Program-made: the position numbers and the translations under genes
Origin: Candidatus Latescibacterota bacterium
GTDB lineage: Bacteria; Latescibacterota; UBA2968; GCA-2709665
Direction of reading: 5' to 3'
Assembly (NCBI GenBank): GCA_965116875.1
Contig: OZ220733.1
Span: 5,344,001-5,408,000 of the forward strand
Length of the DNA stretch: 64,000 nucleotides
Notes under the pieces: generated by a model
What the model saw: the letters and a program-made list of their open reading frames with translations, nothing else
What the model was told of the DNA's origin: nothing
Database searches by the model: none
Shown here: one piece after another, positions 1 to 64,000 of the stretch
Layout: each line of letters starts with the position of its first letter
Numbering within the stretch: position 1 is the stretch's first letter

Positions 1-566
1 ACCGCCTTGTCGATGGACGAGTGGGTCTCGGGCGAGGCGTAGATCCGTATCGGCGTCTCCCCGGCCATACCGGAATCGATCCCTCGCCAATTCAGCGCGC
101 GTTCGCGCATCGTCAGCACGGCACAGAGATTGGCCGCCGTCGCCGTGTCCTGGATGACACCCTGGAATCCCCCAGGAAGACCGAGCGCCCGACGCATCCA
201 GTCCACCATCCGCGTCTCGATTTCCGTGGCCGCGGGCGAGGTCTGCCAGAGCATGCACTGCGCCGCCATCACCGCCGTCAGATTCTCGGCAATCATCGAA
301 ACAGGCGCCGCGCTGGCGGGGAAGTACGCGAAGAAGCGCGGGTGTTGCCAGTGGGTCATGCCGCCCGGAACGATACGCTCGAATTCGGCGAAGATCGTCT
401 CCATGTCCTCCGGCAATTCGGGCGGCGCTTCAGGAAGCATCGCTGCGATCTCACCCGGCGCGGTCTGCGCGCGAACGGGCCGATTTTCGAGCGTCGACAG
501 GTATTCGGCGCCCCACCGCGCGGCCCGCTCGGCCCATCTGTAGTAGTCTTCTCGTCTCATAGCCAT
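1..566 (-). CDS. PLP-dependent aromatic-L-amino-acid decarboxylase family protein (5' part; runs off window start)
   Basis: My translation of the minus strand (absent from the ORF track): MAMRREDYYRW...PGGMTHWQHPRFFAYFP...MLWQTSPAATEIE...YASPETHSSIDKA, typical group II decarboxylase motifs. Confidence 0.9.
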   Translation of the reverse strand, partial: MAMRREDYYRWAERAARWGAEYLSTLENRPVRAQTAPGEIAAMLPEAPPELPEDMETIFAEFERIVPGGMTHWQHPRFFAYFPASAAPVSMIAENLTAVMAAQCMLWQTSPAATEIETRMVDWMRRALGLPGGFQGVIQDTATAANLCAVLTMRERALNWRGIDSGMAGETPIRIYASPETHSSIDKA

Positions 567-657
567 CAATATAACACAATCGCTACAAATCCCCTATATT
601 TCGAGATTCCAACTGCGAAAACGGCCTTGGGGTATAGAACTTGAAACGGAGACGCGG

Positions 658-686
658 ATTGTATAGCTTGATAGCAAAGGTGTCGA
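658..686 (-). promoter_or_regulatory. Putative sigma70 promoter for the decarboxylase gene
   Basis: Minus strand TCGACA-17 nt-TACAAT about 90 nt upstream of the ATG. Confidence 0.5.
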
Positions 687-783
687 ATCCGTCTCACCTT
701 TTGCCTGTTTCAAGGAACACGCCGTAGGCAGGGAATTTGGGGAGATGTGGATTTTGAATCTGGTTTTCGGGTTACTGGTTCAA

Positions 784-814
784 GCTGACTGCTGATGGCT
801 GATGGCTGACCGCT
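784..814. repeat. 7-bp tandem repeat GCTGAYN x4
   Basis: gctgact gctgatg gctgatg gctgacc gct. Confidence 0.8.
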
Positions 815-903
815 AAAGGATGGGTGGCGGGGCGGGGTGTGTTCCTCTACCCTCTCCCGGCTCACGTCTTCCCGTTCCTACACTTTATCGACAGGACTTC
901 CCT

Positions 904-2178
904 ATGGACACCCTTCCACTCCCTGCCCGTCCCGATCTTGCAGACTACACAAAGCTCGCGCAAGAACTCGTCGAAGCCTCGGAATCGGACGATTCAAACG
1001 CCGTTCGCGATCGGTGCGGCGAATGGCTGGAGTCTATCGAACGCCAATCGGGGTCCGACCTGACGGACTTTGTGCGGAGCAGCTACGAACGGGCCGTCGG
1101 CGAGGTCGAAAAAGGCGTCCTTGAGATGTCGGAGAATGCGGGTGAGGATGGCCGGGGATTCACGCTGGCCGGCGCACAGTCGCTGATTGCTGGAGCCCAC
1201 AGCTTCGAGAGCTGGAATGCATTCGCCAGGTTCTGCGACGAGGATACAAGCCAGACGCCCGATGGGGCCGAGTTCGAGGTCGCCTCCGACGCCGTGGTCG
1301 ATGGAAACCTCGCGAGACTCCAGTCGCTCTTGCGCGAAAACCCGGCTTTGGCCCACGCCCGTTCGGCGCGGATCCACCGGGCGACGCTGTTGTATTACCT
1401 GGCGGCCAACGGCATCGAGGACTTCCGCCAGCGGTCCCCCGCCAACGCGCCCGAAATCGCGCGGTTTCTGCTGGATGCCGGCGCGGAGGTGGACGCCCTG
1501 TGCGGGGTGGGCAATTCGGATGACACGCCCATGCTGGCGCTCGTAACCAGCGTACATCCGCATTCTATGGGTGTGGCGACGGAGCTGATCGAAATATTCG
1601 TAGAGGCGGGCTCTAAAGTGGATGGCGTGAACGGAGACGGGGCGCCTGTACGGCTGGCACTCAAATTCGGCTATCCCGAATCGGCAGCCGCCCTGGCGCG
1701 CCTGGGGGCGGAGGTGAAAACGGTCGCGATGGCCGCGGGTCTGGGCCGGCTGGACCTGACGAAGGCGTTCGTCGAAGAACGCGGCGTATCCGGGGCGGAA
1801 CTGGCAGACGCGTTTGAAGACGCCTGCCGGTTCGGACGGACGGATATCGCCGAATACCTCCTGGCAAACGGCGCCGACGTGGATGGACAGGGCACGTGGA
1901 AGATGACGGCCCTGATGTGGTCCGCTTCCCAGGGGCATCTCGACACCATGGCCCTGATCCTCGATCGCTGTCCATCGCTCGAATTGCGGAACGAGTTCGG
2001 AGGCACCGCGATGGGCACGACCCTGCATTTCGCGATCCATTCACCCAGGCCCGGCGCCGACTATCCTGCCGTTGTCGAAATGCTACTCGACGCGGGATTG
2101 AAATTCGAGGGAACCAGGAAGGGAACGGGGCTGGATGATGTTGACGCCGTACTTCGCAGGCACGGAAAGATCGATTAG
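904..2178 (+). CDS. Ankyrin repeat protein
   Basis: Multiple ankyrin motifs (ACRFGRTDIAEYLLANGADVD, TALMWSASQGHLDTMALIL); N-terminal LPARPDL motif; start moved to ATG at 904. Confidence 0.85.
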   Translation: MDTLPLPARPDLADYTKLAQELVEASESDDSNAVRDRCGEWLESIERQSGSDLTDFVRSSYERAVGEVEKGVLEMSENAGEDGRGFTLAGAQSLIAGAHSFESWNAFARFCDEDTSQTPDGAEFEVASDAVVDGNLARLQSLLRENPALAHARSARIHRATLLYYLAANGIEDFRQRSPANAPEIARFLLDAGAEVDALCGVGNSDDTPMLALVTSVHPHSMGVATELIEIFVEAGSKVDGVNGDGAPVRLALKFGYPESAAALARLGAEVKTVAMAAGLGRLDLTKAFVEERGVSGAELADAFEDACRFGRTDIAEYLLANGADVDGQGTWKMTALMWSASQGHLDTMALILDRCPSLELRNEFGGTAMGTTLHFAIHSPRPGADYPAVVEMLLDAGLKFEGTRKGTGLDDVDAVLRRHGKID

Positions 2179-2421
2179 AACGGCAATCTCAGCACCAACA
2201 GTATCCAAGACAAATCAAGGCGCGGCCATCACGGCGGCGTCTTTTTGTTGCGCCCGTGACCAGAGCCTGTCGAAGGATCGAAGGGGCCGCGACGTAAATT
2301 GACGAAATGTGCGGAATATCTGGCAAACCCAAAGTGCCGGGAACACCCAAAGAACCAGCATATCTGCACTCTCTGTAGCTGTGATTTCTGTGCCGAAATT
2401 TCATTCAGCATCAACACACAA

Positions 2422-3276
2422 CTATTCCCCGTCGGACGCTGGATTCATTCGTTTGACTTCCATCAGCCACTCCCTCCACTTATCTAAAACCACTTTTTCG
2501 AGAAACCTCCGACTGTTATCCTGGTCAAGACAATTCAAAGCCGTGTCAACATTGTAGTCGAAAACTCCCAGCATATGTACTGGAGTCCTACCTGTCTTGT
2601 CACTAGGTATCGAATCCAGGGATGGGAGCTTCATAGGCCTATAACCATCTGGCGCCAAGAAATGGATGATCTCACCCTGCTCATTCAACATTTCGAGCCG
2701 GGGCACGTCTCTAGAGTCAACAAGAACGCGTAGACGCTCGATACCCCGACTATCGCAGAGAGATATCTTGGCTTCACGATTCAGCCAGCGACCAACAAAG
2801 ACACGGTCAAGTTCAAACTCCTTAATAGCAGGCTTTCTTCCGTATTGCTTTTCGAATTTTTCCATAAACTCTTCACGTGGTCCAGGAGGTCTATCCCAAA
2901 CATATAATCCTCTTATACTCTCATTGTCCACCAATCCCACTACATCGGATGAGTGATGTTGGTCGAATCTCAGCCCAACCGTGTTCTGGATAGTCAGACC
3001 GCCAATCTCATCACCATCCTCCGCGAAGAATAGCATTCCGGCAGAAGACCCTCCCCTTCGCTCAGGGAAAGTGGGCATGCGCTCTTTATTGTGAATACTC
3101 ATCCTGACGGTACCGTCCTTTTCTACAATCTTGATCTGCTGGACCTCAATCTCTTTCGATCTTATCCTCTGGTGAGTTGATGTCTGAGTTTCCTGCTCGT
3201 TCACCAATTCCTTGATCTGATTCTCAAGTTCTTTAACCCGGCGCTCCAGATTCTCGATCCGATCGACTCTATTCAT
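2422..3276 (-). CDS. Hypothetical protein with N-terminal coiled coil
   Basis: Long ORF; ATG 3276 follows a G-rich RBS; RIENLERRVKELENQIKEL coiled coil, then IKIVEKDGTVRMSIHN...AGMLFF..GDEIGGL. Confidence 0.7.
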   Translation of the reverse strand: MNRVDRIENLERRVKELENQIKELVNEQETQTSTHQRIRSKEIEVQQIKIVEKDGTVRMSIHNKERMPTFPERRGGSSAGMLFFAEDGDEIGGLTIQNTVGLRFDQHHSSDVVGLVDNESIRGLYVWDRPPGPREEFMEKFEKQYGRKPAIKEFELDRVFVGRWLNREAKISLCDSRGIERLRVLVDSRDVPRLEMLNEQGEIIHFLAPDGYRPMKLPSLDSIPSDKTGRTPVHMLGVFDYNVDTALNCLDQDNSRRFLEKVVLDKWREWLMEVKRMNPASDGE

Positions 3277-3394
3277 CGAATTTACCCCCGCCATCTTGAC
3301 GAAACGAAGTCTCATTCAACCACGTTAGTTGGTGCGATCTGTTTCTTTCGCTGCTGATTGCTCCCACTGTGGTATTGTCAATGAGATACCCTGC

Positions 3395-3494
3395 CCCTTC
3401 CACGCTTCGACAATCCTTCGACAGGCTTGCCGCGACAAGCCACTTCGACAAGCTCAGTGCAAGCAGCACAGGCAGAGCAAGTGCTCAGGGCAGC
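3395..3494. repeat. Nested array of 23-nt hairpin units (repeat family A)
   Basis: cccttcca/cgcttcgacaa/tccttcgacaggct/tgccgcgacaagc/[cacttcgacaagctcagtgcaag]/cagcacagg/cagagcaag/tgctcagggcagc; same nesting order as 59428-59566. Confidence 0.85.
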
Positions 3495-3516
3495 GTCTTC
3501 GACTCTTCGACTACAT

Positions 3517-3903
3517 CTACTGCTGCATGATCTGAATGAGATTGCCGCAGGTATCGTCAAAGACGGCCATGATGATGTCCTCCCACTCTGTCGGCTCCAG
3601 CGTAAATCTTACGCCGAGTTCGCTTAATCGCTCATGCTCCGCGCGGACGTCGTCAACGCCGAAGCATGTTGCGGCGATGCCCTGTTCGAAAATCCCTTTC
3701 TGATATGTCTTCGCTACCGGGTTTTCGTTCGGCTCGAGCAAGAGTTCAGTCCCGTCCCGGTCACCGGGCGAGACGACCGTGAGCCATCTGTGTTCGCCAA
3801 CGGGAACGTCGTGTTTCTTTTCGAAACCAAGGACCTCAGTATAGAACTTCAACGCTTTGTCCTGGTCTTCAACAAAAACGCCATTGAGTATGATTCTCAT
3901 CAT
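3517..3903 (-). CDS. VOC/glyoxalase family protein
   Basis: VFVEDQDKALKFYTEVLGF...AVFDDTCGNLIQI. Confidence 0.9.
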   Translation of the reverse strand: MMRIILNGVFVEDQDKALKFYTEVLGFEKKHDVPVGEHRWLTVVSPGDRDGTELLLEPNENPVAKTYQKGIFEQGIAATCFGVDDVRAEHERLSELGVRFTLEPTEWEDIIMAVFDDTCGNLIQIMQQ

Positions 3904-4070
3904 TGTATCGCCCCTTTCGGTTGTCAGTTTCAGTTGTGGTTAACGAGAACGTATCTATTGGTTTTCTTCACTATCACTGCTGTCCGAGATCGGTGAGATT
4001 CTCAGAGAAGAGGTCGGGCAAGAGGCTTCGATTGGCGATATAGTACGGGCTGAACCTGGATCATGCAAAT

Positions 4071-4594
4071 CAGGTTGCCATGGTTTCGGTCTTGTTGCAA
4101 TTCATGTCACTCAGATTGGAGTCGAAGCATTTTTCGCCGCTTCCGTCCCGCGCTGGGGCCGGACGTGCCGCTTCTCAGGTATCGATACGTGCAAACCGAA
4201 CGGGGATAATCCCATGCCGCAGTAGATCCTTCGTCGGCCTGCTCTGCATGGCAGTGTGCTCTTACGTGTAACGGACGCGTTTCGCCGACGTTGTACGCAG
4301 GCCTCCTCTGGATGACAGTATTGGCGAAGGTGTGGGCTACGCGTTTCACCAGTGGCTATTGCGAAACATGTCATTCTGAGCGGAGTCGAAGAATCTCCCG
4401 TATTCTCGATTGGACGTGTCGCACATGCCCGTTGAAGACGAACCTGTGCGCGGACGTCTGGCCAGTCTTTCGGCCTCTTCTGAAGTACATTCGGGCTAAG
4501 GTGTGAAGGATACATTTCGCTAATGACTGCGGACGATTTTTCCATCGTCCGGACACTTCGCGCACTCTTGCGAATTTCGTAGTGAATCAAACCC
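4071..4594. repeat. ~520-bp non-coding repeat, family B copy 1 (tandem REP-doublet-like units)
   Basis: Colinear similarity to 6659-7195 (e.g. tctcaggtatcga, gcagtagatccttcgtcggcctg, gaagaatctcccgtattctcgatt); arms TGTCATTCTGAGCG..CGAAGAATCT and AGATCCTTCG..CTCNGGATGACA. Confidence 0.85.
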
Positions 4595-4625
4595 GTTTTT
4601 GAACAGGTCTACTTCGTGATAATCC

Positions 4626-5426
4626 TCACGTAGCCATGAATTCGGCAAACGTACTGCCCCGTGGATGGCAATAGCTGTACCTGAAGTACGACTTGAAACC
4701 GATCTTCCGGTAGACCGGCTCTCCCATCTTCGACGCCTGCAGGACGGCGATCCCGTACTCCATTTGACGGGCATCCTCCATCGGGGCCAGCGTCAGCGCC
4801 GTCCCAATTCCCTTCCTCCGATGTTCCGGCGAAACTTCCACCTGATACAGCCCGGCAACGCCCGATGAGAGAAACATCATCGAAGTCCCGATCGCTTCGC
4901 CGTCGATCCTCCCCAGATAGAGCCTCACTTCGGGCGATTCCATAAGAACCCTGAACATATCAAACTCGAACAGGGGGAAAAAGGACAGCCATTCGTGCAG
5001 TCCGGCGTCATCGACCACACGTTCGATCCGGAGGTCGTCCTGGAACGAATGCCCATCATTGACATCATCCAGTCGGATCGCCATCCCCGGCGGATCGTGA
5101 TCCATCGCCACGAACCCGCTTTTCAAGAGATGCATCCTCAGATTCTCAGGCTCCGGGTTCGGACCAAACTTCAGGATGGGTGGCAGTTTCCTCTGCTCGA
5201 TACCCTCGCGGATCTCATGGATTCGGTTTTCGAGGGTCTCTTCGCTGAAACACGGTTCGACCAGATAGTTCGGCCACCACGGCTTGCCGATGACCGCGGT
5301 GACGTCTTCTTCACGCAATATGGTCCTACCGCCGCGTTCCGCGGAGAAGACGAACAGATCGACGTTGTTCCGCTCAATGGCAGCAATGATAGCAGGTTCC
5401 GAATCGTCTTCCAGGACAGAAACCAT
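4626..5426 (-). CDS. GNAT family N-acetyltransferase
   Basis: AGLYQVEVSPEHRRKGIGTALT...LQASKMGEPVYRKIGF. Confidence 0.9.
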   Translation of the reverse strand: MVSVLEDDSEPAIIAAIERNNVDLFVFSAERGGRTILREEDVTAVIGKPWWPNYLVEPCFSEETLENRIHEIREGIEQRKLPPILKFGPNPEPENLRMHLLKSGFVAMDHDPPGMAIRLDDVNDGHSFQDDLRIERVVDDAGLHEWLSFFPLFEFDMFRVLMESPEVRLYLGRIDGEAIGTSMMFLSSGVAGLYQVEVSPEHRRKGIGTALTLAPMEDARQMEYGIAVLQASKMGEPVYRKIGFKSYFRYSYCHPRGSTFAEFMAT

Positions 5427-5436
5427 CTATCGGTCC

Positions 5437-6024
5437 TCAGCGCGTGATTTCGTTGCGGAGTTTCGACAGCAAGACCGTGTCGACGTCGGGAAACTTACAC
5501 AATTCCGATAGCAAGGTCTCAACATTCTCAACCGAGTATTTGAGCCGGGGTCGACCCAGTTTCTCGCATGCGCTGATCATGAAATGGCTGGAATCACCCT
5601 CGCCGCGCCTGGCTCGTTTTACCGCCCAGACGACATTCCAGAACGCGGACGTAGCGACAGACCAGTCCGGGAACGGCGAAGGCCATTTATGTGGTGTATC
5701 CCGGTCTGATCTGATATCGAGCTCTACCCTCCAGAACACCGGAAAGTCGAGGAAATTGACCATTATGTTCTGCGCTATCCCGTCGTCCTTCTGCTCAGGA
5801 TCAAACCGCATGGTGAATGCGCCGAAATGCTTTTTCAGGCACGCCGATAAGGAATCGAAAAATCCCTGCGTGAGTTCGACATGGACGTTGACCTCGAGGT
5901 CAACGTCGCTATAATCGTCGACCTTTCCCGATTCGAATGAACCGCGGAAGCTGACCCTTCCGGAAGCAAAATGCCTCCGAAGGACATCCAGGACCTCATT
6001 TCCGAATTGATGTATGGTCATCAC
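5437..6024 (-). CDS. Nucleotidyltransferase-fold protein (lincosamide/aminoglycoside NTase-like)
   Basis: Pol-beta NTase motif GSFESGKVDDYSDVDL. Confidence 0.7.
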   Translation of the reverse strand: MMTIHQFGNEVLDVLRRHFASGRVSFRGSFESGKVDDYSDVDLEVNVHVELTQGFFDSLSACLKKHFGAFTMRFDPEQKDDGIAQNIMVNFLDFPVFWRVELDIRSDRDTPHKWPSPFPDWSVATSAFWNVVWAVKRARRGEGDSSHFMISACEKLGRPRLKYSVENVETLLSELCKFPDVDTVLLSKLRNEITR

Positions 6025-6095
6025 TGATACGCATCGCTGTCAGACGCCGCTCCGGATGTCGAACCCGTCTTCACTTTCCCATTCTTCTTCGAATC

Positions 6096-6458
6096 TCACG
6101 ACGCGGGTTCCCAGAGCTCGATGGGGTTTCCTTCGGGGTCGTGGATGCGGGCGAAGCGGCCGATGCCCTCCATCTCGCTTTCGTGGCTCACCTCTATATC
6201 GGCGGACTTCAGTTGTGCGATCATCGCGTCCAGATCGGCCACACGGAAATTCAGCATGAAAGACTTATCCGCCGCGAAATAGTCCGTGTCGACGTCGAAA
6301 GGTGAGAAAACCGTGACCCCGGACTCGGTCACCCATGGCGTCATCTCCATGTTCGTCGGAGCAAGATTGATGCCGAGATGATCGTGGTACCACTTCGCGA
6401 GTCGTTCCGGGTCCTTTGCCCGAAAGAAGAACCCGCCGAATCCCTGAACCCTTTGCAT
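6096..6458 (-). CDS. VOC/glyoxalase family protein
   Basis: GGFFFRAKDPERLAKWY...GRFARIHDPEGNPIELWEP. Confidence 0.9.
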   Translation of the reverse strand: MQRVQGFGGFFFRAKDPERLAKWYHDHLGINLAPTNMEMTPWVTESGVTVFSPFDVDTDYFAADKSFMLNFRVADLDAMIAQLKSADIEVSHESEMEGIGRFARIHDPEGNPIELWEPAS

Positions 6459-6658
6459 GCTGCGCCCCTCTCTGCGCTAAGAAGTTGTGGGATGCTGCCT
6501 CGTTTGTCTGCCCTGGAGCAAGAAACGGTGGATTGAGGAGAGTTTCCGGTCCTTTGAATGTAGGGCTACCACTTCTGCCCAAGAACCGTGGAACTCTCAG
6601 AAATATGGTTCGAAGAATGGCTTCAATTCGCGATCATTGACGTGTCTGACCGGGAAAC

Positions 6659-7195
6659 CAGGTTGTCATCGGTTCGTGTTTGTTGTTACGCATGTCTTGC
6701 TGAGCGGATTCGAAGGATCTTTCGCCGCTTCCATCCCGCGCTGCAGGCAAACGTGCTGCCTCTCAGGTATCGACACGTGAAAGTCGCACTGGGTTGATCC
6801 GATGCTGCAGTAGATCCTTCGTCGGCCTGAAGGCTTCCTGTGGATTACAGCGGGAAGCCACGTGCATGACAATCGTAAAACATGTCATTCTGAGCGCGCT
6901 GGCCTCCTCAGGATGACATGTTCTGCGAAGGTGTGGGCCCAGCGTTTCGCCAATGGTTATCGCAAAACATGTCAATCCGAGCGCAGCGAAGAATCTCCCG
7001 TATTCTCGATTGTACGTGTCGCATATGGTCTTTGTAGATGAACTTGTGCGCGGACACATCGACAGGCTCAGGGCAAGCCCTCAGGATGACAGTCTTAGTG
7101 AAGGGAGGACCGACTCGTCTCGCCAATGACTCTGGACAATTCTTCCAGCCGTTCATTTCGCGTATTTTCGTGACTCTTGTAGTTTATCAAATCCC
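6659..7195. repeat. ~540-bp non-coding repeat, family B copy 2
   Basis: Direct, diverged copy of 4071-4594. Confidence 0.85.
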
Positions 7196-7224
7196 TGAGA
7201 TGCGGACGACAGTCCTCGTGCAAT

Positions 7225-7440
7225 CCCTGGTTGGTCGAAGGGCTGTTGAATAGCGGGCATTTCGACAAGCTCGCTTCGACAGGCTCAGCACACGCAATGA
7301 CCACGCGTTATTTTTTTCATCGGACGTCATCAATCCGCGGTTCGGAGATCCAGAATCTGCTCTAAGTCTTGTCCTAAGCTTGGTTGCATTGAGCCTGTCG
7401 AAATGTTGAAGGGCCGGCGACGCCTGATGCTGTGGGGAGA
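7225..7440. repeat. Composite repeat built on family A hairpins
   Basis: gggcatttcgaca..aatgaccacgcgtta and gggccggcgacgcctgatgctgtggg blocks shared with 40310-40590 and (inverted) 59401-59760. Confidence 0.8.
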
Positions 7441-7464
7441 TTGCAACACCATGATGAGTTCGTA

Positions 7465-8250
7465 TTACCGCCGTTTCAGAAGGAAGATCATCTCAGGCAT
7501 GTCGGGCCCGATCGGTTTCCGGTCAAAAGAACCGAATTCACCCACGCTCTCGAGACCGGCCGCGCAAAACAACGCCTTGAGGTGAGGATACGTATAGACG
7601 CTCATCTTGAAGTCCTCCATCTCCTCGGATAGAACCTCGTCGCCGTCGCAGAGCCGGAAGATAAACCTGCCCGACAGAACCAGGTTGACCGGGTCGTACC
7701 CGTCCTTCACGAAATACCGCCGGATGATCCGACCGTTCCCGTCCTGAGCGGGCCACTCCAGTTCCAGGTGTTCTTCGCCGTCGCCGGAAAACAGCTTGTC
7801 GAAACGGGGATTGAAGACATCGAACGCTAGGATGCCACCGACTGTCAGATGTCTCCCGGCATTCCTCAGGGCCGCCAGTTGGTCTTCCGCGGTGTACATA
7901 TGCTGCATGGGTCTGAACGGAATCACCACCAGGGGAAAGCAATCACCCAATTGAAAGGTTCTGAAATCACCCTCAACGACTCTTACCCGGCGTCGTACCT
8001 CTGCAGGTTCTTCGGCGAGCTTTGCCCGCAAGACCGTCAGCATCGAACGAGAAGCATCAACCCCTGTGACATCAAGACCCTTTCGGGCAAGCGGTAACGT
8101 GATTCTACCGGTCCCGCAGCCAAGCTCGAGGACCGGCCCGCCATACTCCCCGGCCAGATCAAGATAGAAGACCCTGTCGACCAGGTCCTCTTTGACGCTG
8201 TACGCCGCGTCGTAGTGCTTCGCCGCCAGAGTGTAGGAATCTTCGGTCAT
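7465..8250 (-). CDS. Class I SAM-dependent methyltransferase
   Basis: VLELGCGTGRI motif I, GVDAS, VEGDF. Confidence 0.9.
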   Translation of the reverse strand: MTEDSYTLAAKHYDAAYSVKEDLVDRVFYLDLAGEYGGPVLELGCGTGRITLPLARKGLDVTGVDASRSMLTVLRAKLAEEPAEVRRRVRVVEGDFRTFQLGDCFPLVVIPFRPMQHMYTAEDQLAALRNAGRHLTVGGILAFDVFNPRFDKLFSGDGEEHLELEWPAQDGNGRIIRRYFVKDGYDPVNLVLSGRFIFRLCDGDEVLSEEMEDFKMSVYTYPHLKALFCAAGLESVGEFGSFDRKPIGPDMPEMIFLLKRR

Positions 8251-8259
8251 TGCGAGAAC

Positions 8260-9066
8260 CTATCCAACCAGTTTTCCCCTCAAAACGGCTGCTGTTCGAT
8301 TTGCATCGGCAAGAAACTCAGCGGGCGGCTGAGAGGGATCCTCGGGCACTGCCTCGATCATGACCGGGCCCGGGTGCGATGCAGGAAACGCACTCGCAAC
8401 GGCATCCCAATCCACGATTCCTTTCATTGGCAGCCAGTGAACGTCGGCCTTTCCGTCCGTGTCCGAGAAGTGCGTCGTGCTGAGACGATGGGCCCATCTC
8501 CCGAGCACAGCGCCGGGAGTTCCCGAATACAGGGAGTCGTGCGAACTGTCATAGCACAAGCCCAGACTGTCCAGAGGCAACTCATCCAGAATGAAATCCA
8601 GGCGATCGTTAAACCTTGTATTCTCAAGAGCGAACGCGACGCCACTTTTTGCCGCCGCCTCGCCCAATCGACGAAAGATATCCAGGCCTTCCGGATTGGG
8701 CGGGGGCGGTGTGGGCCCCCTCGTTACGTGAAGCACGATGCAGAAAATGGAATGCCGGCTGCAGAACTCGATCAGCTTAAGGTTCTCATCGACGATTGCA
8801 TCGCGTTCGGCGGGACTGTCGGACCAGAACCCATTCGCATTTTCGAATGGCGCGTGGACGTGATCGACAGTGAGCCCGGCATCTGCAGCCATTCCCGGCA
8901 TTTCTTTCGCCCGACCGGCTCTCACCAGGGGTTCCTCACTTCCCATCCAGAGTAACGTGTGACTGAAACCACTCTTCCTGATCAGCCTCAGACGATCAGA
9001 AAGCGGCAGATCGTAACCGAACCAGGAAAATGTGCCGAGAGAGGGTGCCGTTTCAGACGAAGTCAT
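8260..9066 (-). CDS. Sugar phosphate isomerase/epimerase (xylose isomerase-like TIM barrel)
   Basis: FALEN, LCYDSSH, THFSD, DVHWLP, MIE metal-binding motifs. Confidence 0.85.
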   Translation of the reverse strand: MTSSETAPSLGTFSWFGYDLPLSDRLRLIRKSGFSHTLLWMGSEEPLVRAGRAKEMPGMAADAGLTVDHVHAPFENANGFWSDSPAERDAIVDENLKLIEFCSRHSIFCIVLHVTRGPTPPPPNPEGLDIFRRLGEAAAKSGVAFALENTRFNDRLDFILDELPLDSLGLCYDSSHDSLYSGTPGAVLGRWAHRLSTTHFSDTDGKADVHWLPMKGIVDWDAVASAFPASHPGPVMIEAVPEDPSQPPAEFLADANRTAAVLRGKLVG

Positions 9067-9084
9067 CGGTTGCTTTTCTCAACC

Positions 9085-9456
9085 TCAAGCGGCCGCAGTC
9101 CGGGTGGTCTGCCTGAATAACCATGCCGACACGATCCATAGCGCGATGAAGAACCCGTTCAGGAACAAGAGCTCCAGCGGGCCGTTTGCCGGGTAGCCCA
9201 ACCCTCCGATTACCGCCACGAGGGTCACGAGCGCCTGGGCGAGCGCCGTGGCGAACAGCGCGAATGCCATGCCGCGCGGCTCAAAGCGAGCAATGACCGC
9301 GCCGACGATTCCGACGGCCAGCACCCCAAAATACATCATGTTCGCTTCGTTGTTCTCGGATCCGATCACGCCGACGGCGCCATTCACCCAGAGGAGGATG
9401 AACGCTGTCGCGATCGCGACCCCGACGGCAGACCGGTAGGGTTTACGAATCTTCAT
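9085..9456 (-). CDS. Hypothetical membrane protein (4 TM)
   Basis: Hydrophobic segments; WVNGAVGVIGSENN motif. Confidence 0.75.
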   Translation of the reverse strand: MKIRKPYRSAVGVAIATAFILLWVNGAVGVIGSENNEANMMYFGVLAVGIVGAVIARFEPRGMAFALFATALAQALVTLVAVIGGLGYPANGPLELLFLNGFFIALWIVSAWLFRQTTRTAAA

Positions 9457-9680
9457 TGTCGCTCCCTTCGTCCCGGCGTGGTTATTGGGACATCAAACAA
9501 TGGGGCGTCGTGGTTTCGATACACCGCACAGTGATAATTGGAGAAATCCTCGATATGACGTTTGATTTCGTCGAATTGGGCCGCTGTGCCCGGACTCAAA
9601 CGTGTGGAAGGACCGGCGAGGTTACTCGCGGGCTTACGCAAAGCCGGGCATGGGAGTAGTCGTCCGTCGTGAATTTCTCC

Positions 9681-10238
9681 CTATCTGTTCTTCTGAACCG
9701 AAATATAGTCCCGCAGTATCTCGATGGCCGGAAGGTCCACATCTCTTGGCGGCGCCCCGGCAGGATGTTTGTGGAAGTTGACCTTCTCGTCCAATTGGGC
9801 CTCGGCACTGAGGATCGGGCAGGAAATGTCACCAAGCCGCCCCTCCGGCGCAAGAAAGGAGCCTTGCGGATAAGGCCAATCGGTCCAGCGGCCGGAGGTT
9901 ACCACTTCACCGGAGTGATTCTTCTCGAGTAACCCAAAACTGACATATTGATCGAGTTTGTAAAAGCCGATATGCTCTTCGGGATGCCGAACTTTCTGGC
10001 TGGAATACCCAAGCGTTCCAAGGCATGCAGTCACGTCCGGCACGTCTGTTTTCCAAATCGCCCAATCGACGTCGCCGTGGACGCGTGTAACCTCACCCAG
10101 TAGAAAGTCCAGCGCCCAACCCCCGCTCAGCCAGTGTGGGATCGAACGGGCGGTCAATGCACCATGAATCTCCCGGATCAGCCCAAGCTGAACGGGATTC
10201 GGATCGTCGAGGCATCCATCGATTGGAGTCTCAGACAT
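9681..10238 (-). CDS. Nucleotidyltransferase, ANT(2'')/LinA-like family
   Basis: WLSGGWALDFLLGEVTRVHGDVD signature. Confidence 0.85.
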   Translation of the reverse strand: MSETPIDGCLDDPNPVQLGLIREIHGALTARSIPHWLSGGWALDFLLGEVTRVHGDVDWAIWKTDVPDVTACLGTLGYSSQKVRHPEEHIGFYKLDQYVSFGLLEKNHSGEVVTSGRWTDWPYPQGSFLAPEGRLGDISCPILSAEAQLDEKVNFHKHPAGAPPRDVDLPAIEILRDYISVQKNR

Positions 10239-10424
10239 AGGTCTGTTTCATTGAAGAATTCGCGAATCGAAACACTGATGCATTGTAGCCGCCAACCGAT
10301 CACCGACTCCAAACCGATGATTGGGGTTGCGAAGGGCGGAAACACCTGAACGGTGTAGTTGTCTTTAGACCTTACACGCGCTATTCGCCGGCAGCCGCTG
10401 AACCAATTGAAGTCGAGTTCTTCA

Positions 10425-10829
10425 TTATGGCTGAATTCCACCAGCTTTTGCTACAATCGATCGCAAATCAGGGTCGGAAAACCGATTTGACTTCATCACT
10501 TTGCCGTCGTTCCTGAATATCGGTTTACCCTGTTCATCCAGCTTGCTCATGTTGCTCCGGTGGACCTCATCGAAGAGCTCTTCGGCAATATCCTGCAGAC
10601 CGTGAGCGATAAACGTACCAAGAAGCACGTATAGCATGTCGGTAAGGGCGTCCGCGATTTCGACGATGTCACAGTCACGCACGGCCGCTCGATATTCCTC
10701 TAACTCCTCCAATAACATTCGGATACGCCATTGGCTTGTCTCCCCTGGCAACTCTGCAACAGGCGCGTCCTCCCTGTGACACTGGAACACCTCGTGAAAA
10801 CGTCTCACGCGATCGAGCTGATCTTTCAT
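10425..10829 (-). CDS. Nucleoside triphosphate pyrophosphohydrolase (MazG-like/PRA-PH fold)
   Basis: EELEEY...EIADALTDMLYVLLG...EVHRSNMSKL..RNDGKVMK. Confidence 0.9.
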   Translation of the reverse strand: MKDQLDRVRRFHEVFQCHREDAPVAELPGETSQWRIRMLLEELEEYRAAVRDCDIVEIADALTDMLYVLLGTFIAHGLQDIAEELFDEVHRSNMSKLDEQGKPIFRNDGKVMKSNRFSDPDLRSIVAKAGGIQP

Positions 10830-11023
10830 CTGGCATCTCCTGATAATTACGCCTAAGACGTTTCCTGGCAGTCAATTGGTGTTGGTTCGCCATTGTCGCG
10901 CCGACATTTGCATAGATTCGCCCAGGTTCGCGCTTTCTCGCCTTGCCTGTCCTGGCCCAATTCTGCCGATCTTGCATTGGTCGCACTATGCCGATCCCGT
11001 ATTGGCCACATATCGGCGATCAT

Positions 11024-11056
11024 TAACATTGTAGGGGCGTCCCTTGTGGGCGCCCG
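11024..11056. repeat. GTAG-type REP-like palindrome (family D)
   Basis: taacattGTAGgggcgtcccttgtgggcgcccg; exact 33-nt reverse complement at 41160-41192. Confidence 0.85.
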
Positions 11057-11105
11057 ATGTTTCGTGATCGTCTAGCCGCGGGTTCGGGACAGTGAATGCT
11101 CGTGT

Positions 11106-11906
11106 TCATGAGTCGCAGAGCCAGCTATCCCTGTCGTACTCGAAGGCTTCGAAGTCGTCGCGGTAGAGGTCATAGGTCAGAGCCGCCAACTCGCGACTGT
11201 ACGCCACGTCCAGTGGTACGTGTGCCGATACGTTCCGTCGTTCCGAGACTAGCGCGACCGTTTCCTCCCGAGCGCCGAGCCGCCTCAGGACCGCCCTGCA
11301 ATCGACTGCGAAGTTCTCAAATCGGCCGATGAAATCATAATCGATCAAGTCCCGCCTGAGAATCCGTGACTGAGCATTAAAATGTCCGTCATAGATGGCG
11401 TCCGGCTTGAGCTCGTATCGTACCTTTCCGCCGCAGTCTGACAGGAAATGAACGAAGTCTGCAAAGGTTACCGTGACCGCATCGCGTCCATCCCCGGCAG
11501 GGGAGTTGAATCTCTCCCGAATCGCATTCTGTAACCACGCATATTGGGTGTCCCGTGTGTTCCCGATCTTCGACTTGTAAGCCGAGTGCAGCCGATGGTA
11601 CGGATTGCGTACAAAGCAGAATCTCACCCATTCCGGCGAGGTCAGAATATCGATGATCTCTTCAGTGCTGTATTTCCCGAGGAATAACCCGACATCGAGA
11701 CCGTGGACGCCGTTCGGTTTCGCCGGCGCCGGGTTTCCAGCCAGATCGAAGAGCGTTACTTTTACCGTAGTACAGGCAACCTTGGGTAAAGTCATGCACA
11801 GGCACCTGTACTCGGGCACGACCCATCCGTGGTAAGAGAAACTCTGGTTGGCATCATTCGCCCGTGCATTCTCGATGAGCGATGCCAGTTGTTTCGCTTC
11901 GACCAT
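11106..11906 (-). CDS. Sulfotransferase family 2 protein
   Basis: PKVACTTVK and FVRNPYHRLHSAY PAPS-binding motifs; YDFIGRFEN; start at ATG 11906. Confidence 0.88.
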   Translation of the reverse strand: MVEAKQLASLIENARANDANQSFSYHGWVVPEYRCLCMTLPKVACTTVKVTLFDLAGNPAPAKPNGVHGLDVGLFLGKYSTEEIIDILTSPEWVRFCFVRNPYHRLHSAYKSKIGNTRDTQYAWLQNAIRERFNSPAGDGRDAVTVTFADFVHFLSDCGGKVRYELKPDAIYDGHFNAQSRILRRDLIDYDFIGRFENFAVDCRAVLRRLGAREETVALVSERRNVSAHVPLDVAYSRELAALTYDLYRDDFEAFEYDRDSWLCDS

Positions 11907-12058
11907 TACTGCCTCAGACCGGGGCTCTTCAAGCCGTATCGAAAGGGTCAGACTAAACCAAAGCCTGGAAAGAAAGGCGTCCGTGACCCGAATCAGGACC
12001 CGTGAATTGGGTTGCCGATTTCCAATGCCTGAGAGCGCCACAGCGCAAGACAGGAAAT

Positions 12059-12826
12059 TCAACTTTCCAACATTCGATCAGGTGCTGCCCTGCGAACCCA
12101 TTCGACTTCGCCGAGGACGAATGTTTCTACCTCCCTACAGTAACGCGTGACGTCCCCCGGATGATCTGTCTCTTGATTAAGGTACATTCTGATCGGGGTC
12201 AACATTTCCAGAATCGAGTCAATACCCGGCAGGTTCGAAAACGCCGGAAGGACATTACGTTTGCCAAGTACATATTTGCCAGTTCGGTCCCAAACAAAGA
12301 TTCGAAGCCAGTAGATGATGTTGTTGACGCGAGCATCGGAGACGTCAATTGGGGCCGGAAAGTCGCGTTTCCAGGCCCCGAGAAGGTCTGGTACAAGATC
12401 GGCCAGTGACCGCTTCATATCCTCCTTCGAAGGATCCGGAATCGCCGACAGGTCCAGATGTCCCAGGATTACCCGTCCTTGCTGCTTGAGCTGAAGAATC
12501 TCATAGACCATATCGTGGAGTCTGCCGAATGGAGGGCTGAGATCGGATTCATGAATGCCATATCCTCCGAATCCCTTTGAGAATCCGTACTTCACCCAAT
12601 ATCGCTTGGCCATCTCCTTGATTTCAGACAGAAGGCCTTCCGGGCAAGCGTCCCTTGCGACCACGACCAAATCAATATCACTTCTGCCCGGGACGTAGGA
12701 ACCTGCAGGCAGCGATCCCACCGCCACAACCGCCATCAGGTGAACACCCAAGACCTCACGGCTCTCTGCAGCGAAAGTGTCTGCGATTTCCCACGCCTGG
12801 TCATCGGCAATTACAGGTGCTGACAT
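12059..12826 (-). CDS. Nucleotidyltransferase domain protein (AadA-like N-terminus)
   Basis: VGSLPAGSYVPGRSDIDLVVV. Confidence 0.8.
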   Translation of the reverse strand: MSAPVIADDQAWEIADTFAAESREVLGVHLMAVVAVGSLPAGSYVPGRSDIDLVVVARDACPEGLLSEIKEMAKRYWVKYGFSKGFGGYGIHESDLSPPFGRLHDMVYEILQLKQQGRVILGHLDLSAIPDPSKEDMKRSLADLVPDLLGAWKRDFPAPIDVSDARVNNIIYWLRIFVWDRTGKYVLGKRNVLPAFSNLPGIDSILEMLTPIRMYLNQETDHPGDVTRYCREVETFVLGEVEWVRRAAPDRMLES

Positions 12827-13373
12827 AGCTACGACGCTCCGAGGCAGCTATACGATGCGCGGTTTCACCCAATGGTTCGCTGGCGCACGGTGTCGTTCAC
12901 CTGCCATGAGCCATGAAACCAGGGTTCTCTGATGATGCAAATGCGGCGGAGCCGCGTCCCAGCTTTTTTGTTATCGAAATCCTCGCGCAGCGAAGGTGGC
13001 TCCTGGTTCGCGAGTCCCGAACTGTACCATTAAGCTGTCACCCGGGTTCTGCCAAAGAACTGTCGACCGGTGGTGAGAGCATGCTTGAGGTCAGGCACCG
13101 ACGCTGAGCCAGCGAACACTCTCGCCGATGCCGCGGCCGTCCGTTCAATAAACTCATATACCGAAGCAGCGCCTTCTAATGCCAGCTCCGACACCTGTGG
13201 TCGCTGTTTCATGTCTACTCGCCATCCCAGTCTCGTGGCACTCAATTTGCAGACAGTAAATCTCGAATCCGGTTTCAGGCGAGGGTCTTGGGTGATCGCG
13301 GTCTCGCCACAGTCAAGTTGGGCCGGATGAGGTTTTACCGAAGCCCTTTCGATCGTGTTGAGGGACACGTCCC

Positions 13374-14762
13374 TCAATCGGCTTGCGGCTTTAGCTGCTC
13401 TTCAGAAAGTAGCTGGCTGATTCTGATTTTGCCTGAGTCGTCGATGATTTGAAGATAGACTTCCCGGCTGCCTTTCTCTCCAACGAACCTCAAAAGGCCG
13501 AAGTTGTAATCTCTGACGTATGGCGCCGCCGATTGAGGGCCTCCACCCCAAAGGGCTCCTCCACCGGGCGTGGGATCCGGGTTGCGTCGTCGGACCGCCA
13601 GATTCGAACTCAGAAGTTCATAGAGAGGATAATCAAACCCCGGTCGGTCCAGGCGATGGAGTCCACCGACGTGCCAATCTCCTGCAAGAAAAAAGACGCC
13701 GGTGATGTCTTCGGAAAAGAGCCATGCAAAAAACTCATCGCGTTCATTTCCAAAATTCGCCCATGTTTCCCCGGTTCCGTCAACAACCGCCGTGCCGCCG
13801 GAAGCGATCACCTTGAAGGTGGCCGTGCTGCTTTTCAGTTTGGCCTTGAGCCATTTGAGCTGGCCTTCTCCAAGCATCGTGGACCTATCCTCCGCTTCGT
13901 TCGGGTCCCTGTGAGAACGGTTGTCGAGCATGAAGAATTCAACGTCTGCGATCCTGAACCTGTGGAAGACGCCAGGCCCACCCGAGGTCTCGGCGTATGG
14001 GTTCGGCCAGTAACGGCGGAACGACTCGATTGCGAGATCCCGCCACTTGAATGTCCGGTCGGAGTTGTTCGGTCCGAAGTCGTGGTCGTCCCAGATGCCG
14101 TAGCTCGGTGTCGTGGCCACGATGCCTCTGAGCCCGGGGACCTGCCGGAATCTGCGATGGTAGAGGGACATGATCTCTCTGGCACCGGCTTCGGGGAGAT
14201 CGAATCCTTCCGCTCTGCCCGGCATGTAATTGTTGTCGCCGATAAACAGAAAGGCGGCAGGGCGGAACCTCGCAACCTGCGACCAGATCGATTGAACAGG
14301 CACTCTCGCGGGCAGATTGCACGATCCAAAGGCGACTGTGAATTCAGTGATTCGTTCGGGATCTGTTTCCAAGATCGATTCGGGCGGCATGAGTGGAAAA
14401 ACCTGGACGGTCTGGGGACGTACTATCTTACCGTCGACATAGACATCGTAATAGACCAGCCGCCCAGGTGGCAACCCGGAAAGTTCGATGGCGCACGTAT
14501 ATGGCGTCGTCGATTCCGTTCTTCCTTCCGCTGAACCCCTGAACATGGGTTCTCTGAGTGTACGGTGAAACATGATCCGGGGCTCAATCCAGTAGTCAAT
14601 TCGAACCGTCGCGGCGGCGTCCGTTTCTACCCAGATTGTCGATGACGTCGTCGTGGTATGCCCCACAAGCGGTCCTGAAATCAGGTTTGCGGTTTGCGCG
14701 GGTGCCGATATACTATGGAAAACAAGCGCCAGGGTCAGGACAGTAAGAAATCGAAGCTGCAT
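13374..14762 (-). CDS. Alkaline phosphatase D family metallophosphatase, secreted
   Basis: Signal peptide; FGSC, IGDNNY, IWDDHDFG, LAGDWH motifs; AAGGAGGAG RBS before ATG 14762. Confidence 0.9.
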   Translation of the reverse strand: MQLRFLTVLTLALVFHSISAPAQTANLISGPLVGHTTTTSSTIWVETDAAATVRIDYWIEPRIMFHRTLREPMFRGSAEGRTESTTPYTCAIELSGLPPGRLVYYDVYVDGKIVRPQTVQVFPLMPPESILETDPERITEFTVAFGSCNLPARVPVQSIWSQVARFRPAAFLFIGDNNYMPGRAEGFDLPEAGAREIMSLYHRRFRQVPGLRGIVATTPSYGIWDDHDFGPNNSDRTFKWRDLAIESFRRYWPNPYAETSGGPGVFHRFRIADVEFFMLDNRSHRDPNEAEDRSTMLGEGQLKWLKAKLKSSTATFKVIASGGTAVVDGTGETWANFGNERDEFFAWLFSEDITGVFFLAGDWHVGGLHRLDRPGFDYPLYELLSSNLAVRRRNPDPTPGGGALWGGGPQSAAPYVRDYNFGLLRFVGEKGSREVYLQIIDDSGKIRISQLLSEEQLKPQAD

Positions 14763-14834
14763 TGACTCCTCCTTCTTCGGAAGTAACATTCCCACACGAT
14801 TCATCTCCTCCTGAAAGTCATTTGCCAGCACGTT

Positions 14835-15809
14835 TCAAACTTCTGCAAACGAAGCTAACACGGCGTCCCAGGCCAGTTCAGAAGCTATGAATCCTATATC
14901 AAGCTCATCCAGTGTTTTTGTCGTAACTTCGTTTGTCGTAACGGCATACAGGATATCGCCGTCATATTGGGTGTGGAAGGGCTGGATGGCCTGCGCCATC
15001 GAGCTATGGACCTGTTTTGCCAACTGATGAAGAGATCCCGCGTCCAACTTGCGGTTGGTAACCACCAATGTCAGGGTGGTGTTTTCGCGTGAAGGCTTGC
15101 GCCCTGTCGACTTACCGGATCGACGTTGGACCCGATCCCGTATGTGAAGCCGGTTTCCTGTACTCGGATCCAGATTCCCTCGAACGACCTGCCCTTCACG
15201 ATTGACAATTGCGCCGAGCGCATTCACAACGGTAAATACCGCAATCCTGGTACGACCGATCTGTCGAAAGGCGGCGCCCTGTCCGGATGATTCTCGAACA
15301 CCCAGCCCGGATCCGCCGCCAACGTGAGCCGAACGACCGGCTCCTCGTGCGCCCAGAGGAAAGACGCCAGTACGGGCTGCTCGCAAAGCCGCCCGGCCCA
15401 ATTGCATATCCGGATAGATAGCGTTGTTCCTGCCTCGCCAATCCCATATTATGGCGCCGGAAACGAGGGGAATATTCTCCCAGTTTATGGAATATTCCTG
15501 CAGCGCGAGAAGTTCAGCGCGTACACCAAGCGCCGCTTCAAGACCGTAAAGAGATCCGCCGGCGAAGCAAATGGCGTGATACCAGCCATAACCGGTCTCA
15601 CTGGCGCCAACGCTTCCCCCTCGAATATCGACAGCCGTGGTGACTCCCTTTGGAAAATGGAAGACGGTACAACCGGTTGGACCCTCTTCGTATTCGGCGA
15701 TACCGACCTTCATATCCTGGATGTTGAATTCGAGGGTTGGACCTCCAAAAGTCGTCATCGGCGTCAATTGTACGCTATCGTGTGAAACCGGTTTTCTTCG
15801 CCTGCCCAT
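14835..15809 (-). CDS. P1 family (DmpA/S58) peptidase
   Basis: GPTGCTVF, FAGGSLYGLEA, ENTTL autocleavage site, PFHTQYDGD. Confidence 0.9.
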   Translation of the reverse strand: MGRRRKPVSHDSVQLTPMTTFGGPTLEFNIQDMKVGIAEYEEGPTGCTVFHFPKGVTTAVDIRGGSVGASETGYGWYHAICFAGGSLYGLEAALGVRAELLALQEYSINWENIPLVSGAIIWDWRGRNNAIYPDMQLGRAALRAARTGVFPLGARGAGRSAHVGGGSGLGVRESSGQGAAFRQIGRTRIAVFTVVNALGAIVNREGQVVRGNLDPSTGNRLHIRDRVQRRSGKSTGRKPSRENTTLTLVVTNRKLDAGSLHQLAKQVHSSMAQAIQPFHTQYDGDILYAVTTNEVTTKTLDELDIGFIASELAWDAVLASFAEV

Positions 15810-15927
15810 AGTTCTTACCTGTCTGGAAGTGGATTTCGTCTGAGGATATTGCAGGTAGCGAGCTTATAGTTTACATCCTCCCCTGCCGCCGCTCCGCTTG
15901 TCGAAGCGGTCGTTAAGCCAGTCGAAA

Positions 15928-16061
15928 CGTGGTCACTGAGCATGCCTGCATTGAGCTTGTCGAAATGTCGAAGTGCCCGCGTTTCGACGTCCTTTTTCCT
16001 TCGCCGACCCTTCGACCCTTCGACAGGCTCAGGGACCGCAAGCTCAGGGAGCGGCTCAGGG
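15928..16061. repeat. Two nests of 23-nt hairpin units (family A)
   Basis: cactgagcatg[cctgcattgagcttgtcgaaatg]tcgaagtg and cccttcga[cccttcgacaggctcagggaccg]caagctcaggg. Confidence 0.9.
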
Positions 16062-16162
16062 TGCCCGGTCAATATTGTGGTAAAAGGTAAATTACCGGGT
16101 GCTCCCCGCAATACCTGTCTGGATAGGGATTATGTCGAAAGTTAAGAGACCATCCTGGAAAT

Positions 16163-16855
16163 TCAGTTGGATTCGGCGATCACCTGGACCGCCGAGGACA
16201 GATCTTCCAGGTTAGTAATCGCCACATCGGGAATTTCATCCGGTTCCCGTGGTTCCAGTGCCGCATATCTCCCCTGCCGGAACCAGATGGTCCGGATGCC
16301 CAGCTTCATTGCCGGGATGATGTCGTTATCGAGCCGATCGCCGATCATGATCGCCTCGGAAGGGGTGAACCCGGCCTTGTCGAGGATTGTCAGGAAGAAA
16401 CGCTCATCGGGCTTCTTGATCCCGATACTTCCCGAAACCTCTCTATAGCGAAACCAGCGGAGCACGCCAAGATCGTCCAGCACGTCCGTGATACTCGCCG
16501 GCGCGTTGCCGGCCAGCGCAAGTGTGTATTTTTCGGCCAACTGTTCGAGTATCACAGCGGCTCCTGGATACAGCCGGAACCCGAGAGATCGAATCTCCGG
16601 ATAGTGAGATCGCACCTCCGTCGTAATCTCGTCGAAGAGGGACGCGTCAGATCCGGCAAAGTGCCGGGTGATGGCGTGCAAGGGACTCGGAACGAACTCT
16701 GATATCTTGTCACTGTCCAGAAGCCGATACTCTTTAACGGACAACTCGAATCCGAATCTGGCAAGCGTGGTTCGATGCACTTCCATCAGGGCATCCTGCT
16801 GACCTTCGGCGTCGAGGATGGTCTCCCCGACGTCGAACAACAATACGTTAATCAT
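16163..16855 (-). CDS. HAD family hydrolase
   Basis: LLFDVGETILD, KKPD, MIGDRLDNDI. Confidence 0.9.
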   Translation of the reverse strand: MINVLLFDVGETILDAEGQQDALMEVHRTTLARFGFELSVKEYRLLDSDKISEFVPSPLHAITRHFAGSDASLFDEITTEVRSHYPEIRSLGFRLYPGAAVILEQLAEKYTLALAGNAPASITDVLDDLGVLRWFRYREVSGSIGIKKPDERFFLTILDKAGFTPSEAIMIGDRLDNDIIPAMKLGIRTIWFRQGRYAALEPREPDEIPDVAITNLEDLSSAVQVIAESN

Positions 16856-16886
16856 CTCAGTCTCACACGGATCGCGAACTCACTTT

Positions 16887-17921
16887 TCAGAGCATTTCCG
16901 TCGTCTCTCTCAATGTCTGAAGCAGCCGTCTCACCTCGGATTCGTACGATCCGCCTCCGTGCCCAATGGGCTTTCGCGCAGTCATCGTCCAGATGATTTC
17001 CTGAACAGTGTAAAGGAGATGAACCGACTCCCACGACGGCCCGCGAAGTCCCCTCACGTCCAAATACTCACTCCAGAGAGCCGCTCGAAATACTGAGAAA
17101 TCGTCCCGGCAACGCCAGATCTCCTCGCCCCACTCACCGAAGTTGAACTCAAGTGCGGGATGTCCAATACCGGCATTTCCCCAATCCAGAATCCCGGTCA
17201 CGTCCAGGTCTCGTTCTGACCGCACCAGAATCTGGTCTTCGTGGATATCGCCGTGAAGCAGCACGTCGTCCATCCCCGCCAGTTCTGACAACGCCCGTTG
17301 CCACTTGTCTATAGTCGAGGCGGAGTTCAGGTCACGGAATTCTTCCGCGCCGAATCCGGCAGCCAATTCCCCGACCGAAGAAGCGATCGAATCCTGCACT
17401 TCGCCCGGCGAACCCGATCGCAGCGCCTCATACATCCATCGATACGAGTCGCCGTGATCGCCGTCGAGATCCTGAGACAGAGGTCCCAGGAAGCCTGTTT
17501 CCGGTCCCAGTCGAACGCTATGCCAGACACCTGCGAGCCGTCCAACCGAACGAAGCACCTGCTCATAGTCTCCAGAACGTAAGGACCGTTCGATCGAGCC
17601 GAGCAGCACCCCGTGAAGACGCGTGACAACCCCGAACCGGTACGGGCTCAATTCGCTATTCTCGATCGCCCTAACGAGCCTGGGCGCCAGCAATCCGTCG
17701 CGCTCGCCCAGGAATTTATATAGTTCCAGTTCGGTATTCACGGAACATTGGTGCCTCGGATGTCTTGGAAACAGAAAGACATGATCCGGAGACTTGATGA
17801 TGTGCTTGGTCCATCCAGTGAAGTCGGGTTCGAGCTCTCCAGGTGTCAGCTCGAAGGCTTCACAGAAACGATCCAGGTAAGGTTTGCTCAATATGGCTTC
17901 GATTGCAGCGGAGTTTTCCAT
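16887..17921 (-). CDS. Aminoglycoside phosphotransferase (APH)-family kinase
   Basis: LLHGDIHEDQIL and GILDWG motifs. Confidence 0.85.
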   Translation of the reverse strand: MENSAAIEAILSKPYLDRFCEAFELTPGELEPDFTGWTKHIIKSPDHVFLFPRHPRHQCSVNTELELYKFLGERDGLLAPRLVRAIENSELSPYRFGVVTRLHGVLLGSIERSLRSGDYEQVLRSVGRLAGVWHSVRLGPETGFLGPLSQDLDGDHGDSYRWMYEALRSGSPGEVQDSIASSVGELAAGFGAEEFRDLNSASTIDKWQRALSELAGMDDVLLHGDIHEDQILVRSERDLDVTGILDWGNAGIGHPALEFNFGEWGEEIWRCRDDFSVFRAALWSEYLDVRGLRGPSWESVHLLYTVQEIIWTMTARKPIGHGGGSYESEVRRLLQTLRETTEML

Positions 17922-18029
17922 CGTTGGGTTATCCGGGCATGTATGCCCTATCAAGAATTAGCCGATCGGAAAGCGTGTTTGAACGTCGGACAGATATTCT
18001 ACGCTGCGTTATCGGGACTTCAGACGCCC

Positions 18030-18239
18030 CACCTTGATTTGCAAATATCCGGGCACCTGAATGTCGAATATATACAGAAAAACAAAGGCGAAATGACGTC
18101 AAAGGTCCCGGTCACTTGAGGTCACTGGATGTGAGGGGAGATTTCATCCACTTGAACGACCTCAATACCCCGTTTTGGCACCGTCACCTTTTGTGCTTTT
18201 TGCGGTAAATCAACCGTTGTCTTTTTTCGTATTGAGGCT
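18030..18239. mobile_element. ~200-bp MITE-like element, family C copy 1
   Basis: Ends caccttgat...attgaggct (imperfect 9-bp TIR); colinear with 38601-38821 and 32583-32776. Confidence 0.75.
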
Positions 18240-19554
18240 AATCCTTTCCGTTTTCTCTCTTTGCCAGGCTGGCGCAGACCAGTTCCTCGTCGTTTCGGGC
18301 AAACACGTGCTTATAGGCAAATGCAGGATGCGACCACGCGACGCCGCCCCTGCGGTTCAACTGGTCTCGGGTCGGCTCGATCAGTTTCGCACGGCTGATG
18401 ATATTCAGCCCGTCCGGCGAAAGCGTGGTGATCAACAGTTCACCCCGTTCATTGAACATCCAGACCCTGTCGCCGTTCCGGATAAAATGGATATTGCTCC
18501 AGCGGGCTTTGGGAACCGCCGTGAGGTCTTCCCAGATCCGATCGCCGTTGCGGGCATTCAGACAACGGAGTTCGCCGTAGCTGTCCACGCCGTAGATGAA
18601 CTCGCCAATTCGGACGGGGGTCGACATCGTCGAATGGAGCGCGTCCGTGTTTCTTTCACTCTCTCCCCTTCGGTGCCAGCCGAGGCTCATCTTTGGTTCT
18701 TCCGGATTCAGTTTCAGCAGCAGCGAACCGTCAAAGAAGTCAGTAAAAAACAACTCGTTCCGGTAAAGGACGGGACTTGCGATCCCTACTTCCATGCGAT
18801 TCGGCGGAAACGGATGGCGCCAATATACGCCGCCGGTCTGCGGGCTGAGACCGGCGATGCTCTCAGCTGTCCGAATGACCAGCACGCGTTCGTTTCCCTG
18901 TGTAATCACAATGGGCGCCGAGTAAGACGCCTTTTCGTCAAGAGCCTTCCATTTCTCGGCTCCCGTTTCCCGGTCGAACGCGACAATACACGCGCCGGGC
19001 GTGCCGCCGATCTGGACGATCAGGTTCGAATCTTCAACAATCGGCGCGCTGGCGATGCCCCACGTCGGCATCTCGATATTGTATTCGGTGTTCAGATCTC
19101 TTTTCCACTTCAATTCGCCCGTCGCCGCGTCGAAACAGTGGAGATGGCCCATCGCCCCGAGGGCGTAGGCGAGACCTTTGTGCACGGTAACCGTCGCGCG
19201 GGGACCCGCGACGTAGTTGATCCTGTACTCGCAGTCGTACGTGTAGGACCAGATCCGTTCGCCCGTTTCCCACGCGAAACACTGTACCCGCTCGACCTGT
19301 TTCGGTTTCGCAAGCCGGTCGGTGACGTAGACACGACCATCGGCGACGCTCGGACCACTGTAGCCGCTGCCGATCGGCACCCGCCATCGGGTGGGGACCT
19401 CCGGTCCGTCGAACGCCTCGAGGATCCCGGTTTCACGCCATACACCGTCCCGGTTCGGCCCTCGCCACTGCGGCCACTCGTCGGCCGAAACCGAGGAAAC
19501 GGGGATCAGCACAGCAAGCAACATTAGCGCAATGATCGATTGGATCTTATTCAT
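18238..19554 (-). CDS. PQQ-like beta-propeller repeat protein (BamB-like), secreted
   Basis: Signal peptide, DEWPQWRGPNRDG, GYSGPSV, WSHPAFA; Trp-docking repeats. Confidence 0.88.
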   Translation of the reverse strand: MNKIQSIIALMLLAVLIPVSSVSADEWPQWRGPNRDGVWRETGILEAFDGPEVPTRWRVPIGSGYSGPSVADGRVYVTDRLAKPKQVERVQCFAWETGERIWSYTYDCEYRINYVAGPRATVTVHKGLAYALGAMGHLHCFDAATGELKWKRDLNTEYNIEMPTWGIASAPIVEDSNLIVQIGGTPGACIVAFDRETGAEKWKALDEKASYSAPIVITQGNERVLVIRTAESIAGLSPQTGGVYWRHPFPPNRMEVGIASPVLYRNELFFTDFFDGSLLLKLNPEEPKMSLGWHRRGESERNTDALHSTMSTPVRIGEFIYGVDSYGELRCLNARNGDRIWEDLTAVPKARWSNIHFIRNGDRVWMFNERGELLITTLSPDGLNIISRAKLIEPTRDQLNRRGGVAWSHPAFAYKHVFARNDEELVCASLAKRENGKD

Positions 19555-19951
19555 CGATAGCCCTCTCCTTTCGTCCGTCACATCTTGCTGCTTTAGGGAA
19601 AGCTTCCGTGGCCTACGTGTCCGAATGAGCCTGACGTGTCCCCGGGTTGCCGGACGGTCTGGAAACCCGAAATCGGATGCCCGGGACAAGGAACCGTCGT
19701 GATTGCAGCACACGCCGGCTTACGCGGGATGTACCCGTTTTTTTTAATAGAAGAAAGGCGCTGTCACCGGCTGCCGAAACTTCCGTGAAAACCCTGGATG
19801 CGGCAGGTAAGTCACGAACCTCTTTTTCTGTACATCAAGGTAACAGAAAGATGGATGTCCGACAAACCGGGTCAAGTCCAATAAACCCCAGGCGCCGTAT
19901 GGCGCAGCGTAGATGAATATGCCAGAGGGAGTTGGAATATTCACATATGAC

Positions 19952-20740
19952 TCAGCCCGACAAGGGCGTTATGACTGTTTCATTATTGATTCTATCAATT
20001 TCGCAGAACAATAACTCCTCCTCAGTGTATGAAGCTCTCACCAGAATCCGTCCCGAAGCATCACAAATGATTGTACTTCCCAATATGCGATCTTCAGCCA
20101 TCGCACTAATCTGAGCGACATAATTTGACTGAATCACGGGAACACCAAACGTCTGAGATATCGTCCGGGCTCCGTCGCCGCATCCGTCCTTGGTAATGCG
20201 CCCGTCCGAATCTATGGTACTTGTCGATACCGATGGCCATAAGATCACATCGCTATCCTCGATGCCTCTACCCTTCACTCGACCAAGAAAGCTCGACTCC
20301 GCGCAGAAAACAGAACCGAAGCGAAATGGACCAATTCGGATGGGCGAACGATCTTCCGCCTCAACAAATGCCCATACCTTCTTCCAGCCTTCAACGAGAA
20401 AAGTCCTGGCTCCCCCTAATGCGTGTGCCTTTCCGGGCTTGAGCAGCAACAACGCATTGAGATAGCCCTTTCCCGATGTATACGGCGCCCCGATGAGGGT
20501 TCTGACATTTATTTTGCAAGCAACATCGTCTAATTCCGCTATCGCATTCTCGACGTACTGATACCAATTGGGTTCTCCAAAAAAGCTGTGCAGGTGGAAA
20601 TCATAGCCTACAAGCATCATCTCCGGAAAGACAATTAACTCTGCATTGTGCTCCGATGCTTTCTTCATCCATCTTTTAATAGTAGCAACATTTTCGTCTA
20701 TGGTCGCTGACATCACCGGCTGGACTGAGCAGACCTTCAT
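19952..20740 (-). CDS. Carbon-nitrogen hydrolase (nitrilase superfamily)
   Basis: LIVFPEM..GY and GSVFCAE motifs; start ATG 20740. Confidence 0.82.
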   Translation of the reverse strand: MKVCSVQPVMSATIDENVATIKRWMKKASEHNAELIVFPEMMLVGYDFHLHSFFGEPNWYQYVENAIAELDDVACKINVRTLIGAPYTSGKGYLNALLLLKPGKAHALGGARTFLVEGWKKVWAFVEAEDRSPIRIGPFRFGSVFCAESSFLGRVKGRGIEDSDVILWPSVSTSTIDSDGRITKDGCGDGARTISQTFGVPVIQSNYVAQISAMAEDRILGSTIICDASGRILVRASYTEEELLFCEIDRINNETVITPLSG

Positions 20741-20828
20741 TTGTACACCACCATATGGAAGTATTCCAATATCCCCTAACGATCTTGCTGCCTCCGACCG
20801 GGCGCAGACGGCCTGTACACGCACTTGG

Positions 20829-21650
20829 CTATACTGCGTTTACGATCTCACTGTAGCCGGCCGTCACGTGTCTCTCGAAGGCGGAACTGAGCCGTTCCGA
20901 ATCCCACAATGCGCCTCGTCTCCGGATGGAGTCCACGAGGACTGCCGAGAAACCGTAGCAGATGTAATTCCGGAATTCACCGACGTCGGTGTTGATGAAA
21001 CCGGCATCCCTCAAGCCGCGGAAGATCCGGGCAGCCGGCCAGACGGGATTGTGAAGCAGGATTCCGGCCAGGATCGCTCTGGTTCCAATAAACGCCTGCT
21101 CGAAGTCGATGAATCTGTGGATCCTGCCGTTCAGGAGGAAGACGTTTTCGACATTCCAATCGAGCTTGATCAGGAGTTCCGTATCAGGCTCGATCCTTGA
21201 AACCGAACCGCGAAGATCGGCTATGATCGGGTTCTCATCGTACCTGGAGTACAACCATTCCAGTCGTTCAAGCACCAACGCAAGGTTCTCCTCCGCGCCC
21301 AGCCCATCGTAGTACTCCGCTCTGGTTCTGCCGCCTATGCCGGCTGAGACCTCGAAGAGTTCCATCAATTTCCGAATGTAGTCTTCCGCAAGCGACTCCA
21401 TCTCCTCGCACTTGAGGGGCAGGACGTCTGCAAGTCTCTGGCCTTCAACCTTTTCGATCGTGATGTGTTTATCCTGCGCGTATCCCACAAGTCTCGGAAT
21501 CAGTCCGGATTCGGCATAGTGCGTGTAGAATCCAATCTCCCTGCGATACTTTTCCGCGGATACTCCACTCTCGTTGTACGTCTTCCTGACCCCGCTCCCG
21601 TCCGGAAGAACATCGATCCTGCTCTTCCTTCCCTGCCGAAATTCCTGCAT
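20829..21650 (-). CDS. Kinase-like (APH-like) hypothetical protein
   Basis: VRKTY, REIGFY, KLDWNVENV, FIDFE resemble kinase-fold motifs. Confidence 0.6.
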   Translation of the reverse strand: MQEFRQGRKSRIDVLPDGSGVRKTYNESGVSAEKYRREIGFYTHYAESGLIPRLVGYAQDKHITIEKVEGQRLADVLPLKCEEMESLAEDYIRKLMELFEVSAGIGGRTRAEYYDGLGAEENLALVLERLEWLYSRYDENPIIADLRGSVSRIEPDTELLIKLDWNVENVFLLNGRIHRFIDFEQAFIGTRAILAGILLHNPVWPAARIFRGLRDAGFINTDVGEFRNYICYGFSAVLVDSIRRRGALWDSERLSSAFERHVTAGYSEIVNAV

Positions 21651-21821
21651 TGAGTTGTACCCGGGTGTAGGCAGCTCACGCTAAGTGCTCGTCGAATCAG
21701 GCGGCGCGAATTCTGAAGACATTCTTATGTTCTAAGGAGCCCGGACAACTCAGAAAAAGCGGACGCGTCAGCTGAAGTTCAGGTCTGAGACGTGGCGAAC
21801 GCGCAGGTTCCGGAGTTGCGA

Positions 21822-22676
21822 TCACAAGATTTCAATGACCCGGTCAAATCTGTCATGAATTTCCCCCGTCTCTACGAGTTCGAGACTCGCCTTTGCCCAC
21901 GAAGGAAACCCGGGCCGTCGAAATGCCTCTACGAGAGCACACAGCGGCGCGACCAGATCGTCCAGAACTTCCTCCCGGGGATCCGTCTCGCCGTATGAGG
22001 ACCGGAATGCATCCGCGGCGTCTGGCCCAAGAGAACCGGTTACGTTTCTATAATCAGAATACCGCATACCCAACCCGAGCAGGTGATAGTCGAACACAAC
22101 GGCTCGGATCGGCTTCCCGTCCCGCGACAAAGCCAGATTCGTCCAGTGAAAGTCATTGTAGGTCAAGGTCTCCTCGGAAGCCATCACCGCGTATCTGACA
22201 CTCTCGATGTTGTCGGCAAGTGTGAACCACTTCGATGAATCTGATTCACTGACCCTGGTGGCAACTTCCAGGATCGAAGCGCGAGTCAACGCATCGATCT
22301 CACGCCACAAGAACGAAGATCGGGGATCGTCTCCCAACCGCACTGTCGAGCCTGCATTGTGAAGGTTGCGATACCATTGCGCCAGAGCGACACCGCCTTC
22401 AGCTTTCTCTATATCTCCCTCATGGGCAAGTTTCAGATACTTGCTGACGTCAAGATCCTCAAGGAGTAGCGCATCATCCGTCCTCGCAATGACACGGAGG
22501 GTGGGAACTCCAAGATCCTTGAGGAGCGAGTACGCCAATACTTCCCTCGCAGGCTCCGGATCTGCGAATTCCTTGAGGATATACGAGGAACCTTCAAGAG
22601 TGATCCTTAGTAATCGCTTCCCCTGTCTTTCCCGGATTTTCCTGGCATCTCCGAGAAGACAGGTATCAAACCCCAT
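21822..22676 (-). CDS. APH-family phosphotransferase
   Basis: YILK, LLLEDL, TYNDFHWTNL, VFDY; true start may lie ~40 nt upstream. Confidence 0.8.
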   Translation of the reverse strand: MGFDTCLLGDARKIRERQGKRLLRITLEGSSYILKEFADPEPAREVLAYSLLKDLGVPTLRVIARTDDALLLEDLDVSKYLKLAHEGDIEKAEGGVALAQWYRNLHNAGSTVRLGDDPRSSFLWREIDALTRASILEVATRVSESDSSKWFTLADNIESVRYAVMASEETLTYNDFHWTNLALSRDGKPIRAVVFDYHLLGLGMRYSDYRNVTGSLGPDAADAFRSSYGETDPREEVLDDLVAPLCALVEAFRRPGFPSWAKASLELVETGEIHDRFDRVIEIL

Positions 22677-22793
22677 CTTCTCCAGGGTGGCGCGCGCGAT
22701 TTCATCGGAGTTCGTCAGATCGTCGCTCCCGAGGCGTCGTTTGAGAGACGCAGACCGCAGCCGGGTTTCAACCCTATACAGCGGGGTGCGCCG

Positions 22794-23744
22794 CTACTTC
22801 GATGCGGTCGTATCGTAGCCGGCCAATTCATCCAGCAACTCGGCAGCAGTCTGCTGGCTGCCCTCGATAAAAACAGCGGCCATCGCGCCACGGCCGTGGA
22901 TTGCGTGCAGCAGACTGTCGATCTCTATCATCTTCGCCTGCGAAGTCTTCGCGGTTTTCCAATGCGATACAAACGCACGAATCCCGGATGTATTCCCGGT
23001 GCGTATGTTTGCGTCGCTGTGTTCTCGTCGCCACGTGTGCCAGGTGAAGCTGTGGCCGCATTCGCTGCACTCCAGATGTTCGTCCTTCCTTCTCAGCATC
23101 CTGGCAAATGCGCGCCAGGGGCGTTCGTAACGGCAGTGAGCGCATCTGAATTTTCCCTCGCCGCGTGCGCCCGATTTGCCGCACCTGGGACACGTCAACT
23201 CACCCGATTCGCCTTCAGATGTTGCCTGATTCGGCTTCGGGCTGTCTCGCTTTGGACGCCGGATGATATCTCCGCAATGCGGGCATGGAAGTCTGGTCTG
23301 CCGCTTGGGTGACTTGCTGTACGCATTCCAATTCCACTCCCCATTACATTGAGTACACGACAGCGTGTTCGAGGAATAGTGCCATTTCAACGGGTCCCAG
23401 CAGCGGAGGCACCTGGGCTTCTTCGTCAGCGGACTCGCACATTCCGGCCACGAAGTGGTTCGGCCGCAGGACGGACATGGAAACCGCCGGGTTCGTGCTT
23501 CCTCGGCTCTCCTCGTGTGAAGCTGCCGGCCGCGTATTGAGCGATGGACAATGGACCGGCATTTGTCACACGTAACTTCGCCTCGGAGCGCGCGTTGAAA
23601 CGCCAGTACATCCTGCCCGCGGGCAAAGAGCCCCCAACCAACCTCGAGGAGCAGGTCATCGTCGTAGATGCCCTGCCGGTCCAGCATATACAACCGGCGA
23701 ATTCGCCAAGGTTTCACGCGTTCAGAGGTCATTTTCGTTGACAT
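22794..23744 (-). CDS. Hypothetical protein with eight CxxC zinc-ribbon motifs
   Basis: CDKC, CPSC, CLRC, CTQC, CPHC, CPRC, CAHC, CSEC; start moved to ATG 23744 to avoid overlap with the VOC gene. Confidence 0.75.
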   Translation of the reverse strand: MSTKMTSERVKPWRIRRLYMLDRQGIYDDDLLLEVGWGLFARGQDVLAFQRALRGEVTCDKCRSIVHRSIRGRQLHTRRAEEARTRRFPCPSCGRTTSWPECASPLTKKPRCLRCWDPLKWHYSSNTLSCTQCNGEWNWNAYSKSPKRQTRLPCPHCGDIIRRPKRDSPKPNQATSEGESGELTCPRCGKSGARGEGKFRCAHCRYERPWRAFARMLRRKDEHLECSECGHSFTWHTWRREHSDANIRTGNTSGIRAFVSHWKTAKTSQAKMIEIDSLLHAIHGRGAMAAVFIEGSQQTAAELLDELAGYDTTASK

Positions 23745-23758
23745 CGTTCGCGTCCATT

Positions 23759-24130
23759 CTAAACCTGCACATTGGCATAGAAGTTGACGATGTTCCGGTC
23801 CGGGTCCCGAAACCAGACGGACCGTCGTCCCCACGGCTGGGTTGTGGGCGGTTTGACAACCTCGACATTCATGGCCGTCAGGCGTTCGAATTCGAGGTCG
23901 ACGTCTTCTACTTCGAACTCGATCGTATACTTGCCGTTTCCGGACCCCTCCAGGCATCCAGGCGCTGCTTTCTCCGTGCGTTCCGATGAATAGACCGACA
24001 ATTCCGCTCCCTCCATCGGGATAATCTCGAAGATATTCGCTTCTTCAGGTTCAAGCTTCAAGATTTCCCTGTAGAAGGCGCACAGTCGAGGCACATTTTC
24101 TGTAACGATACAAATGCCGTTGAATCGCAT
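23759..24130 (-). CDS. VOC/glyoxalase family protein
   Basis: IEFEVEDVD...PTTQPWGRRSVWFRDPDRNIV. Confidence 0.9.
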   Translation of the reverse strand: MRFNGICIVTENVPRLCAFYREILKLEPEEANIFEIIPMEGAELSVYSSERTEKAAPGCLEGSGNGKYTIEFEVEDVDLEFERLTAMNVEVVKPPTTQPWGRRSVWFRDPDRNIVNFYANVQV

Positions 24131-24207
24131 CGCGAACCTCCGTCAAACATCTCATATCAGGGGCGTGGCGCGGACGTGCCCGCCAATGAATGGTAAATTC
24201 TGATTGT

Positions 24208-25050
24208 TCACCGGTCGATCTCCGGTCCCCAATCGGGTGCAAAGTCGTTGGCAGGACTGTTGGACAGGTTGATCAGGTTCCCGCCGTCGAAATCGACTCG
24301 ATAAATCTGCTGGCGGCCGTCTTCTTTTGCCGTGAAGACCATCTGATGACCGTTCGGAGACCATGAGACCTCGCCAACACCACCCTCGAGATTCGTGAGG
24401 CGTCTGGCGCCTGTCCCGTCCGCTTTCATCACGTATACCTGCGTTTCACCGTCCCGGTCCGATTTGAAGGCAATCCACCTGCCGTCCGGCGACCAGGCAG
24501 GATCGTCGTCGTCGCCGTGCGAAACGTGGAGTCGTCGCTGCCGGCTGCCATCTGGGTCCATCGCGTAGATCTGCGATTTGCCGTCACGGTCCGAGGTGAA
24601 CGCAATCCGGGAGCCGTCGGGAGACCAGGTCGACTCAAGTTCTCGCGCCGGATGATTGGTCAGGTTTCGCTGGTTGGAGCCGTCACGGTTCATCGCGTAG
24701 ATTTCGACGTTGTCATCGCGACCCGTGGTAAAGATGAGCGTCTGCCCGTCCGGCGACCAGTGCGGACGTAGATCCGGAGCCGAATTGTGAGTCAGTCGTC
24801 TCGGTCGACCCCCATCGGCATCGATCAGGTAAATCTCGCCTTTGCCGTGACGCCGGTCGCAGTACGCAATCCTCTTACCGTCGGGCGACCATCGCGGGTG
24901 ATCCTCCTCCCATTCCGGGGTGCGGGTAATGTTCGTCTGATTGCTTCCGTCCGCATCCATAACGAAGAGATCGAAGGTCCCATCCCGATCGCTGACAAAC
25001 GTGATCTTCGAAGATTTCAGAGATGTTCTCTTTCGGATGATCAGTGTGAC
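24208..25050 (-). CDS. TolB-like protein with PD40 repeats
   Basis: Repeated WSPDG..IAF.SDRDG...IY.M; start uncertain (ORF open to 25227). Confidence 0.85.
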   Translation of the reverse strand, partial: VTLIIRKRTSLKSSKITFVSDRDGTFDLFVMDADGSNQTNITRTPEWEEDHPRWSPDGKRIAYCDRRHGKGEIYLIDADGGRPRRLTHNSAPDLRPHWSPDGQTLIFTTGRDDNVEIYAMNRDGSNQRNLTNHPARELESTWSPDGSRIAFTSDRDGKSQIYAMDPDGSRQRRLHVSHGDDDDPAWSPDGRWIAFKSDRDGETQVYVMKADGTGARRLTNLEGGVGEVSWSPNGHQMVFTAKEDGRQQIYRVDFDGGNLINLSNSPANDFAPDWGPEIDR

Positions 25051-25337
25051 ATTGCGACGCGTAAAACGTCCCGGTTGGTCCGTCCGCGCGCCCGCCGCGT
25101 TTATTGCGGAATGGTGATGGGTTTCAATTGGAGAGTGATCCAAGGTGAATGAATCACGAAGACCGGTGGTTGTGTCATATAACCGGTTGCATTCCAATAA
25201 ACTCAGCGCAGTCTTGTACGACAGCACCTAAAGAAACATGGAATCTGATGGGTCAGTGTGATGTTGCGCGGACTACAGAGAAAAGGATTCATCGCTTTAG
25301 TCACGAAAAGAGAACATCTGATTTGCTCTTGCCTTCG

Positions 25338-25395
25338 AATCCTGCTTAATCCGGTTCATCCTGGTCGGTTTTTATCCTGTCTATCCTGTCCATCC
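25338..25395. repeat. Degenerate 9-10-bp ATCCTG tandem repeats
   Basis: aatcctgcttaatccggttcatcctg and tatcctgtctatcctgtccatcc. Confidence 0.6.
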
Positions 25396-25448
25396 ATGTA
25401 AGTTCGGGTTTTTGAATTTGAGAGGATAAGTCATTGGAGAAAAAGAAT

Positions 25449-26129
25449 CTATGCCTCGTATTTCCTCAGCACGAGAAGCTCGTCTTCCATTGAAGCTTCA
25501 AGGGTAAAGTTGAAGCGGTCGACGTCGAGGCACATTTCGACGTCTCTCGTATTTATCCCAGGGTAGCCCTCTGCCGCTGCCTGACGGATATCGACCGCCG
25601 CTTTGGATTCGGATGCCCTCCGGATATATGGGGCGGGATCGGCATCGGGATTTCGAACGAGAGCATCGATGTATTCGGCGCACGCGAGATCCTCTTCAGC
25701 CGTTCCGTCCTCGCCCGTCACGACAAAGTTCAATTCATCGGGGGCTAAATCGCGCAATCTCCGGGCGACAGCCGACGCGCAGACGAATCCCGTGCAAATG
25801 AGTGGTTTGCAATGACGTACGGCGACCGCCCCGATCGTCCCGGCGGTGGTCCGCTGCACGATGGTTTTGCCCCGGATGTCCGCGTCCTGCAGGTCCGCGG
25901 GTGAATTGTACAGATCGAAACCCTCTGCCGGCGCCCCATCTTTCAACGCGAGGGATCCCGGTAACCCTGACTTGAGCTCCAGGGCGACATCAAGGTCGTC
26001 AACCAGAATCATCCGGGACACATCCAGATGCATCGCCCAGGCGGCAACGGTATACGCCCTCATCACGTCGATAACCACCGCTGCGCCCGATACGGATTTG
26101 CACTCGGTGATACCTATGAACTTTGCCAT
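25449..26129 (-). CDS. 2-phosphosulfolactate phosphatase (ComB) family
   Basis: VVIDVMRAYT, NSP, TTAGT, EDLACA. Confidence 0.88.
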   Translation of the reverse strand: MAKFIGITECKSVSGAAVVIDVMRAYTVAAWAMHLDVSRMILVDDLDVALELKSGLPGSLALKDGAPAEGFDLYNSPADLQDADIRGKTIVQRTTAGTIGAVAVRHCKPLICTGFVCASAVARRLRDLAPDELNFVVTGEDGTAEEDLACAEYIDALVRNPDADPAPYIRRASESKAAVDIRQAAAEGYPGINTRDVEMCLDVDRFNFTLEASMEDELLVLRKYEA

Positions 26130-26141
26130 GAAACTGTCACC

Positions 26142-27038
26142 TCATTGAACGTGTTCAGGATATGGATTATCGCAAAGTCTGACACCGCCTACCCAGCATA
26201 CGTGGTGCGTGGTTTCGATCTCACCGGACGAGGTCGAGTTGCGTTCAGCGAACAGCTTCAACCGAGGGTCATCAAAACGCGGAAGCGATCCTCCACCCCA
26301 GGCCCAGATGGAACATTGGAACTGCAGCCACTCGTAGACGTCCGGATAGATTCGCTTTTCGATTACGTCGGCTGCGAATCGAATGCCCACACCGTTCCTT
26401 TCCATTGCAACCCGCATCTGGTCCTGAACGGTTATCGTCTGGGACAGCCGCGAATGATCGCCGAAGACTTCGCGCACCTCCTGATGGTGCAGCTCACCGA
26501 TCAATTCGCAGAAGACGAGGCCGCCAGGTTTCAGGACCCGGAGGGCGGCCTGCACACCGAAGCTGTCGTATCCGATCGGCGAACGTTCTGAGTAGACGAA
26601 GTCGAACGACTCAGGCTCCAGGGCATTGCCTTCCGCAAGGAAGTCGAGAAGTCTGAATTCCACGTTCCGGACCTGTCTCGTCTCACGTTCTTTTTCAGCC
26701 AATTCGATGTGTGTGCGGTCGCTGTCTATGCCGAGCGCCGAGCCAATGCGATCAGCATTCTGCAATAGCGTCGCACCATTCCCGCAACCGATGTCCAGCA
26801 CCCGCATCTCCGTGTCAAACTGCGAAGCAATTATCTCCCCCGTCCGAGGGGCGATATTTCCGTCGGTGCGGTACTTCGCCGGTTTTGAGCCGTAGTAGGA
26901 ATGGTCCTGATTCAGGATTGACTTCAGGCGTTTGCGGTCGATTTCCACAGATCGGGTCTCCACTCTCCTGGCACTGAACGGAAGCGGGGGGACGGTGCAA
27001 GGCGTCGGCAGCACGCCAAACGAGAATGACCTGATCAA
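26142..27038 (-). CDS. Class I SAM-dependent methyltransferase
   Basis: VLDIGCGNG, FDFVY, RVLKPGG; start uncertain. Confidence 0.85.
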   Translation of the reverse strand: MIRSFSFGVLPTPCTVPPLPFSARRVETRSVEIDRKRLKSILNQDHSYYGSKPAKYRTDGNIAPRTGEIIASQFDTEMRVLDIGCGNGATLLQNADRIGSALGIDSDRTHIELAEKERETRQVRNVEFRLLDFLAEGNALEPESFDFVYSERSPIGYDSFGVQAALRVLKPGGLVFCELIGELHHQEVREVFGDHSRLSQTITVQDQMRVAMERNGVGIRFAADVIEKRIYPDVYEWLQFQCSIWAWGGGSLPRFDDPRLKLFAERNSTSSGEIETTHHVCWVGGVRLCDNPYPEHVQ

Positions 27039-27043
27039 GACAT

Positions 27044-27700
27044 TCAGTTTCTAACGGCAAAGAAAAAGGGATGCACCTCTATCTGCCCATCTACGTCCGC
27101 ACGCCCGCCTCCCACAATCCCTTCCTGTTCAACCTCAAACCCGGTTTCATGGAGAATCTTCCTGTACGTCTCAGGGCCAAAGTTGCTCCAGTACATGGTC
27201 TCGCCGTAGAAGTCGTCTTCAGTATATCCCGGTCCGTCGTCATACCTTGCAACTGTAATCAGAAGGAGGCCACCGGGCCGGAGCCACCTTGCGAATCGCT
27301 GAAATAGTTCCCGATGCTTCTGCCGCGGGATATGGAAGACGGAGTAATAGCCGACTATGGCATCAAAACTGCGATTTGGGAATTCGGTCTCCATAACGTC
27401 GGCGTGGATGAACCTGGCGGTAGGGATGTTTTTCCTGGCCATGGCGATCATGCTGGAAGAGATGTCGATCCCTGTAACTGAAAAATTATCAGCAAGTTCC
27501 TTCACAACGGGGACACCTGAGCCACAGCCGACGTCAAGAATCCTTGAACCCGGTTCCATGCGCTCCGCGATCAGGTTGAGTTCCGCCCCGGCCCTGGCGC
27601 TACGTTGGCTCGCATATTCCATCGCGCATCGGTCATAGGCCGCCCTGACAAACGCTCGATAATCGACCTGGGGATCGTCTGCAATCTTGAATGACATCAC
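27044..27700 (-). CDS. Class I SAM-dependent methyltransferase
   Basis: ILDVGCGSGVP, GIDIS, WLRPGG. Confidence 0.9.
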   Translation of the reverse strand: MMSFKIADDPQVDYRAFVRAAYDRCAMEYASQRSARAGAELNLIAERMEPGSRILDVGCGSGVPVVKELADNFSVTGIDISSSMIAMARKNIPTARFIHADVMETEFPNRSFDAIVGYYSVFHIPRQKHRELFQRFARWLRPGGLLLITVARYDDGPGYTEDDFYGETMYWSNFGPETYRKILHETGFEVEQEGIVGGGRADVDGQIEVHPFFFAVRN

Positions 27701-27847
27701 ACCTGCCTTAAAACGGATTTGATTGTCTATGAAAATCGTGAAGGTGCACGAAACATACGGATGGGAAAATGGTCCACAGCAATTGGCGAAACGAGTCGGT
27801 CCTGCCTTCGCTCTGAGAATTCCACGGTTTCTGGACAGCAGAGTCCA

Positions 27848-30229
27848 TTACTCTTCGCGAATGGCGTCTGCAGGATTCAGCCTGGCCGCCCGAAGGGTTT
27901 GTCCGGCGACAATGAATACTACGATCGACAACGCGAGCAACGTCGAATAGACAAACACATCGGCAGTCATCTGAATCCTGAAGGCGAAATCCTGCAGCCA
28001 TCGGGACATCACAAGATATGCGACAGGCCACGCCAGGAAACCGGCCAGGAGACCCATAGGCGCGAACTTTCTCAATTGCATCGCCACAACGCGCCATTTC
28101 GACGCACCCAGAACTCGACGAACGCCTATCTGCTTCGTGTCCCGTTCAACCGTCGATTTGACGAATCCCGCCAGACCCATTCCAGCCAACAACAGCGTGA
28201 TGCAGCCGCAGATGCCAACAATTCCCATCAACGCAGTTTCTTTTGCGCGCAGCCGTTCAAACCGATCTGCCAGGAATCCGCTATTTGATGGGAATGCCGT
28301 CCGGGGAGCAACTCGGGCCCACGTCTGACGAATCCAGTCTACGGCATCCTCTGTTCGTTCCGGATGGATTCTTGCCAATATGCCAGGGCCGCTTTCAACG
28401 AGGAAAATGCCAAGTGGTTCGACCGGATTTCTCGGTGACATAAAATGGAAATCCCTGACCACACCCACAACGGTTCGACGTTGCCTCCACCAGGTGATTT
28501 CCTCCCCGATCGGCGAATTCAGTCCCAGCAGTCTTGCGGCTGTTTCATTGAGCAGACAGGTGCGCAGGGTTTCATCCTGGACGGAAAAATCGCGTCCCTT
28601 TTCGATTTCAATGCCCAGGGTCTCCAGGTAGCGACGGCTCGCCGCGAGACTTCGAATGGATACATTGCCGGAGACGGAACGACCCCGTGCCGTGTAGCTT
28701 TGCAGATTTCCTCCCGGGATGCCGCCGGATGCAACATCGAGAATGGATGGAGATCGTTTCAACTCCCGCTCGATCGTCAGCCGTTGGGAAGCCGACAGTC
28801 CCGGAGTCGAAAAATAGAAGACCTGCTCGGGCGACAGACCCAGGCTCCTTTTGTCGATGTGATTCAACTGCAGGAATACGATTGACGCGCCAATCAGCAG
28901 AAACGTGGAAGCTGCAAATTGAAACACGAACAGGACGTTCCGGAGCCATGCCGCCGTGCTGAATTTCAACCAGCCCGCCGCAATTTGAGGCGGCTGTGCC
29001 CCGTGCAGCCAGAGAGCGGGAGACGTCCCAATCCCAACGAACAGAAAGAGGAGAAGCACGAAACACGTTGCCATTACGCCGGCAACCTGTTCAACCTCGT
29101 AGGATTGGACCGTGAGCGTGACGCGATTCAACCAGGGCAGACACAAGGTTGCGATTGCGACAGAGGCCAGCAGCGCCACTGTGACGATCAAGACTGAATC
29201 TGCCGCCATCTGAAAAACCGGTTCGGATCGCCTTGCCCCGAAAACCTTCCTTGCTCCGATTTCCCTCGAGCGGTCCTGAAATCGGACCGTGTTGAAATTC
29301 ACAACATTGGTACCGACGCCGACCAAAATGAAAAACACCAGGACTGCAGGGACGTAGATATAGATGGATCGGCTGCGGCTCACGTTCGCCGAGAACTGTT
29401 GATTTTGCGATGGGTCAAGATGGATATCCGTCAATGGCTGGAGAGAGAGCAGAAAGCGTTTGGCGTCTCGATTTCCGTAGAATCCCCGGATGAATTCGCG
29501 TTCCTGCGCAACAAAGTCACCGGGTGTATAGCCTTCATCAAGCAGCACGTACGTGTAGACGGACATCCAGCCCCTGGAATTGAGATAGGTCGGGAGATGG
29601 CTGGTAACAGTGTTCATTGAGAACAGATAGTCAAAGGAGATGTGCGAATTCCGTGGAACGTCCTTCAGGACACCGGTTACCGTCAAGAAATACGCTTTGC
29701 CCTTGAATTCCCCCGCTTTGATAACCTTGCCCACGGGATCGGAATCCCCGAACAGCCTTCTTGCCAGGGATTCTGCAATCACAATCGAAAAGGGCTTTGC
29801 GAGCGCATTCCGGACGTCTCCCCTGTCCAGTGGAAACGTGAAAATATCGAATATGTTGGCATCCACGCAAAAACCCGACGCGCGGATTTTACGGTCCTGG
29901 TACTCAACAACCCGGTTAAAGCGGAAAAACCGGACGTAGTCAAGGACAAAGGGAAATTCTTCAGCCAGACGCGGTCCCATGAACCACGCGGACTGATGCC
30001 AGATGCGTTCACCATTATCGAATTTCTGACGTACTGTCAGACGAAACATCCGTTCTGCATTCTTGTGAAACCGGTCATAGCTGCGTTCATTCTGCACGTA
30101 GATTGCGATCAATAATACGGCAGCGATACCTGCCGCCATCCCAGAGATGTTTACTATTGAAGCGACCTTGTGTCTCGAAAGACTGCGCCACGTAACGGCA
30201 AGGTTCGATTTCAACATTCTGTTGCTCAA
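27848..30229 (-). CDS. ABC transporter permease, MacB/FtsX-type (two repeats)
   Basis: SYDRFHKNAER, REIGARKVFGA, KQIGVRRVLGAS, AARLNPADAI. Confidence 0.9.
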   Translation of the reverse strand: MSNRMLKSNLAVTWRSLSRHKVASIVNISGMAAGIAAVLLIAIYVQNERSYDRFHKNAERMFRLTVRQKFDNGERIWHQSAWFMGPRLAEEFPFVLDYVRFFRFNRVVEYQDRKIRASGFCVDANIFDIFTFPLDRGDVRNALAKPFSIVIAESLARRLFGDSDPVGKVIKAGEFKGKAYFLTVTGVLKDVPRNSHISFDYLFSMNTVTSHLPTYLNSRGWMSVYTYVLLDEGYTPGDFVAQEREFIRGFYGNRDAKRFLLSLQPLTDIHLDPSQNQQFSANVSRSRSIYIYVPAVLVFFILVGVGTNVVNFNTVRFQDRSREIGARKVFGARRSEPVFQMAADSVLIVTVALLASVAIATLCLPWLNRVTLTVQSYEVEQVAGVMATCFVLLLFLFVGIGTSPALWLHGAQPPQIAAGWLKFSTAAWLRNVLFVFQFAASTFLLIGASIVFLQLNHIDKRSLGLSPEQVFYFSTPGLSASQRLTIERELKRSPSILDVASGGIPGGNLQSYTARGRSVSGNVSIRSLAASRRYLETLGIEIEKGRDFSVQDETLRTCLLNETAARLLGLNSPIGEEITWWRQRRTVVGVVRDFHFMSPRNPVEPLGIFLVESGPGILARIHPERTEDAVDWIRQTWARVAPRTAFPSNSGFLADRFERLRAKETALMGIVGICGCITLLLAGMGLAGFVKSTVERDTKQIGVRRVLGASKWRVVAMQLRKFAPMGLLAGFLAWPVAYLVMSRWLQDFAFRIQMTADVFVYSTLLALSIVVFIVAGQTLRAARLNPADAIREE

Positions 30230-30321
30230 TCGAAAGTGGCAATGCCGGGACTTCGCACTCGCCGAACGCTTCTGTCATTTCGAGAGTCGGATTTTCGGTG
30301 GTCGATCCCGAGGGCTGAATG

Positions 30322-30690
30322 CTAGCCGTTTTTGTCCTGCGCAATACACAGGCTGTTTCCGTCGGGGTCCTCGAAGCTGAACTCGATATTTCCCCAACTC
30401 TGGTCCCAGAGTTTTCCAACCGCGATACCGGCTTGCCCATACTCCGCGTAGACGGCCGCCGCGTCTTCGACGTAGATCTGAACAGTCCGCGCCCCGGGTG
30501 GACCGTCGCCGGGAAATGAAGAAATGACGACGTGGGCCCCATCCCGGACGACGCCCATGTAGCAGGGGTCGAGTTTTTCCGGATGGGGTCGCCAGGCGTA
30601 CACCCGGCGGAACCCGAGCTTTCGGCAGTAGAACTCCTCGGCGACCTCCGAACTCGAAACGCCCAGAATGGGTACCGCTTCTTTAAACAC
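30322..30690 (-). CDS. VOC/bleomycin resistance family protein
   Basis: EFYCRKLGF...QSWGNIEFSFEDPDGNSL. Confidence 0.88.
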   Translation of the reverse strand: MFKEAVPILGVSSSEVAEEFYCRKLGFRRVYAWRPHPEKLDPCYMGVVRDGAHVVISSFPGDGPPGARTVQIYVEDAAAVYAEYGQAGIAVGKLWDQSWGNIEFSFEDPDGNSLCIAQDKNG

Positions 30691-30748
30691 GATATACTCT
30701 CCATCTTTTGAAGCCTGTGTTCAGTCTTCGATATTTCTCCAGTCCAGA

Positions 30749-31243
30749 TCAATCCAACTCGCCAACGTCCAGTGACCGGACCGTCACGGTCGACCCCCAG
30801 CCCGGTCCGATGCACACCGGACCCATCAGACCCCGATAGTCGATCCGGTGAGACTCATCTCCGCTTTCACCCTCATTGCTAAACCTGAGTTCATCGTCGA
30901 CCAACACACGCATAAAATCCCGTTCGATTACCCACGACACCCTTACCCAGGAGTCCTGGGGAATCCGTCCCTGTCCTCTGACATGGAACGGATGCCCGTA
31001 CACCGGCTCATAACAGGCCATCTGATCCGGCACGGCTTCCCAGTTCAATATAACGTGCCCCTTGGCGTAATGGAGACGCAGATTTGTCGAATCCGTCTTC
31101 GCCACCGCTTTGATCGTCAGCGGTACCTCGTATACCTCGGGGGTGCGGACGTAGCCGTATCCGGATAGAACAAGATGTTCACTGTCGCATTTTGCAACAC
31201 ATTGGCTGACTGGCAGCATATCAGCGAGTGGAATCTCTTTCAT
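30749..31243 (-). CDS. Hypothetical protein (beta-rich single domain)
   Basis: Clean ORF with AGGAG RBS; AKTDSTNLRLHY..GHVILNWE. Confidence 0.65.
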   Translation of the reverse strand: MKEIPLADMLPVSQCVAKCDSEHLVLSGYGYVRTPEVYEVPLTIKAVAKTDSTNLRLHYAKGHVILNWEAVPDQMACYEPVYGHPFHVRGQGRIPQDSWVRVSWVIERDFMRVLVDDELRFSNEGESGDESHRIDYRGLMGPVCIGPGWGSTVTVRSLDVGELD

Positions 31244-31405
31244 CGTCTTCTCCTCTCATTTCAAACCAACTTCCAGGGCACGACCCGGATTTCATCAAGT
31301 CAATCCACAATGGCAGGGATCATCAGGTTTTATTGCGCCAGCACGCAGGACCGGCAGAAGAATTCCCGAACGTCTGGGTACGTTTCGCACGTGACTCTAC
31401 TGTCT

Positions 31406-31792
31406 TCAATCCGTTTCGAATACATGCTCGGTCAACCATTCGACCAGACTCTCTCTTGAAACCTGGCCGGAAGCAACACCTATAATAAGGGTCTCTTGTT
31501 CATCCACGCTGGCCCTGATTTCATGCCCATTCAGAATCAGGAATACTTCCATCGCCGCATGGCCCAATCTCTTGTTCCCATCGACAAAGGGATGGTTTTG
31601 CACCAGGGAAAAGCATAGCGCGCCGGCTTTCTCGATCAGCGAAGGATATAGATCCCGCCCCCCAAAAGAAATACGGGGCTGCGCAACGGCCGACTCTAAT
31701 CTGCCTGTATCGCGCAACCCCGGTGAACCGCCACTTTGATCAACGACACGTCTGTGAAGTTCAATCACCTCTGCCAGAGAGAGATACCTCAT
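31406..31792 (-). CDS. doc: Death-on-curing (Doc/Fic) toxin
   Basis: [11 protein letters not shown] Fic motif; [11 protein letters not shown]. Confidence 0.92.
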
Positions 31793-31986
31793 TAACTCAG
31801 CCTTCTATAGAGTTCCTCATTCTTGCTTAAGACACGCTGTGCTGCGGCTTCGAAATCTTCTTGAAGCTTATCAAGCAAATCCTCCAACGCAGCTCTTGCA
31901 AGCTCCTCCGGACGTATTCCAAGTCGTCTGGCGGTTAAATCCAACTTTTCGTTTTGTGAATCTGTGAGTTCCAGAAAAAGCTTCAT
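31792..31986 (-). CDS. Putative antitoxin for Doc
   Basis: 64 aa, 1-nt overlap with doc; C-terminal [13 protein letters not shown] typical of Doc partners. Confidence 0.8.
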
Positions 31987-32129
31987 TTCAGTTCCTCCGT
32001 GCGTTGTCGATTATACCACATAATCGCAAATTACAGACCAGGGTTCAAGATCGATTTTGCCCAGGGGATTGTCTGTAAATACCGCTTTTAGCGAGTGTTG
32101 CCAGTTTCGAACTGAAGCATTGCCCCGAG

Positions 32130-32219
32130 ATCGCGGTCGCTGATCCTGTCGAAGTTTGCCGAGTGGTACCTGTCAGGTCAGGGTTCCCTACTGCAAGCTC
32201 AGGGCAAGTTCCGCGATCC
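32130..32219. repeat. Degenerate family A hairpins inside a short inverted repeat
   Basis: gatcgcgg..ctgatcctgtcgaag..caagctcagggcaag..ccgcgatc. Confidence 0.5.
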
Positions 32220-32265
32220 ATCGAGAGTTGAGGCTCTTGGGGATATACGGATCTGGAACATCAAT

Positions 32266-32300
32266 AATAAAAGAAACGGGGCGGTCATCACCCCGTCTTG
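32266..32300 (-). terminator. Intrinsic terminator downstream of hicA
   Basis: Minus strand AGACGGGGTG ATGAC CGCCCCGTTT CTTTT. Confidence 0.7.
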
Positions 32301-32352
32301 TGTTTCAACGTCCGATGGACATAGGAATCTGGCCAAAGACAGCAAAAAAACG

Positions 32353-32577
32353 TCACAACAAGGCGTTGAATTCATCCACGCTCAATCCTGCCTCACGAAT
32401 GATCGCTCGAAGCGTTCCTTTGGCTACGTTTCTATGATTGGGGACTACGATTCGGCGGTAAGGTTTTCGATTCAGTCGCAACACAATGTGGCTACTGCGT
32501 TGACGATCGTATTCATAGCCGATCTTTGCCAATGCACCGACAACATTGCGACCGGAGACAACCGGGAGCGGACTCAA
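32353..32577 (-). CDS. hicA: HicA family toxin (mRNase)
   Basis: LPVVSG...RQRSSHIVL...VVPNH..VAKGTLRAIIREAGLS; TTG start. Confidence 0.9.
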   Translation of the reverse strand: MSPLPVVSGRNVVGALAKIGYEYDRQRSSHIVLRLNRKPYRRIVVPNHRNVAKGTLRAIIREAGLSVDEFNALL

Positions 32578-32582
32578 ATCTT

Positions 32583-32776
32583 AACCTTGATACGTACGTC
32601 TTTGGTGACGCTTATTCGAATATGTGCAAGTTGATAAAAGCGATTAAACTGCGGATTGCCAGGATAAACCAGGTCACTGGACATGAAGGGAAAAAACGTC
32701 CTTCTATGCGTCGATAACGCCCCGTCCGGAGGGTTTTATCGCGTCACCGCGTTGCTGTTTTTTTCGGATTGAGGTT
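32583..32776. mobile_element. MITE-like element, family C copy 2, inserted in the hicB 3' end
   Basis: Ends aaccttgat...attgaggtt; shared blocks tcgaatat, aggtcactgga, cgttg..tttttt.ggatt; removal restores the hicB/hicA overlap. Confidence 0.75.
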
Positions 32777-32989
32777 GATCTCAACGATTTCTTCCGTAAT
32801 CGCGGGTGGAATCGGGTCCCCGTGGGCTTCCAGACTCTCGATGTAAAGCTCCATTGCCGCCTGCACATTGGCCAGGGCTTCGTTTCGAGTAGGACCCTGC
32901 GAAACGCAACCCGGCAAGGCCGGAACCTCTGCGACGAAAATACCGTCTTCATCCTGCTCAATGAGTACCCTGAATTTGAAATTGCTCAT
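32744..32989 (-). CDS. hicB: HicB family antitoxin (C-terminus altered by insertion)
   Basis: VLIEQDEDGIFVAEVPALPGCVSQGPTRNEALANVQAAMELYIE. Confidence 0.9.
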   Translation of the reverse strand: MSNFKFRVLIEQDEDGIFVAEVPALPGCVSQGPTRNEALANVQAAMELYIESLEAHGDPIPPAITEEIVEINLNPKKTATR

Positions 32990-33270
32990 TTCGGTGGCCT
33001 CAGTGATCGTTTCTTCGTTCCATTCATACACTTCAACTCAAGAAAGATAGCCATTATTCAAAATCGTTGCAATCAGAATTGGGGTTCTTGATGACTTGCC
33101 GCCAGAAGATCTGAAAAGCCATTTCTCAGCGATAGGAGCGAGTTCCTTACGCCACGACTGGCTGGTCTGATTGCGTCCCATCTGCCTCAGGTGTCTTGGC
33201 TATTTGGCACCAAGAGTCGAAATCAGCGACAAGCCCCGGCCCGATCATCGCGTTTCGCCAGCGGGGTTCC

Positions 33271-33654
33271 TTATAGCGGTTGCCCTATGTCTATTCGATT
33301 GCCATCGGGATCCGCGATGACGAAGTCCCGCAGACCATATTGCTGATCGCGCAGACCCTTGACAATCCGTACTCCCGAGTTGCTGAGGTGATTGTAAAGC
33401 GCGTTCGCATCACTCACCTTCAGGTGCGCGACATTGTGTATCTGTGGTTTCTTGTCGCGACACAATGACAGATGCAACTCGGCCCGGTCGTTCTTCATGA
33501 TCACAAACCCGATCGGATTCCCGTTCTCGAACGTCTTGTGCATTCCCAACATCGACGTGTAGAATGAAACGGACTCTTCGATATTGCTGACTGCGATACA
33601 GGGGGCCATGCGGCCCAGTTCAACGGAATTCGGGAAATTCGATGAATCGCCCAT
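33271..33654 (-). CDS. VOC/glyoxalase family protein
   Basis: VSFYTSMLG...YGLRDFVIADPDGNRIDIG; AAGGAGG RBS. Confidence 0.9.
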   Translation of the reverse strand: MGDSSNFPNSVELGRMAPCIAVSNIEESVSFYTSMLGMHKTFENGNPIGFVIMKNDRAELHLSLCRDKKPQIHNVAHLKVSDANALYNHLSNSGVRIVKGLRDQQYGLRDFVIADPDGNRIDIGQPL

Positions 33655-33885
33655 GAGCGCTACCTCCTTCGTTGGCCAAACGATCCGGAACTGAGGCAGT
33701 GCTCAATGCAGGACAGTGGCCGGTTTCTTGGAAATCCGAGGCGGTGCTCGGTGCGATGATCGGGCCGGGTGTTACTTTTGCAGATGGTGAAACGCCTGCT
33801 CGCTGTTCCAGGTTGCGTTAAACCTTGACTATGCATTTCGTTCGGTTGGCTCCGATTACGCGTACGGATTTTGAAGAATCCGTGC

Positions 33886-33910
33886 GAACCTTCCTGCGTT
33901 CTACTACGTC
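33886..33910 (+). promoter_or_regulatory. Putative ECF-type (autoregulatory) promoter
   Basis: GAACC-16 nt-CGTC just upstream of the AGGAGG RBS of the ECF sigma gene. Confidence 0.6.
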
Positions 33911-34315
33911 ATGAAGTCAGGAGGGAATAGACCGAATGCATCCACAACCGCCCATAAAACTGGTCAGGCAATCCTTACATGGAAACCCCGAGGCGTTTGT
34001 TTCCGTTATCCGGCACTTCGAAGATAGACTGGCGGCCCTCATCAGATACTTCGTTGACGATGAAGACGATGCGGCAGACGTGCTTCAGGATACGCTCGTA
34101 CAGGCGTGGGCTACGCAACACCAACTTCGGGATCCGTCCAGGTTCGGTCCGTGGCTCTTCCAGATCGCGAGAAACCGCTCCCGTGACTTCCTTAGACGAA
34201 AGCACAGAAGAGAACTGCCGACTTCGCAATATGAGCTGGAGCGGATCCTGAATAAGACACGGACGCCGCTCCACAATCATACTGAATCGGTTTGGCGGAT
34301 CAGGCACGCACTAGA

Positions 34316-36179
34316 CCTTAAATAAGCGAGTATTGTTGTTTGTTGAGCCGAAGGGCGCATTTTGGTGCGTTTGGGTTGATGAGAGCAATGGTGCCTGGCA
34401 AATGGTGATGGCGTGAGGTCGTACAGAGGTCTGTCGAGGTGAGTTTGCTGTGTAAAGCGACCGGTTGTGTGTGATTTGGGCGTAAGGGTCCGTTGCGTGA
34501 TGATGGACGCGAACGCTGTGGTGATCTGCGGTCATCCTTCGAGTTGGTGTCAGGTGAAGCCGGTGCGTTCGATGGTGGCCCAGGCGCTTAGGAGTCTGCT
34601 CAGGGACGGCTGATAGCCGATGATGCGCACGGTGGTGCTTCGCGCGTTTCTCACCACACGACAGGGAAACAGGATGATGTGGTTGAGGAAGGTGCGAAAG
34701 TCCATCCGGATATAGTGCCGGCGGTGTTTGATGCGATGCATCATCATGGCAAACCACGACTTGATGTTCCAGGCCAGTGCGGCGATGACCATGTAAGCCC
34801 AGTTACTGATCAGGTCATACATGGGCACGCGCAGGGCGTTGACACCGTTTTTGAGTTGTTCGATGACGTTTTCCTGGTCGCAACGTTTGTTGGCCGCAAA
34901 GACGACTTCGGCAGGTGTGAGGTCGTGGCGCGTGGTGATGTAGAAGAAATACCGGATATTGTCGAAGAGGGTCTGCTCGCCTTTCGTCTTGGAGATGTTT
35001 TTTCTCACGGCCACGACGCGGTAGGTCCGTTCGCACTTGCCGGGCTGATAGTCAAACTGTGCCACGTCTTCGAACTTGAGCGCCAGGGTGAGGTAGCCCC
35101 GCGCCTTGACGATGCGCTGCTTCTCATTGTCCCGTCGGTGCCTTTTCTGTGGCGCGACAGGCCGGTGCAGGCGATGCCAGGCCGCTTCGTCAAGCGCCTC
35201 GGCCCGTGTTCGCAAGGCCTCGTTGGCGTCCATGCCGAAGATGAAATCGACGTTTTTGGCCCAGCGATCGAAGTGACCGGTGAGCGAAAAATCCGTGTCG
35301 CCGCGCAGGCATACGCGCCCTGCGTGGGGCTTCACCAAGGAGATGGCCGCATCGATCCAGGATGCGGCGCCCTGGTGAGAAGACGCGTTGCCCGGACGGT
35401 TGACCACATACAGCACCTCTTTGGTATTGGCCAACGACACGATCAAAGGCGCATATCCCCACACGCCCTTGTAGGAAATGTCCATACCGGCTTTCTTCTG
35501 CCCATACGTTGGCGCACTGGTGCCATCCACGTCGATGTATGCCACCCCTGCCAGGTCTCGGGTAGCGCGTGTGCGCCACAACTTGGCGCGTACCGCGTTA
35601 ATGCAATCCATCAGCTCGATCACGTCGGCCTCGGTGAAGCGACGTGTGAAGTCACCCGTGGTCGTCGGATCCGGGATCAGATCCGCGTTCAAGGCATTCA
35701 TGTAGGCCACGTCATGTCGCAAACGCTCGATATCTTCCAGACGCGTGCCGCCGCACATGATGTTGTAGGAAAGGTTCAACACATGATCCGACTCGTGATA
35801 CGGCAGATGCACCTTCAACAACTGCAACCTCGCGTCGATTTCCTTGACCAAGCCCAACTTCGTCACCAGGCGATGCACCGCCGTGATGCCACCGTAGCTC
35901 ATCGCGTGCCCATCTGCGCTGACCTCGTAATGTACACGCGTGCTGCCAAACATCGGCTTGCCTTGCGCACAAAAGCGACTCGCGCGCTTCTGCCGTACAT
36001 GTACCTTGCGCCCACATTTTGTACTGTTCCTGCGGCTTTCTCTTACCGATATTCTTTTCACCGGAAAGGCCCCCTTCGTTGGAGTAGCAATTTCCCGTCC
36101 GAGACTGCTAACTTCAACAAAGATAAGTCTTTCCGGTACTTTTATACATTTAAATCTGAAATAACTCGCTTAATTAGAG
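34316..36179 (-). mobile_element. IS1380-family insertion sequence
   Basis: Imperfect 16-bp IRs CCTTAAATAAGCGAGT / CTCTAATTAAGCGAGT; flanking direct repeat ACTAGA (core CTAG; exact TSD 4-6 bp). Confidence 0.9.
34550..36061 (-). CDS. IS1380 family DDE transposase
   Basis: IPDPTT, YIDVDGT, GYAPL, LRGDTDF, RCDQENVIEQLK. Confidence 0.92.
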   Translation of the reverse strand: MKRISVRESRRNSTKCGRKVHVRQKRASRFCAQGKPMFGSTRVHYEVSADGHAMSYGGITAVHRLVTKLGLVKEIDARLQLLKVHLPYHESDHVLNLSYNIMCGGTRLEDIERLRHDVAYMNALNADLIPDPTTTGDFTRRFTEADVIELMDCINAVRAKLWRTRATRDLAGVAYIDVDGTSAPTYGQKKAGMDISYKGVWGYAPLIVSLANTKEVLYVVNRPGNASSHQGAASWIDAAISLVKPHAGRVCLRGDTDFSLTGHFDRWAKNVDFIFGMDANEALRTRAEALDEAAWHRLHRPVAPQKRHRRDNEKQRIVKARGYLTLALKFEDVAQFDYQPGKCERTYRVVAVRKNISKTKGEQTLFDNIRYFFYITTRHDLTPAEVVFAANKRCDQENVIEQLKNGVNALRVPMYDLISNWAYMVIAALAWNIKSWFAMMMHRIKHRRHYIRMDFRTFLNHIILFPCRVVRNARSTTVRIIGYQPSLSRLLSAWATIERTGFT

Positions 36180-37183
36180 ACTAGAGAAGATACCAGATTA
36201 CGAAGCTGACGCCATCAAAGACTTCTACTTGAAAGGACTCAAGATTTCAGAAATCGCAACCCGTACCGGACGCCCCGACGGCACTATCAAACGCAGGCTT
36301 TCAACCGGACGCAGTCGAATACGGGATGTACTGGGCGTCTCAGCACAGAGATGGAGGTCAAAAATAAAGGCATCCGGCACTCAGGAGATCACGCATCGAT
36401 TTCCTGAAAAACGGCCCACGATTCAAATCAAGAGATCCGAACGTCCGCCGTTTTCTGTTGACTGCCAGGAGCTTAGATGGTGGTTCGCCGTACCAAGAGG
36501 TGACGAGTCGGTGCTCGCAGCTACATACAATCCAATTCCGTGGACATTGACGTCGGTGATGAGAATGGAGGCAACCGGTATCGCCGAGGTCCATGGAGTC
36601 AAAGGGATCGAAATCGAGGTCACCGAATTCGAAACGCAGACGTCCCTGACAAGCAGGGTCTGCACAATCGTCGGACGCCTGACCGAAGAGAAGGCTCAGT
36701 ACCTGGCTGTCTTTCAGCGGAACGGAAAGTTCAGTGTCGAAACGTTCCTGAGTGAGGCCTTCTGGCGGGATTCCAAGCGAAGGCTTGAACCTCAGGGGTC
36801 TATCGACGAGGTGGCGCCCCGGGAATTTGCCAGAACCGATGAATCCTGTGATGAGTCCGGGGCCGGGAATCACGAAGTCCGAATTGACGGTCGTTTGTTC
36901 ACGTGTTTACGGGTTCTCGAGCTTGAGGGAGTTCCCGAAGAGCCTGATTCCGTCTTCACGGAGAGCTTCCTGACATCCGAAGGCCGTACCCTACTCAGGA
37001 GACACTTCTGCCACCCTGAATGCGAAGACGTCTCCGTGGATCAATCCGTTGATGTCGAAGTGGACGGCGCCAGATTCGTACACTGGTACGATAATCTCAC
37101 GGAAATTGCACTTCGGTTGCCTTGATTCGGGCTTGTTCACGATGTCTTTCTGCCGCGGTCGGCACACCAGTCGCCTCTGACTT

Positions 37184-37732
37184 CTATGTGTTTCGGGTCC
37201 GTTTCATTTCATACGCGAATTGGTACAGTTCCCCGAAGTCCGCAGACTCGGGACCGAACAGTTCCGCCGCTCTTCTGTAGTGTATGGTCCGAACGTCCAC
37301 GATCCTGCTATCCTGGTCCGGATCGAATCTCTCGGATGTGTTCTGAACCACGTCCGCACATGAGACGACCCGAACGTGTTCCGGGTGCGGAAGGTGGGAC
37401 AGCCTGGCTTTGTCACTCCGAGAGACGCTGTAGTACATGCCTATGGGATGCAGGTCTCCGAGGATACGACCCGTCTCCTCCATCAGCTCTCGGCGCCCGG
37501 CCTCCTCCCATGTCTCGCCCGGTTCGAGCGTGCCTCCCGGCAGGACCCATTTCCCGTTAGCCCGTCTGGTGACGAGGCATTGACTGTTGGAGACGAAGGG
37601 AATGACGTACGAAGAGCCGCAGATCGTCGAGGCCAGTCCCTCTTCGAATCTGCGGAAGACGGCATCGGGGCGTGGCAGTCTCTGCTCACCACTCAGGATG
37701 GGGTATTTCAATATAAGCTTGTCGAATCCCAT
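37184..37732 (-). CDS. NUDIX hydrolase
   Basis: Nudix box GGTLEPGETWEEAGRRELMEETG. Confidence 0.9.
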   Translation of the reverse strand: MGFDKLILKYPILSGEQRLPRPDAVFRRFEEGLASTICGSSYVIPFVSNSQCLVTRRANGKWVLPGGTLEPGETWEEAGRRELMEETGRILGDLHPIGMYYSVSRSDKARLSHLPHPEHVRVVSCADVVQNTSERFDPDQDSRIVDVRTIHYRRAAELFGPESADFGELYQFAYEMKRTRNT

Positions 37733-37810
37733 CTTCAGGCCGCGTCAGGTTGTCCATCACCGCGCTGTCCACCTTCAGCATAAGTTAGAATGAACTGCAC
37801 TGCGTCCGTT

Positions 37811-38491
37811 TCAGATCTCGCCCCAACTCTTGAGCAGGTCCGGATCGGCGCCGCCCTGTGCCAGTATGGGGATCAGGTGCGCGTGTTTCATCCTGACGGC
37901 CGCATCGCACAAGAGCCGAGTGTACGGCTTCACGAGCGCGCCCTCGCTGATCAGCCATCGTGCGAGTTGCTCGTGGCCTCCCGTTACCGCAAAGTGCAGC
38001 GGTGTCACACGCCAGACGGAGTCTTCGTCCTGTTCCCTGGTTAATAGACGCGAATCCGCCTGCAGGCACTGCTTTACGCGGTCCACGTCCCCCAGGTAAC
38101 ACGCCGAATAGATGTCCATGACGGAACCCGCTTTTTCTAGCATCCTGGCGATTTCCAGCCTGCGATAGCGCCGCGCGATACAATAGGGCTTCAGGAGTAC
38201 CGGAATCTCCGCGCGAGTCCGACCGGGGACGTTGGGATCGGCTCCCGCTTTCAACAAAAACCGCACGACATTCATCCGGTTGCCGCGCGTCGCTTCCCAC
38301 AGAAACGTCCGGTTGTGCCCGCCGCTCTTCGCCAGCAGTAGCGACGGGTCCCGCTTGAAATGCCGCTTTACAGCGTTCAGATCTCCCCGCCGGACTTCCT
38401 TGAGTATCTTGTCGATACCGAAGCGGCCGCTATGTCCTGAACGCGGCTTGGTTTCATTTCCCCATCCGTGGTCGTCGGCCTTCGTACCCAT
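37811..38491 (-). CDS. Ankyrin repeat protein
   Basis: TFLWEATRGNRMNVVRFLLKAGADPN; TPLHFAVTGGHEQLARWLISEGA. Confidence 0.85.
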   Translation of the reverse strand: MGTKADDHGWGNETKPRSGHSGRFGIDKILKEVRRGDLNAVKRHFKRDPSLLLAKSGGHNRTFLWEATRGNRMNVVRFLLKAGADPNVPGRTRAEIPVLLKPYCIARRYRRLEIARMLEKAGSVMDIYSACYLGDVDRVKQCLQADSRLLTREQDEDSVWRVTPLHFAVTGGHEQLARWLISEGALVKPYTRLLCDAAVRMKHAHLIPILAQGGADPDLLKSWGEI

Positions 38492-38600
38492 CGTCTGTGT
38501 TCCTGCTGGCGCGGACAGTGAGGTCTGCTGATGTCCTCACCGGTTTGCTGACTGCGACTCCGGTCGCCGAGTCATGTCTGGGCTTATCAAACGGAAGCCC

Positions 38601-38821
38601 AACCTTGATTCGCGATTATTCTGGGACCTGAATGTCGAATATATACAGTAGAACAAAGGCGAATTGATGTCAAAGATCCCAGACACTTGAGGTCACTGGA
38701 CGTGAACGGAAATTTCATCCATTTGTACGACCTCGATGCCCCGCTCTTACGCCGATTCCTTCTGTGCCTTTTGTGCCTTTTGTGGTAAGTCTTGCCGTTG
38801 CCTTTTTTCTGGATTAAGGCT
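38601..38821. mobile_element. MITE-like element, family C copy 3
   Basis: Ends aaccttgat...attaaggct; long identical blocks with 18030-18239 (acctgaatgtcgaatatatacag, cacttgaggtcactgga); internal tgtgccttt repeats. Confidence 0.8.
38645..38673 (-). promoter_or_regulatory. Putative sigma70 promoter carried by the family C element
   Basis: Minus strand TTGACA-17 nt-TACTGT pointing at the ankyrin gene. Confidence 0.5.
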
Positions 38822-38833
38822 AATGGTTTCCCA

Positions 38834-39778
38834 CTACCGTAGCGGTTTCACCAGGCCATAATCCACCAGTTGTCGCACCCTGTACCCAGCGCCGAAATAG
38901 ATCTCCTGGGCCGGATTGTTCAGTCCGGTATGGAGCGTATTGCGTACCACACCGCGTTTCTTGAACTCCGCACACATCAGATTGAACAGCACTGTTCCGA
39001 TCTTGCCACGCCGGTAGTCGGGATGCGTCCCGATCCCCGTAAAACTACTCCTTCCATCCGTTCCAACGCGGACGGGACCGGCAAAACCAACCACCGCCGG
39101 CCCATCCGTCGCGATCAGCACGGGATAGGGCGGATCGCCGTCCAGACAGGACTCTACAGAAGCCTCCCAGCCACCCGGGAACAGTGCCTCCATAAACTCA
39201 CACAGCGCCTCCCGATGTTCTGCCTCGCAAAACCCGAACAGGATGCCACGAGATCGGTTGTCTTCGATGTAGCTTTTAATCTCATCCTGAAGCTCAAACT
39301 CCGCGAACGTTGTTTCCATAAACAGACTCACCGACCCGCGGTTGCGGAATCCCTGATTCAGGAAAAACGTATAGGCCGGCGTCTTCATATCGACGCCTGT
39401 CGCGAATGTGATCGGATTGCCCTTGTATCCGATACGCATCTCCATCTTGCCGCAACCAGATAGAAATCTCTCCGCGGCATTCGCGAGCCTGCCCCCAACC
39501 CCGATTCGCCGATAATCCGAATCCACCACCAACACGCTGAGGTAGCCCGTCTCTCCGGGACCGGGCGCGACGGCCAGCACGAACCCCACAACCCTGCCTT
39601 CCACCTTCGCTGTAATCGCCCCCTCCGGCTCAAAGTCCGGATGCGCCAGGACCCGTTGACGAAATCCGGCTTCATCGATCCGGAATTCGTATTTCCGGTC
39701 CGCGAACACCCTCTGCCAGAGGTCCATCACCTGCGCCAGGTCTTCGTCTCTCCAGGATGCAATTGATAAGGCGCTCAT
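38834..39778 (-). CDS. Tandem-domain GNAT acetyltransferase
   Basis: Two acetyl-CoA motifs: VDSDYRRIGVG and THPDYRRGKIG; start ATG 39778. Confidence 0.88.
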   Translation of the reverse strand: MSALSIASWRDEDLAQVMDLWQRVFADRKYEFRIDEAGFRQRVLAHPDFEPEGAITAKVEGRVVGFVLAVAPGPGETGYLSVLVVDSDYRRIGVGGRLANAAERFLSGCGKMEMRIGYKGNPITFATGVDMKTPAYTFFLNQGFRNRGSVSLFMETTFAEFELQDEIKSYIEDNRSRGILFGFCEAEHREALCEFMEALFPGGWEASVESCLDGDPPYPVLIATDGPAVVGFAGPVRVGTDGRSSFTGIGTHPDYRRGKIGTVLFNLMCAEFKKRGVVRNTLHTGLNNPAQEIYFGAGYRVRQLVDYGLVKPLR

Positions 39779-39797
39779 TTCCAATCCACCAATCCGT

Positions 39798-40193
39798 TTA
39801 ACTTCCTGGGAGGTAAGCGACAGCTTCGATCTCGACCAGGTAATCGGGGTGCGCGAGGCCGCTGACGAACAATAGCGTATTCGGCGGGAACGCGTCCGTG
39901 AAGAAGCGGTTTCGGACACGGCGAAAGGCATCCAGATGACCGCGATCGGTCAGATAGGTGGTCAGCTTGACGATGTCTTCAAGACTCCCGCCGAGTTCCT
40001 CCAGGATGGCCTCAAGATTCGCGTAGACCTGGTGAGTCTGCGCCTCGACGTCGCCCTTCCCTACCAGGTTGCCGCCCGGGTTCAGGGCGATCTGACCGGC
40101 GATGAACACGGTGTCGCCCGCCTTCGCTACGTGCGAGTACCCCACCCCCGCCGTCGAGTGTACGCTTGCCGGATGTATGATCTCGCGGGCCAT
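39798..40193 (-). CDS. RidA (YjgF/YER057c/UK114) family protein
   Basis: YSHV, FIAGQI, DIVKLTTYL, LVEIEAVA. Confidence 0.92.
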   Translation of the reverse strand: MAREIIHPASVHSTAGVGYSHVAKAGDTVFIAGQIALNPGGNLVGKGDVEAQTHQVYANLEAILEELGGSLEDIVKLTTYLTDRGHLDAFRRVRNRFFTDAFPPNTLLFVSGLAHPDYLVEIEAVAYLPGS

Positions 40194-40309
40194 TGCTATC
40201 CGCCTCCTGTGAAATTTGCAGTGTTAAGCACCTGGCGCGGCTTCGTGATGTTCAGCCGCAACGATATAGGTGGCAGGGATCGCGCGCGCCTGTCTGATGG
40301 ACGAATTAC

Positions 40310-40590
40310 TCCCCCCTTGAGGGGGAGTCGCAGAAGCCGAGCCGTCCCCTGAGCCCTGTCCTGAGCTAGTCGATGGGTCGAAGGGTTGATGAATCGCAGG
40401 CATTTCGACATCTCGACAAGCTCAATGCAGGCATGTTCAATGACCACGCGTAATCCAGTTTATTGGAGGTCACTAAGCCGCTTTAAGGTGAACCCTAACC
40501 TGCCCAGAACCCCTCCGTGAGCACGCGCCCTGCTTGTGCGACTTGCACTGAGCTTGTCGAAGGGGCGGCGACGGCTGATGCGGTGGGGGG
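40310..40590. repeat. Composite repeat built on family A hairpins
   Basis: ctccccccttgagggggag..gcagaagccgagccg..catttcga[catctcgacaagctcaatgcagg]catgttcaatg..gcgacggctgatgcggtgggggg; inverted homolog of 59401-59760. Confidence 0.85.
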
Positions 40591-40717
40591 AATACAAGAC
40601 CATAGAATATTCTGACAGCGAGATGAGAAATGTACACAATTTGCGTTGAAATCTTACTGTAAGACTTTCAGGATGCGTTCGTGGCGCGAGCCATGAATGC
40701 GCCCGACGGATTGTATT

Positions 40718-41128
40718 TCACGTTCTTCCAGTCAACCTTGCACCAATCCAGGCCATCGGAATGTACGCGCCAACCAGATCCACGACGCTAAACAGGACAG
40801 GTCCACCTATCATGAAGGTGTTCGCGATGCCGCCGATGAGGAAAAATCCGCCCACCACCAACGCCACTGCCAACCTGCAGCTTGCGGCGATGAGCGCGGC
40901 GAGATATGCGCCCACAAGGGTCCCCAGCGCATGGGCCAGGAACGGGAATATGAAATGCCGGAATTCGAACAGATGCATGGAAGATTTTATGGATTCCACG
41001 TCGGTCACGTCGACTCCCTCAGGCGGTGGAATAACATAAGGCCCTACCGTGACCAGGTTCATATTCGCGATACTGCCGACAACAACACCAACGATGACTG
41101 CCAGGACGTTCTTCAGCTTGGACTTCAT
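40718..41128 (-). CDS. Hypothetical membrane protein (4 TM)
   Basis: Hydrophobic helices; FPFLAHALGTLVGA, DLVGAYIPMAW. Confidence 0.8.
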   Translation of the reverse strand: MKSKLKNVLAVIVGVVVGSIANMNLVTVGPYVIPPPEGVDVTDVESIKSSMHLFEFRHFIFPFLAHALGTLVGAYLAALIAASCRLAVALVVGGFFLIGGIANTFMIGGPVLFSVVDLVGAYIPMAWIGARLTGRT

Positions 41129-41159
41129 GGTTCACCTCGTGAGTTAAAACTGCATTTGG

Positions 41160-41192
41160 CGGGCGCCCACAAGGGACGCCCCTACAATGTTA
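41160..41192. repeat. GTAG-type REP-like palindrome (family D), inverted copy
   Basis: Exact reverse complement of 11024-11056. Confidence 0.85.
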
Positions 41193-41248
41193 GGGGGAGT
41201 CGATCAGGGCTGTGGTAGGGCGTTGGGACATGTCGCCTGCCGCTCCAT

Positions 41249-42307
41249 TCAGCCCACGATACGGGGCAGCACGTTTTCCGCCTTCCCATCCACAAAAAAG
41301 TCCTCTTTGTGCAGAAATTCCGGGCGATCCGGAGAAATCGCAACGACCTGCATGCCGTTGTCGCGGGCATAACTGATCAACCCGTGTTCATCTCTACCGA
41401 GCCCGATCGCCATTAGGACTTTGCCTTCCGAGAACCACGCCCATCCACTCGCATCCGGTTTGAAGTCGTCAGGATTCTTCAAGTGGACGTTCACAGATCC
41501 CGCCCTCTCATGAAGCTTATCGCCATTGCCGGTAATAATGTGCCGGACGCGCCCTCTCTCCTCAAGGTCCGCCAGAGCCCGGTGCGCATCATTGGGTTCC
41601 GCCTGGATGAATGCAGCTTGAAATCTCGCAAGAATCCTCGCGAGTTCTCGAGGCCTTTCAATCATGAATTCCGCCACGGCCCCGGGAAACGGTTCATGCA
41701 ACGGGAAGTGCCGCTCCAATCCCTGTGCGTCTCTGAAGGTCGGGATGCCGCTGCTTGCGGAAATTCCGGCTCCCGTGAGGGCAACCACGGGGTCTTGTGA
41801 AACGAGAGATTGCAGGTCTGAAACCGCGATCTCTTTTGTGGCCTTCGGACACGCGCCCACGCTTACCGGGTAGTATTCATTTCTGAAGGCAAGAGGATCA
41901 TCCGGCTTTACCGACTTCGACTCGATGCGACTGAAGTGGACTTTTCTCAGGTCCGCTGAGTCGCCATAGCTCAGCAGAAGATGACTCGCCGTGGTTCCTC
42001 CAGAGTTTTCGGAGGCCATGAATTCAACGTTCCAGTCGGCAGGCTCATGAGCAGAATTCCCCAATCCGGTACACAGCTTCTCTCTGAGCTGTTCCGGCAG
42101 GCCACCGAGTTCACCCATCGCCTGTTTTCCCGAGCAAGCCACGCATAGACCAAGCAGATCTACGCATCCCGCTACGTCCACTCCCAATCTGCCGTAGAAT
42201 CCAAACGTCCTTCCAGGGCCAATAAAGGTCCACTCGAAGCTTGTAAAGCTGCCCCAGATCAATCTGTAGGATTCAAGCTGTGAGCGCGTGAGATTTAGAA
42301 CGAACAT
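41249..42307 (-). CDS. Atypical Sir2-family protein with unknown N-terminal domain
   Basis: ALTGAGISASSGIPTFR, EPNDAHRALA, ITGNGDKLHERAG; lacks the ELHG and zinc-binding segment. Confidence 0.8.
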   Translation of the reverse strand: MFVLNLTRSQLESYRLIWGSFTSFEWTFIGPGRTFGFYGRLGVDVAGCVDLLGLCVACSGKQAMGELGGLPEQLREKLCTGLGNSAHEPADWNVEFMASENSGGTTASHLLLSYGDSADLRKVHFSRIESKSVKPDDPLAFRNEYYPVSVGACPKATKEIAVSDLQSLVSQDPVVALTGAGISASSGIPTFRDAQGLERHFPLHEPFPGAVAEFMIERPRELARILARFQAAFIQAEPNDAHRALADLEERGRVRHIITGNGDKLHERAGSVNVHLKNPDDFKPDASGWAWFSEGKVLMAIGLGRDEHGLISYARDNGMQVVAISPDRPEFLHKEDFFVDGKAENVLPRIVG

Positions 42308-42391
42308 CTCGATGTATCTGTCAATTGCTGGTTCACGCCTTCGTCGCAACGCAAACAACGCCGTTGACGTTTGTACGCGGATTGAACATGT

Positions 42392-43216
42392 CTAGCCGAG
42401 ATGCTCTTCCATCCATTCGATGGCAAAATCCGCCAGATTCCTCGCGTCGAACAGATAGGAGTCCGCGGCGCCAACCATCCCCCTGGCGACGCTTCCGCGA
42501 TCGAGATATTCTTCTACAATGCGCTGGAAATAATCACCGTCGAGCCGGTCAACGATTCCGTTCGACGAATCGAACTGCTCGAACGCGATCCATTCGCACC
42601 TGCCGTCGCGCATGACCGGCCATCGATAGCGCTCAGTTCTCTTGTCGGGTATGGCGGCCATATGCTCCGCGTAGTGAAGAATGGTCAGGCTATCGAACAG
42701 CGGTCCCAGCAATAGAACCTTCCCCCCAACGTCGCACAACTTCTCGAGAGGGGAACCCGCGCCATAGCCGAACTGCAATGGATGGTCTGACGTAATCCAT
42801 TCCGCCTTTGCCCCGACTGCAGCCACTCGCGCCTCGGGATGGTCGCTGCAACGCACCCCGGGCCACGTTCGCAGGTATTCCGTAAGGATGCTCCAACGGC
42901 GATTGGCGCGAGTCCGATACGGGTCGAACGGCGGACACTCTTCCAGATATGCATCCTTCCAGTCCTCCGGCCAATCGTCGAATTCGTTCAATGGCTCCTC
43001 ACACTTAATGTACATCATCAAGGTTCCCGTTGAACCGATCACGTCCAGGATCGCCCGAAGTACCATATCAGGCCCCCCGACGATCCAGCCGACGGCCTTG
43101 ACGGAAGCATGTAACATTACCGTGTCACCAGCAACAAGCCGCAGTTTCGACAAGTCAGATACCAATCTGCTTCGAGTAATTACAGGCAGGGATGTGTTGA
43201 CCATGTTGATTATCAC
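42392..43216 (-). CDS. AAC(3)-family aminoglycoside N3-acetyltransferase homolog
   Basis: TVMLHASVKAVGWIVGG, SDHP, YGAGSPLEKL, LTILHYAEH. Confidence 0.9.
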   Translation of the reverse strand: MIINMVNTSLPVITRSRLVSDLSKLRLVAGDTVMLHASVKAVGWIVGGPDMVLRAILDVIGSTGTLMMYIKCEEPLNEFDDWPEDWKDAYLEECPPFDPYRTRANRRWSILTEYLRTWPGVRCSDHPEARVAAVGAKAEWITSDHPLQFGYGAGSPLEKLCDVGGKVLLLGPLFDSLTILHYAEHMAAIPDKRTERYRWPVMRDGRCEWIAFEQFDSSNGIVDRLDGDYFQRIVEEYLDRGSVARGMVGAADSYLFDARNLADFAIEWMEEHLG

Positions 43217-43357
43217 CCGTTCCAGGGAAGATCTTGCACCGGGTCTAACGCTCGATGTCCCGAATCGCGATGCAGTCGGATGAGGGTGCGAATGCGAAAA
43301 TCTAATTGAAGCGTGAATGTGTAACCATCGGCAGAATGGCCGATGACGCTCCCGGGG

Positions 43358-44122
43358 CTACGTCGATGCGGCGTGGGCAATCAGATTCCTAAGTTCATCG
43401 AGGGTTAGCGCCCGCTTGGCCTTCCTGTGGATCATACGATGGCAATTGCTGCAGACCACCGCCATGTCTCGCCACGGATCGACTTCAAGACCTTCATCAG
43501 GTGCCGCACTGAGCTCTTGCATGTGATGGACCTCCGCGAAATCACGCCCCCATTTGCCGTAAACATCCTCAAATGCAAAACCACACACTTGGCACTTGTA
43601 TCCATGAATTCGCAGCGCAGCAGACCGGAGTCGGGGGCTTCGTTCGCGTCTTCGCGACACGACAGCCTTGGTATTCCCCTCAATGCCCACGGTTACGATC
43701 TCGCAATCCTCATCCGACTCGGCTTGAAGATCGCTAAGCACGGACGACGGAATGGATGCGACGTCGACGTCCGCAAGGTGGCGTACCGCTTCCCAGACCT
43801 CAGCGTCGGTACGAGTTTTCCACTTCTTCAGCACGCGAGCATCGCGTTTTGGAAGAGCCTTCGGTTCACCCGCGACTCGCCAGCCGCGACGTCCGGAGTC
43901 GACGTGACTGTCGAATTGATCACGTGAAGCCTTTAGACTGTTGTGGAAGGTTCGGAAACTTCTGCCGTCGCCAAGTGCGTCGAAGAACGACGCGTAGGCT
44001 TTGGCCCAAGAATCGGTTCCCAATTCCGCAGGAGGAAGCGTCTTTCCCGCGTCTCCCTTACGACCGCAGCGGGAAAGGAATAAAGCTGAGAGGATGAATT
44101 CTTCACTTCGCTCGATTGACAT
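43358..44122 (-). CDS. HNH endonuclease (McrA-like C-terminus)
   Basis: ERSPRLR..ALRIHGYKCQVCGF..EVHH...VCSNCHRMIH. Confidence 0.9.
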   Translation of the reverse strand: MSIERSEEFILSALFLSRCGRKGDAGKTLPPAELGTDSWAKAYASFFDALGDGRSFRTFHNSLKASRDQFDSHVDSGRRGWRVAGEPKALPKRDARVLKKWKTRTDAEVWEAVRHLADVDVASIPSSVLSDLQAESDEDCEIVTVGIEGNTKAVVSRRRERSPRLRSAALRIHGYKCQVCGFAFEDVYGKWGRDFAEVHHMQELSAAPDEGLEVDPWRDMAVVCSNCHRMIHRKAKRALTLDELRNLIAHAAST

Positions 44123-44209
44123 CCGTATTCGCCCCGTTTTCGTTAGGCCGACATTGGACTCAAGGAAACGTGCAGACAGCTATTGGGGCGGTCGCGCTAC
44201 CCTTTTTAG

Positions 44210-45451
44210 CTATTGAGGAAACACCAGTATTGCATCGCATCGGCGGCGTTCCTTGCGCACGCCACCCCTGTGAATGTCCGAGTAACTGTTCACCACCTCT
44301 CCCCGGACCACCATCGTGCTGGACCCACCTCCGTCCAGATTATAGGCATTGTACGCGCCAAGACCGGCAAGGAGATCCGTGAGCTCCGGAAGGGTCATCC
44401 CCATCGCCAGATTGGGCTGACGACCATCAGCGACGATCAGCCAAAGCGTGCTATTGTCCTTTGACATCCCTATCGCCGTCCTTGGATGTCTCAGGTCATA
44501 AAACCACGGCTCAAAGGACTCGGCGCCGTAATCAGTAAACCGCCGGCCATCTCGAATCAGCAGTGTCCCGGCGCTCGTATAGCTGCAATCTTCCAATGGA
44601 AGCGGGCTACCCGGATTCTCCCGGGAGGTCAGCTGATAGCTGATCTTCGCCTTTGAACCCACCCGGGCGTGCTGCTTCAACCAGTCGGCATACTTGCCGG
44701 ACCCGGAAAGGACGTATCCGTTGGAAGGGATGAGATTGGATCCGACATTGTCGCGGATGGCTGAAACCGCATCCTCCCGCACGATTGCCTCGACACCATT
44801 TCGGTCGGTGAGTGTACTTCGGTTCCACTCCGGTGTATAGAGGATGAGGTCATTCTTGTCGAGTTCTTCTTTTTCGGCCCCTTCTTTATCCCATCCACGG
44901 ACTTCGTTTCGCCTCCGGTTGATTCCGGTCACCTCGCTCTCTTCACTTTCATCCATTGTCACCGTTATACTCAACAGTGGTTCCGCGACGATCATGGTCT
45001 GCCTGTCGTTCCTCGTACAGATTCCAACGCTCCTGCGACCGGGCGATCGCGGTTCGCTCAGGATCTTTCCATCCAGAACAAAGAACTCGCTTGGATCGCC
45101 GTGAAAGATGTTCCATGCATTGTTCGAAAAGGAGTATCCCGCATTCACGGCGACAAGAGCGTTGTATCTCCTTGCCATATCGCTTGTCGCCTCCTGCCCG
45201 ATGATCTGATTCATCGCCATGACCATCTTCAATCGGTACTTCCGCAGGTCTATCTCCGCGACGTGGACGTTCTGGGGAAGCCCGTCGCTGGTCGAGTCCG
45301 CGGAGATATGCGTTCGAACCAATCCGGGTGCGACCTCGGTCACTGTCGCTTCCACATTGGCATTCAAGGGTGGAATCTCGTTCGCGCCGACCGTAAATCC
45401 GCTCAACAATAGTGCTGCCAACAACAGCTGGATGCTCATTCGCTTGTTCAT
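44210..45451 (-). CDS. Phosphodiester glycosidase (NAGPA) family protein, secreted
   Basis: Signal peptide; AVNAGY, HPRTAIG, DGRQ, NLDGGGSSTM. Confidence 0.9.
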   Translation of the reverse strand: MNKRMSIQLLLAALLLSGFTVGANEIPPLNANVEATVTEVAPGLVRTHISADSTSDGLPQNVHVAEIDLRKYRLKMVMAMNQIIGQEATSDMARRYNALVAVNAGYSFSNNAWNIFHGDPSEFFVLDGKILSEPRSPGRRSVGICTRNDRQTMIVAEPLLSITVTMDESEESEVTGINRRRNEVRGWDKEGAEKEELDKNDLILYTPEWNRSTLTDRNGVEAIVREDAVSAIRDNVGSNLIPSNGYVLSGSGKYADWLKQHARVGSKAKISYQLTSRENPGSPLPLEDCSYTSAGTLLIRDGRRFTDYGAESFEPWFYDLRHPRTAIGMSKDNSTLWLIVADGRQPNLAMGMTLPELTDLLAGLGAYNAYNLDGGGSSTMVVRGEVVNSYSDIHRGGVRKERRRCDAILVFPQ

Positions 45452-45518
45452 CTCGATCTCCCAATACGATTCGCCGTGCCTGATGCTGGACACATACGTG
45501 TTATGCGGTGAGTTGACC

Positions 45519-46310
45519 TCAACAGTTTGTGTCCTCCGAATCTGAGATGGATTGCACTCGATACCAATACCGGTATAACGCGCTGAAACCAAACTTGCGT
45601 TGCAGAGCCAGAGCTGGCTCGTTGTTAGCCATCACCTGCAAGTATGCCAGACGCGCTCCCTGCTCAAATCCCCACTTTAGCCGTGCCTCAAGGAGCCGAC
45701 GGCCAAAGCCCTGTCCCCGATGCTCGGGATCTACCAGCAAGTCAAAGAGACCTATGATTGAGCCCGAAACAACTGCGCGGGCGCAACCTACGGATTTACC
45801 ATCAGTCCGGGCGATAACATAGGCCGACGGAGTGGAGATGGCGTTGAGCAGACTGCGAAATACCTCAGAGTGCTGATTGCGATCAGACAGACCTATCCAG
45901 GTTTCGAACCACTCATCAGTTGCACATTCGTATAGCGATACGACAGAGGAGCTATCGGGACTGGCCTCAAGTCGCTTGGTTTGAACCAGCGTTTCGGCGT
46001 CACTGGAGTATTGACGTTGGGCCAATGTCTCGTCCAAATTCCCAGGTTTACAGGTTGGAAAAACCTTGAAAAGACAAGGTAGCGATGCCCGCGCGTACGC
46101 AGCTTCACAATGAACTAGCTTCTCCTGGAGCTGGGTTGTGGATCCGTACAGCGGGACTACACAATTGGCACGGCGACTGTATCCCTCAGACATTCGAACG
46201 ATCCAGCCGTCGTAGAACTCTGTTTGCAGCGCGGGTAGCCCGTTCAACGCGGCCTCTTCCAGCGTTGCTACGAGCTCTGAGTTGTTCGTTGAATCAATAG
46301 CGTTCGTCAT
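45519..46310 (-). CDS. GNAT family N-acetyltransferase
   Basis: GYSRRANCV; VDPEHRGQGFG; AYLQVMANNEPA. Confidence 0.9.
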   Translation of the reverse strand: MTNAIDSTNNSELVATLEEAALNGLPALQTEFYDGWIVRMSEGYSRRANCVVPLYGSTTQLQEKLVHCEAAYARASLPCLFKVFPTCKPGNLDETLAQRQYSSDAETLVQTKRLEASPDSSSVVSLYECATDEWFETWIGLSDRNQHSEVFRSLLNAISTPSAYVIARTDGKSVGCARAVVSGSIIGLFDLLVDPEHRGQGFGRRLLEARLKWGFEQGARLAYLQVMANNEPALALQRKFGFSALYRYWYRVQSISDSEDTNC

Positions 46311-46493
46311 AGGAATAACATCACGCCAGTTTGCAAACCTGCGAATGTGGATTGCCGATGGCCAGGCGCCGACAGGCGCGGAACTCGAATTGCTGCACGG
46401 CAGGACGTGGAATACTCTGCGTCTGATTGAACATATTTGGTTTCATTTGTTCCCAACCATTCGATCGAATGCGTCCCAACAAGGGGTGCGGTT

Positions 46494-47417
46494 TCAGGCA
46501 TTCGTAACCGTTTCAAGATCGCGACACGCCTTCAGCAAAGCCTCCTGGATGTTCAGAAACTCTAGATATCCGGGTGGTAATGGATACCTTGCACTGTCAA
46601 ACGACTGAAGTGGATCGATGATCTTCTGCCTTGCAAAGGTGTAGAGAGCTTTCTGGTGCTCTGTCGCCTCCGGCGCCTGGTGAAAGGAGATACGACAATT
46701 ATTCCGCCACAGTCGAGAATCAACCGTATCGGCCATCGCCTGAATTCGTGAGTCTCGATTTTCAAACTTCGAGCTCAGGTATTTGGACAATCTCTCGGCC
46801 TGCACGTGTGGATTTCGCACGATATCTTCGTACCCGACAAAAAGCCGGTGCGCCGCGTATTCGGTGTGGCACAGGATCAGCGTCATCATGTGCTGCCAGC
46901 GCAGCAGATTCATCGCCACGAACGAAATCCGGGCTTTCAAATTGGACGGCATGATGAACTTCTGCCACGATACGGCTGTGTCCAGCGGGTGGCGAACTGT
47001 GATTATATAAATCGCATCTCCCCATATCTGTTTAAAAAACGGGAGATAATGACAGAGCGCAGGATCCTTCCAGAACCAGGGGCCGCCTGCGTCCATCTCT
47101 GACATCAGGGCAGCGGCTTTTGTTCGATACTCTGGGTCAGAGGCATAATTTCCGATTCGATGTTGAAAGTCACGGTCCCACCAGGTCGCACCGGAAGCAA
47201 AATCCCCTAACTCGGCCAGAAAGTCCCATAACGGCAGGTATTCCCAATAGCCGCGGGGCGCATGCGCATCTGCCGCGTGCAGCTTTTCGGAAGCGCCTGC
47301 ATACGCGCCCCATGTGTGCACCATCTCGGCAACCACAGATGTCCCGCTGCGCTCTGCGCCAAGTACGATAATAGGTTGGCTTTCAGAGGCGGTCATTTCA
47401 AGTGCCCTTGGAGACAT
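46494..47417 (-). CDS. Sulfotransferase family protein
   Basis: VLGAERSGTS, WKDP, VRHPLDTAVS. Confidence 0.88.
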   Translation of the reverse strand: MSPRALEMTASESQPIIVLGAERSGTSVVAEMVHTWGAYAGASEKLHAADAHAPRGYWEYLPLWDFLAELGDFASGATWWDRDFQHRIGNYASDPEYRTKAAALMSEMDAGGPWFWKDPALCHYLPFFKQIWGDAIYIITVRHPLDTAVSWQKFIMPSNLKARISFVAMNLLRWQHMMTLILCHTEYAAHRLFVGYEDIVRNPHVQAERLSKYLSSKFENRDSRIQAMADTVDSRLWRNNCRISFHQAPEATEHQKALYTFARQKIIDPLQSFDSARYPLPPGYLEFLNIQEALLKACRDLETVTNA

Positions 47418-48121
47418 CCACTAATGACGCATTACGTTTGGCCGCACCCGATTCGAGAGGAAGTAACGCGCAGGCGTCCCGACGTTGGAGCCGGGAACGA
47501 GTGCGCCTGCTGAAGTCAAGGACCTCAGGCCGCTGTCAGCAGGATCGGCCGGCCATCGGTAATGACAACGGTATGCTCATAATGAGCCGAGAGAGACCCG
47601 TTCGAGGTTTTCATGGTCCAACCGTCGCTGTCTTCAACGGCCCGGGCCGGATTCTCGGCAATCAATGGCTCGATCGTGATCACAAGACCATTCGTAAGCG
47701 GCGTCAAATCGAGCGGATTATAGGTATTGGCAACGATGGGGTCTTCATGGATGACGCGACCGACTCCATGCCCCGTAAGCTCACTGACAACCCGGAATCC
47801 CTGTCGCGTAACCTCTTGCTCTACGGCACGGCCGATGCAATTGATCGGTTTGCCTGCACGAGCGACGGCCACTGCCTTTTCGAATGCCGTTCGGGCGCAC
47901 CGACACAATCCAACGGCTTTCGGGGAGCAGGGCTGAATCGGAATGGTTACTGCTGCATCCGCAATGTAGCCGTTCAGTTCCGCGGTGACATCCAGGCTTA
48001 CAATGTCACCCTCTTCGAGCACTCGATCACCCGGAATACCGTGAACGATTTCGTCATTGACGCTTATAAGATTGAGTCCACTCCGAAAAGTCGAATTTAC
48101 TTATTGCGGAAAAAGTACTAA

Positions 48122-49822
48122 CCTGATTAATTCATGAATCGTCAGAAGATACAATTTAGGGAAGCAGAAGGAGCTTCCGTGTGATATGAGAAACGACAGT
48201 GCCGCTGCCGTGACTGATTTGGCGTGTCCAAGCCTTTATTGTGGCGTCTGCTGGGAGCACGGTAGCGCCGTTGCGTCAGGTTGACCATCATGTGATGGTC
48301 AAGGGGACAGACGTCTCCATGGCCATTGTTCGTGTCGATCCAAACATGAAGGCGGGGTCAGCACGTCTAGGGATTTATGGAACAACACCCGTTGCCAGAT
48401 TATAGAGGATCTTGCCATAAAGGTGTTTGAGTGGAAACACCGTCGGTAGATGGAACTTGATCCTGGTTTTCAACTCACAAACGCGCGCAGCGACTTTCAA
48501 GAGCCGGTTTTGCAGGGTATTGAACTGTGCGTGGGTCCACTTCGTGCCGCGCAACCCGATCGTCGCCAGGGAATGCATCAGGACATAGGCGGCGCTGTGG
48601 AGAAAGAGACGGAAGTGATTGGCCTGGAAGGTGTGACAAGAGGTGCGATCGGAACAGAGAAAGGTCTTGTGATTCTTGATGAAGTTTTCCATCCTGCCGC
48701 GTGAGCAATAGACGGTTTTGTAGATGCGTGACGGTTGGGCGTGTTGCAGGTTGGTGACCACGAATCGGATATTATCTCCTTGAGGTGTCACTTCCGCCTT
48801 GCAGACGATGCGTTGTGGACAATCCCAGGTCTTCGCCTGATAGTTCCAGCAGCGATAAAGGCGCACGGTTTTTCCCGAAACGGCATACGACGTCTTGGCC
48901 TGGTCCATCAAGGACTGTGCCTTCCGCAGGAGTATGGGGTTGCTGTTCTGTCCGAGGACAAAATACACATCTTCTTCCTCACACAACGCGTGCACTTCCG
49001 GACACGAAAAATGCGCATCGCCACGTAACAGGATCGCCACGTCGGGCCAGGCTTTACGCAGGTAGGCGATCACCCGTTTAAGGATGGTGACGATCTCTTT
49101 TCCCGTGGGCCGCCTGCCAGGGCGCAAGACCGTCGTGATCAACTTGCCGGTCCGGCCTTCATAGATATGCAGGGGCTGGTAGCAATACCCCTTGAAATAC
49201 GCATTGAACAACGACAACTGTTGAGACCCATACACCTTGTCTTCGGTGTCATCGATATCCAACAGGATGGCTTCAGGCGGTTCCTCATACGAGGCGATAA
49301 ACACGTCCGCAAAGGCCCTGGCGATCCGAAACAAATCGGTTCTGCTGATCCGGTTCTCGAACCGACTCATCGTGGGTTGACTGGCCAGCGCCGCACCGGA
49401 AAGCGGCAACCGATCACAGGCCGCCTTGAAACCGGGGTCCTCGCGTAACGTATTGCAATCGTTCGCATCCTCATAGCCGCAGGCCATCTGAAAGACACGT
49501 TGCTTGACCAGATCCACCGTGGCGTGATCCACGTAACTTTGATGCCGACGATCCGTGATGGCCTCAACGATCCCATACAAAATGCCGATTTTGGCCTCCA
49601 CCTCACGAAGCAGCATCACCCCGCTGTCGCTGGTCAGGATGCCTCCATCGAACGTGGCTTCTACCTGTTTGCCAGAAAGACTTGCGAAAGACATCCTGTG
49701 ATGCTTATCTTGACCTTCCACGGTAGTTTCCTCCTGTGTCATTGTGTGATGGTTATGACCGTAACCATATTATAATACAATGACTTGGGTATGGAAACTA
49801 CCTTTTTTATGAATTATTCGGG
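48122..49822 (-). mobile_element. IS1380-family insertion sequence (nested)
   Basis: IRs CCTGATTAATTCAT / CCCGAATAATTCAT (12/14); 4-bp TSD CTAA at 48118-48121 and 49823-49826. Confidence 0.92.
48375..49742 (-). CDS. IS1380 family DDE transposase
   Basis: FDGGILTSDSG, GYEDANDC, LASQPTMSRFEN, LDIDDT, RGDAHF, RGRMENFIK; likely start GTG 49721. Confidence 0.93.
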   Translation of the reverse strand: MTQEETTVEGQDKHHRMSFASLSGKQVEATFDGGILTSDSGVMLLREVEAKIGILYGIVEAITDRRHQSYVDHATVDLVKQRVFQMACGYEDANDCNTLREDPGFKAACDRLPLSGAALASQPTMSRFENRISRTDLFRIARAFADVFIASYEEPPEAILLDIDDTEDKVYGSQQLSLFNAYFKGYCYQPLHIYEGRTGKLITTVLRPGRRPTGKEIVTILKRVIAYLRKAWPDVAILLRGDAHFSCPEVHALCEEEDVYFVLGQNSNPILLRKAQSLMDQAKTSYAVSGKTVRLYRCWNYQAKTWDCPQRIVCKAEVTPQGDNIRFVVTNLQHAQPSRIYKTVYCSRGRMENFIKNHKTFLCSDRTSCHTFQANHFRLFLHSAAYVLMHSLATIGLRGTKWTHAQFNTLQNRLLKVAARVCELKTRIKFHLPTVFPLKHLYGKILYNLATGVVP

Positions 49823-49883
49823 CTAAATTCCAAGTGTGAACAGGATGCAGAAGGATAATGGTAGAGAACGGGGGACAGGACAG

Positions 49884-51410
49884 ATGTTTAAGAGAAGCGC
49901 GTCGCGCAGTCAACCGGATTTGTTTTCGAATTTCGAGTCACACTTCACGGATCGGAAACAGGCGCAGTTGAATGATGCGAAGTCGTGGCATAATCAGTTT
50001 TACGAGCACCTCACGTCAAAGATAGACGAGGATGTGTTTTCGGTGTTGTTTGATGCCGACATCGGCCGTCCCAATGCGCCCATCCGTCAGTTGTTTGCCA
50101 TGATGATCATGAAGGAGGGCTTTGGGTGGAGCGATGCGCAACTGTTCGAGCAATGTCGGTTCAACATACTGGCGATGCGGGCATTGGGATTGATGAATCT
50201 GTCTGATGAGGCGCCTGTGGAGTCGACGTATTACCTGTTCAAGCAGGCCTTGTATGCATATCAACTGAACACCGGTCAAGACCTGGTTGGCGAGGTCTTT
50301 AGCAGCTTAACCAAGACGCAGGCCAATGCCTTCGGTGTGTTGGGTCAGCAAATCCGAATGGACAGTAAGTTGATCGGCTCGAACATTGCGTTGTGTTGTC
50401 GGTTGCAGTTGGTGGTGAGTTGCTTACACCGGTTCTGGGGATCGTTGGACGAGGACCTGAAGCGAAGATTATCGGCAAGAGATCGGCAGGTTCTGGACGC
50501 AATGCTCACGGTGAAACCCCATCAGGTTGTCTACCGACTCACCCGTGCTGAAAAAGGGGAGAAGCTACAGGAATACGGTGTGTTATTGAGCAGGCTTCAA
50601 GCGACCTATACCGAGCAAGACAGCGATCACTATGGTGTGATGGTGCGTGTTTTTGGAGACCAATATACAGTTATCTCGTCTTCTAAACAGGTGCTTCCCA
50701 AGCCGCCTGACGAGATCTCCGCATCCTCGTTGCAGTCCCCCGATGACGAAGATGCGGCTTTTCGCAGGAAAGGAGAGGATCAGGTAAAAGGATATAGTGT
50801 CAACCTCACCGAGACCTGTGGTGGGGAGGGCCTCAACTTGATCACGGACATTGAGGTGAAATCCGCGACGGCACCCGACAACGGGTTTGTGCAGACGGCC
50901 ATACAGCGCACACAGCAGGTGGTCGGACAGGTTCGAGAAGTATCGATGGATGGGGCCTATCATGATCCATCCAACGCCGAGTATGCAGAACAACAGAACA
51001 AGCAATTCTATTACAGTGGCTTGCAAGGAACCCCGGGACGTTTCATCTATGAACGCACAGATGACGGCGTCACCGTCACGGATCGAAAAACCGGAGTGGT
51101 GCACATCGCCCAGGAATACAAACCGGGAAAATACAAACTCATCATCGATGGCAAACCCCGATACTTTAAAGAACAGCACATCGACAATTACCTCAAACGC
51201 AAACAGATTGAGGCCCTGCCTGAACACATCAGAAACCGACGCAATAACGTCGAAGCCAGTATCTTCCAGTTAAGCTATTACACCCGAAACGGTAAAACCC
51301 GCTATCGCGGATTGATGCCACATCAATGGTGGGCGCGCTGTCGCACCTTATGGGTCAATCTGGTTCGGATCCGGAATTACGTCGCAACACCCACGATGCT
51401 TCCCGCATAA
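49884..51410 (+). CDS. DDE transposase with DUF772-like N-terminus
   Basis: GRPNAP...WSDAQL, RMDSKLI, MDGAYH, RNNVEAS, KTRYRG. Confidence 0.85.
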   Translation: MFKRSASRSQPDLFSNFESHFTDRKQAQLNDAKSWHNQFYEHLTSKIDEDVFSVLFDADIGRPNAPIRQLFAMMIMKEGFGWSDAQLFEQCRFNILAMRALGLMNLSDEAPVESTYYLFKQALYAYQLNTGQDLVGEVFSSLTKTQANAFGVLGQQIRMDSKLIGSNIALCCRLQLVVSCLHRFWGSLDEDLKRRLSARDRQVLDAMLTVKPHQVVYRLTRAEKGEKLQEYGVLLSRLQATYTEQDSDHYGVMVRVFGDQYTVISSSKQVLPKPPDEISASSLQSPDDEDAAFRRKGEDQVKGYSVNLTETCGGEGLNLITDIEVKSATAPDNGFVQTAIQRTQQVVGQVREVSMDGAYHDPSNAEYAEQQNKQFYYSGLQGTPGRFIYERTDDGVTVTDRKTGVVHIAQEYKPGKYKLIIDGKPRYFKEQHIDNYLKRKQIEALPEHIRNRRNNVEASIFQLSYYTRNGKTRYRGLMPHQWWARCRTLWVNLVRIRNYVATPTMLPA

Positions 51411-52020
51411 GTGGAGATTTATTGCGAAAAACCGCCATACCATCGCCCTGAGCAACGTTGCACCTTGCCCCTGCTGCGTTAGGCCGCACCTACGCGCCTT
51501 ATCTCCGACACACGCTCCTTCTCAAGTTCCAACGTTGACCGCTCTAACGATGTCCCCATTACACCCGTTTTCGGAGGGGACTCAAGATTGACGCGGGGAA
51601 AACCGTAAAACAGGCGGGGCGCGGGGGTTGCGCCGTACCAGTCGAGCACCGACTCGCCGGCGCGATCGACGTCCGCTGTGGTTACTCCGGCGCGGACGGA
51701 ACCCGCCATTTCCCTCAATGTGGCGGCAACCACCCGCCCGGCCTTCGCAAGGCCTTCGAAATCTTCAGGACATTCTATCGACAACGTCATGCTCCCATTG
51801 GAAAGGATGACTCTCAATAATGACCAGCTTGAAGCAATAATAGGGTTTACGGGACAGTGCTCGGGTTGCCTGTGACGTTCCCGCTGTTTGCGAACCGCCG
51901 TAGCGATGCGCAGGAAGGTCCTCGCAGGCCAAGAGTGCTTTCGACAATCTCAGGACTGGCTACGCGCCGATTCCCAAGTACAAATGTCATTCGACCGTGG
52001 GAATCTCACGCCGGGAATGT

Positions 52021-52851
52021 TCAGGGCTGTCGACCATCGACGTCTGCAAATCCGTACTCTAGGGCCAAATCGAGGACCTCCAGATATGGAGTTACTCCGA
52101 CTTTGCCCATCACCTCCGGGTCGCCAGCCAACGCCGCGATCGCCCGGCCGGCGTATACTGGCGTAAACGTCTTCTCCAGATCTTCAGGTCTGGTGCTCTC
52201 GTCAGGCACCCAGGTTCGCATGTATTGGTGTTCGTCGCCAAGCGACAACAGGATAACTGCGATCCCGTTTTCGCGGCATTCCTCTGCCATTCCATGCGAC
52301 ATTCGATATATCGCGGACTTGAACGTGTCATAGAACAGATTCGGGTGGAACTTGCTGTCCGGATTGATCCCGCTCGTAGTATTGACGATCAGACCGTGTC
52401 CCTGCTCCAGCATGATCGAAATCGCGCCCCGAGCAGCCGTCATATGGGATCTCAAACCGGCTCCGTACATGAGTTCCCACTGCCGAATTGGGAGTTCCCA
52501 GAACCGTTTTCGCCCCCAAAATCCATCGGCCATCTCGTAGCCGCCCCAGGCATTACTCACGAGCACATCCAGCCGTCCTTGCTCTTTCTTGATTCGCCTG
52601 AAGAGTTCCTCAACCTGCTCATCTTTCGTGTGATCTATCCGGACAGGAATCCCCTCGCCGCCACCTTGAGTCACCGTTTCAGCCGTGTCTTCAATGGTTT
52701 CGCCGGGGACGTCCGTGGTCTGGTTCCCGCGGATGCTGCGTCCCGTCACATATACAGTCGCGCCGGCTTCACCGAGCGCAGTGGCAATGCCCTTCCCCCC
52801 GCCGCGACTTGCTCCCGTCACCACGGCTACTCTGTTTGGCAAAGTCTTCAT
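52021..52851 (-). CDS. Short-chain dehydrogenase/reductase (DHRS1-like)
   Basis: VTGASRGGGKGIA, LDVLVSNAW, YDTFK. Confidence 0.9.
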   Translation of the reverse strand: MKTLPNRVAVVTGASRGGGKGIATALGEAGATVYVTGRSIRGNQTTDVPGETIEDTAETVTQGGGEGIPVRIDHTKDEQVEELFRRIKKEQGRLDVLVSNAWGGYEMADGFWGRKRFWELPIRQWELMYGAGLRSHMTAARGAISIMLEQGHGLIVNTTSGINPDSKFHPNLFYDTFKSAIYRMSHGMAEECRENGIAVILLSLGDEHQYMRTWVPDESTRPEDLEKTFTPVYAGRAIAALAGDPEVMGKVGVTPYLEVLDLALEYGFADVDGRQP

Positions 52852-53114
52852 ATCCCGGATTTCCTGTCCTCCAACATCTCACATAGGCATCGCTTAAACG
52901 TCCATGCCAACCGCCGGCCCGCCGGAGCGTTGCGAATGTGCGCTTCAGCCAGGACGAAGAGAGCCCTGCGAAAGGCATAGGGTATGACGTTTTCAGTGCC
53001 CGCGATCCCGCGTAGCGGTCGCGCCTCAAGACCAGGCATCTGTGGCATGGATGGTACTCGTGTAAAGAGCCGTGTTGTTTTTCCAGGCGATAGATGGGAG
53101 AAGCGATCGTTGTC

Positions 53115-53924
53115 TTATTTTTTTTGTTTCGCAAAGAAGGCGCGTACACTCAATAGCTGATTCGCATAAAACTCAGCATCCTGGTTCTCGCGTGATTCCA
53201 GGGCCGATACTGAGGCGCTGAACTCCGATTCGCCAACGTCTTTCTCGCCGTTCAGGATCCTTGTCAGCCCGATATAGCCCTCCAACATCTCTATTTCCTC
53301 AGGTTTGGAGCCATGTGCCTTGCTGTGATCCCGCGCCTTCGCAAAGACCGAAAGAGCTTCGCCATAGGACTCCATTGCAATGAGGTGTGCGCCAAGAAAC
53401 CAGTACGTAAACGCCAACTGAACGGCACTTGGATCAAGCTCGTGCAATTGCCGAACGCTATAACGGGCCATTGCAAGACCCTGTCGCATCTGGTCTGGCG
53501 AAATCGCAATCCCGGGCTCCTCCCAGCCGATCCAGGTACAGGATGCTGCGTCGGTCGCCATCCTCTTGGCAGCAAAACGAAGCTTTTTTGCCGCAACGTC
53601 ATCCTTTCCATCATGCGTGGCTGCTCGACCCAGGCAGTAGTGGATGCCGGCATTTGCAAAGTGAAGCACCTGCTCCGTGGATTTGGCCTTCCAGTAACAG
53701 TCCAGAACAAGGTTGCCGTAAGCCCCAACAATCTCTGACTCGTCTTCAAGTCCAAGTACAAATTCGCTTGCAGCAAACAGGTCCTTTTCCCTTGAAAGAG
53801 ATTGGACGGCTTTGAAAATGTCTTCACGTGTCATACCTGCTCCCTTGCTGCCGACTTCGCCAACGACTGGCAACGCAAGGCCGAGTACGAATACACCGGG
53901 GAGTATCCAGTCTATCTGAGCCAT
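53115..53924 (-). CDS. Hypothetical alpha-helical (TPR-like) protein, possible signal peptide
   Basis: Clean ORF, AGGAGG RBS, hydrophobic N-terminus. Confidence 0.7.
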   Translation of the reverse strand: MAQIDWILPGVFVLGLALPVVGEVGSKGAGMTREDIFKAVQSLSREKDLFAASEFVLGLEDESEIVGAYGNLVLDCYWKAKSTEQVLHFANAGIHYCLGRAATHDGKDDVAAKKLRFAAKRMATDAASCTWIGWEEPGIAISPDQMRQGLAMARYSVRQLHELDPSAVQLAFTYWFLGAHLIAMESYGEALSVFAKARDHSKAHGSKPEEIEMLEGYIGLTRILNGEKDVGESEFSASVSALESRENQDAEFYANQLLSVRAFFAKQKK

Positions 53925-53999
53925 CCCAATTGGTCCTCCTGTGCTGAGGATAATTTGCCGGCGGCACCCGCAGTTTGCAATGGAATGGCCGCGGCAGAC

Positions 54000-55208
54000 T
54001 CACGCACGCAGGAGCTCTAGGCATTCCTCATAGGCTTCGAATCGCTCGCCTTCGCGTTCCTCGGGATCCACCTTCTTGAGGAACAGTGCGCTGCCGGGTT
54101 TCTTTCCGGTAAACTCGCGGTGGCTCCTGATGTGCGCCGGGTTCTCACCGCTCCACTTGACCTCGCCATCCTGCAGATAGACGAAGTTTCCTCCGTGTTC
54201 CTCGATCATCGCCTGCATCCGATCGCGATAGAACAGTCCCTGCTCGCAAGCCGTCTCCCTCACCGTGGCCATGATTTCGGGCGGATCTTCCTCGACAGAG
54301 TCGAACTCGTTCAGTGGACCCTCGACCTCGCTCTCGAAGTCGATTTCGTCGAGATTGACCGTACCGAAACCACTCTGCGCGGCAACGAGGAGATGGTTGC
54401 GGTCGCGACGGAATGGCGGCGTGGGCCAATCGGACGCGGGATCGTGCCCCATCAGGCTCGTGCCCACGGCATCGGTGGCGATGATCTGGTCGCCCGCGAT
54501 GAGGGCGTTGCACACGCGTCCCTCGCCGTCCCACTCACGACCCCATTGACCGGTCGTGGCATCTACGATATTGAGACAAGGGTTGGTAATACGCGCCAGA
54601 TCGGGCAGCACGTAGGACAGCCGGATTGCGTGGTGGAAATAGCTGCGCACCCGACCCTCCGGCGGAATCGTGGGCGTGAGGCCGAACAGATTCTTGGTGC
54701 AAAGCGTGACACCCATGAAGAGGTGGTTCTTCAACTTGGCGACGGAAACGACCTCATCCGCTTCGCTGAAGCACCGGCTGAGCGTGTAGCGCTGGAACAT
54801 GAAGCCGCCGCCCGGTACGTCATATTCTGCGAAGGGGGGATAATTCGATTCCGCGTGATCGACGTCGAATTCCTCGAGCAGCGGAAGATAGTTGAAATAG
54901 CCCGTCGCGGCCCCGGATGCGTCCCGGCAGAACGTATCGGCGGCGACAAGCGTCGCTGAGGTCCGTTCCCGCAATAGCCGAAGGACGGCGCGGAAGACAG
55001 CATCGTCGACGAGTTCTCGACGGCGGCCCTCGAAACGAGCCACATTCGTATGCCCCATGTTGAATTTGAGCGCGATGCGGCCCGCCTTTTCCAGCTTCTC
55101 CCAGGTGCGCACGAGGGGGGCGGTCGCCCGTACCAGGTTCTCGTAGACCTCCTCGTCGGAGGCCCGGTGATCGCAACGGACTGCACGTACGCTGAATTCA
55201 CGGTCCAT
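54000..55208 (-). CDS. DUF362 domain protein
   Basis: IALKFN, SVAKLKNH..GVTLCTKNLFG, NIVDA, ATDAVG. Confidence 0.85.
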   Translation of the reverse strand: MDREFSVRAVRCDHRASDEEVYENLVRATAPLVRTWEKLEKAGRIALKFNMGHTNVARFEGRRRELVDDAVFRAVLRLLRERTSATLVAADTFCRDASGAATGYFNYLPLLEEFDVDHAESNYPPFAEYDVPGGGFMFQRYTLSRCFSEADEVVSVAKLKNHLFMGVTLCTKNLFGLTPTIPPEGRVRSYFHHAIRLSYVLPDLARITNPCLNIVDATTGQWGREWDGEGRVCNALIAGDQIIATDAVGTSLMGHDPASDWPTPPFRRDRNHLLVAAQSGFGTVNLDEIDFESEVEGPLNEFDSVEEDPPEIMATVRETACEQGLFYRDRMQAMIEEHGGNFVYLQDGEVKWSGENPAHIRSHREFTGKKPGSALFLKKVDPEEREGERFEAYEECLELLRA

Positions 55209-55299
55209 CTCTTAACTCTCCTTGTGTGATTCCGGCCTGATGCAGGAAATGGAAGAAGCCGCAGCCCGTCAGACCAGGCAGTCTTTTGGGGGCTGCCGT

Positions 55300-56259
55300 C
55301 TATTCGAGAAGCTTCAGCACAGTTGTCCGGTCCCAGCCTCCGGGCGTTGGCCCCTGGTACGCTGCGAGGATGTCCAGCACTCTTGCCAGGGAATGTAGTT
55401 TCAGGACCCGTTCTTTTTCGGCACTCAACATTCCATAGGTCCGCCAGAAGCATTCGGCCAGTTCCGGCGTATTGAGGAATACGCTCAGATAAAGATCCCT
55501 GGAGTCGGTGAATGCCGGTGCAAATGCGACATTTCCGAAGTCAAGCACCGCCGCCAGATTCAGGGTCGCGGGGTCTACGCGAAGATTCTGAAACTGAAAG
55601 TCATGATGTACAATTGCGTCTACTTCCGTCTCTCCCATCGAATCGACGAGGTCGGTCCAAAGCGCATCGCAGCGATCGAGGGTGTCTTTCCCAAGCCAGC
55701 CTTGCTTCCGGAGTAGCCCGACTGCCCGCTGGAATCTGTTCTCCTCGGACTTCCACCACTCGCTCCCGCTCATCGGGTCGCCGAGAATCGCCGCGACATC
55801 CGGCCCAATGGGAACTGAGTGGAGGTCTCTGAGGTAAGACGCGCATTGCGCAAGGATCTTCTCCCTGTCATCGAAGCCAATCTCGCTCCAAAACCGGTCG
55901 CCATCGACGCCGTCCGCATATTCGATCAGTGCATGGGGATACGCAACATTCGAGTCGCCGGACGAGGCGTAGATCCAGTTTGGCGTTGGCAACGCAGATT
56001 TGCGCTGGACGATTTTGACTACACCCTCTTCCCTTCGCATCACCTCGTCATCCGCGCATCTGACCCAGACCTTCAATACAAGTAAATCACCACGGGTCGA
56101 CTCCAACAGGAAAATCGCGTTCACCTCGCCGCGTTTCAACCTTCGTATCGCAGTCGGTTGCGGAAATCCGGCCTTTGAACAAATGGCCTGCGCGATCGGA
56201 AGCGAAATATCGTATTCGACGAATTCCCGGTACGTTAACAATGGTTTTGGCGCGGTCAT
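55300..56259 (-). CDS. APH-family phosphotransferase
   Basis: GEVN, VLKV, VHHDFQFQNL, AVLDFG. Confidence 0.85.
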   Translation of the reverse strand: MTAPKPLLTYREFVEYDISLPIAQAICSKAGFPQPTAIRRLKRGEVNAIFLLESTRGDLLVLKVWVRCADDEVMRREEGVVKIVQRKSALPTPNWIYASSGDSNVAYPHALIEYADGVDGDRFWSEIGFDDREKILAQCASYLRDLHSVPIGPDVAAILGDPMSGSEWWKSEENRFQRAVGLLRKQGWLGKDTLDRCDALWTDLVDSMGETEVDAIVHHDFQFQNLRVDPATLNLAAVLDFGNVAFAPAFTDSRDLYLSVFLNTPELAECFWRTYGMLSAEKERVLKLHSLARVLDILAAYQGPTPGGWDRTTVLKLLE

Positions 56260-56346
56260 AAACAAACACAAGATGAGAACCATCGGCCTGCAGTTGCCGC
56301 ATAAAGGCCGTGGCACCTCCAAACTCGCGGAATGGAATTGAGCCCT

Positions 56347-57102
56347 CTAAATCCCATTCGGTTCTCGTTCCGATTCTTGATCCACGCGTCCGGACTCGGC
56401 AATTCTAAGCAGATGGCTTGCAAGAATAACCATCTCAGCCGCTTCCTCAGCGCCTAAAGCAACATTGCGATGGCTATGCGGATTCTTGTATAAGCCAATG
56501 GCTCCGGCAAACAAGCTTGAAAGGGCTTCACGCTCTGCGGTTTGTAGGTTTACATCGCGTAGTGGTCCAGACTGGTGGTGGAACGCTTTGCGCATCAGTT
56601 TTGTCCCAACATCATTCTCTGAATACTCACCGCGCTTGCGGACAGCGATCTCAACCTCTTTGAAGGCATTGAAGACGGCTGTGTCGTAGACGCCTCGACT
56701 GAAGGAAGGCATCGAAGCCTGCGCAATATTCGGATGTAACATCCTTCTTGGAAGTAAGTCATTACGTCGGTACGCCGTATAATCCGCGTGACTCTTGAAG
56801 CTCTTACCGCGGCGTGTAACGAAGAACCAGCCTTCCTCACTGCCGGGTTTAGGCGCCAACAGTCCCTCTCGTTCCAGCCAGACCCATCCTTCCATCAGGA
56901 CCTTCTTGATTTCATCTTCATTGCATTCCGGAGAGTATTCCCCGATCCAATCCGCAAGGCTGAAGTTGTAGCGACTCAACGCTTCCGTTTCTCTAGGATC
57001 CAGCGAGTTCAGATGTTCGAGGATAACGCCGCCAACTTCCTCAGGTTCCAGCGATAGCAGGAGTTCTGGATCTGGAACAATATCGGGAATAGACTTGCTC
57101 AT
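56347..57102 (-). CDS. TIGR02391 family protein
   Basis: LHPNI..YDTAVFNAFKEVEIAVR..GTKLMRKAF..LFAGAIGLYKNPHSH. Confidence 0.88.
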   Translation of the reverse strand: MSKSIPDIVPDPELLLSLEPEEVGGVILEHLNSLDPRETEALSRYNFSLADWIGEYSPECNEDEIKKVLMEGWVWLEREGLLAPKPGSEEGWFFVTRRGKSFKSHADYTAYRRNDLLPRRMLHPNIAQASMPSFSRGVYDTAVFNAFKEVEIAVRKRGEYSENDVGTKLMRKAFHHQSGPLRDVNLQTAEREALSSLFAGAIGLYKNPHSHRNVALGAEEAAEMVILASHLLRIAESGRVDQESEREPNGI

Positions 57103-57166
57103 AGATGTGTACTCCCAGTAGGTAGAGTGGCAGCTGGAGTTCGACGATTTACGGTCGATCGGTAAT

Positions 57167-57871
57167 TCATGTGACATCAAGTTCGTAGAGTTTATAGATG
57201 GGTTCAATGTGATGCCACTGTAAAACGTTGATTAGCCAGAACCGCAAATCCCGTGTTGGAGCAGGCTCCGTCAGACGAAAGTTGGCCTGTTGCAAGAGTA
57301 AATCCTTATCTTCATCACCGTTGATTATTACATCAACCATGTGCTTAAGATTTGAACTGGGATCAGTACCATGCTCGGATCGCAAGGACCTGATAGCAAT
57401 ATTGCTTGCCTCGATCAGGATCGGTGAAGGACATGCTTCCATAATGCCAAAAACCTTAGGATATCGGCGGTATAGTTCATCCGCCACTCCAGGAACTTCT
57501 CGGCGGTACAATTCTTCAAGGAAGTCAATCGTGTATGTCAACAATTCTGAGCCGAATCTTTTGCCTATGGCATACCGTATAGCTGTTGATTTTGCGGGCG
57601 ACATGTAGGTATCTCCATGCTGCCAGTTCCAACTACCAGTTTCCTGGTTCGCCATTTTTGCGAAGGATCCACTTCTTACTGTATATAGGTGTGAGTCTCG
57701 TAAGTGTGTTTCACATAACGCCAAAACTTCGCGCGCGAGGCACAATAGGTTCCAATCTTTGACGGGATTCGTCCCTGCCAATCCATATTGCGAAATCCCA
57801 TCTACAAAAACCGTGGAAGTACCATGATACAGCGGAACCAGCAGGCGGCCGTTATATGTTAAATCCTTCAT
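57167..57871 (-). CDS. Hypothetical protein with N-terminal LYHGT motif
   Basis: AAGGAG RBS; LYHGTST...GISQYGL...YMSP...AIRYA; visibly lower GC. Confidence 0.7.
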   Translation of the reverse strand: MKDLTYNGRLLVPLYHGTSTVFVDGISQYGLAGTNPVKDWNLLCLAREVLALCETHLRDSHLYTVRSGSFAKMANQETGSWNWQHGDTYMSPAKSTAIRYAIGKRFGSELLTYTIDFLEELYRREVPGVADELYRRYPKVFGIMEACPSPILIEASNIAIRSLRSEHGTDPSSNLKHMVDVIINGDEDKDLLLQQANFRLTEPAPTRDLRFWLINVLQWHHIEPIYKLYELDVT

Positions 57872-57996
57872 ATTGAAGGTCTCCTTTGTCACAATTGGAC
57901 CTCGCCCGGCTGACGATTGGCGTCTGTGACGGCTTCAGGTCCAGCTTGGCCGCGGTTGCGGCGAAATGCGAACCATGCTGGTACGGGACGAATGCT

Positions 57997-58437
57997 TTAC
58001 TTGCGTCGGTCCATCGACTCTCTCAGCCGGTCAATCTTGTCGTCGTATCCGGCAACGAGCCGAGGAAGCGCTCTGACATCGGCCCACAAGAAATCGAACG
58101 GATGGATGAGAGATCCGTCCTCGGCGTGTTCTCCATGACGCCAGGATTCCCTTGTTGGCCCTTCGACAGACAGATGAAAGAACCAGCGATGCTGGAGTTC
58201 ATCGCTCCCGCAGTCCCGCATGTCCCGTGTATCCCGGCCCAGGAATCGTATAAATCTGAGCTCCGATAGTCCCGTCTCCTCTTCTGCTTCCCGCATCACC
58301 GCATCCCGAGGCTTCTCCCCCGGCTCAATCGTCCCCGCGGGAACCTGAATGCCGGCTTCCGGCGCTCCGGGCTGCGTAAAGAGCAGCAGCCGGCGCCCAC
58401 TTGTGATATAGGCGTAGGCTCTGTGGCGTGTTGTCAT
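57997..58437 (-). CDS. NUDIX hydrolase
   Basis: PAGTIEPGEKPRDAVMREAEEETGL. Confidence 0.9.
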   Translation of the reverse strand: MTTRHRAYAYITSGRRLLLFTQPGAPEAGIQVPAGTIEPGEKPRDAVMREAEEETGLSELRFIRFLGRDTRDMRDCGSDELQHRWFFHLSVEGPTRESWRHGEHAEDGSLIHPFDFLWADVRALPRLVAGYDDKIDRLRESMDRRK

Positions 58438-58582
58438 CCGGGTAGGAATTGGTGAGACCCCTGTCTCACAAGCCGTGCAAATTACTCGGCACCCCCGAAG
58501 CCGGAGGTGCCGTATTTGCCGAAATGGAGGTCAATTGGATCCTGGTAGACTTCGAGTGGCATCATCTACGCCTTGTTGGTCT

Positions 58583-58897
58583 TCATTCATTTCCTGCCGG
58601 TGCTTCCGACCAACGGCCGGCCATTTTCCGCAATTCTTGCTCATGAACAGGCCATTCGTGAAGTGTGGCGGGATCGAAGTCGGCGCCATTCGGCCAGACG
58701 AGCGTATGGACCTCAGCGTCAATACGCACCTGATTGAAGAGCACTTCATCTACCAGCGGTCCGAACAACTCACCCGCAAGTACAGGTCGAAAGTCGATAA
58801 CCTGGGTCGTTTCATCGTTGAAACTGACTTTGATCCGATGGGAACCAACAATCTCGAACGAAACGACTCGATGTATTGGATGACTCACGCTATCCAT
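58583..58897 (-). CDS. DUF2442 domain protein
   Basis: IKVSFND..IDF..L.GELFGPL..FNQVRID..TLVWPNGADFDPATL. Confidence 0.85.
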   Translation of the reverse strand: MDSVSHPIHRVVSFEIVGSHRIKVSFNDETTQVIDFRPVLAGELFGPLVDEVLFNQVRIDAEVHTLVWPNGADFDPATLHEWPVHEQELRKMAGRWSEAPAGNE

Positions 58898-58957
58898 ATT
58901 TGTTGTGTACCGAACCTGAAGATTTGCAGTGAAGCAATTGTACCGATCGGCTTCCCG

Positions 58958-59106
58958 GGAGCGAGGGCATCCTGCCCTAGACGGCTGATTCGCGCGGCTC
59001 TGGCGCCATCATTTTCAATATGAATTCGGATGCGAGGGAAACGATAGGCCCCTAATTCGGGTTTTGATGGGGTACAGGAAGTTCGAGGGCAGGATGCCCT
59101 CGCTCC
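58958..59106. repeat. REP doublet (REPIN-like, family E)
   Basis: Perfect 21-bp inverted repeat GGAGCGAGGGCATCCTGCCCT (58958-58978 / 59086-59106); each arm is itself palindromic. Confidence 0.85.
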
Positions 59107-59400
59107 GGATGTTCGTGGATCATGCTGTGACAGTGGGCAGATCGCCTTCGGTCGCAGGCCGCTCATGTCCGGTTCGAAATCCCGCGGGAAATGTAACGAA
59201 TTCTACCTCGGTAAGCAAAATCCGAATCGGGACCGGCGGGGGTCCATTGCTGCCCCTCGGAACTTCACGCGCGAATAACTACTCTGATCCTCCACGTCCA
59301 TAAACGTCTACAGGTCTGCAAGCCTGGAACGTCGGTTGCCAAAAACGGAAAACGCGTTCGTGTCAACTCATTCTGTTTGTAAACGATAGGACGTCGACAT

Positions 59401-59760
59401 CCCTCCACCGCATCAGCCGTCGCCGGCCCGTTCGACCCTTCGACAATCCTTCAACATTTCGACGAGCTCAAAGCAAGCGGGCTTGCTTCGACAGGCTCAC
59501 TTCGGCAAGCTCAGTGCAGGAAGCACAAGCAGGACAGCGGCTCCGGGTCCGCAGGTTCAGGGCAGGTTATCGGTCTCCTGACAGCGGCTTAATGACGTCC
59601 AATGAACCAAATAACGCGTGGTCATTGAGCATGCCTGCATTGAGCTTGTCGAAATGTCGAAATGCCCGCTATGTAACAGCCATTCGACGGAACTCTGGGC
59701 GGCGCCTTCGACCCTTCGCCGGGCCCTTCGACAAGCTCAGGGACCGGCTCGGCTTCTGCC
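59401..59760. repeat. Composite repeat with a six-unit nest of 23-nt hairpin units (family A)
   Basis: 59428-59566 parses into six units; second nest at 59623-59664; single hairpin near 59725-59743; ends match 7225-7440 and 40310-40590. Confidence 0.9.
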
Positions 59761-59922
59761 TGCCTCGCATGCTTCAGCAGACAGGCGACTCCCCTATGGT
59801 GAGTGATTGGACCGTTCATCCGATGGGCTTTTGATTCAAGCCGAATGCTGAGAGCTGACGGCAGATCGCTGTTTTTCCTGATTCCGGTCGGCCCAGCTTT
59901 GGGAATCGATCTACCTGACGTA

Positions 59923-60567
59923 CTACGGCCATTTGTAGTGCCGTATCTTCGGATCGCGGTACCTCGCCCGCGTATCCCACCACATTGCGATGCCGATGCC
60001 GCCTTCGTCGTACCTGGCATCGGTCACCTGGTTGACGAGCCTTCCGTCGATATAGGTGGTCAACGAACGGTGTCGCGCCGAGATGATGACGTGGTACTCT
60101 CGGCCCTTCTCCAGAGCGTAGTTGACGACACTGAGCTTGGTGACGCCGTGGATGCCCGGCTCGCGCAACGTGACGTTCATGGTTTGCCAGGCATAATCGA
60201 ATTCAACGAAGTAGAAGCCCTTTCTGTCGTCGGTGACGCGGAAGGGGAACTGCATGCACGAGCCCTTTTCCAGCGTCACGAAAAGCGAAACCTCGTAGTT
60301 CCTCCAGCCGGAATCACCCTGAAAAATATGGGACTTGCGTTTGCCGTCCAGCTGACCGAGAATGGCGTCTCCATCGCGAGACCACCCTCCGGAGGACGCG
60401 GTCGCCAGCCAGCCTTCCAGGCCCTTGCCCTGAAGAAGCGATCGCCAGGGGATGATCAGCCCGTCAGGACGGCTCCGGCCATAGTCGGAGTCGACGCCGC
60501 CGGAACCCGCGTTGACCGTCGATACCGCGAAACGAAGCGTGAGCAAGCAAACCAGGGGGAATTTCAT
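59923..60567 (-). CDS. DUF1080 (3-keto-disaccharide hydrolase-like) domain protein, secreted
   Basis: WRSLLQGKGLEGW...W.NY...TYIDGRLV...GGIGI. Confidence 0.7.
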   Translation of the reverse strand: MKFPLVCLLTLRFAVSTVNAGSGGVDSDYGRSRPDGLIIPWRSLLQGKGLEGWLATASSGGWSRDGDAILGQLDGKRKSHIFQGDSGWRNYEVSLFVTLEKGSCMQFPFRVTDDRKGFYFVEFDYAWQTMNVTLREPGIHGVTKLSVVNYALEKGREYHVIISARHRSLTTYIDGRLVNQVTDARYDEGGIGIAMWWDTRARYRDPKIRHYKWP

Positions 60568-63500
60568 GTCGCCGTCCTATGACGATGTGATGGCATGTTT
60601 TCGGCGTTACGGCGCGTCGCGATGACTGCGTATGCGACGGGAGTGAGGCCCAGGAGGATCATCAGGATGCCGTTGAGCTTCCATATGTCGGCATCGAATT
60701 CAAGGTACCAAGAACCCACAAACAGAATGGAACTCCAGCCGTTGACGACGTAAAAGAGCAGGTTGAAGCGGATATACTTCACAATGAGGTACGCCGAGAT
60801 CAGCCAGATTGGACCCTTCGTCGCGAGTAGTTCGCCCGCGTGGTCGAGGTCATTGGCCGGCGAGACCACGGACTGGAAGATGAGAACGACGAAGACACCG
60901 AGAACCATCAGGCTTGTCCTGCCCAGCACCCGCCACCAGACGAAAAGAAGACCAAGGACCCCAATGGGGCCGATGAGCATACCGCTGAATTCGTCAACAA
61001 ACTCACCGAACGCGGGCAGGTAGGTATTGACGTTTGCAGGCACGCCGCCTCTTGTGCCCGGGTGGTACGAAAGAATGTTGAGACGCACGTAAGAGGCAAG
61101 AGCGCCGGCGCCTTCCGTGATACCGGAATAGCACGCCACCAGAAAGACGACCTGCCACCACAACGTCGCGCTGCCCGCCTTCAGGCGGAACACGTCGATC
61201 CATTCGGAGATGCGCATTTCTCCGGGACGCTCGGTTCGAAACAGCGTATCTCCGAGGGCGCAGATCAACAGGGCGAAGACGGTCGCAAACACGAAGCCCG
61301 GAACAACGTCGACAAGCTTGCCAAGGAGGAAGGTACCCATAGCCTGGCTTGTGTCAAAACCCCTGTAGAATGTGGGCAGTTCGTTGAGGCCCTCGAGTAT
61401 GGAGCACACGCCAAAGAGGATGCCGAAACAGATGGGCAATCGCCACTCGATCAGACCGTTCCGATAGGCGCGCAGCAGGTAAATCACGGCCAGAACGAAG
61501 GTTACGATAAGGGCGATAGTGCGGATAGTGGAGACAATGGTGCTCTTTGCAGTCTTCTCTCTCTGTTTGCGCATGAATTCTTCAGGCGCCTTGTAGGCCT
61601 TATACGCAAGGCCGATCCGGTCGCCCTGTACAGAGGCGACGATGCGAAACTCGCCCTCTTCCACCTTAATGTCCGTGCGTTCCCACACAAAGCGGTGGTC
61701 CATCCGGTTTTCGCGCTTGAAAGACCGCGCTTCGAGACGCTTGTAGAGCGTCGTATCGGTTACATCCCGGTTCAGATGTCGGCGCAGAAAGGCTTCCGCC
61801 ACTTCCTGCGCTTCTTCAATGGCGAGTTCCGCACCCTCCTGGCCTTCCGGTACTGCATGCGAGATGTAGGAGAGGCCGCCGTTGCCATCAACGCTGATGG
61901 TGAGTTCCTCCTTTTCAAGAGGCTTGAACCATCGCACAATCCATCGCCATGAGTTCGTGTGCACCGCCGCAAGCGTATCCGCCCTCCCGACGTCAACGTT
62001 TCGCAGCAGGTGTTTAAAGTGTTTGGAACCGAGACTGCTTGAGAATCTGGTGGTGCGGCGATAGCCTTCGAGTTCGATTCCGAGTTGCTCCCGAAATCCT
62101 TCGGCTAACTCGTTGGCCTGCGCTCGCGTGGGGACTTCCTCTCGTGCGTATTCAGCAAAATCCCGCGTTTCGAAAGCGAAATAAGCGAACCAGCCCGATA
62201 GTCCGAGGACGCCAAAGACGAGGAGGCCCCTGCATGAGATGAGGTAGTCAGAGGGCCTCTTGCGTTCGATCGGAGGTTCAGGCGGCTCCGGGGGACGGTC
62301 AGACGACGCGGGTGCGGCCTCTGACGCCTCCGGGGCGGGTTCACGGGGCCGGTCATCGTAACGGCCGCGGACGGCGCTCCAGATGGCCGGAAGGGCTGGG
62401 ATGGAGATGATGGCGACTGCGAGAATGCCCGATACCTTGAAATAGAGGCTGTCGGACTGAAGCATGGGATAGACGCCAAGGAAGCAGTTATACACGTAGT
62501 GGGAAATGATGGTCGCCCAGACACCGAAGCGCAGGAAGACCATGCCGAGGACGACTCCCACTATGGTCAGTTCCAGGCCTCGGATGTAGATGGGTTCCTG
62601 CGGATAGCCGGCGTGGAGGAAGGCCCACACCACAGCGGGAACAAGAACGGCCAACCAGCTTCTCTTGAACCAGCGAAGGAGGAGGGAAATAGCCACCAAC
62701 CGGAAGAGGAACTCCTCGAACGTGGCCGCCGCCAGACCCGTCAGGAGGGGATATATCCAGGGCAGGTACGTGCTGTAGGCATTGCTGTATTGGGTCATGG
62801 TGGCGGGCGACCAGACCCCGAAGGAATCGTGGCCCAGAATGTAGAAGAGGGTCACGTAACCCAGGTGCGCGAACGCCAAGCCGTAACCGACAAGGGTGAC
62901 GCGTGCAAAACCCGCCGACCGCCAGCGCCGCAGAGCAACCCGCTCTAAGGGATTACGCCAGCCTCTAATGTCCTGTGCCGCGGCGCCGCCTGCCGTGCCG
63001 CACACGGCAACGACGAACGCCATTACCGCGGCGCCGAAGAGACCGTTGAAGATGAAGTCGAGAATAAAGGAGTCGAAGGACTCCATGGTGTCGTATCCGA
63101 ACAGATTGATCGGATAACTGTTGACGGATCCGAGCAGGGTGGCGGCGCCCACGAGGATGCCGATAGATACAGCGACGCGCCACGTGAGTGCGCGCTGCCG
63201 GTACTTGCGCACCAGGACGACGACCATAACAAGACCCAGGGCGAGAGCGAACCCCCGGGCGACCTTAGCGAGCAGACCGGCGCGAGAGCGGGTCTCGCGG
63301 TAGTCGCGCGAGAAGGTTTCGGGGACCTTGACGTATTCGTAGAAGCTACCCACCCGGTCTCCCTGGACCCCGACGTACAGGCGGTAGTGTCCATCATCCC
63401 CGACGATAAAATCCCGCTTGCGGTAGGCAAATGTGTGATCCCTCCGCTTGGGGCGGTCGATGCTGGAGGCCTCGATGGGTTCGTAATCGTCGAGTGAGAA

Positions 63501-63974
63501 CCCCTGAAGGTCAATGAGGAAGGCCTCGGCGATGTGCCGGGCATCCTCTTCTGTCAGGTTGGCGCCTTCCACGGACTCGAGGATGCTGTGGCTGAACCCG
63601 ACGACCCGTCCGCCGGGATCGATGCGAACGCGGAGTTCTTCCTTCTGCAGCGGCTTGAAATAGCGGATTCGCCAATACCATACCGAGACCCAATCCCTTA
63701 CGAGTCGGTTGGCCTCGGCCAGGCCCAGGGTGCGTTCAAGGAAGATCTGGGGAAGAGGCGCATAGGAGAAGACTTGAGCGCTCTCGTATTCGGTGAGGTC
63801 GTAGCCGAGGTCATGAAGATATGCTTCGGCAGACTGAAAAGCCTGTTCGCGGTCTACACGAAAGTTAAGCGAGGCAACGGGAAAGGCCCGGTCAAAGAAA
63901 TGAACGTAACATGCGAGACCGAGTACGCCCAGGATCAGGAAAGAAAAAATCCACACAGCATCGCGTCGGTTCAT
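60564..63974 (-). CDS. Large CPBP (CAAX protease/Abi) intramembrane metalloprotease with internal duplication
   Basis: EEFLFR, WAFLH, HYVYN motifs; two homologous extracytoplasmic domains. Confidence 0.88.
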   Translation of the reverse strand: MNRRDAVWIFSFLILGVLGLACYVHFFDRAFPVASLNFRVDREQAFQSAEAYLHDLGYDLTEYESAQVFSYAPLPQIFLERTLGLAEANRLVRDWVSVWYWRIRYFKPLQKEELRVRIDPGGRVVGFSHSILESVEGANLTEEDARHIAEAFLIDLQGFSLDDYEPIEASSIDRPKRRDHTFAYRKRDFIVGDDGHYRLYVGVQGDRVGSFYEYVKVPETFSRDYRETRSRAGLLAKVARGFALALGLVMVVVLVRKYRQRALTWRVAVSIGILVGAATLLGSVNSYPINLFGYDTMESFDSFILDFIFNGLFGAAVMAFVVAVCGTAGGAAAQDIRGWRNPLERVALRRWRSAGFARVTLVGYGLAFAHLGYVTLFYILGHDSFGVWSPATMTQYSNAYSTYLPWIYPLLTGLAAATFEEFLFRLVAISLLLRWFKRSWLAVLVPAVVWAFLHAGYPQEPIYIRGLELTIVGVVLGMVFLRFGVWATIISHYVYNCFLGVYPMLQSDSLYFKVSGILAVAIISIPALPAIWSAVRGRYDDRPREPAPEASEAAPASSDRPPEPPEPPIERKRPSDYLISCRGLLVFGVLGLSGWFAYFAFETRDFAEYAREEVPTRAQANELAEGFREQLGIELEGYRRTTRFSSSLGSKHFKHLLRNVDVGRADTLAAVHTNSWRWIVRWFKPLEKEELTISVDGNGGLSYISHAVPEGQEGAELAIEEAQEVAEAFLRRHLNRDVTDTTLYKRLEARSFKRENRMDHRFVWERTDIKVEEGEFRIVASVQGDRIGLAYKAYKAPEEFMRKQREKTAKSTIVSTIRTIALIVTFVLAVIYLLRAYRNGLIEWRLPICFGILFGVCSILEGLNELPTFYRGFDTSQAMGTFLLGKLVDVVPGFVFATVFALLICALGDTLFRTERPGEMRISEWIDVFRLKAGSATLWWQVVFLVACYSGITEGAGALASYVRLNILSYHPGTRGGVPANVNTYLPAFGEFVDEFSGMLIGPIGVLGLLFVWWRVLGRTSLMVLGVFVVLIFQSVVSPANDLDHAGELLATKGPIWLISAYLIVKYIRFNLLFYVVNGWSSILFVGSWYLEFDADIWKLNGILMILLGLTPVAYAVIATRRNAENMPSHRHRTAT

Positions 63975-64000
63975 GGTGTCACCCGCTTGCTGCCGATAGT

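Follow-up and report, generated by a model that had tools for sequence, protein, structure and literature searches.

A 23-nt stem-loop unit nested within its own copies in a Latescibacterota genome

The genome of an uncultured marine Candidatus Latescibacterota bacterium carries a family of very small stem-loops, many of which lie inside other members of the same family. We read the unit, with a probability of about 70%, as a gene-less micro-element of ~23 nt that inserts into its own copies. Comparisons of paralogs, and of orthologous sites in sister species, show it either complete or missing, with base-exact limits, and its inserts prefer the 11-nt loop of another copy, in the same orientation and with no target duplication. 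A preliminary description, made on a stretch of 64,000 nt of this genome (hereafter, the window), had proposed a separate block, constant in length, that can insert and lands mostly in its own copies; the exact 23-nt gaps in orthologs support this proposal, and so do the indels between paralogs and a genome-wide excision test, which both peak at 23 nt. The unit is among the smallest mobile DNA elements seen.

Sequence and structure of the unit

Read in the TCGA orientation, the consensus of the unit is N4-TCGA-CAR-GCTC-N4' followed by a 3' tail of 4 nt, which becomes a 5' foot on the opposite strand. The unit is 23 nt long, or 24 nt in some subfamilies, and the tails vary (ACCG, AGCG, CAGG, CAAG, ACCA, GACG). 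There are 15 copies of GAGCNNGTCGA in the window, against 1.1 expected and a maximum of 4 in shuffles. Genome-wide, the core 13-mer has 72 copies and its reversed control only one. The stem of 4 bp is perfect in 119 of 158 cores, when 2000 shuffles of the arms give a mean of 34.6 and never more than 49, and its covariation is strong, with eight stem types. The folding energies of single units are weak (-3.4 to -0.8 kcal/mol, z near 0), so the pairing of the stem is deduced from covariation alone. The 139-nt nest described below gave z values of -0.37 and -1.30. Since neither the units nor the nest fold better than shuffles, we dropped the idea of a long hairpin driven by thermodynamics. Stems with a single mismatch (n=14) have A.C in 9 cases and G.T in 2; this asymmetry, in a small sample of copies that are not independent, weakly favours the GAGC strand as the one that would be handled during mobility.

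The scoring model was trained on 119 clean genomic units and combines a position weight matrix of the loop with the pairing of the stem. Random 23-mers from the genome (n=200,000) have their 99.99th percentile at 7.4, and the genome has 286 units of 23 nt with a score of at least 12. A search of the whole window against Rfam returned zero matches at gathering scores, and the region 59300-59900 gave a match at chance level (E 0.17). Searches of the main text of the available papers found no description of the core motif, nor anything pertinent on the peptides encoded by the repeat. The units also create spurious ORFs.

Nests in the window

The region 59428-59566 had been described as six interleaved units of 23 nt. 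A blind parse, i.e. greedy excision under a strict 23-nt rule and without prior coordinates, placed four of them at exactly the positions given before; the two outer ones turned out to be degenerate, and one of these has 24 nt. Dinucleotide shuffles of the 139 nt (n=300) contained no unit in 292 cases and one unit in the remaining 8, against four in the real sequence. All units of this nest are on the + strand. Unit 1 is an intact inner 23-mer at 59455-59477 (stem CATT/AAAG, tail CAAG, score 19.0) that interrupts unit 4 after its position 8, and an exact 23-nt gap takes its place in the ortholog of the sister species G004. Unit 2, the other intact 23-mer, is at 59498-59520 (stem CACT/AGTG, tail CAGG, score 21.9), after position 14 of unit 3. 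G004 has an exact 23-nt gap there too, at about 59498-59520, where its host is itself an intact 23-mer. Unit 3, of the TGCT type, spans 59484-59529 as two halves around unit 2 (59484-97 and 59521-29), and the restored host scores 22.8. Unit 4 (TCCT type, 59447-59538) is split in three pieces by two inserts (59447-54, 59478-83, and 59530-38), with a score of 13.2 when restored. The 24-nt unit is unit 5, of the CCCT type (59436-59551, as 59436-46 and 59539-51), whose loop contains a supernumerary G and which reaches a score of 25.6 only when this G is dropped; its junction, CAA^...^GGCTC, is also that of an additional 24-nt insert in G004. Unit 6 is the degenerate outermost layer (59428-59566, as 59428-35 and 59552-66; score 18.7), with GTTC instead of GCTC and three of the four stem pairs.

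This nest belongs to a composite repeat at 59400-59775 (+ strand); all the nests found there lie between its arms, CCACCGCATCAGCCGTCGCCGG ... GGCTCGGCTTCTGC. G003 and G014 lack the whole composite at their orthologous sites, and at seven other places of the genome these arms are found on either side of single units. Within it, a two-level nest on the - strand (59619-59664) has a host made of 59619-33 and 59657-64 (CATT, tail ACCA, score 24.3) and an insert at 59634-59656 (CATT, tail CAGG, score 29.4); in G004 this position is occupied by one unit alone, with an exact 23-nt gap. Further on, a solo unit at 59724-59746 (+ strand; CCCT, tail ACCG; score 30.9) occupies a unit-like site of the larger composite and carries in G004 an extra 24-nt insert of the TCCT type that is absent from the window.

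The preliminary description listed six other inserts of 23 nt, the one at 59634-59656 included, and we recovered all of them at the same coordinates, with scores of 27.4 to 30.0. Their excision restores a 23-nt host in five of the six cases (scores 18.0 to 30.3). The exception, already announced as such, is the inner unit at 3441-3463 (+ strand, CACT..CAAG, score 29.9), which lies in a shortened TGCC host. The nest at 16008-16053 (+ strand) associates a CCCT..AGCG host (16008-15 and 16039-53, score 30.3) with a CCCT..ACCG insert at 16016-16038 (30.0). At 15930-15975 (- strand), where G002 has a single unit, a CACT..ACCA host (24.3) contains a CATT..CAGG insert at 15945-15967 (29.4). The last two nests, both on the + strand and both with CATT..ACCA hosts, are at 7258-7303 (host 30.3), with a CGCT..CACG insert at position 14 (7272-7294, score 27.6), and at 40401-40446 (host 18.0), with a CATC..CAGG insert at position 8 (40409-40431, score 27.4).

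Fixed insert length and insertion rules across the genome

The lengths of the inserts are not random, in agreement with the fixed length proposed initially. We removed L nt at each of 683 loosely defined hairpins and searched for a new host hairpin across the junction. Hosts were restored in 65 cases at L=23, compared with 1, 3, 3, and 10 for L=19 to 22 and 13, 8, and 6 for L=24 to 26. Nearly all the cases at L=23 (64/65) fit a hairpin plus a 3' tail of 4 nt. Indels between paralogs tell the same: there are 17 entries of 23 nt at 16 distinct sites (among them the nest 7258-7303), every one of which is a unit, when no other length of at least 4 nt exceeds 6 entries.

The breakpoints (n=64) are all in the 11-nt loop of the host, at positions 8 (29 cases), 10 (10), 11 (10), and 14 (15). 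The two breakpoints reported initially do recur: in the TCGA orientation, G^AGC is position 14 and G^TCGA is position 8. They are joined by positions 10 and 11. The position of the break is set by the subfamily of the insert. Inserts of the TGCT, CGCT, and CACT types are at position 14, with GCT as left flank, in 15 out of 15 cases, those of the CATT type are at position 8, with TCGA as left flank, in 12 out of 12, and the CCCT units use three break positions. Host and insert have the same orientation in 65 cases at L=23 and opposite orientations in 3. The two ends of the unit are unequal: only one side bears a tail. None of the 64 pairs of junctions has a target duplication, in agreement with the initial proposal. 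Junctions were also checked by eye for three simple rules, namely target duplication, tails equal to the flank, and guide pairing, and none fits all subfamilies.

The claim that the unit targets its own sequence is also substantiated: 77 of the 286 units (27%) are inside another unit, when units make up ~0.12% of the genome. Strict rules give 47 two-level and 13 three-level nests.

In principle, slippage during replication, or half-units duplicated in tandem, could have produced the dolls without any insertion. The window does have short arrays of left halves, with a period of 8 at 16005-16024, 3496-3512, and 59647-59664 and of 14 at 59486-59513, and a contig of Dehalococcoidia has a 14-nt left-half array as well; searches with TRF found only such short half-unit arrays. 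However, slippage requires paired duplications of 8+15, 10+13, 11+12, or 14+9 nt, always summing to 23, and simple slippage cannot add or remove exactly one unit because the junctions lack matching direct repeats. Furthermore, inner and outer units usually differ in their stems, each being internally complementary, and their halves follow the correct nested order (left-left-right-right, not left-right-left-right). The sharp peaks at 23 nt in the excision test, in the indels between paralogs, and in the spacing of nests across the genus do not fit slippage either. This explanation is largely refuted, and we find it hardly credible.

Sorted by insert, host, and breakpoint, the 64 nests reduce to only 23 classes. 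Hence, many of them are copies of one event that spread within larger repeats or by recombination. Pushed further, this leads to an account in which a few ancient insertions were followed by spread of the nests through transposition of composites and gene conversion; the unit itself would have no present mobility, and the filled and empty sites would reflect recombination between paralogs. Identical composite nests indeed recur (11 and 7 copies for the two commonest classes), species also differ in the composites they have, and the nest of the window has paralogs elsewhere in the genome. We regard this account as unlikely, given the 23 different combinations and the variety of hosts, with units of the TGCT type sharing one position across three host types and those of the CATT type across six. 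In addition, the insert at 59455-59477 sits in a host whose paralogs lack it, and the first nests still require a mechanism of insertion. Passive multiplication nevertheless has a place beside the insertion of single units, which is the reading we prefer: many nests would have multiplied in this way because they are carried in composites of 150-350 nt that are multi-copy and present or absent between species.

Filled and empty sites in related genomes

Polymorphisms of exactly 23 nt between relatives had been predicted, and they exist. Comparisons with orthologous sites gave four exact 23-nt gaps (59455-59477, about 59498-59520, 59634-59656, and 16016-16038) and one 24-nt difference. Three of these gaps and the additional 24-nt unit are in G004 at the locus of the six-unit nest; the gap at 16016-16038 is in G002. 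The region 15844-16186 of the window can be laid out in steps, since it is reduced to 50 nt in G003 and G014, is a composite with single units in G002, and has two more 23-nt inserts in the genome studied here. These comparisons are unrooted, and each event is either a gain or a precise loss. Sister species share only about 81-87% of DNA identity; therefore, differences between orthologs are no evidence of activity today. Assembled contigs from four sponge and coral metagenome runs over 40200-60100 had zero 23-nt indels, and as contigs drop rare variants this is no test of present-day polymorphism. The same contigs differ from the window by 1 nt at 59430, 59496, and 59503 and have extra joints, probably made by paralogous copies of the repeats.

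The nest pattern extends to the whole genus (15/15 genomes, with 5-25 nests each, against 0 for the reversed control). Among the 150 nest matches listed, the spacing corresponds to a 23-nt unit in 116, to a 24-nt unit in 16, and to 8 or 9 in 18, and none has a spacing of 6, 7, 10, or 13-16. Variants of 24 nt occur in G002, G006, and G009. Across the phylum, 21 of 168 species-level genomes have nests, and the number of copies of the repeat changes abruptly between congeners: 346 in G059 vs 1 in G058, 41 in G079 vs 5 in G078, and 40 in G024 vs 0-2 in the 15 congeners searched. The core motif is also present in repeats of Chloroflexota, Actinomycetota, Alpha- and Betaproteobacteria, and Bacteroidota.

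Candidate enzymes and mechanism

Insertion that is precise, free of duplication, and oriented relative to the strand is what HUH enzymes (IS608, RAYTs) produce. The preliminary description thus attributed the unit to a HUH single-strand transposase (RAYT or TnpA of IS200/IS605) encoded elsewhere in the genome, which would mobilise the foot and hairpin. The insertions described above have these very properties: there is no target duplication, the position of the ends depends on a small stem-loop, and the break sites are specific to the subfamily (after TCGA for CATT, after GCT for TGCT). Besides, the genome has one RAYT-like gene. The gene content of this genome and of its relatives, however, gives no backing to this attribution. 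We searched with PF01797, PF04986, PF00078, PF01541 (own genome only), PF04480, the RAYT-like protein, and a small GIY-YIG protein, and none of Y1_Tnp, Y2_Tnp, RVT_1, small GIY-YIG, DUF559, and RAYT-like proteins tracks the repeat across the genomes searched. Matches to PF01797 in the sister species are weak and occur in 7 of the 14, when the repeat is present and nested in all 14; G059, with its 346 copies, has no match, and G058, with its single copy, does. Y2_Tnp has no match in the genome itself and a weak one in 1 of the 14 sister species.

The RAYT-like gene has an in-frame TGA just before the ..SYDH.. motif and scores 33 bits against NF047646, a family whose cut-off is 80. The genes flanked by the unit had been expected to include its nuclease or transposase, which is not what we found: the RAYT-like gene is ringed by nine copies of a different, conventional REP with a stem of 7 bp, only 4 of whose 56 copies are within 100 nt of a unit, and the DUF559 genes of G000 and G079 have no flanking units. 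Homologues of the RAYT-like gene are found in only 7 of the 14 sister species; they are absent from G008, G012, and G014, assembled in 1-2 contigs with 142-148 copies of the motif, and present in G016 and G019, with three copies each. Finally, the units show no orientation bias between replichores (43/43 and 20/26, with origin and terminus placed by GC skew only), which also speaks against a HUH transposase. We consider this attribution distinctly improbable.

An RNA route is another candidate, in which the unit would be transcribed, folded as RNA, and copied back to DNA by a reverse transcriptase. RNA-mediated spread has reportedly been proposed for the SDR elements of cyanobacteria. The lean of the stem mismatches towards wobble on one strand (9 vs 2) is consistent with it, and so is the intergenic location of the units beside genes, where they may be transcribed. 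Yet RVT_1 has zero matches in this single-contig genome and in G015, G079, G024, and G038, all of them carriers of the repeat, even if 8 of the 14 sister species have some; taking complete assemblies only, the repeat-rich G000, G008, G014, G015, and G024 have no recognised reverse transcriptase. This route is very unlikely, more so than a HUH transposase.

As to the mechanism behind the micro-element that we favour, we propose, with slightly less than even confidence, a trans-acting enzyme that is guided by structure and handles one strand. It would recognise the conserved 11-nt loop held by the covarying stem of 4 bp. Cutting or copying of the unit would take place at the stem base and 4 nt further on, and the unit would be joined into an exposed loop, either that of a resident copy or that of some other small hairpin. 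Since each insertion would destroy the loop of the host and supply a fresh apical loop, dolls could grow stepwise. Such chemistry would resemble that of HUH single-strand transposases, whose known families do not co-occur with the repeat. A broader reading, possible if rather doubtful, is that the unit is the trace of a loop-insertion route for stem-loops of ~23 nt that is widespread in many phyla and relies on an enzyme that is neither HUH nor a reverse transcriptase, or on a housekeeping enzyme of single-stranded DNA. This would explain the core in the repeats of so many phyla and the jumps in copy number between congeners.

The spread of the smallest bacterial repeats that lack their own transposase (SDRs, CGTC-type REPs, and others) is a long-standing question, for which this family offers a clean handle: a fixed length, insertion confined to the loop, oriented like the host, at a position specific to the subfamily and with no duplication, and filled and empty orthologs. 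Comparing whole proteomes in the contrasts between congeners (346 vs 1, 41 vs 5, and 40 vs 0-2) could reveal the enzyme. The units also inflate intergenic regions and will confuse the assembly and annotation of these symbiont genomes.

Comparison with known systems

The unit shares with REPs, BIMEs, and REPINs the organization in short intergenic stem-loops with an unpaired tag of 4 nt at one end, often in inverted doublets and sometimes within other small palindromes (PMC3733652). GTAG- and CGTC-tagged REPs have stems of 6-9 bp and loops mostly of 2-5 nt (Di Nocera et al. 2013, PMC3733652), whereas the unit has a stem of 4 bp and a conserved 11-mer loop. Its tag varies (CGGT, CGCT, CCTG, CTTG, TGGT), and only the tail GACG reads CGTC on the other strand. 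Self-nesting at a fixed length is not described for tagged REPs in the available text of that paper (PMC3733652). As shown above, the RAYT-like gene of this genome goes with another REP.

The GC clusters of yeast mitochondria, as presented in the available text of Wu and Hao 2015 (PMC4478555), are also gene-less, palindromic, very small, and sporadic, and merge into compound elements, as the unit does. They differ in their host, here bacterial, and in their features: GC42 has 42 nt, is GC-rich in an AT-rich genome, and has a putative target-site duplication (PMC4478555), whereas the unit has 23 nt and makes no duplication. MITEs have terminal inverted repeats and a duplication; the unit has neither, and its ends are asymmetric.

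Members of the IS200/IS605 family insert with no target duplication and in a strand-specific manner, with ends defined relative to small hairpins (IS608 TnpA), and the unit resembles them in these three respects. However, half of the carrier genomes lack a Y1 transposase, there is no bias relative to the replication strand, no target tetranucleotide seems to be fixed across the subfamilies of the unit, and the element is one hairpin of 23 nt instead of two distinct ends.

The closest system is that of the SDR elements. The preliminary description knew of no earlier account of fixed-length self-nesting; the SDRs of Nostocaceae are said to be a precedent. Elhai et al. reportedly described in 2008 SDR1-8 of Nostoc punctiforme and other Nostocaceae as dispersed repeats that have 21-27 nt and no genes, keep a small conserved fold supported by compensatory changes, and in some families are nested inside their own copies. 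SDRs, as reportedly described and as citing passages present them, share with the unit the absence of genes, a size of ~21-27 nt, precise insertion, self-nesting, and exact presence or absence; a moving enzyme is assigned in neither case. The passages available place the insertion site of SDR5 after the third base of HIP1, before the fourth (PMC4390886) and report no SDR-like repeats outside Nostocaceae (PMC5861425). Relative to SDRs as described, the core sequence (TCGA-CAR-GCTC) seems different; it occurs also in the repeats of many phyla. The host is no cyanobacterium: Photo_RC is absent from its single-contig genome, which is 97.7% complete, and the Atlas neighbours of one protein of the window are mostly Acidobacteriota, which is weak evidence against Nostocaceae. 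Compared in this way, by description, the unit family would be of the SDR-like kind, now seen in a lineage outside cyanobacteria.

Anatomy of the unit and of the nest

The genome under study (G000, a Candidatus Latescibacterota bacterium) is a single contig of 5,453,092 bp with a G+C content of 59.6%, of which the window covers positions 5,344,001-5,408,000. The region 59170-59920, which includes the six-unit nest at 59428-59566 (139 nt), has overlapping spurious ORFs only and no convincing gene. On the + strand at this nest, the unit reads N4 - TCGA - CAR - GCTC - N4' and ends in a 4-nt tail; the opposite strand gives the 4-nt foot and the GAGC-YTG-TCGA hairpin of the preliminary description. 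The sequence GAGCNNGTCGA has 15 copies in the window against 1.1 expected (100 shuffles, largest 4), and TTCGACAAGCTCA has 72 copies in the whole genome against 1 in the reversed control. Four complementary pairs flank 125 of the 687 exact TCGA-N3-GCTC cores of the genome. Of the 158 cores whose loop is CAR, 119 have a perfect stem, whereas 2000 shuffles of the 3' arms gave a mean of 34.6 and a maximum of 49; as covariation, then, the pairing is real. Eight stem types, named by their 5' arm, were found: CCCT (61), CATT (25), TGCT (13), CACT (8), TCCT (5), CGCT (4), CGTT (2), and GATT (1). The free hairpin of a single unit is weak (-3.4 to -0.8 kcal/mol, z around 0), and the 139-nt nest has no folding advantage over its shuffles (z of -0.37 and -1.30). 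A different repeat, around 220 nt long, occupies 58953-59174 and is the source of a spurious 93-aa ORF; dozens of copies of it occur in G000 and in every sister species searched.

The nest was parsed blindly, by greedy excision with a scoring model trained on 119 clean units and without supplied coordinates. This returned exactly the four inner units of the preliminary description, with scores of 13.2-22.8; random genomic 23-mers have their 99.99th percentile at 7.4. Both outer layers are degenerate. An additional G in the loop makes one of them 24 nt long, with a score of 25.6 once this G is dropped, and the other scores 18.7. When the 139 nt were shuffled 300 times, no unit appeared in 292 shuffles and one in 8, against four in the real sequence. 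Six other inserts had been named in the window; all were recovered exactly where they had been placed, and excision restored five of their six hosts as 23-mers. The original observation is confirmed.

A special length of 23 nt

Three independent tests (excision, indels between paralogs, and the genus) show that 23 nt is a special length. For the first, 683 hairpins of G000 were defined loosely and L nt were removed around each; the set is noisy, since the reversed genome yields 277 under the same definition. A new hairpin formed across the junction in 1, 3, 3, 10, 65, 13, 8, and 6 cases at L = 19 to 26, with a second, smaller bump at L = 31 (23 + 8). The preliminary description had proposed tabulating insert lengths genome-wide, and they peak sharply at 23 nt (65, against 10 at 22 and 13 at 24); 64 of these 65 cases match a hairpin plus a 4-nt 3' tail. 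When 118 repeat-bearing regions were aligned all against all with gaps, 17 indel entries were 23 nt long; one site was entered twice with a one-base offset, so that they represent 16 distinct sites. Each of these indels is a unit, and every other length of at least 4 nt has at most 6 entries. Finally, every one of the 15 genomes of the genus (G000 and 14 sister species) has the pattern 'TCGA, N4, TCGACARGCTC, 6-16 nt, GCTC' 5-25 times, whereas the reversed control never does. Among the 150 matches listed, which leave aside 57 further ones, 116 have the spacing of a 23-nt unit, 16 (from G002, G006, and G009) that of a 24-nt unit whose tail is 5 nt, and 18 a spacing of 8 or 9; spacings of 6, 7, 10, and 13-16 are absent from these 150.

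Rules of insertion

At a score of at least 12, G000 has 286 units. Among the outermost ones, 149 stand alone, 47 enclose one level, and 13 enclose two; the nest at 59428-59566 is joint deepest under strict rules and gains its two degenerate layers under relaxed ones. Units account for about 0.12% of the genome, and 77 of the 286 (27%) lie inside another unit, in line with the self-targeting proposed earlier. All 64 scored breakpoints fall in the 11-nt loop, after position 8 (TCGA^) in 29 cases, 10 in 10, 11 in 10, and 14 (GCT^C) in 15; none of the 64 is in the stem, where the test was able to detect them. The position follows the type of insert. TGCT, CGCT, and CACT inserts break their host at position 14 in 15 of 15 cases (in CCCT, TCCT, CATT, and TGCT hosts), CATT-type inserts at position 8 in 12 of 12 across six host stems, and CCCT inserts at 8, 10, or 11. 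Host and insert have the same orientation in 65 cases and opposite ones in 3, which is the background level. As the preliminary description had noted for its own cases, no junction examined shows target duplication. These results support its reading of the unit as a minimal mobile element that targets its own sequence.

Small unrelated hairpins, or unit-like sites of larger repeats, host some of the outermost units. Upstream of two small GIY-YIG nuclease genes (G000:C1:3535236-3535700 and 4399043-4399800, whole-contig positions) the sequence is rich in repeats, and one of these upstream regions has an apparently unfilled copy of a target site, not itself a unit, that a CCCT unit fills at three other places.

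Grouped by insert stem, host stem, and breakpoint, the 64 nests form 23 classes; the two largest have 15 and 8 members (11 and 7 once the insert tail is also distinguished). Nests are carried within composites that are larger and multi-copy, some of them inverted doublets resembling REPINs. Many copies were therefore inherited or recombined rather than produced by independent events, and roughly 10-20 insertions are required rather than 64. At G000:C1:1774107-1791987 there are two transposase ORFs of IS110 type and four to five FtsX-type permease genes (around 790 aa) in tandem array, each permease gene being followed by unit nests.

Empty and filled sites in sister species

The flanking genes of sister species are about 81-87% identical to those of G000. 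At the locus of the nest, G004 is alignable throughout and has exact 23-nt gaps at 59455-59477, around 59498-59520, and at 59634-59656; at the second of these its host is an intact 23-mer. The unit that is solo at 59724-59746 is interrupted in G004 by an extra 24-nt TCCT-type unit, and the whole composite is absent from G003 and G014. Another exact 23-nt gap, at 16016-16038, was found in G002, so that the comparison of orthologous loci suggested in the preliminary description does reveal differences of one unit. The intergenic region 15844-16186 forms a graded series, from 50 nt in G003 and G014, to a composite with single units in G002, to the same composite with two further 23-nt inserts in G000. 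We infer gain versus precise loss at orthologous sites from the graded series, in which the events are unrooted. At 40332-40568, contigs of three runs join across the region and omit 204-234 nt, which reflects either strains without that composite or paralogous copies placed there.

Distribution across the phylum and beyond

The nest signature is present in 21 of 168 species-level genomes of the phylum and in no reversed control. These are the 15 of the genus plus G015 (8), G024 (3), G079 (10), G059 (72), G048 (1), and G116 (1). One stretch of G015 (L192) is a four-deep doll of a single 23-nt unit with tail TTCA, every break being after TCGACA. Two stretches of G079 (L242, L225) have units within a periodically repeated, coding-like sequence, one copy of which has a 24-nt nested insert that would be in frame.

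The 15-mer CTTCGACARGCTCAG occurs in contigs labelled Chloroflexia, Dehalococcoidia, Microbacterium, Sphingomonas, Burkholderiales, Gallionellaceae, Chitinophagaceae, and others. By an arithmetic estimate, about 2,200 single matches are expected by chance in 596 Gb, and single matches are therefore meaningless. In many of these contigs, however, the copies form tandem arrays or inverted pairs separated by 25-110 nt, and such paired or arrayed copies in other phyla are clearly repeats. The core motif forms arrays with periods of 54 nt in Microbacterium (L035), 24 nt in Synechococcaceae (L045), and 14 nt in Dehalococcoidia (L060), and in Proteobacteria it occurs as inverted pairs flanked by CCGTTCG / CGAACGG.

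Candidate enzymes

Candidate genes were compared with the distribution of the repeat, which has 39-154 copies in all 15 genomes of the genus, 0-17 in other genera of the family, and mostly 0-2 in another family, except G024 (40) and G038 (17). The preliminary description favored an HUH or RAYT driver, and the chemistry does look HUH-like. However, Y1_Tnp (PF01797) matches only 7 of the 14 sister species, all weakly, and is missing from G059 (346 copies of the repeat) while matching in G058 (1 copy). Its sole match in G000 is a RAYT-like gene at genome position 2,123,471 (region G000:C1:2122820-2125002, L174), with 33 bits for NF047646 (cut-off 80) and an in-frame TGA in place of the expected tryptophan codon just before the ..SYDH.. 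motif. This gene is ringed by direct and inverted copies of a different, conventional REP (GCGGACATTCCTGTCTGC, 7-bp stem), of which G000 has 56 copies, 9 around the gene and 4 within 100 nt of a unit. Used as a query, it has homologues in 7 of the 14 sister species (not in G002, G003, G006, G008, G010, G012, or G014) and in G016 and G019, each with 3 copies of the motif. Hence neither Y1_Tnp nor this gene follows the repeat, and the proposed driver is unsupported.

The other families fare no better. Y2_Tnp has no match in G000 and one weak match among the 14 sister species. RVT_1 matches 8 of these 14 and none of G000, G015, G024, G038, and G079, and small GIY-YIG genes are present in 8 of the 14. 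DUF559, one of the nucleases suggested as flanked by the unit, has a single copy in G000, without flanking units, and none in G059 or G024. Given these tests, no known family fits. Units show no replichore orientation bias (43/43 and 20/26). Counts of the 13-mer core jump between congeners (G059 346 vs G058 1; G079 41 vs G078 5; G024 40 vs 0-2), which looks like bursts or invasions, and such natural contrasts between genomes are useful for finding the missing enzyme.

Comparison with known systems

The nearest description is that of the small dispersed repeats (SDRs) of Nostocaceae. Elhai et al. are said to have described these in 2008 as repeats of 21-27 nt with a common small fold and precise insertion at defined sites, two families of which reportedly nest within themselves. 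By that account, the earlier claim that self-nesting was undescribed is wrong. Precise insertion of SDR5 into HIP1 is confirmed in PMC4390886, and PMC5861425 reports that no SDR-like repeats were found outside Nostocaceae. No photosystem reaction-centre gene was found in G000, and its 23-nt unit would therefore be a case outside this lineage. Tagged REPs, as presented in PMC3733652, resemble the unit in their unpaired tag and doublets and, for the CGTC class, in having no dedicated transposase, whereas their stems are longer (6-9 bp) and their loops short. The yeast mitochondrial GC clusters (PMC4478555) are a eukaryotic analogue. We class the 23-nt unit with the very small mobile repeated elements; the rules of its insertion are explicit.
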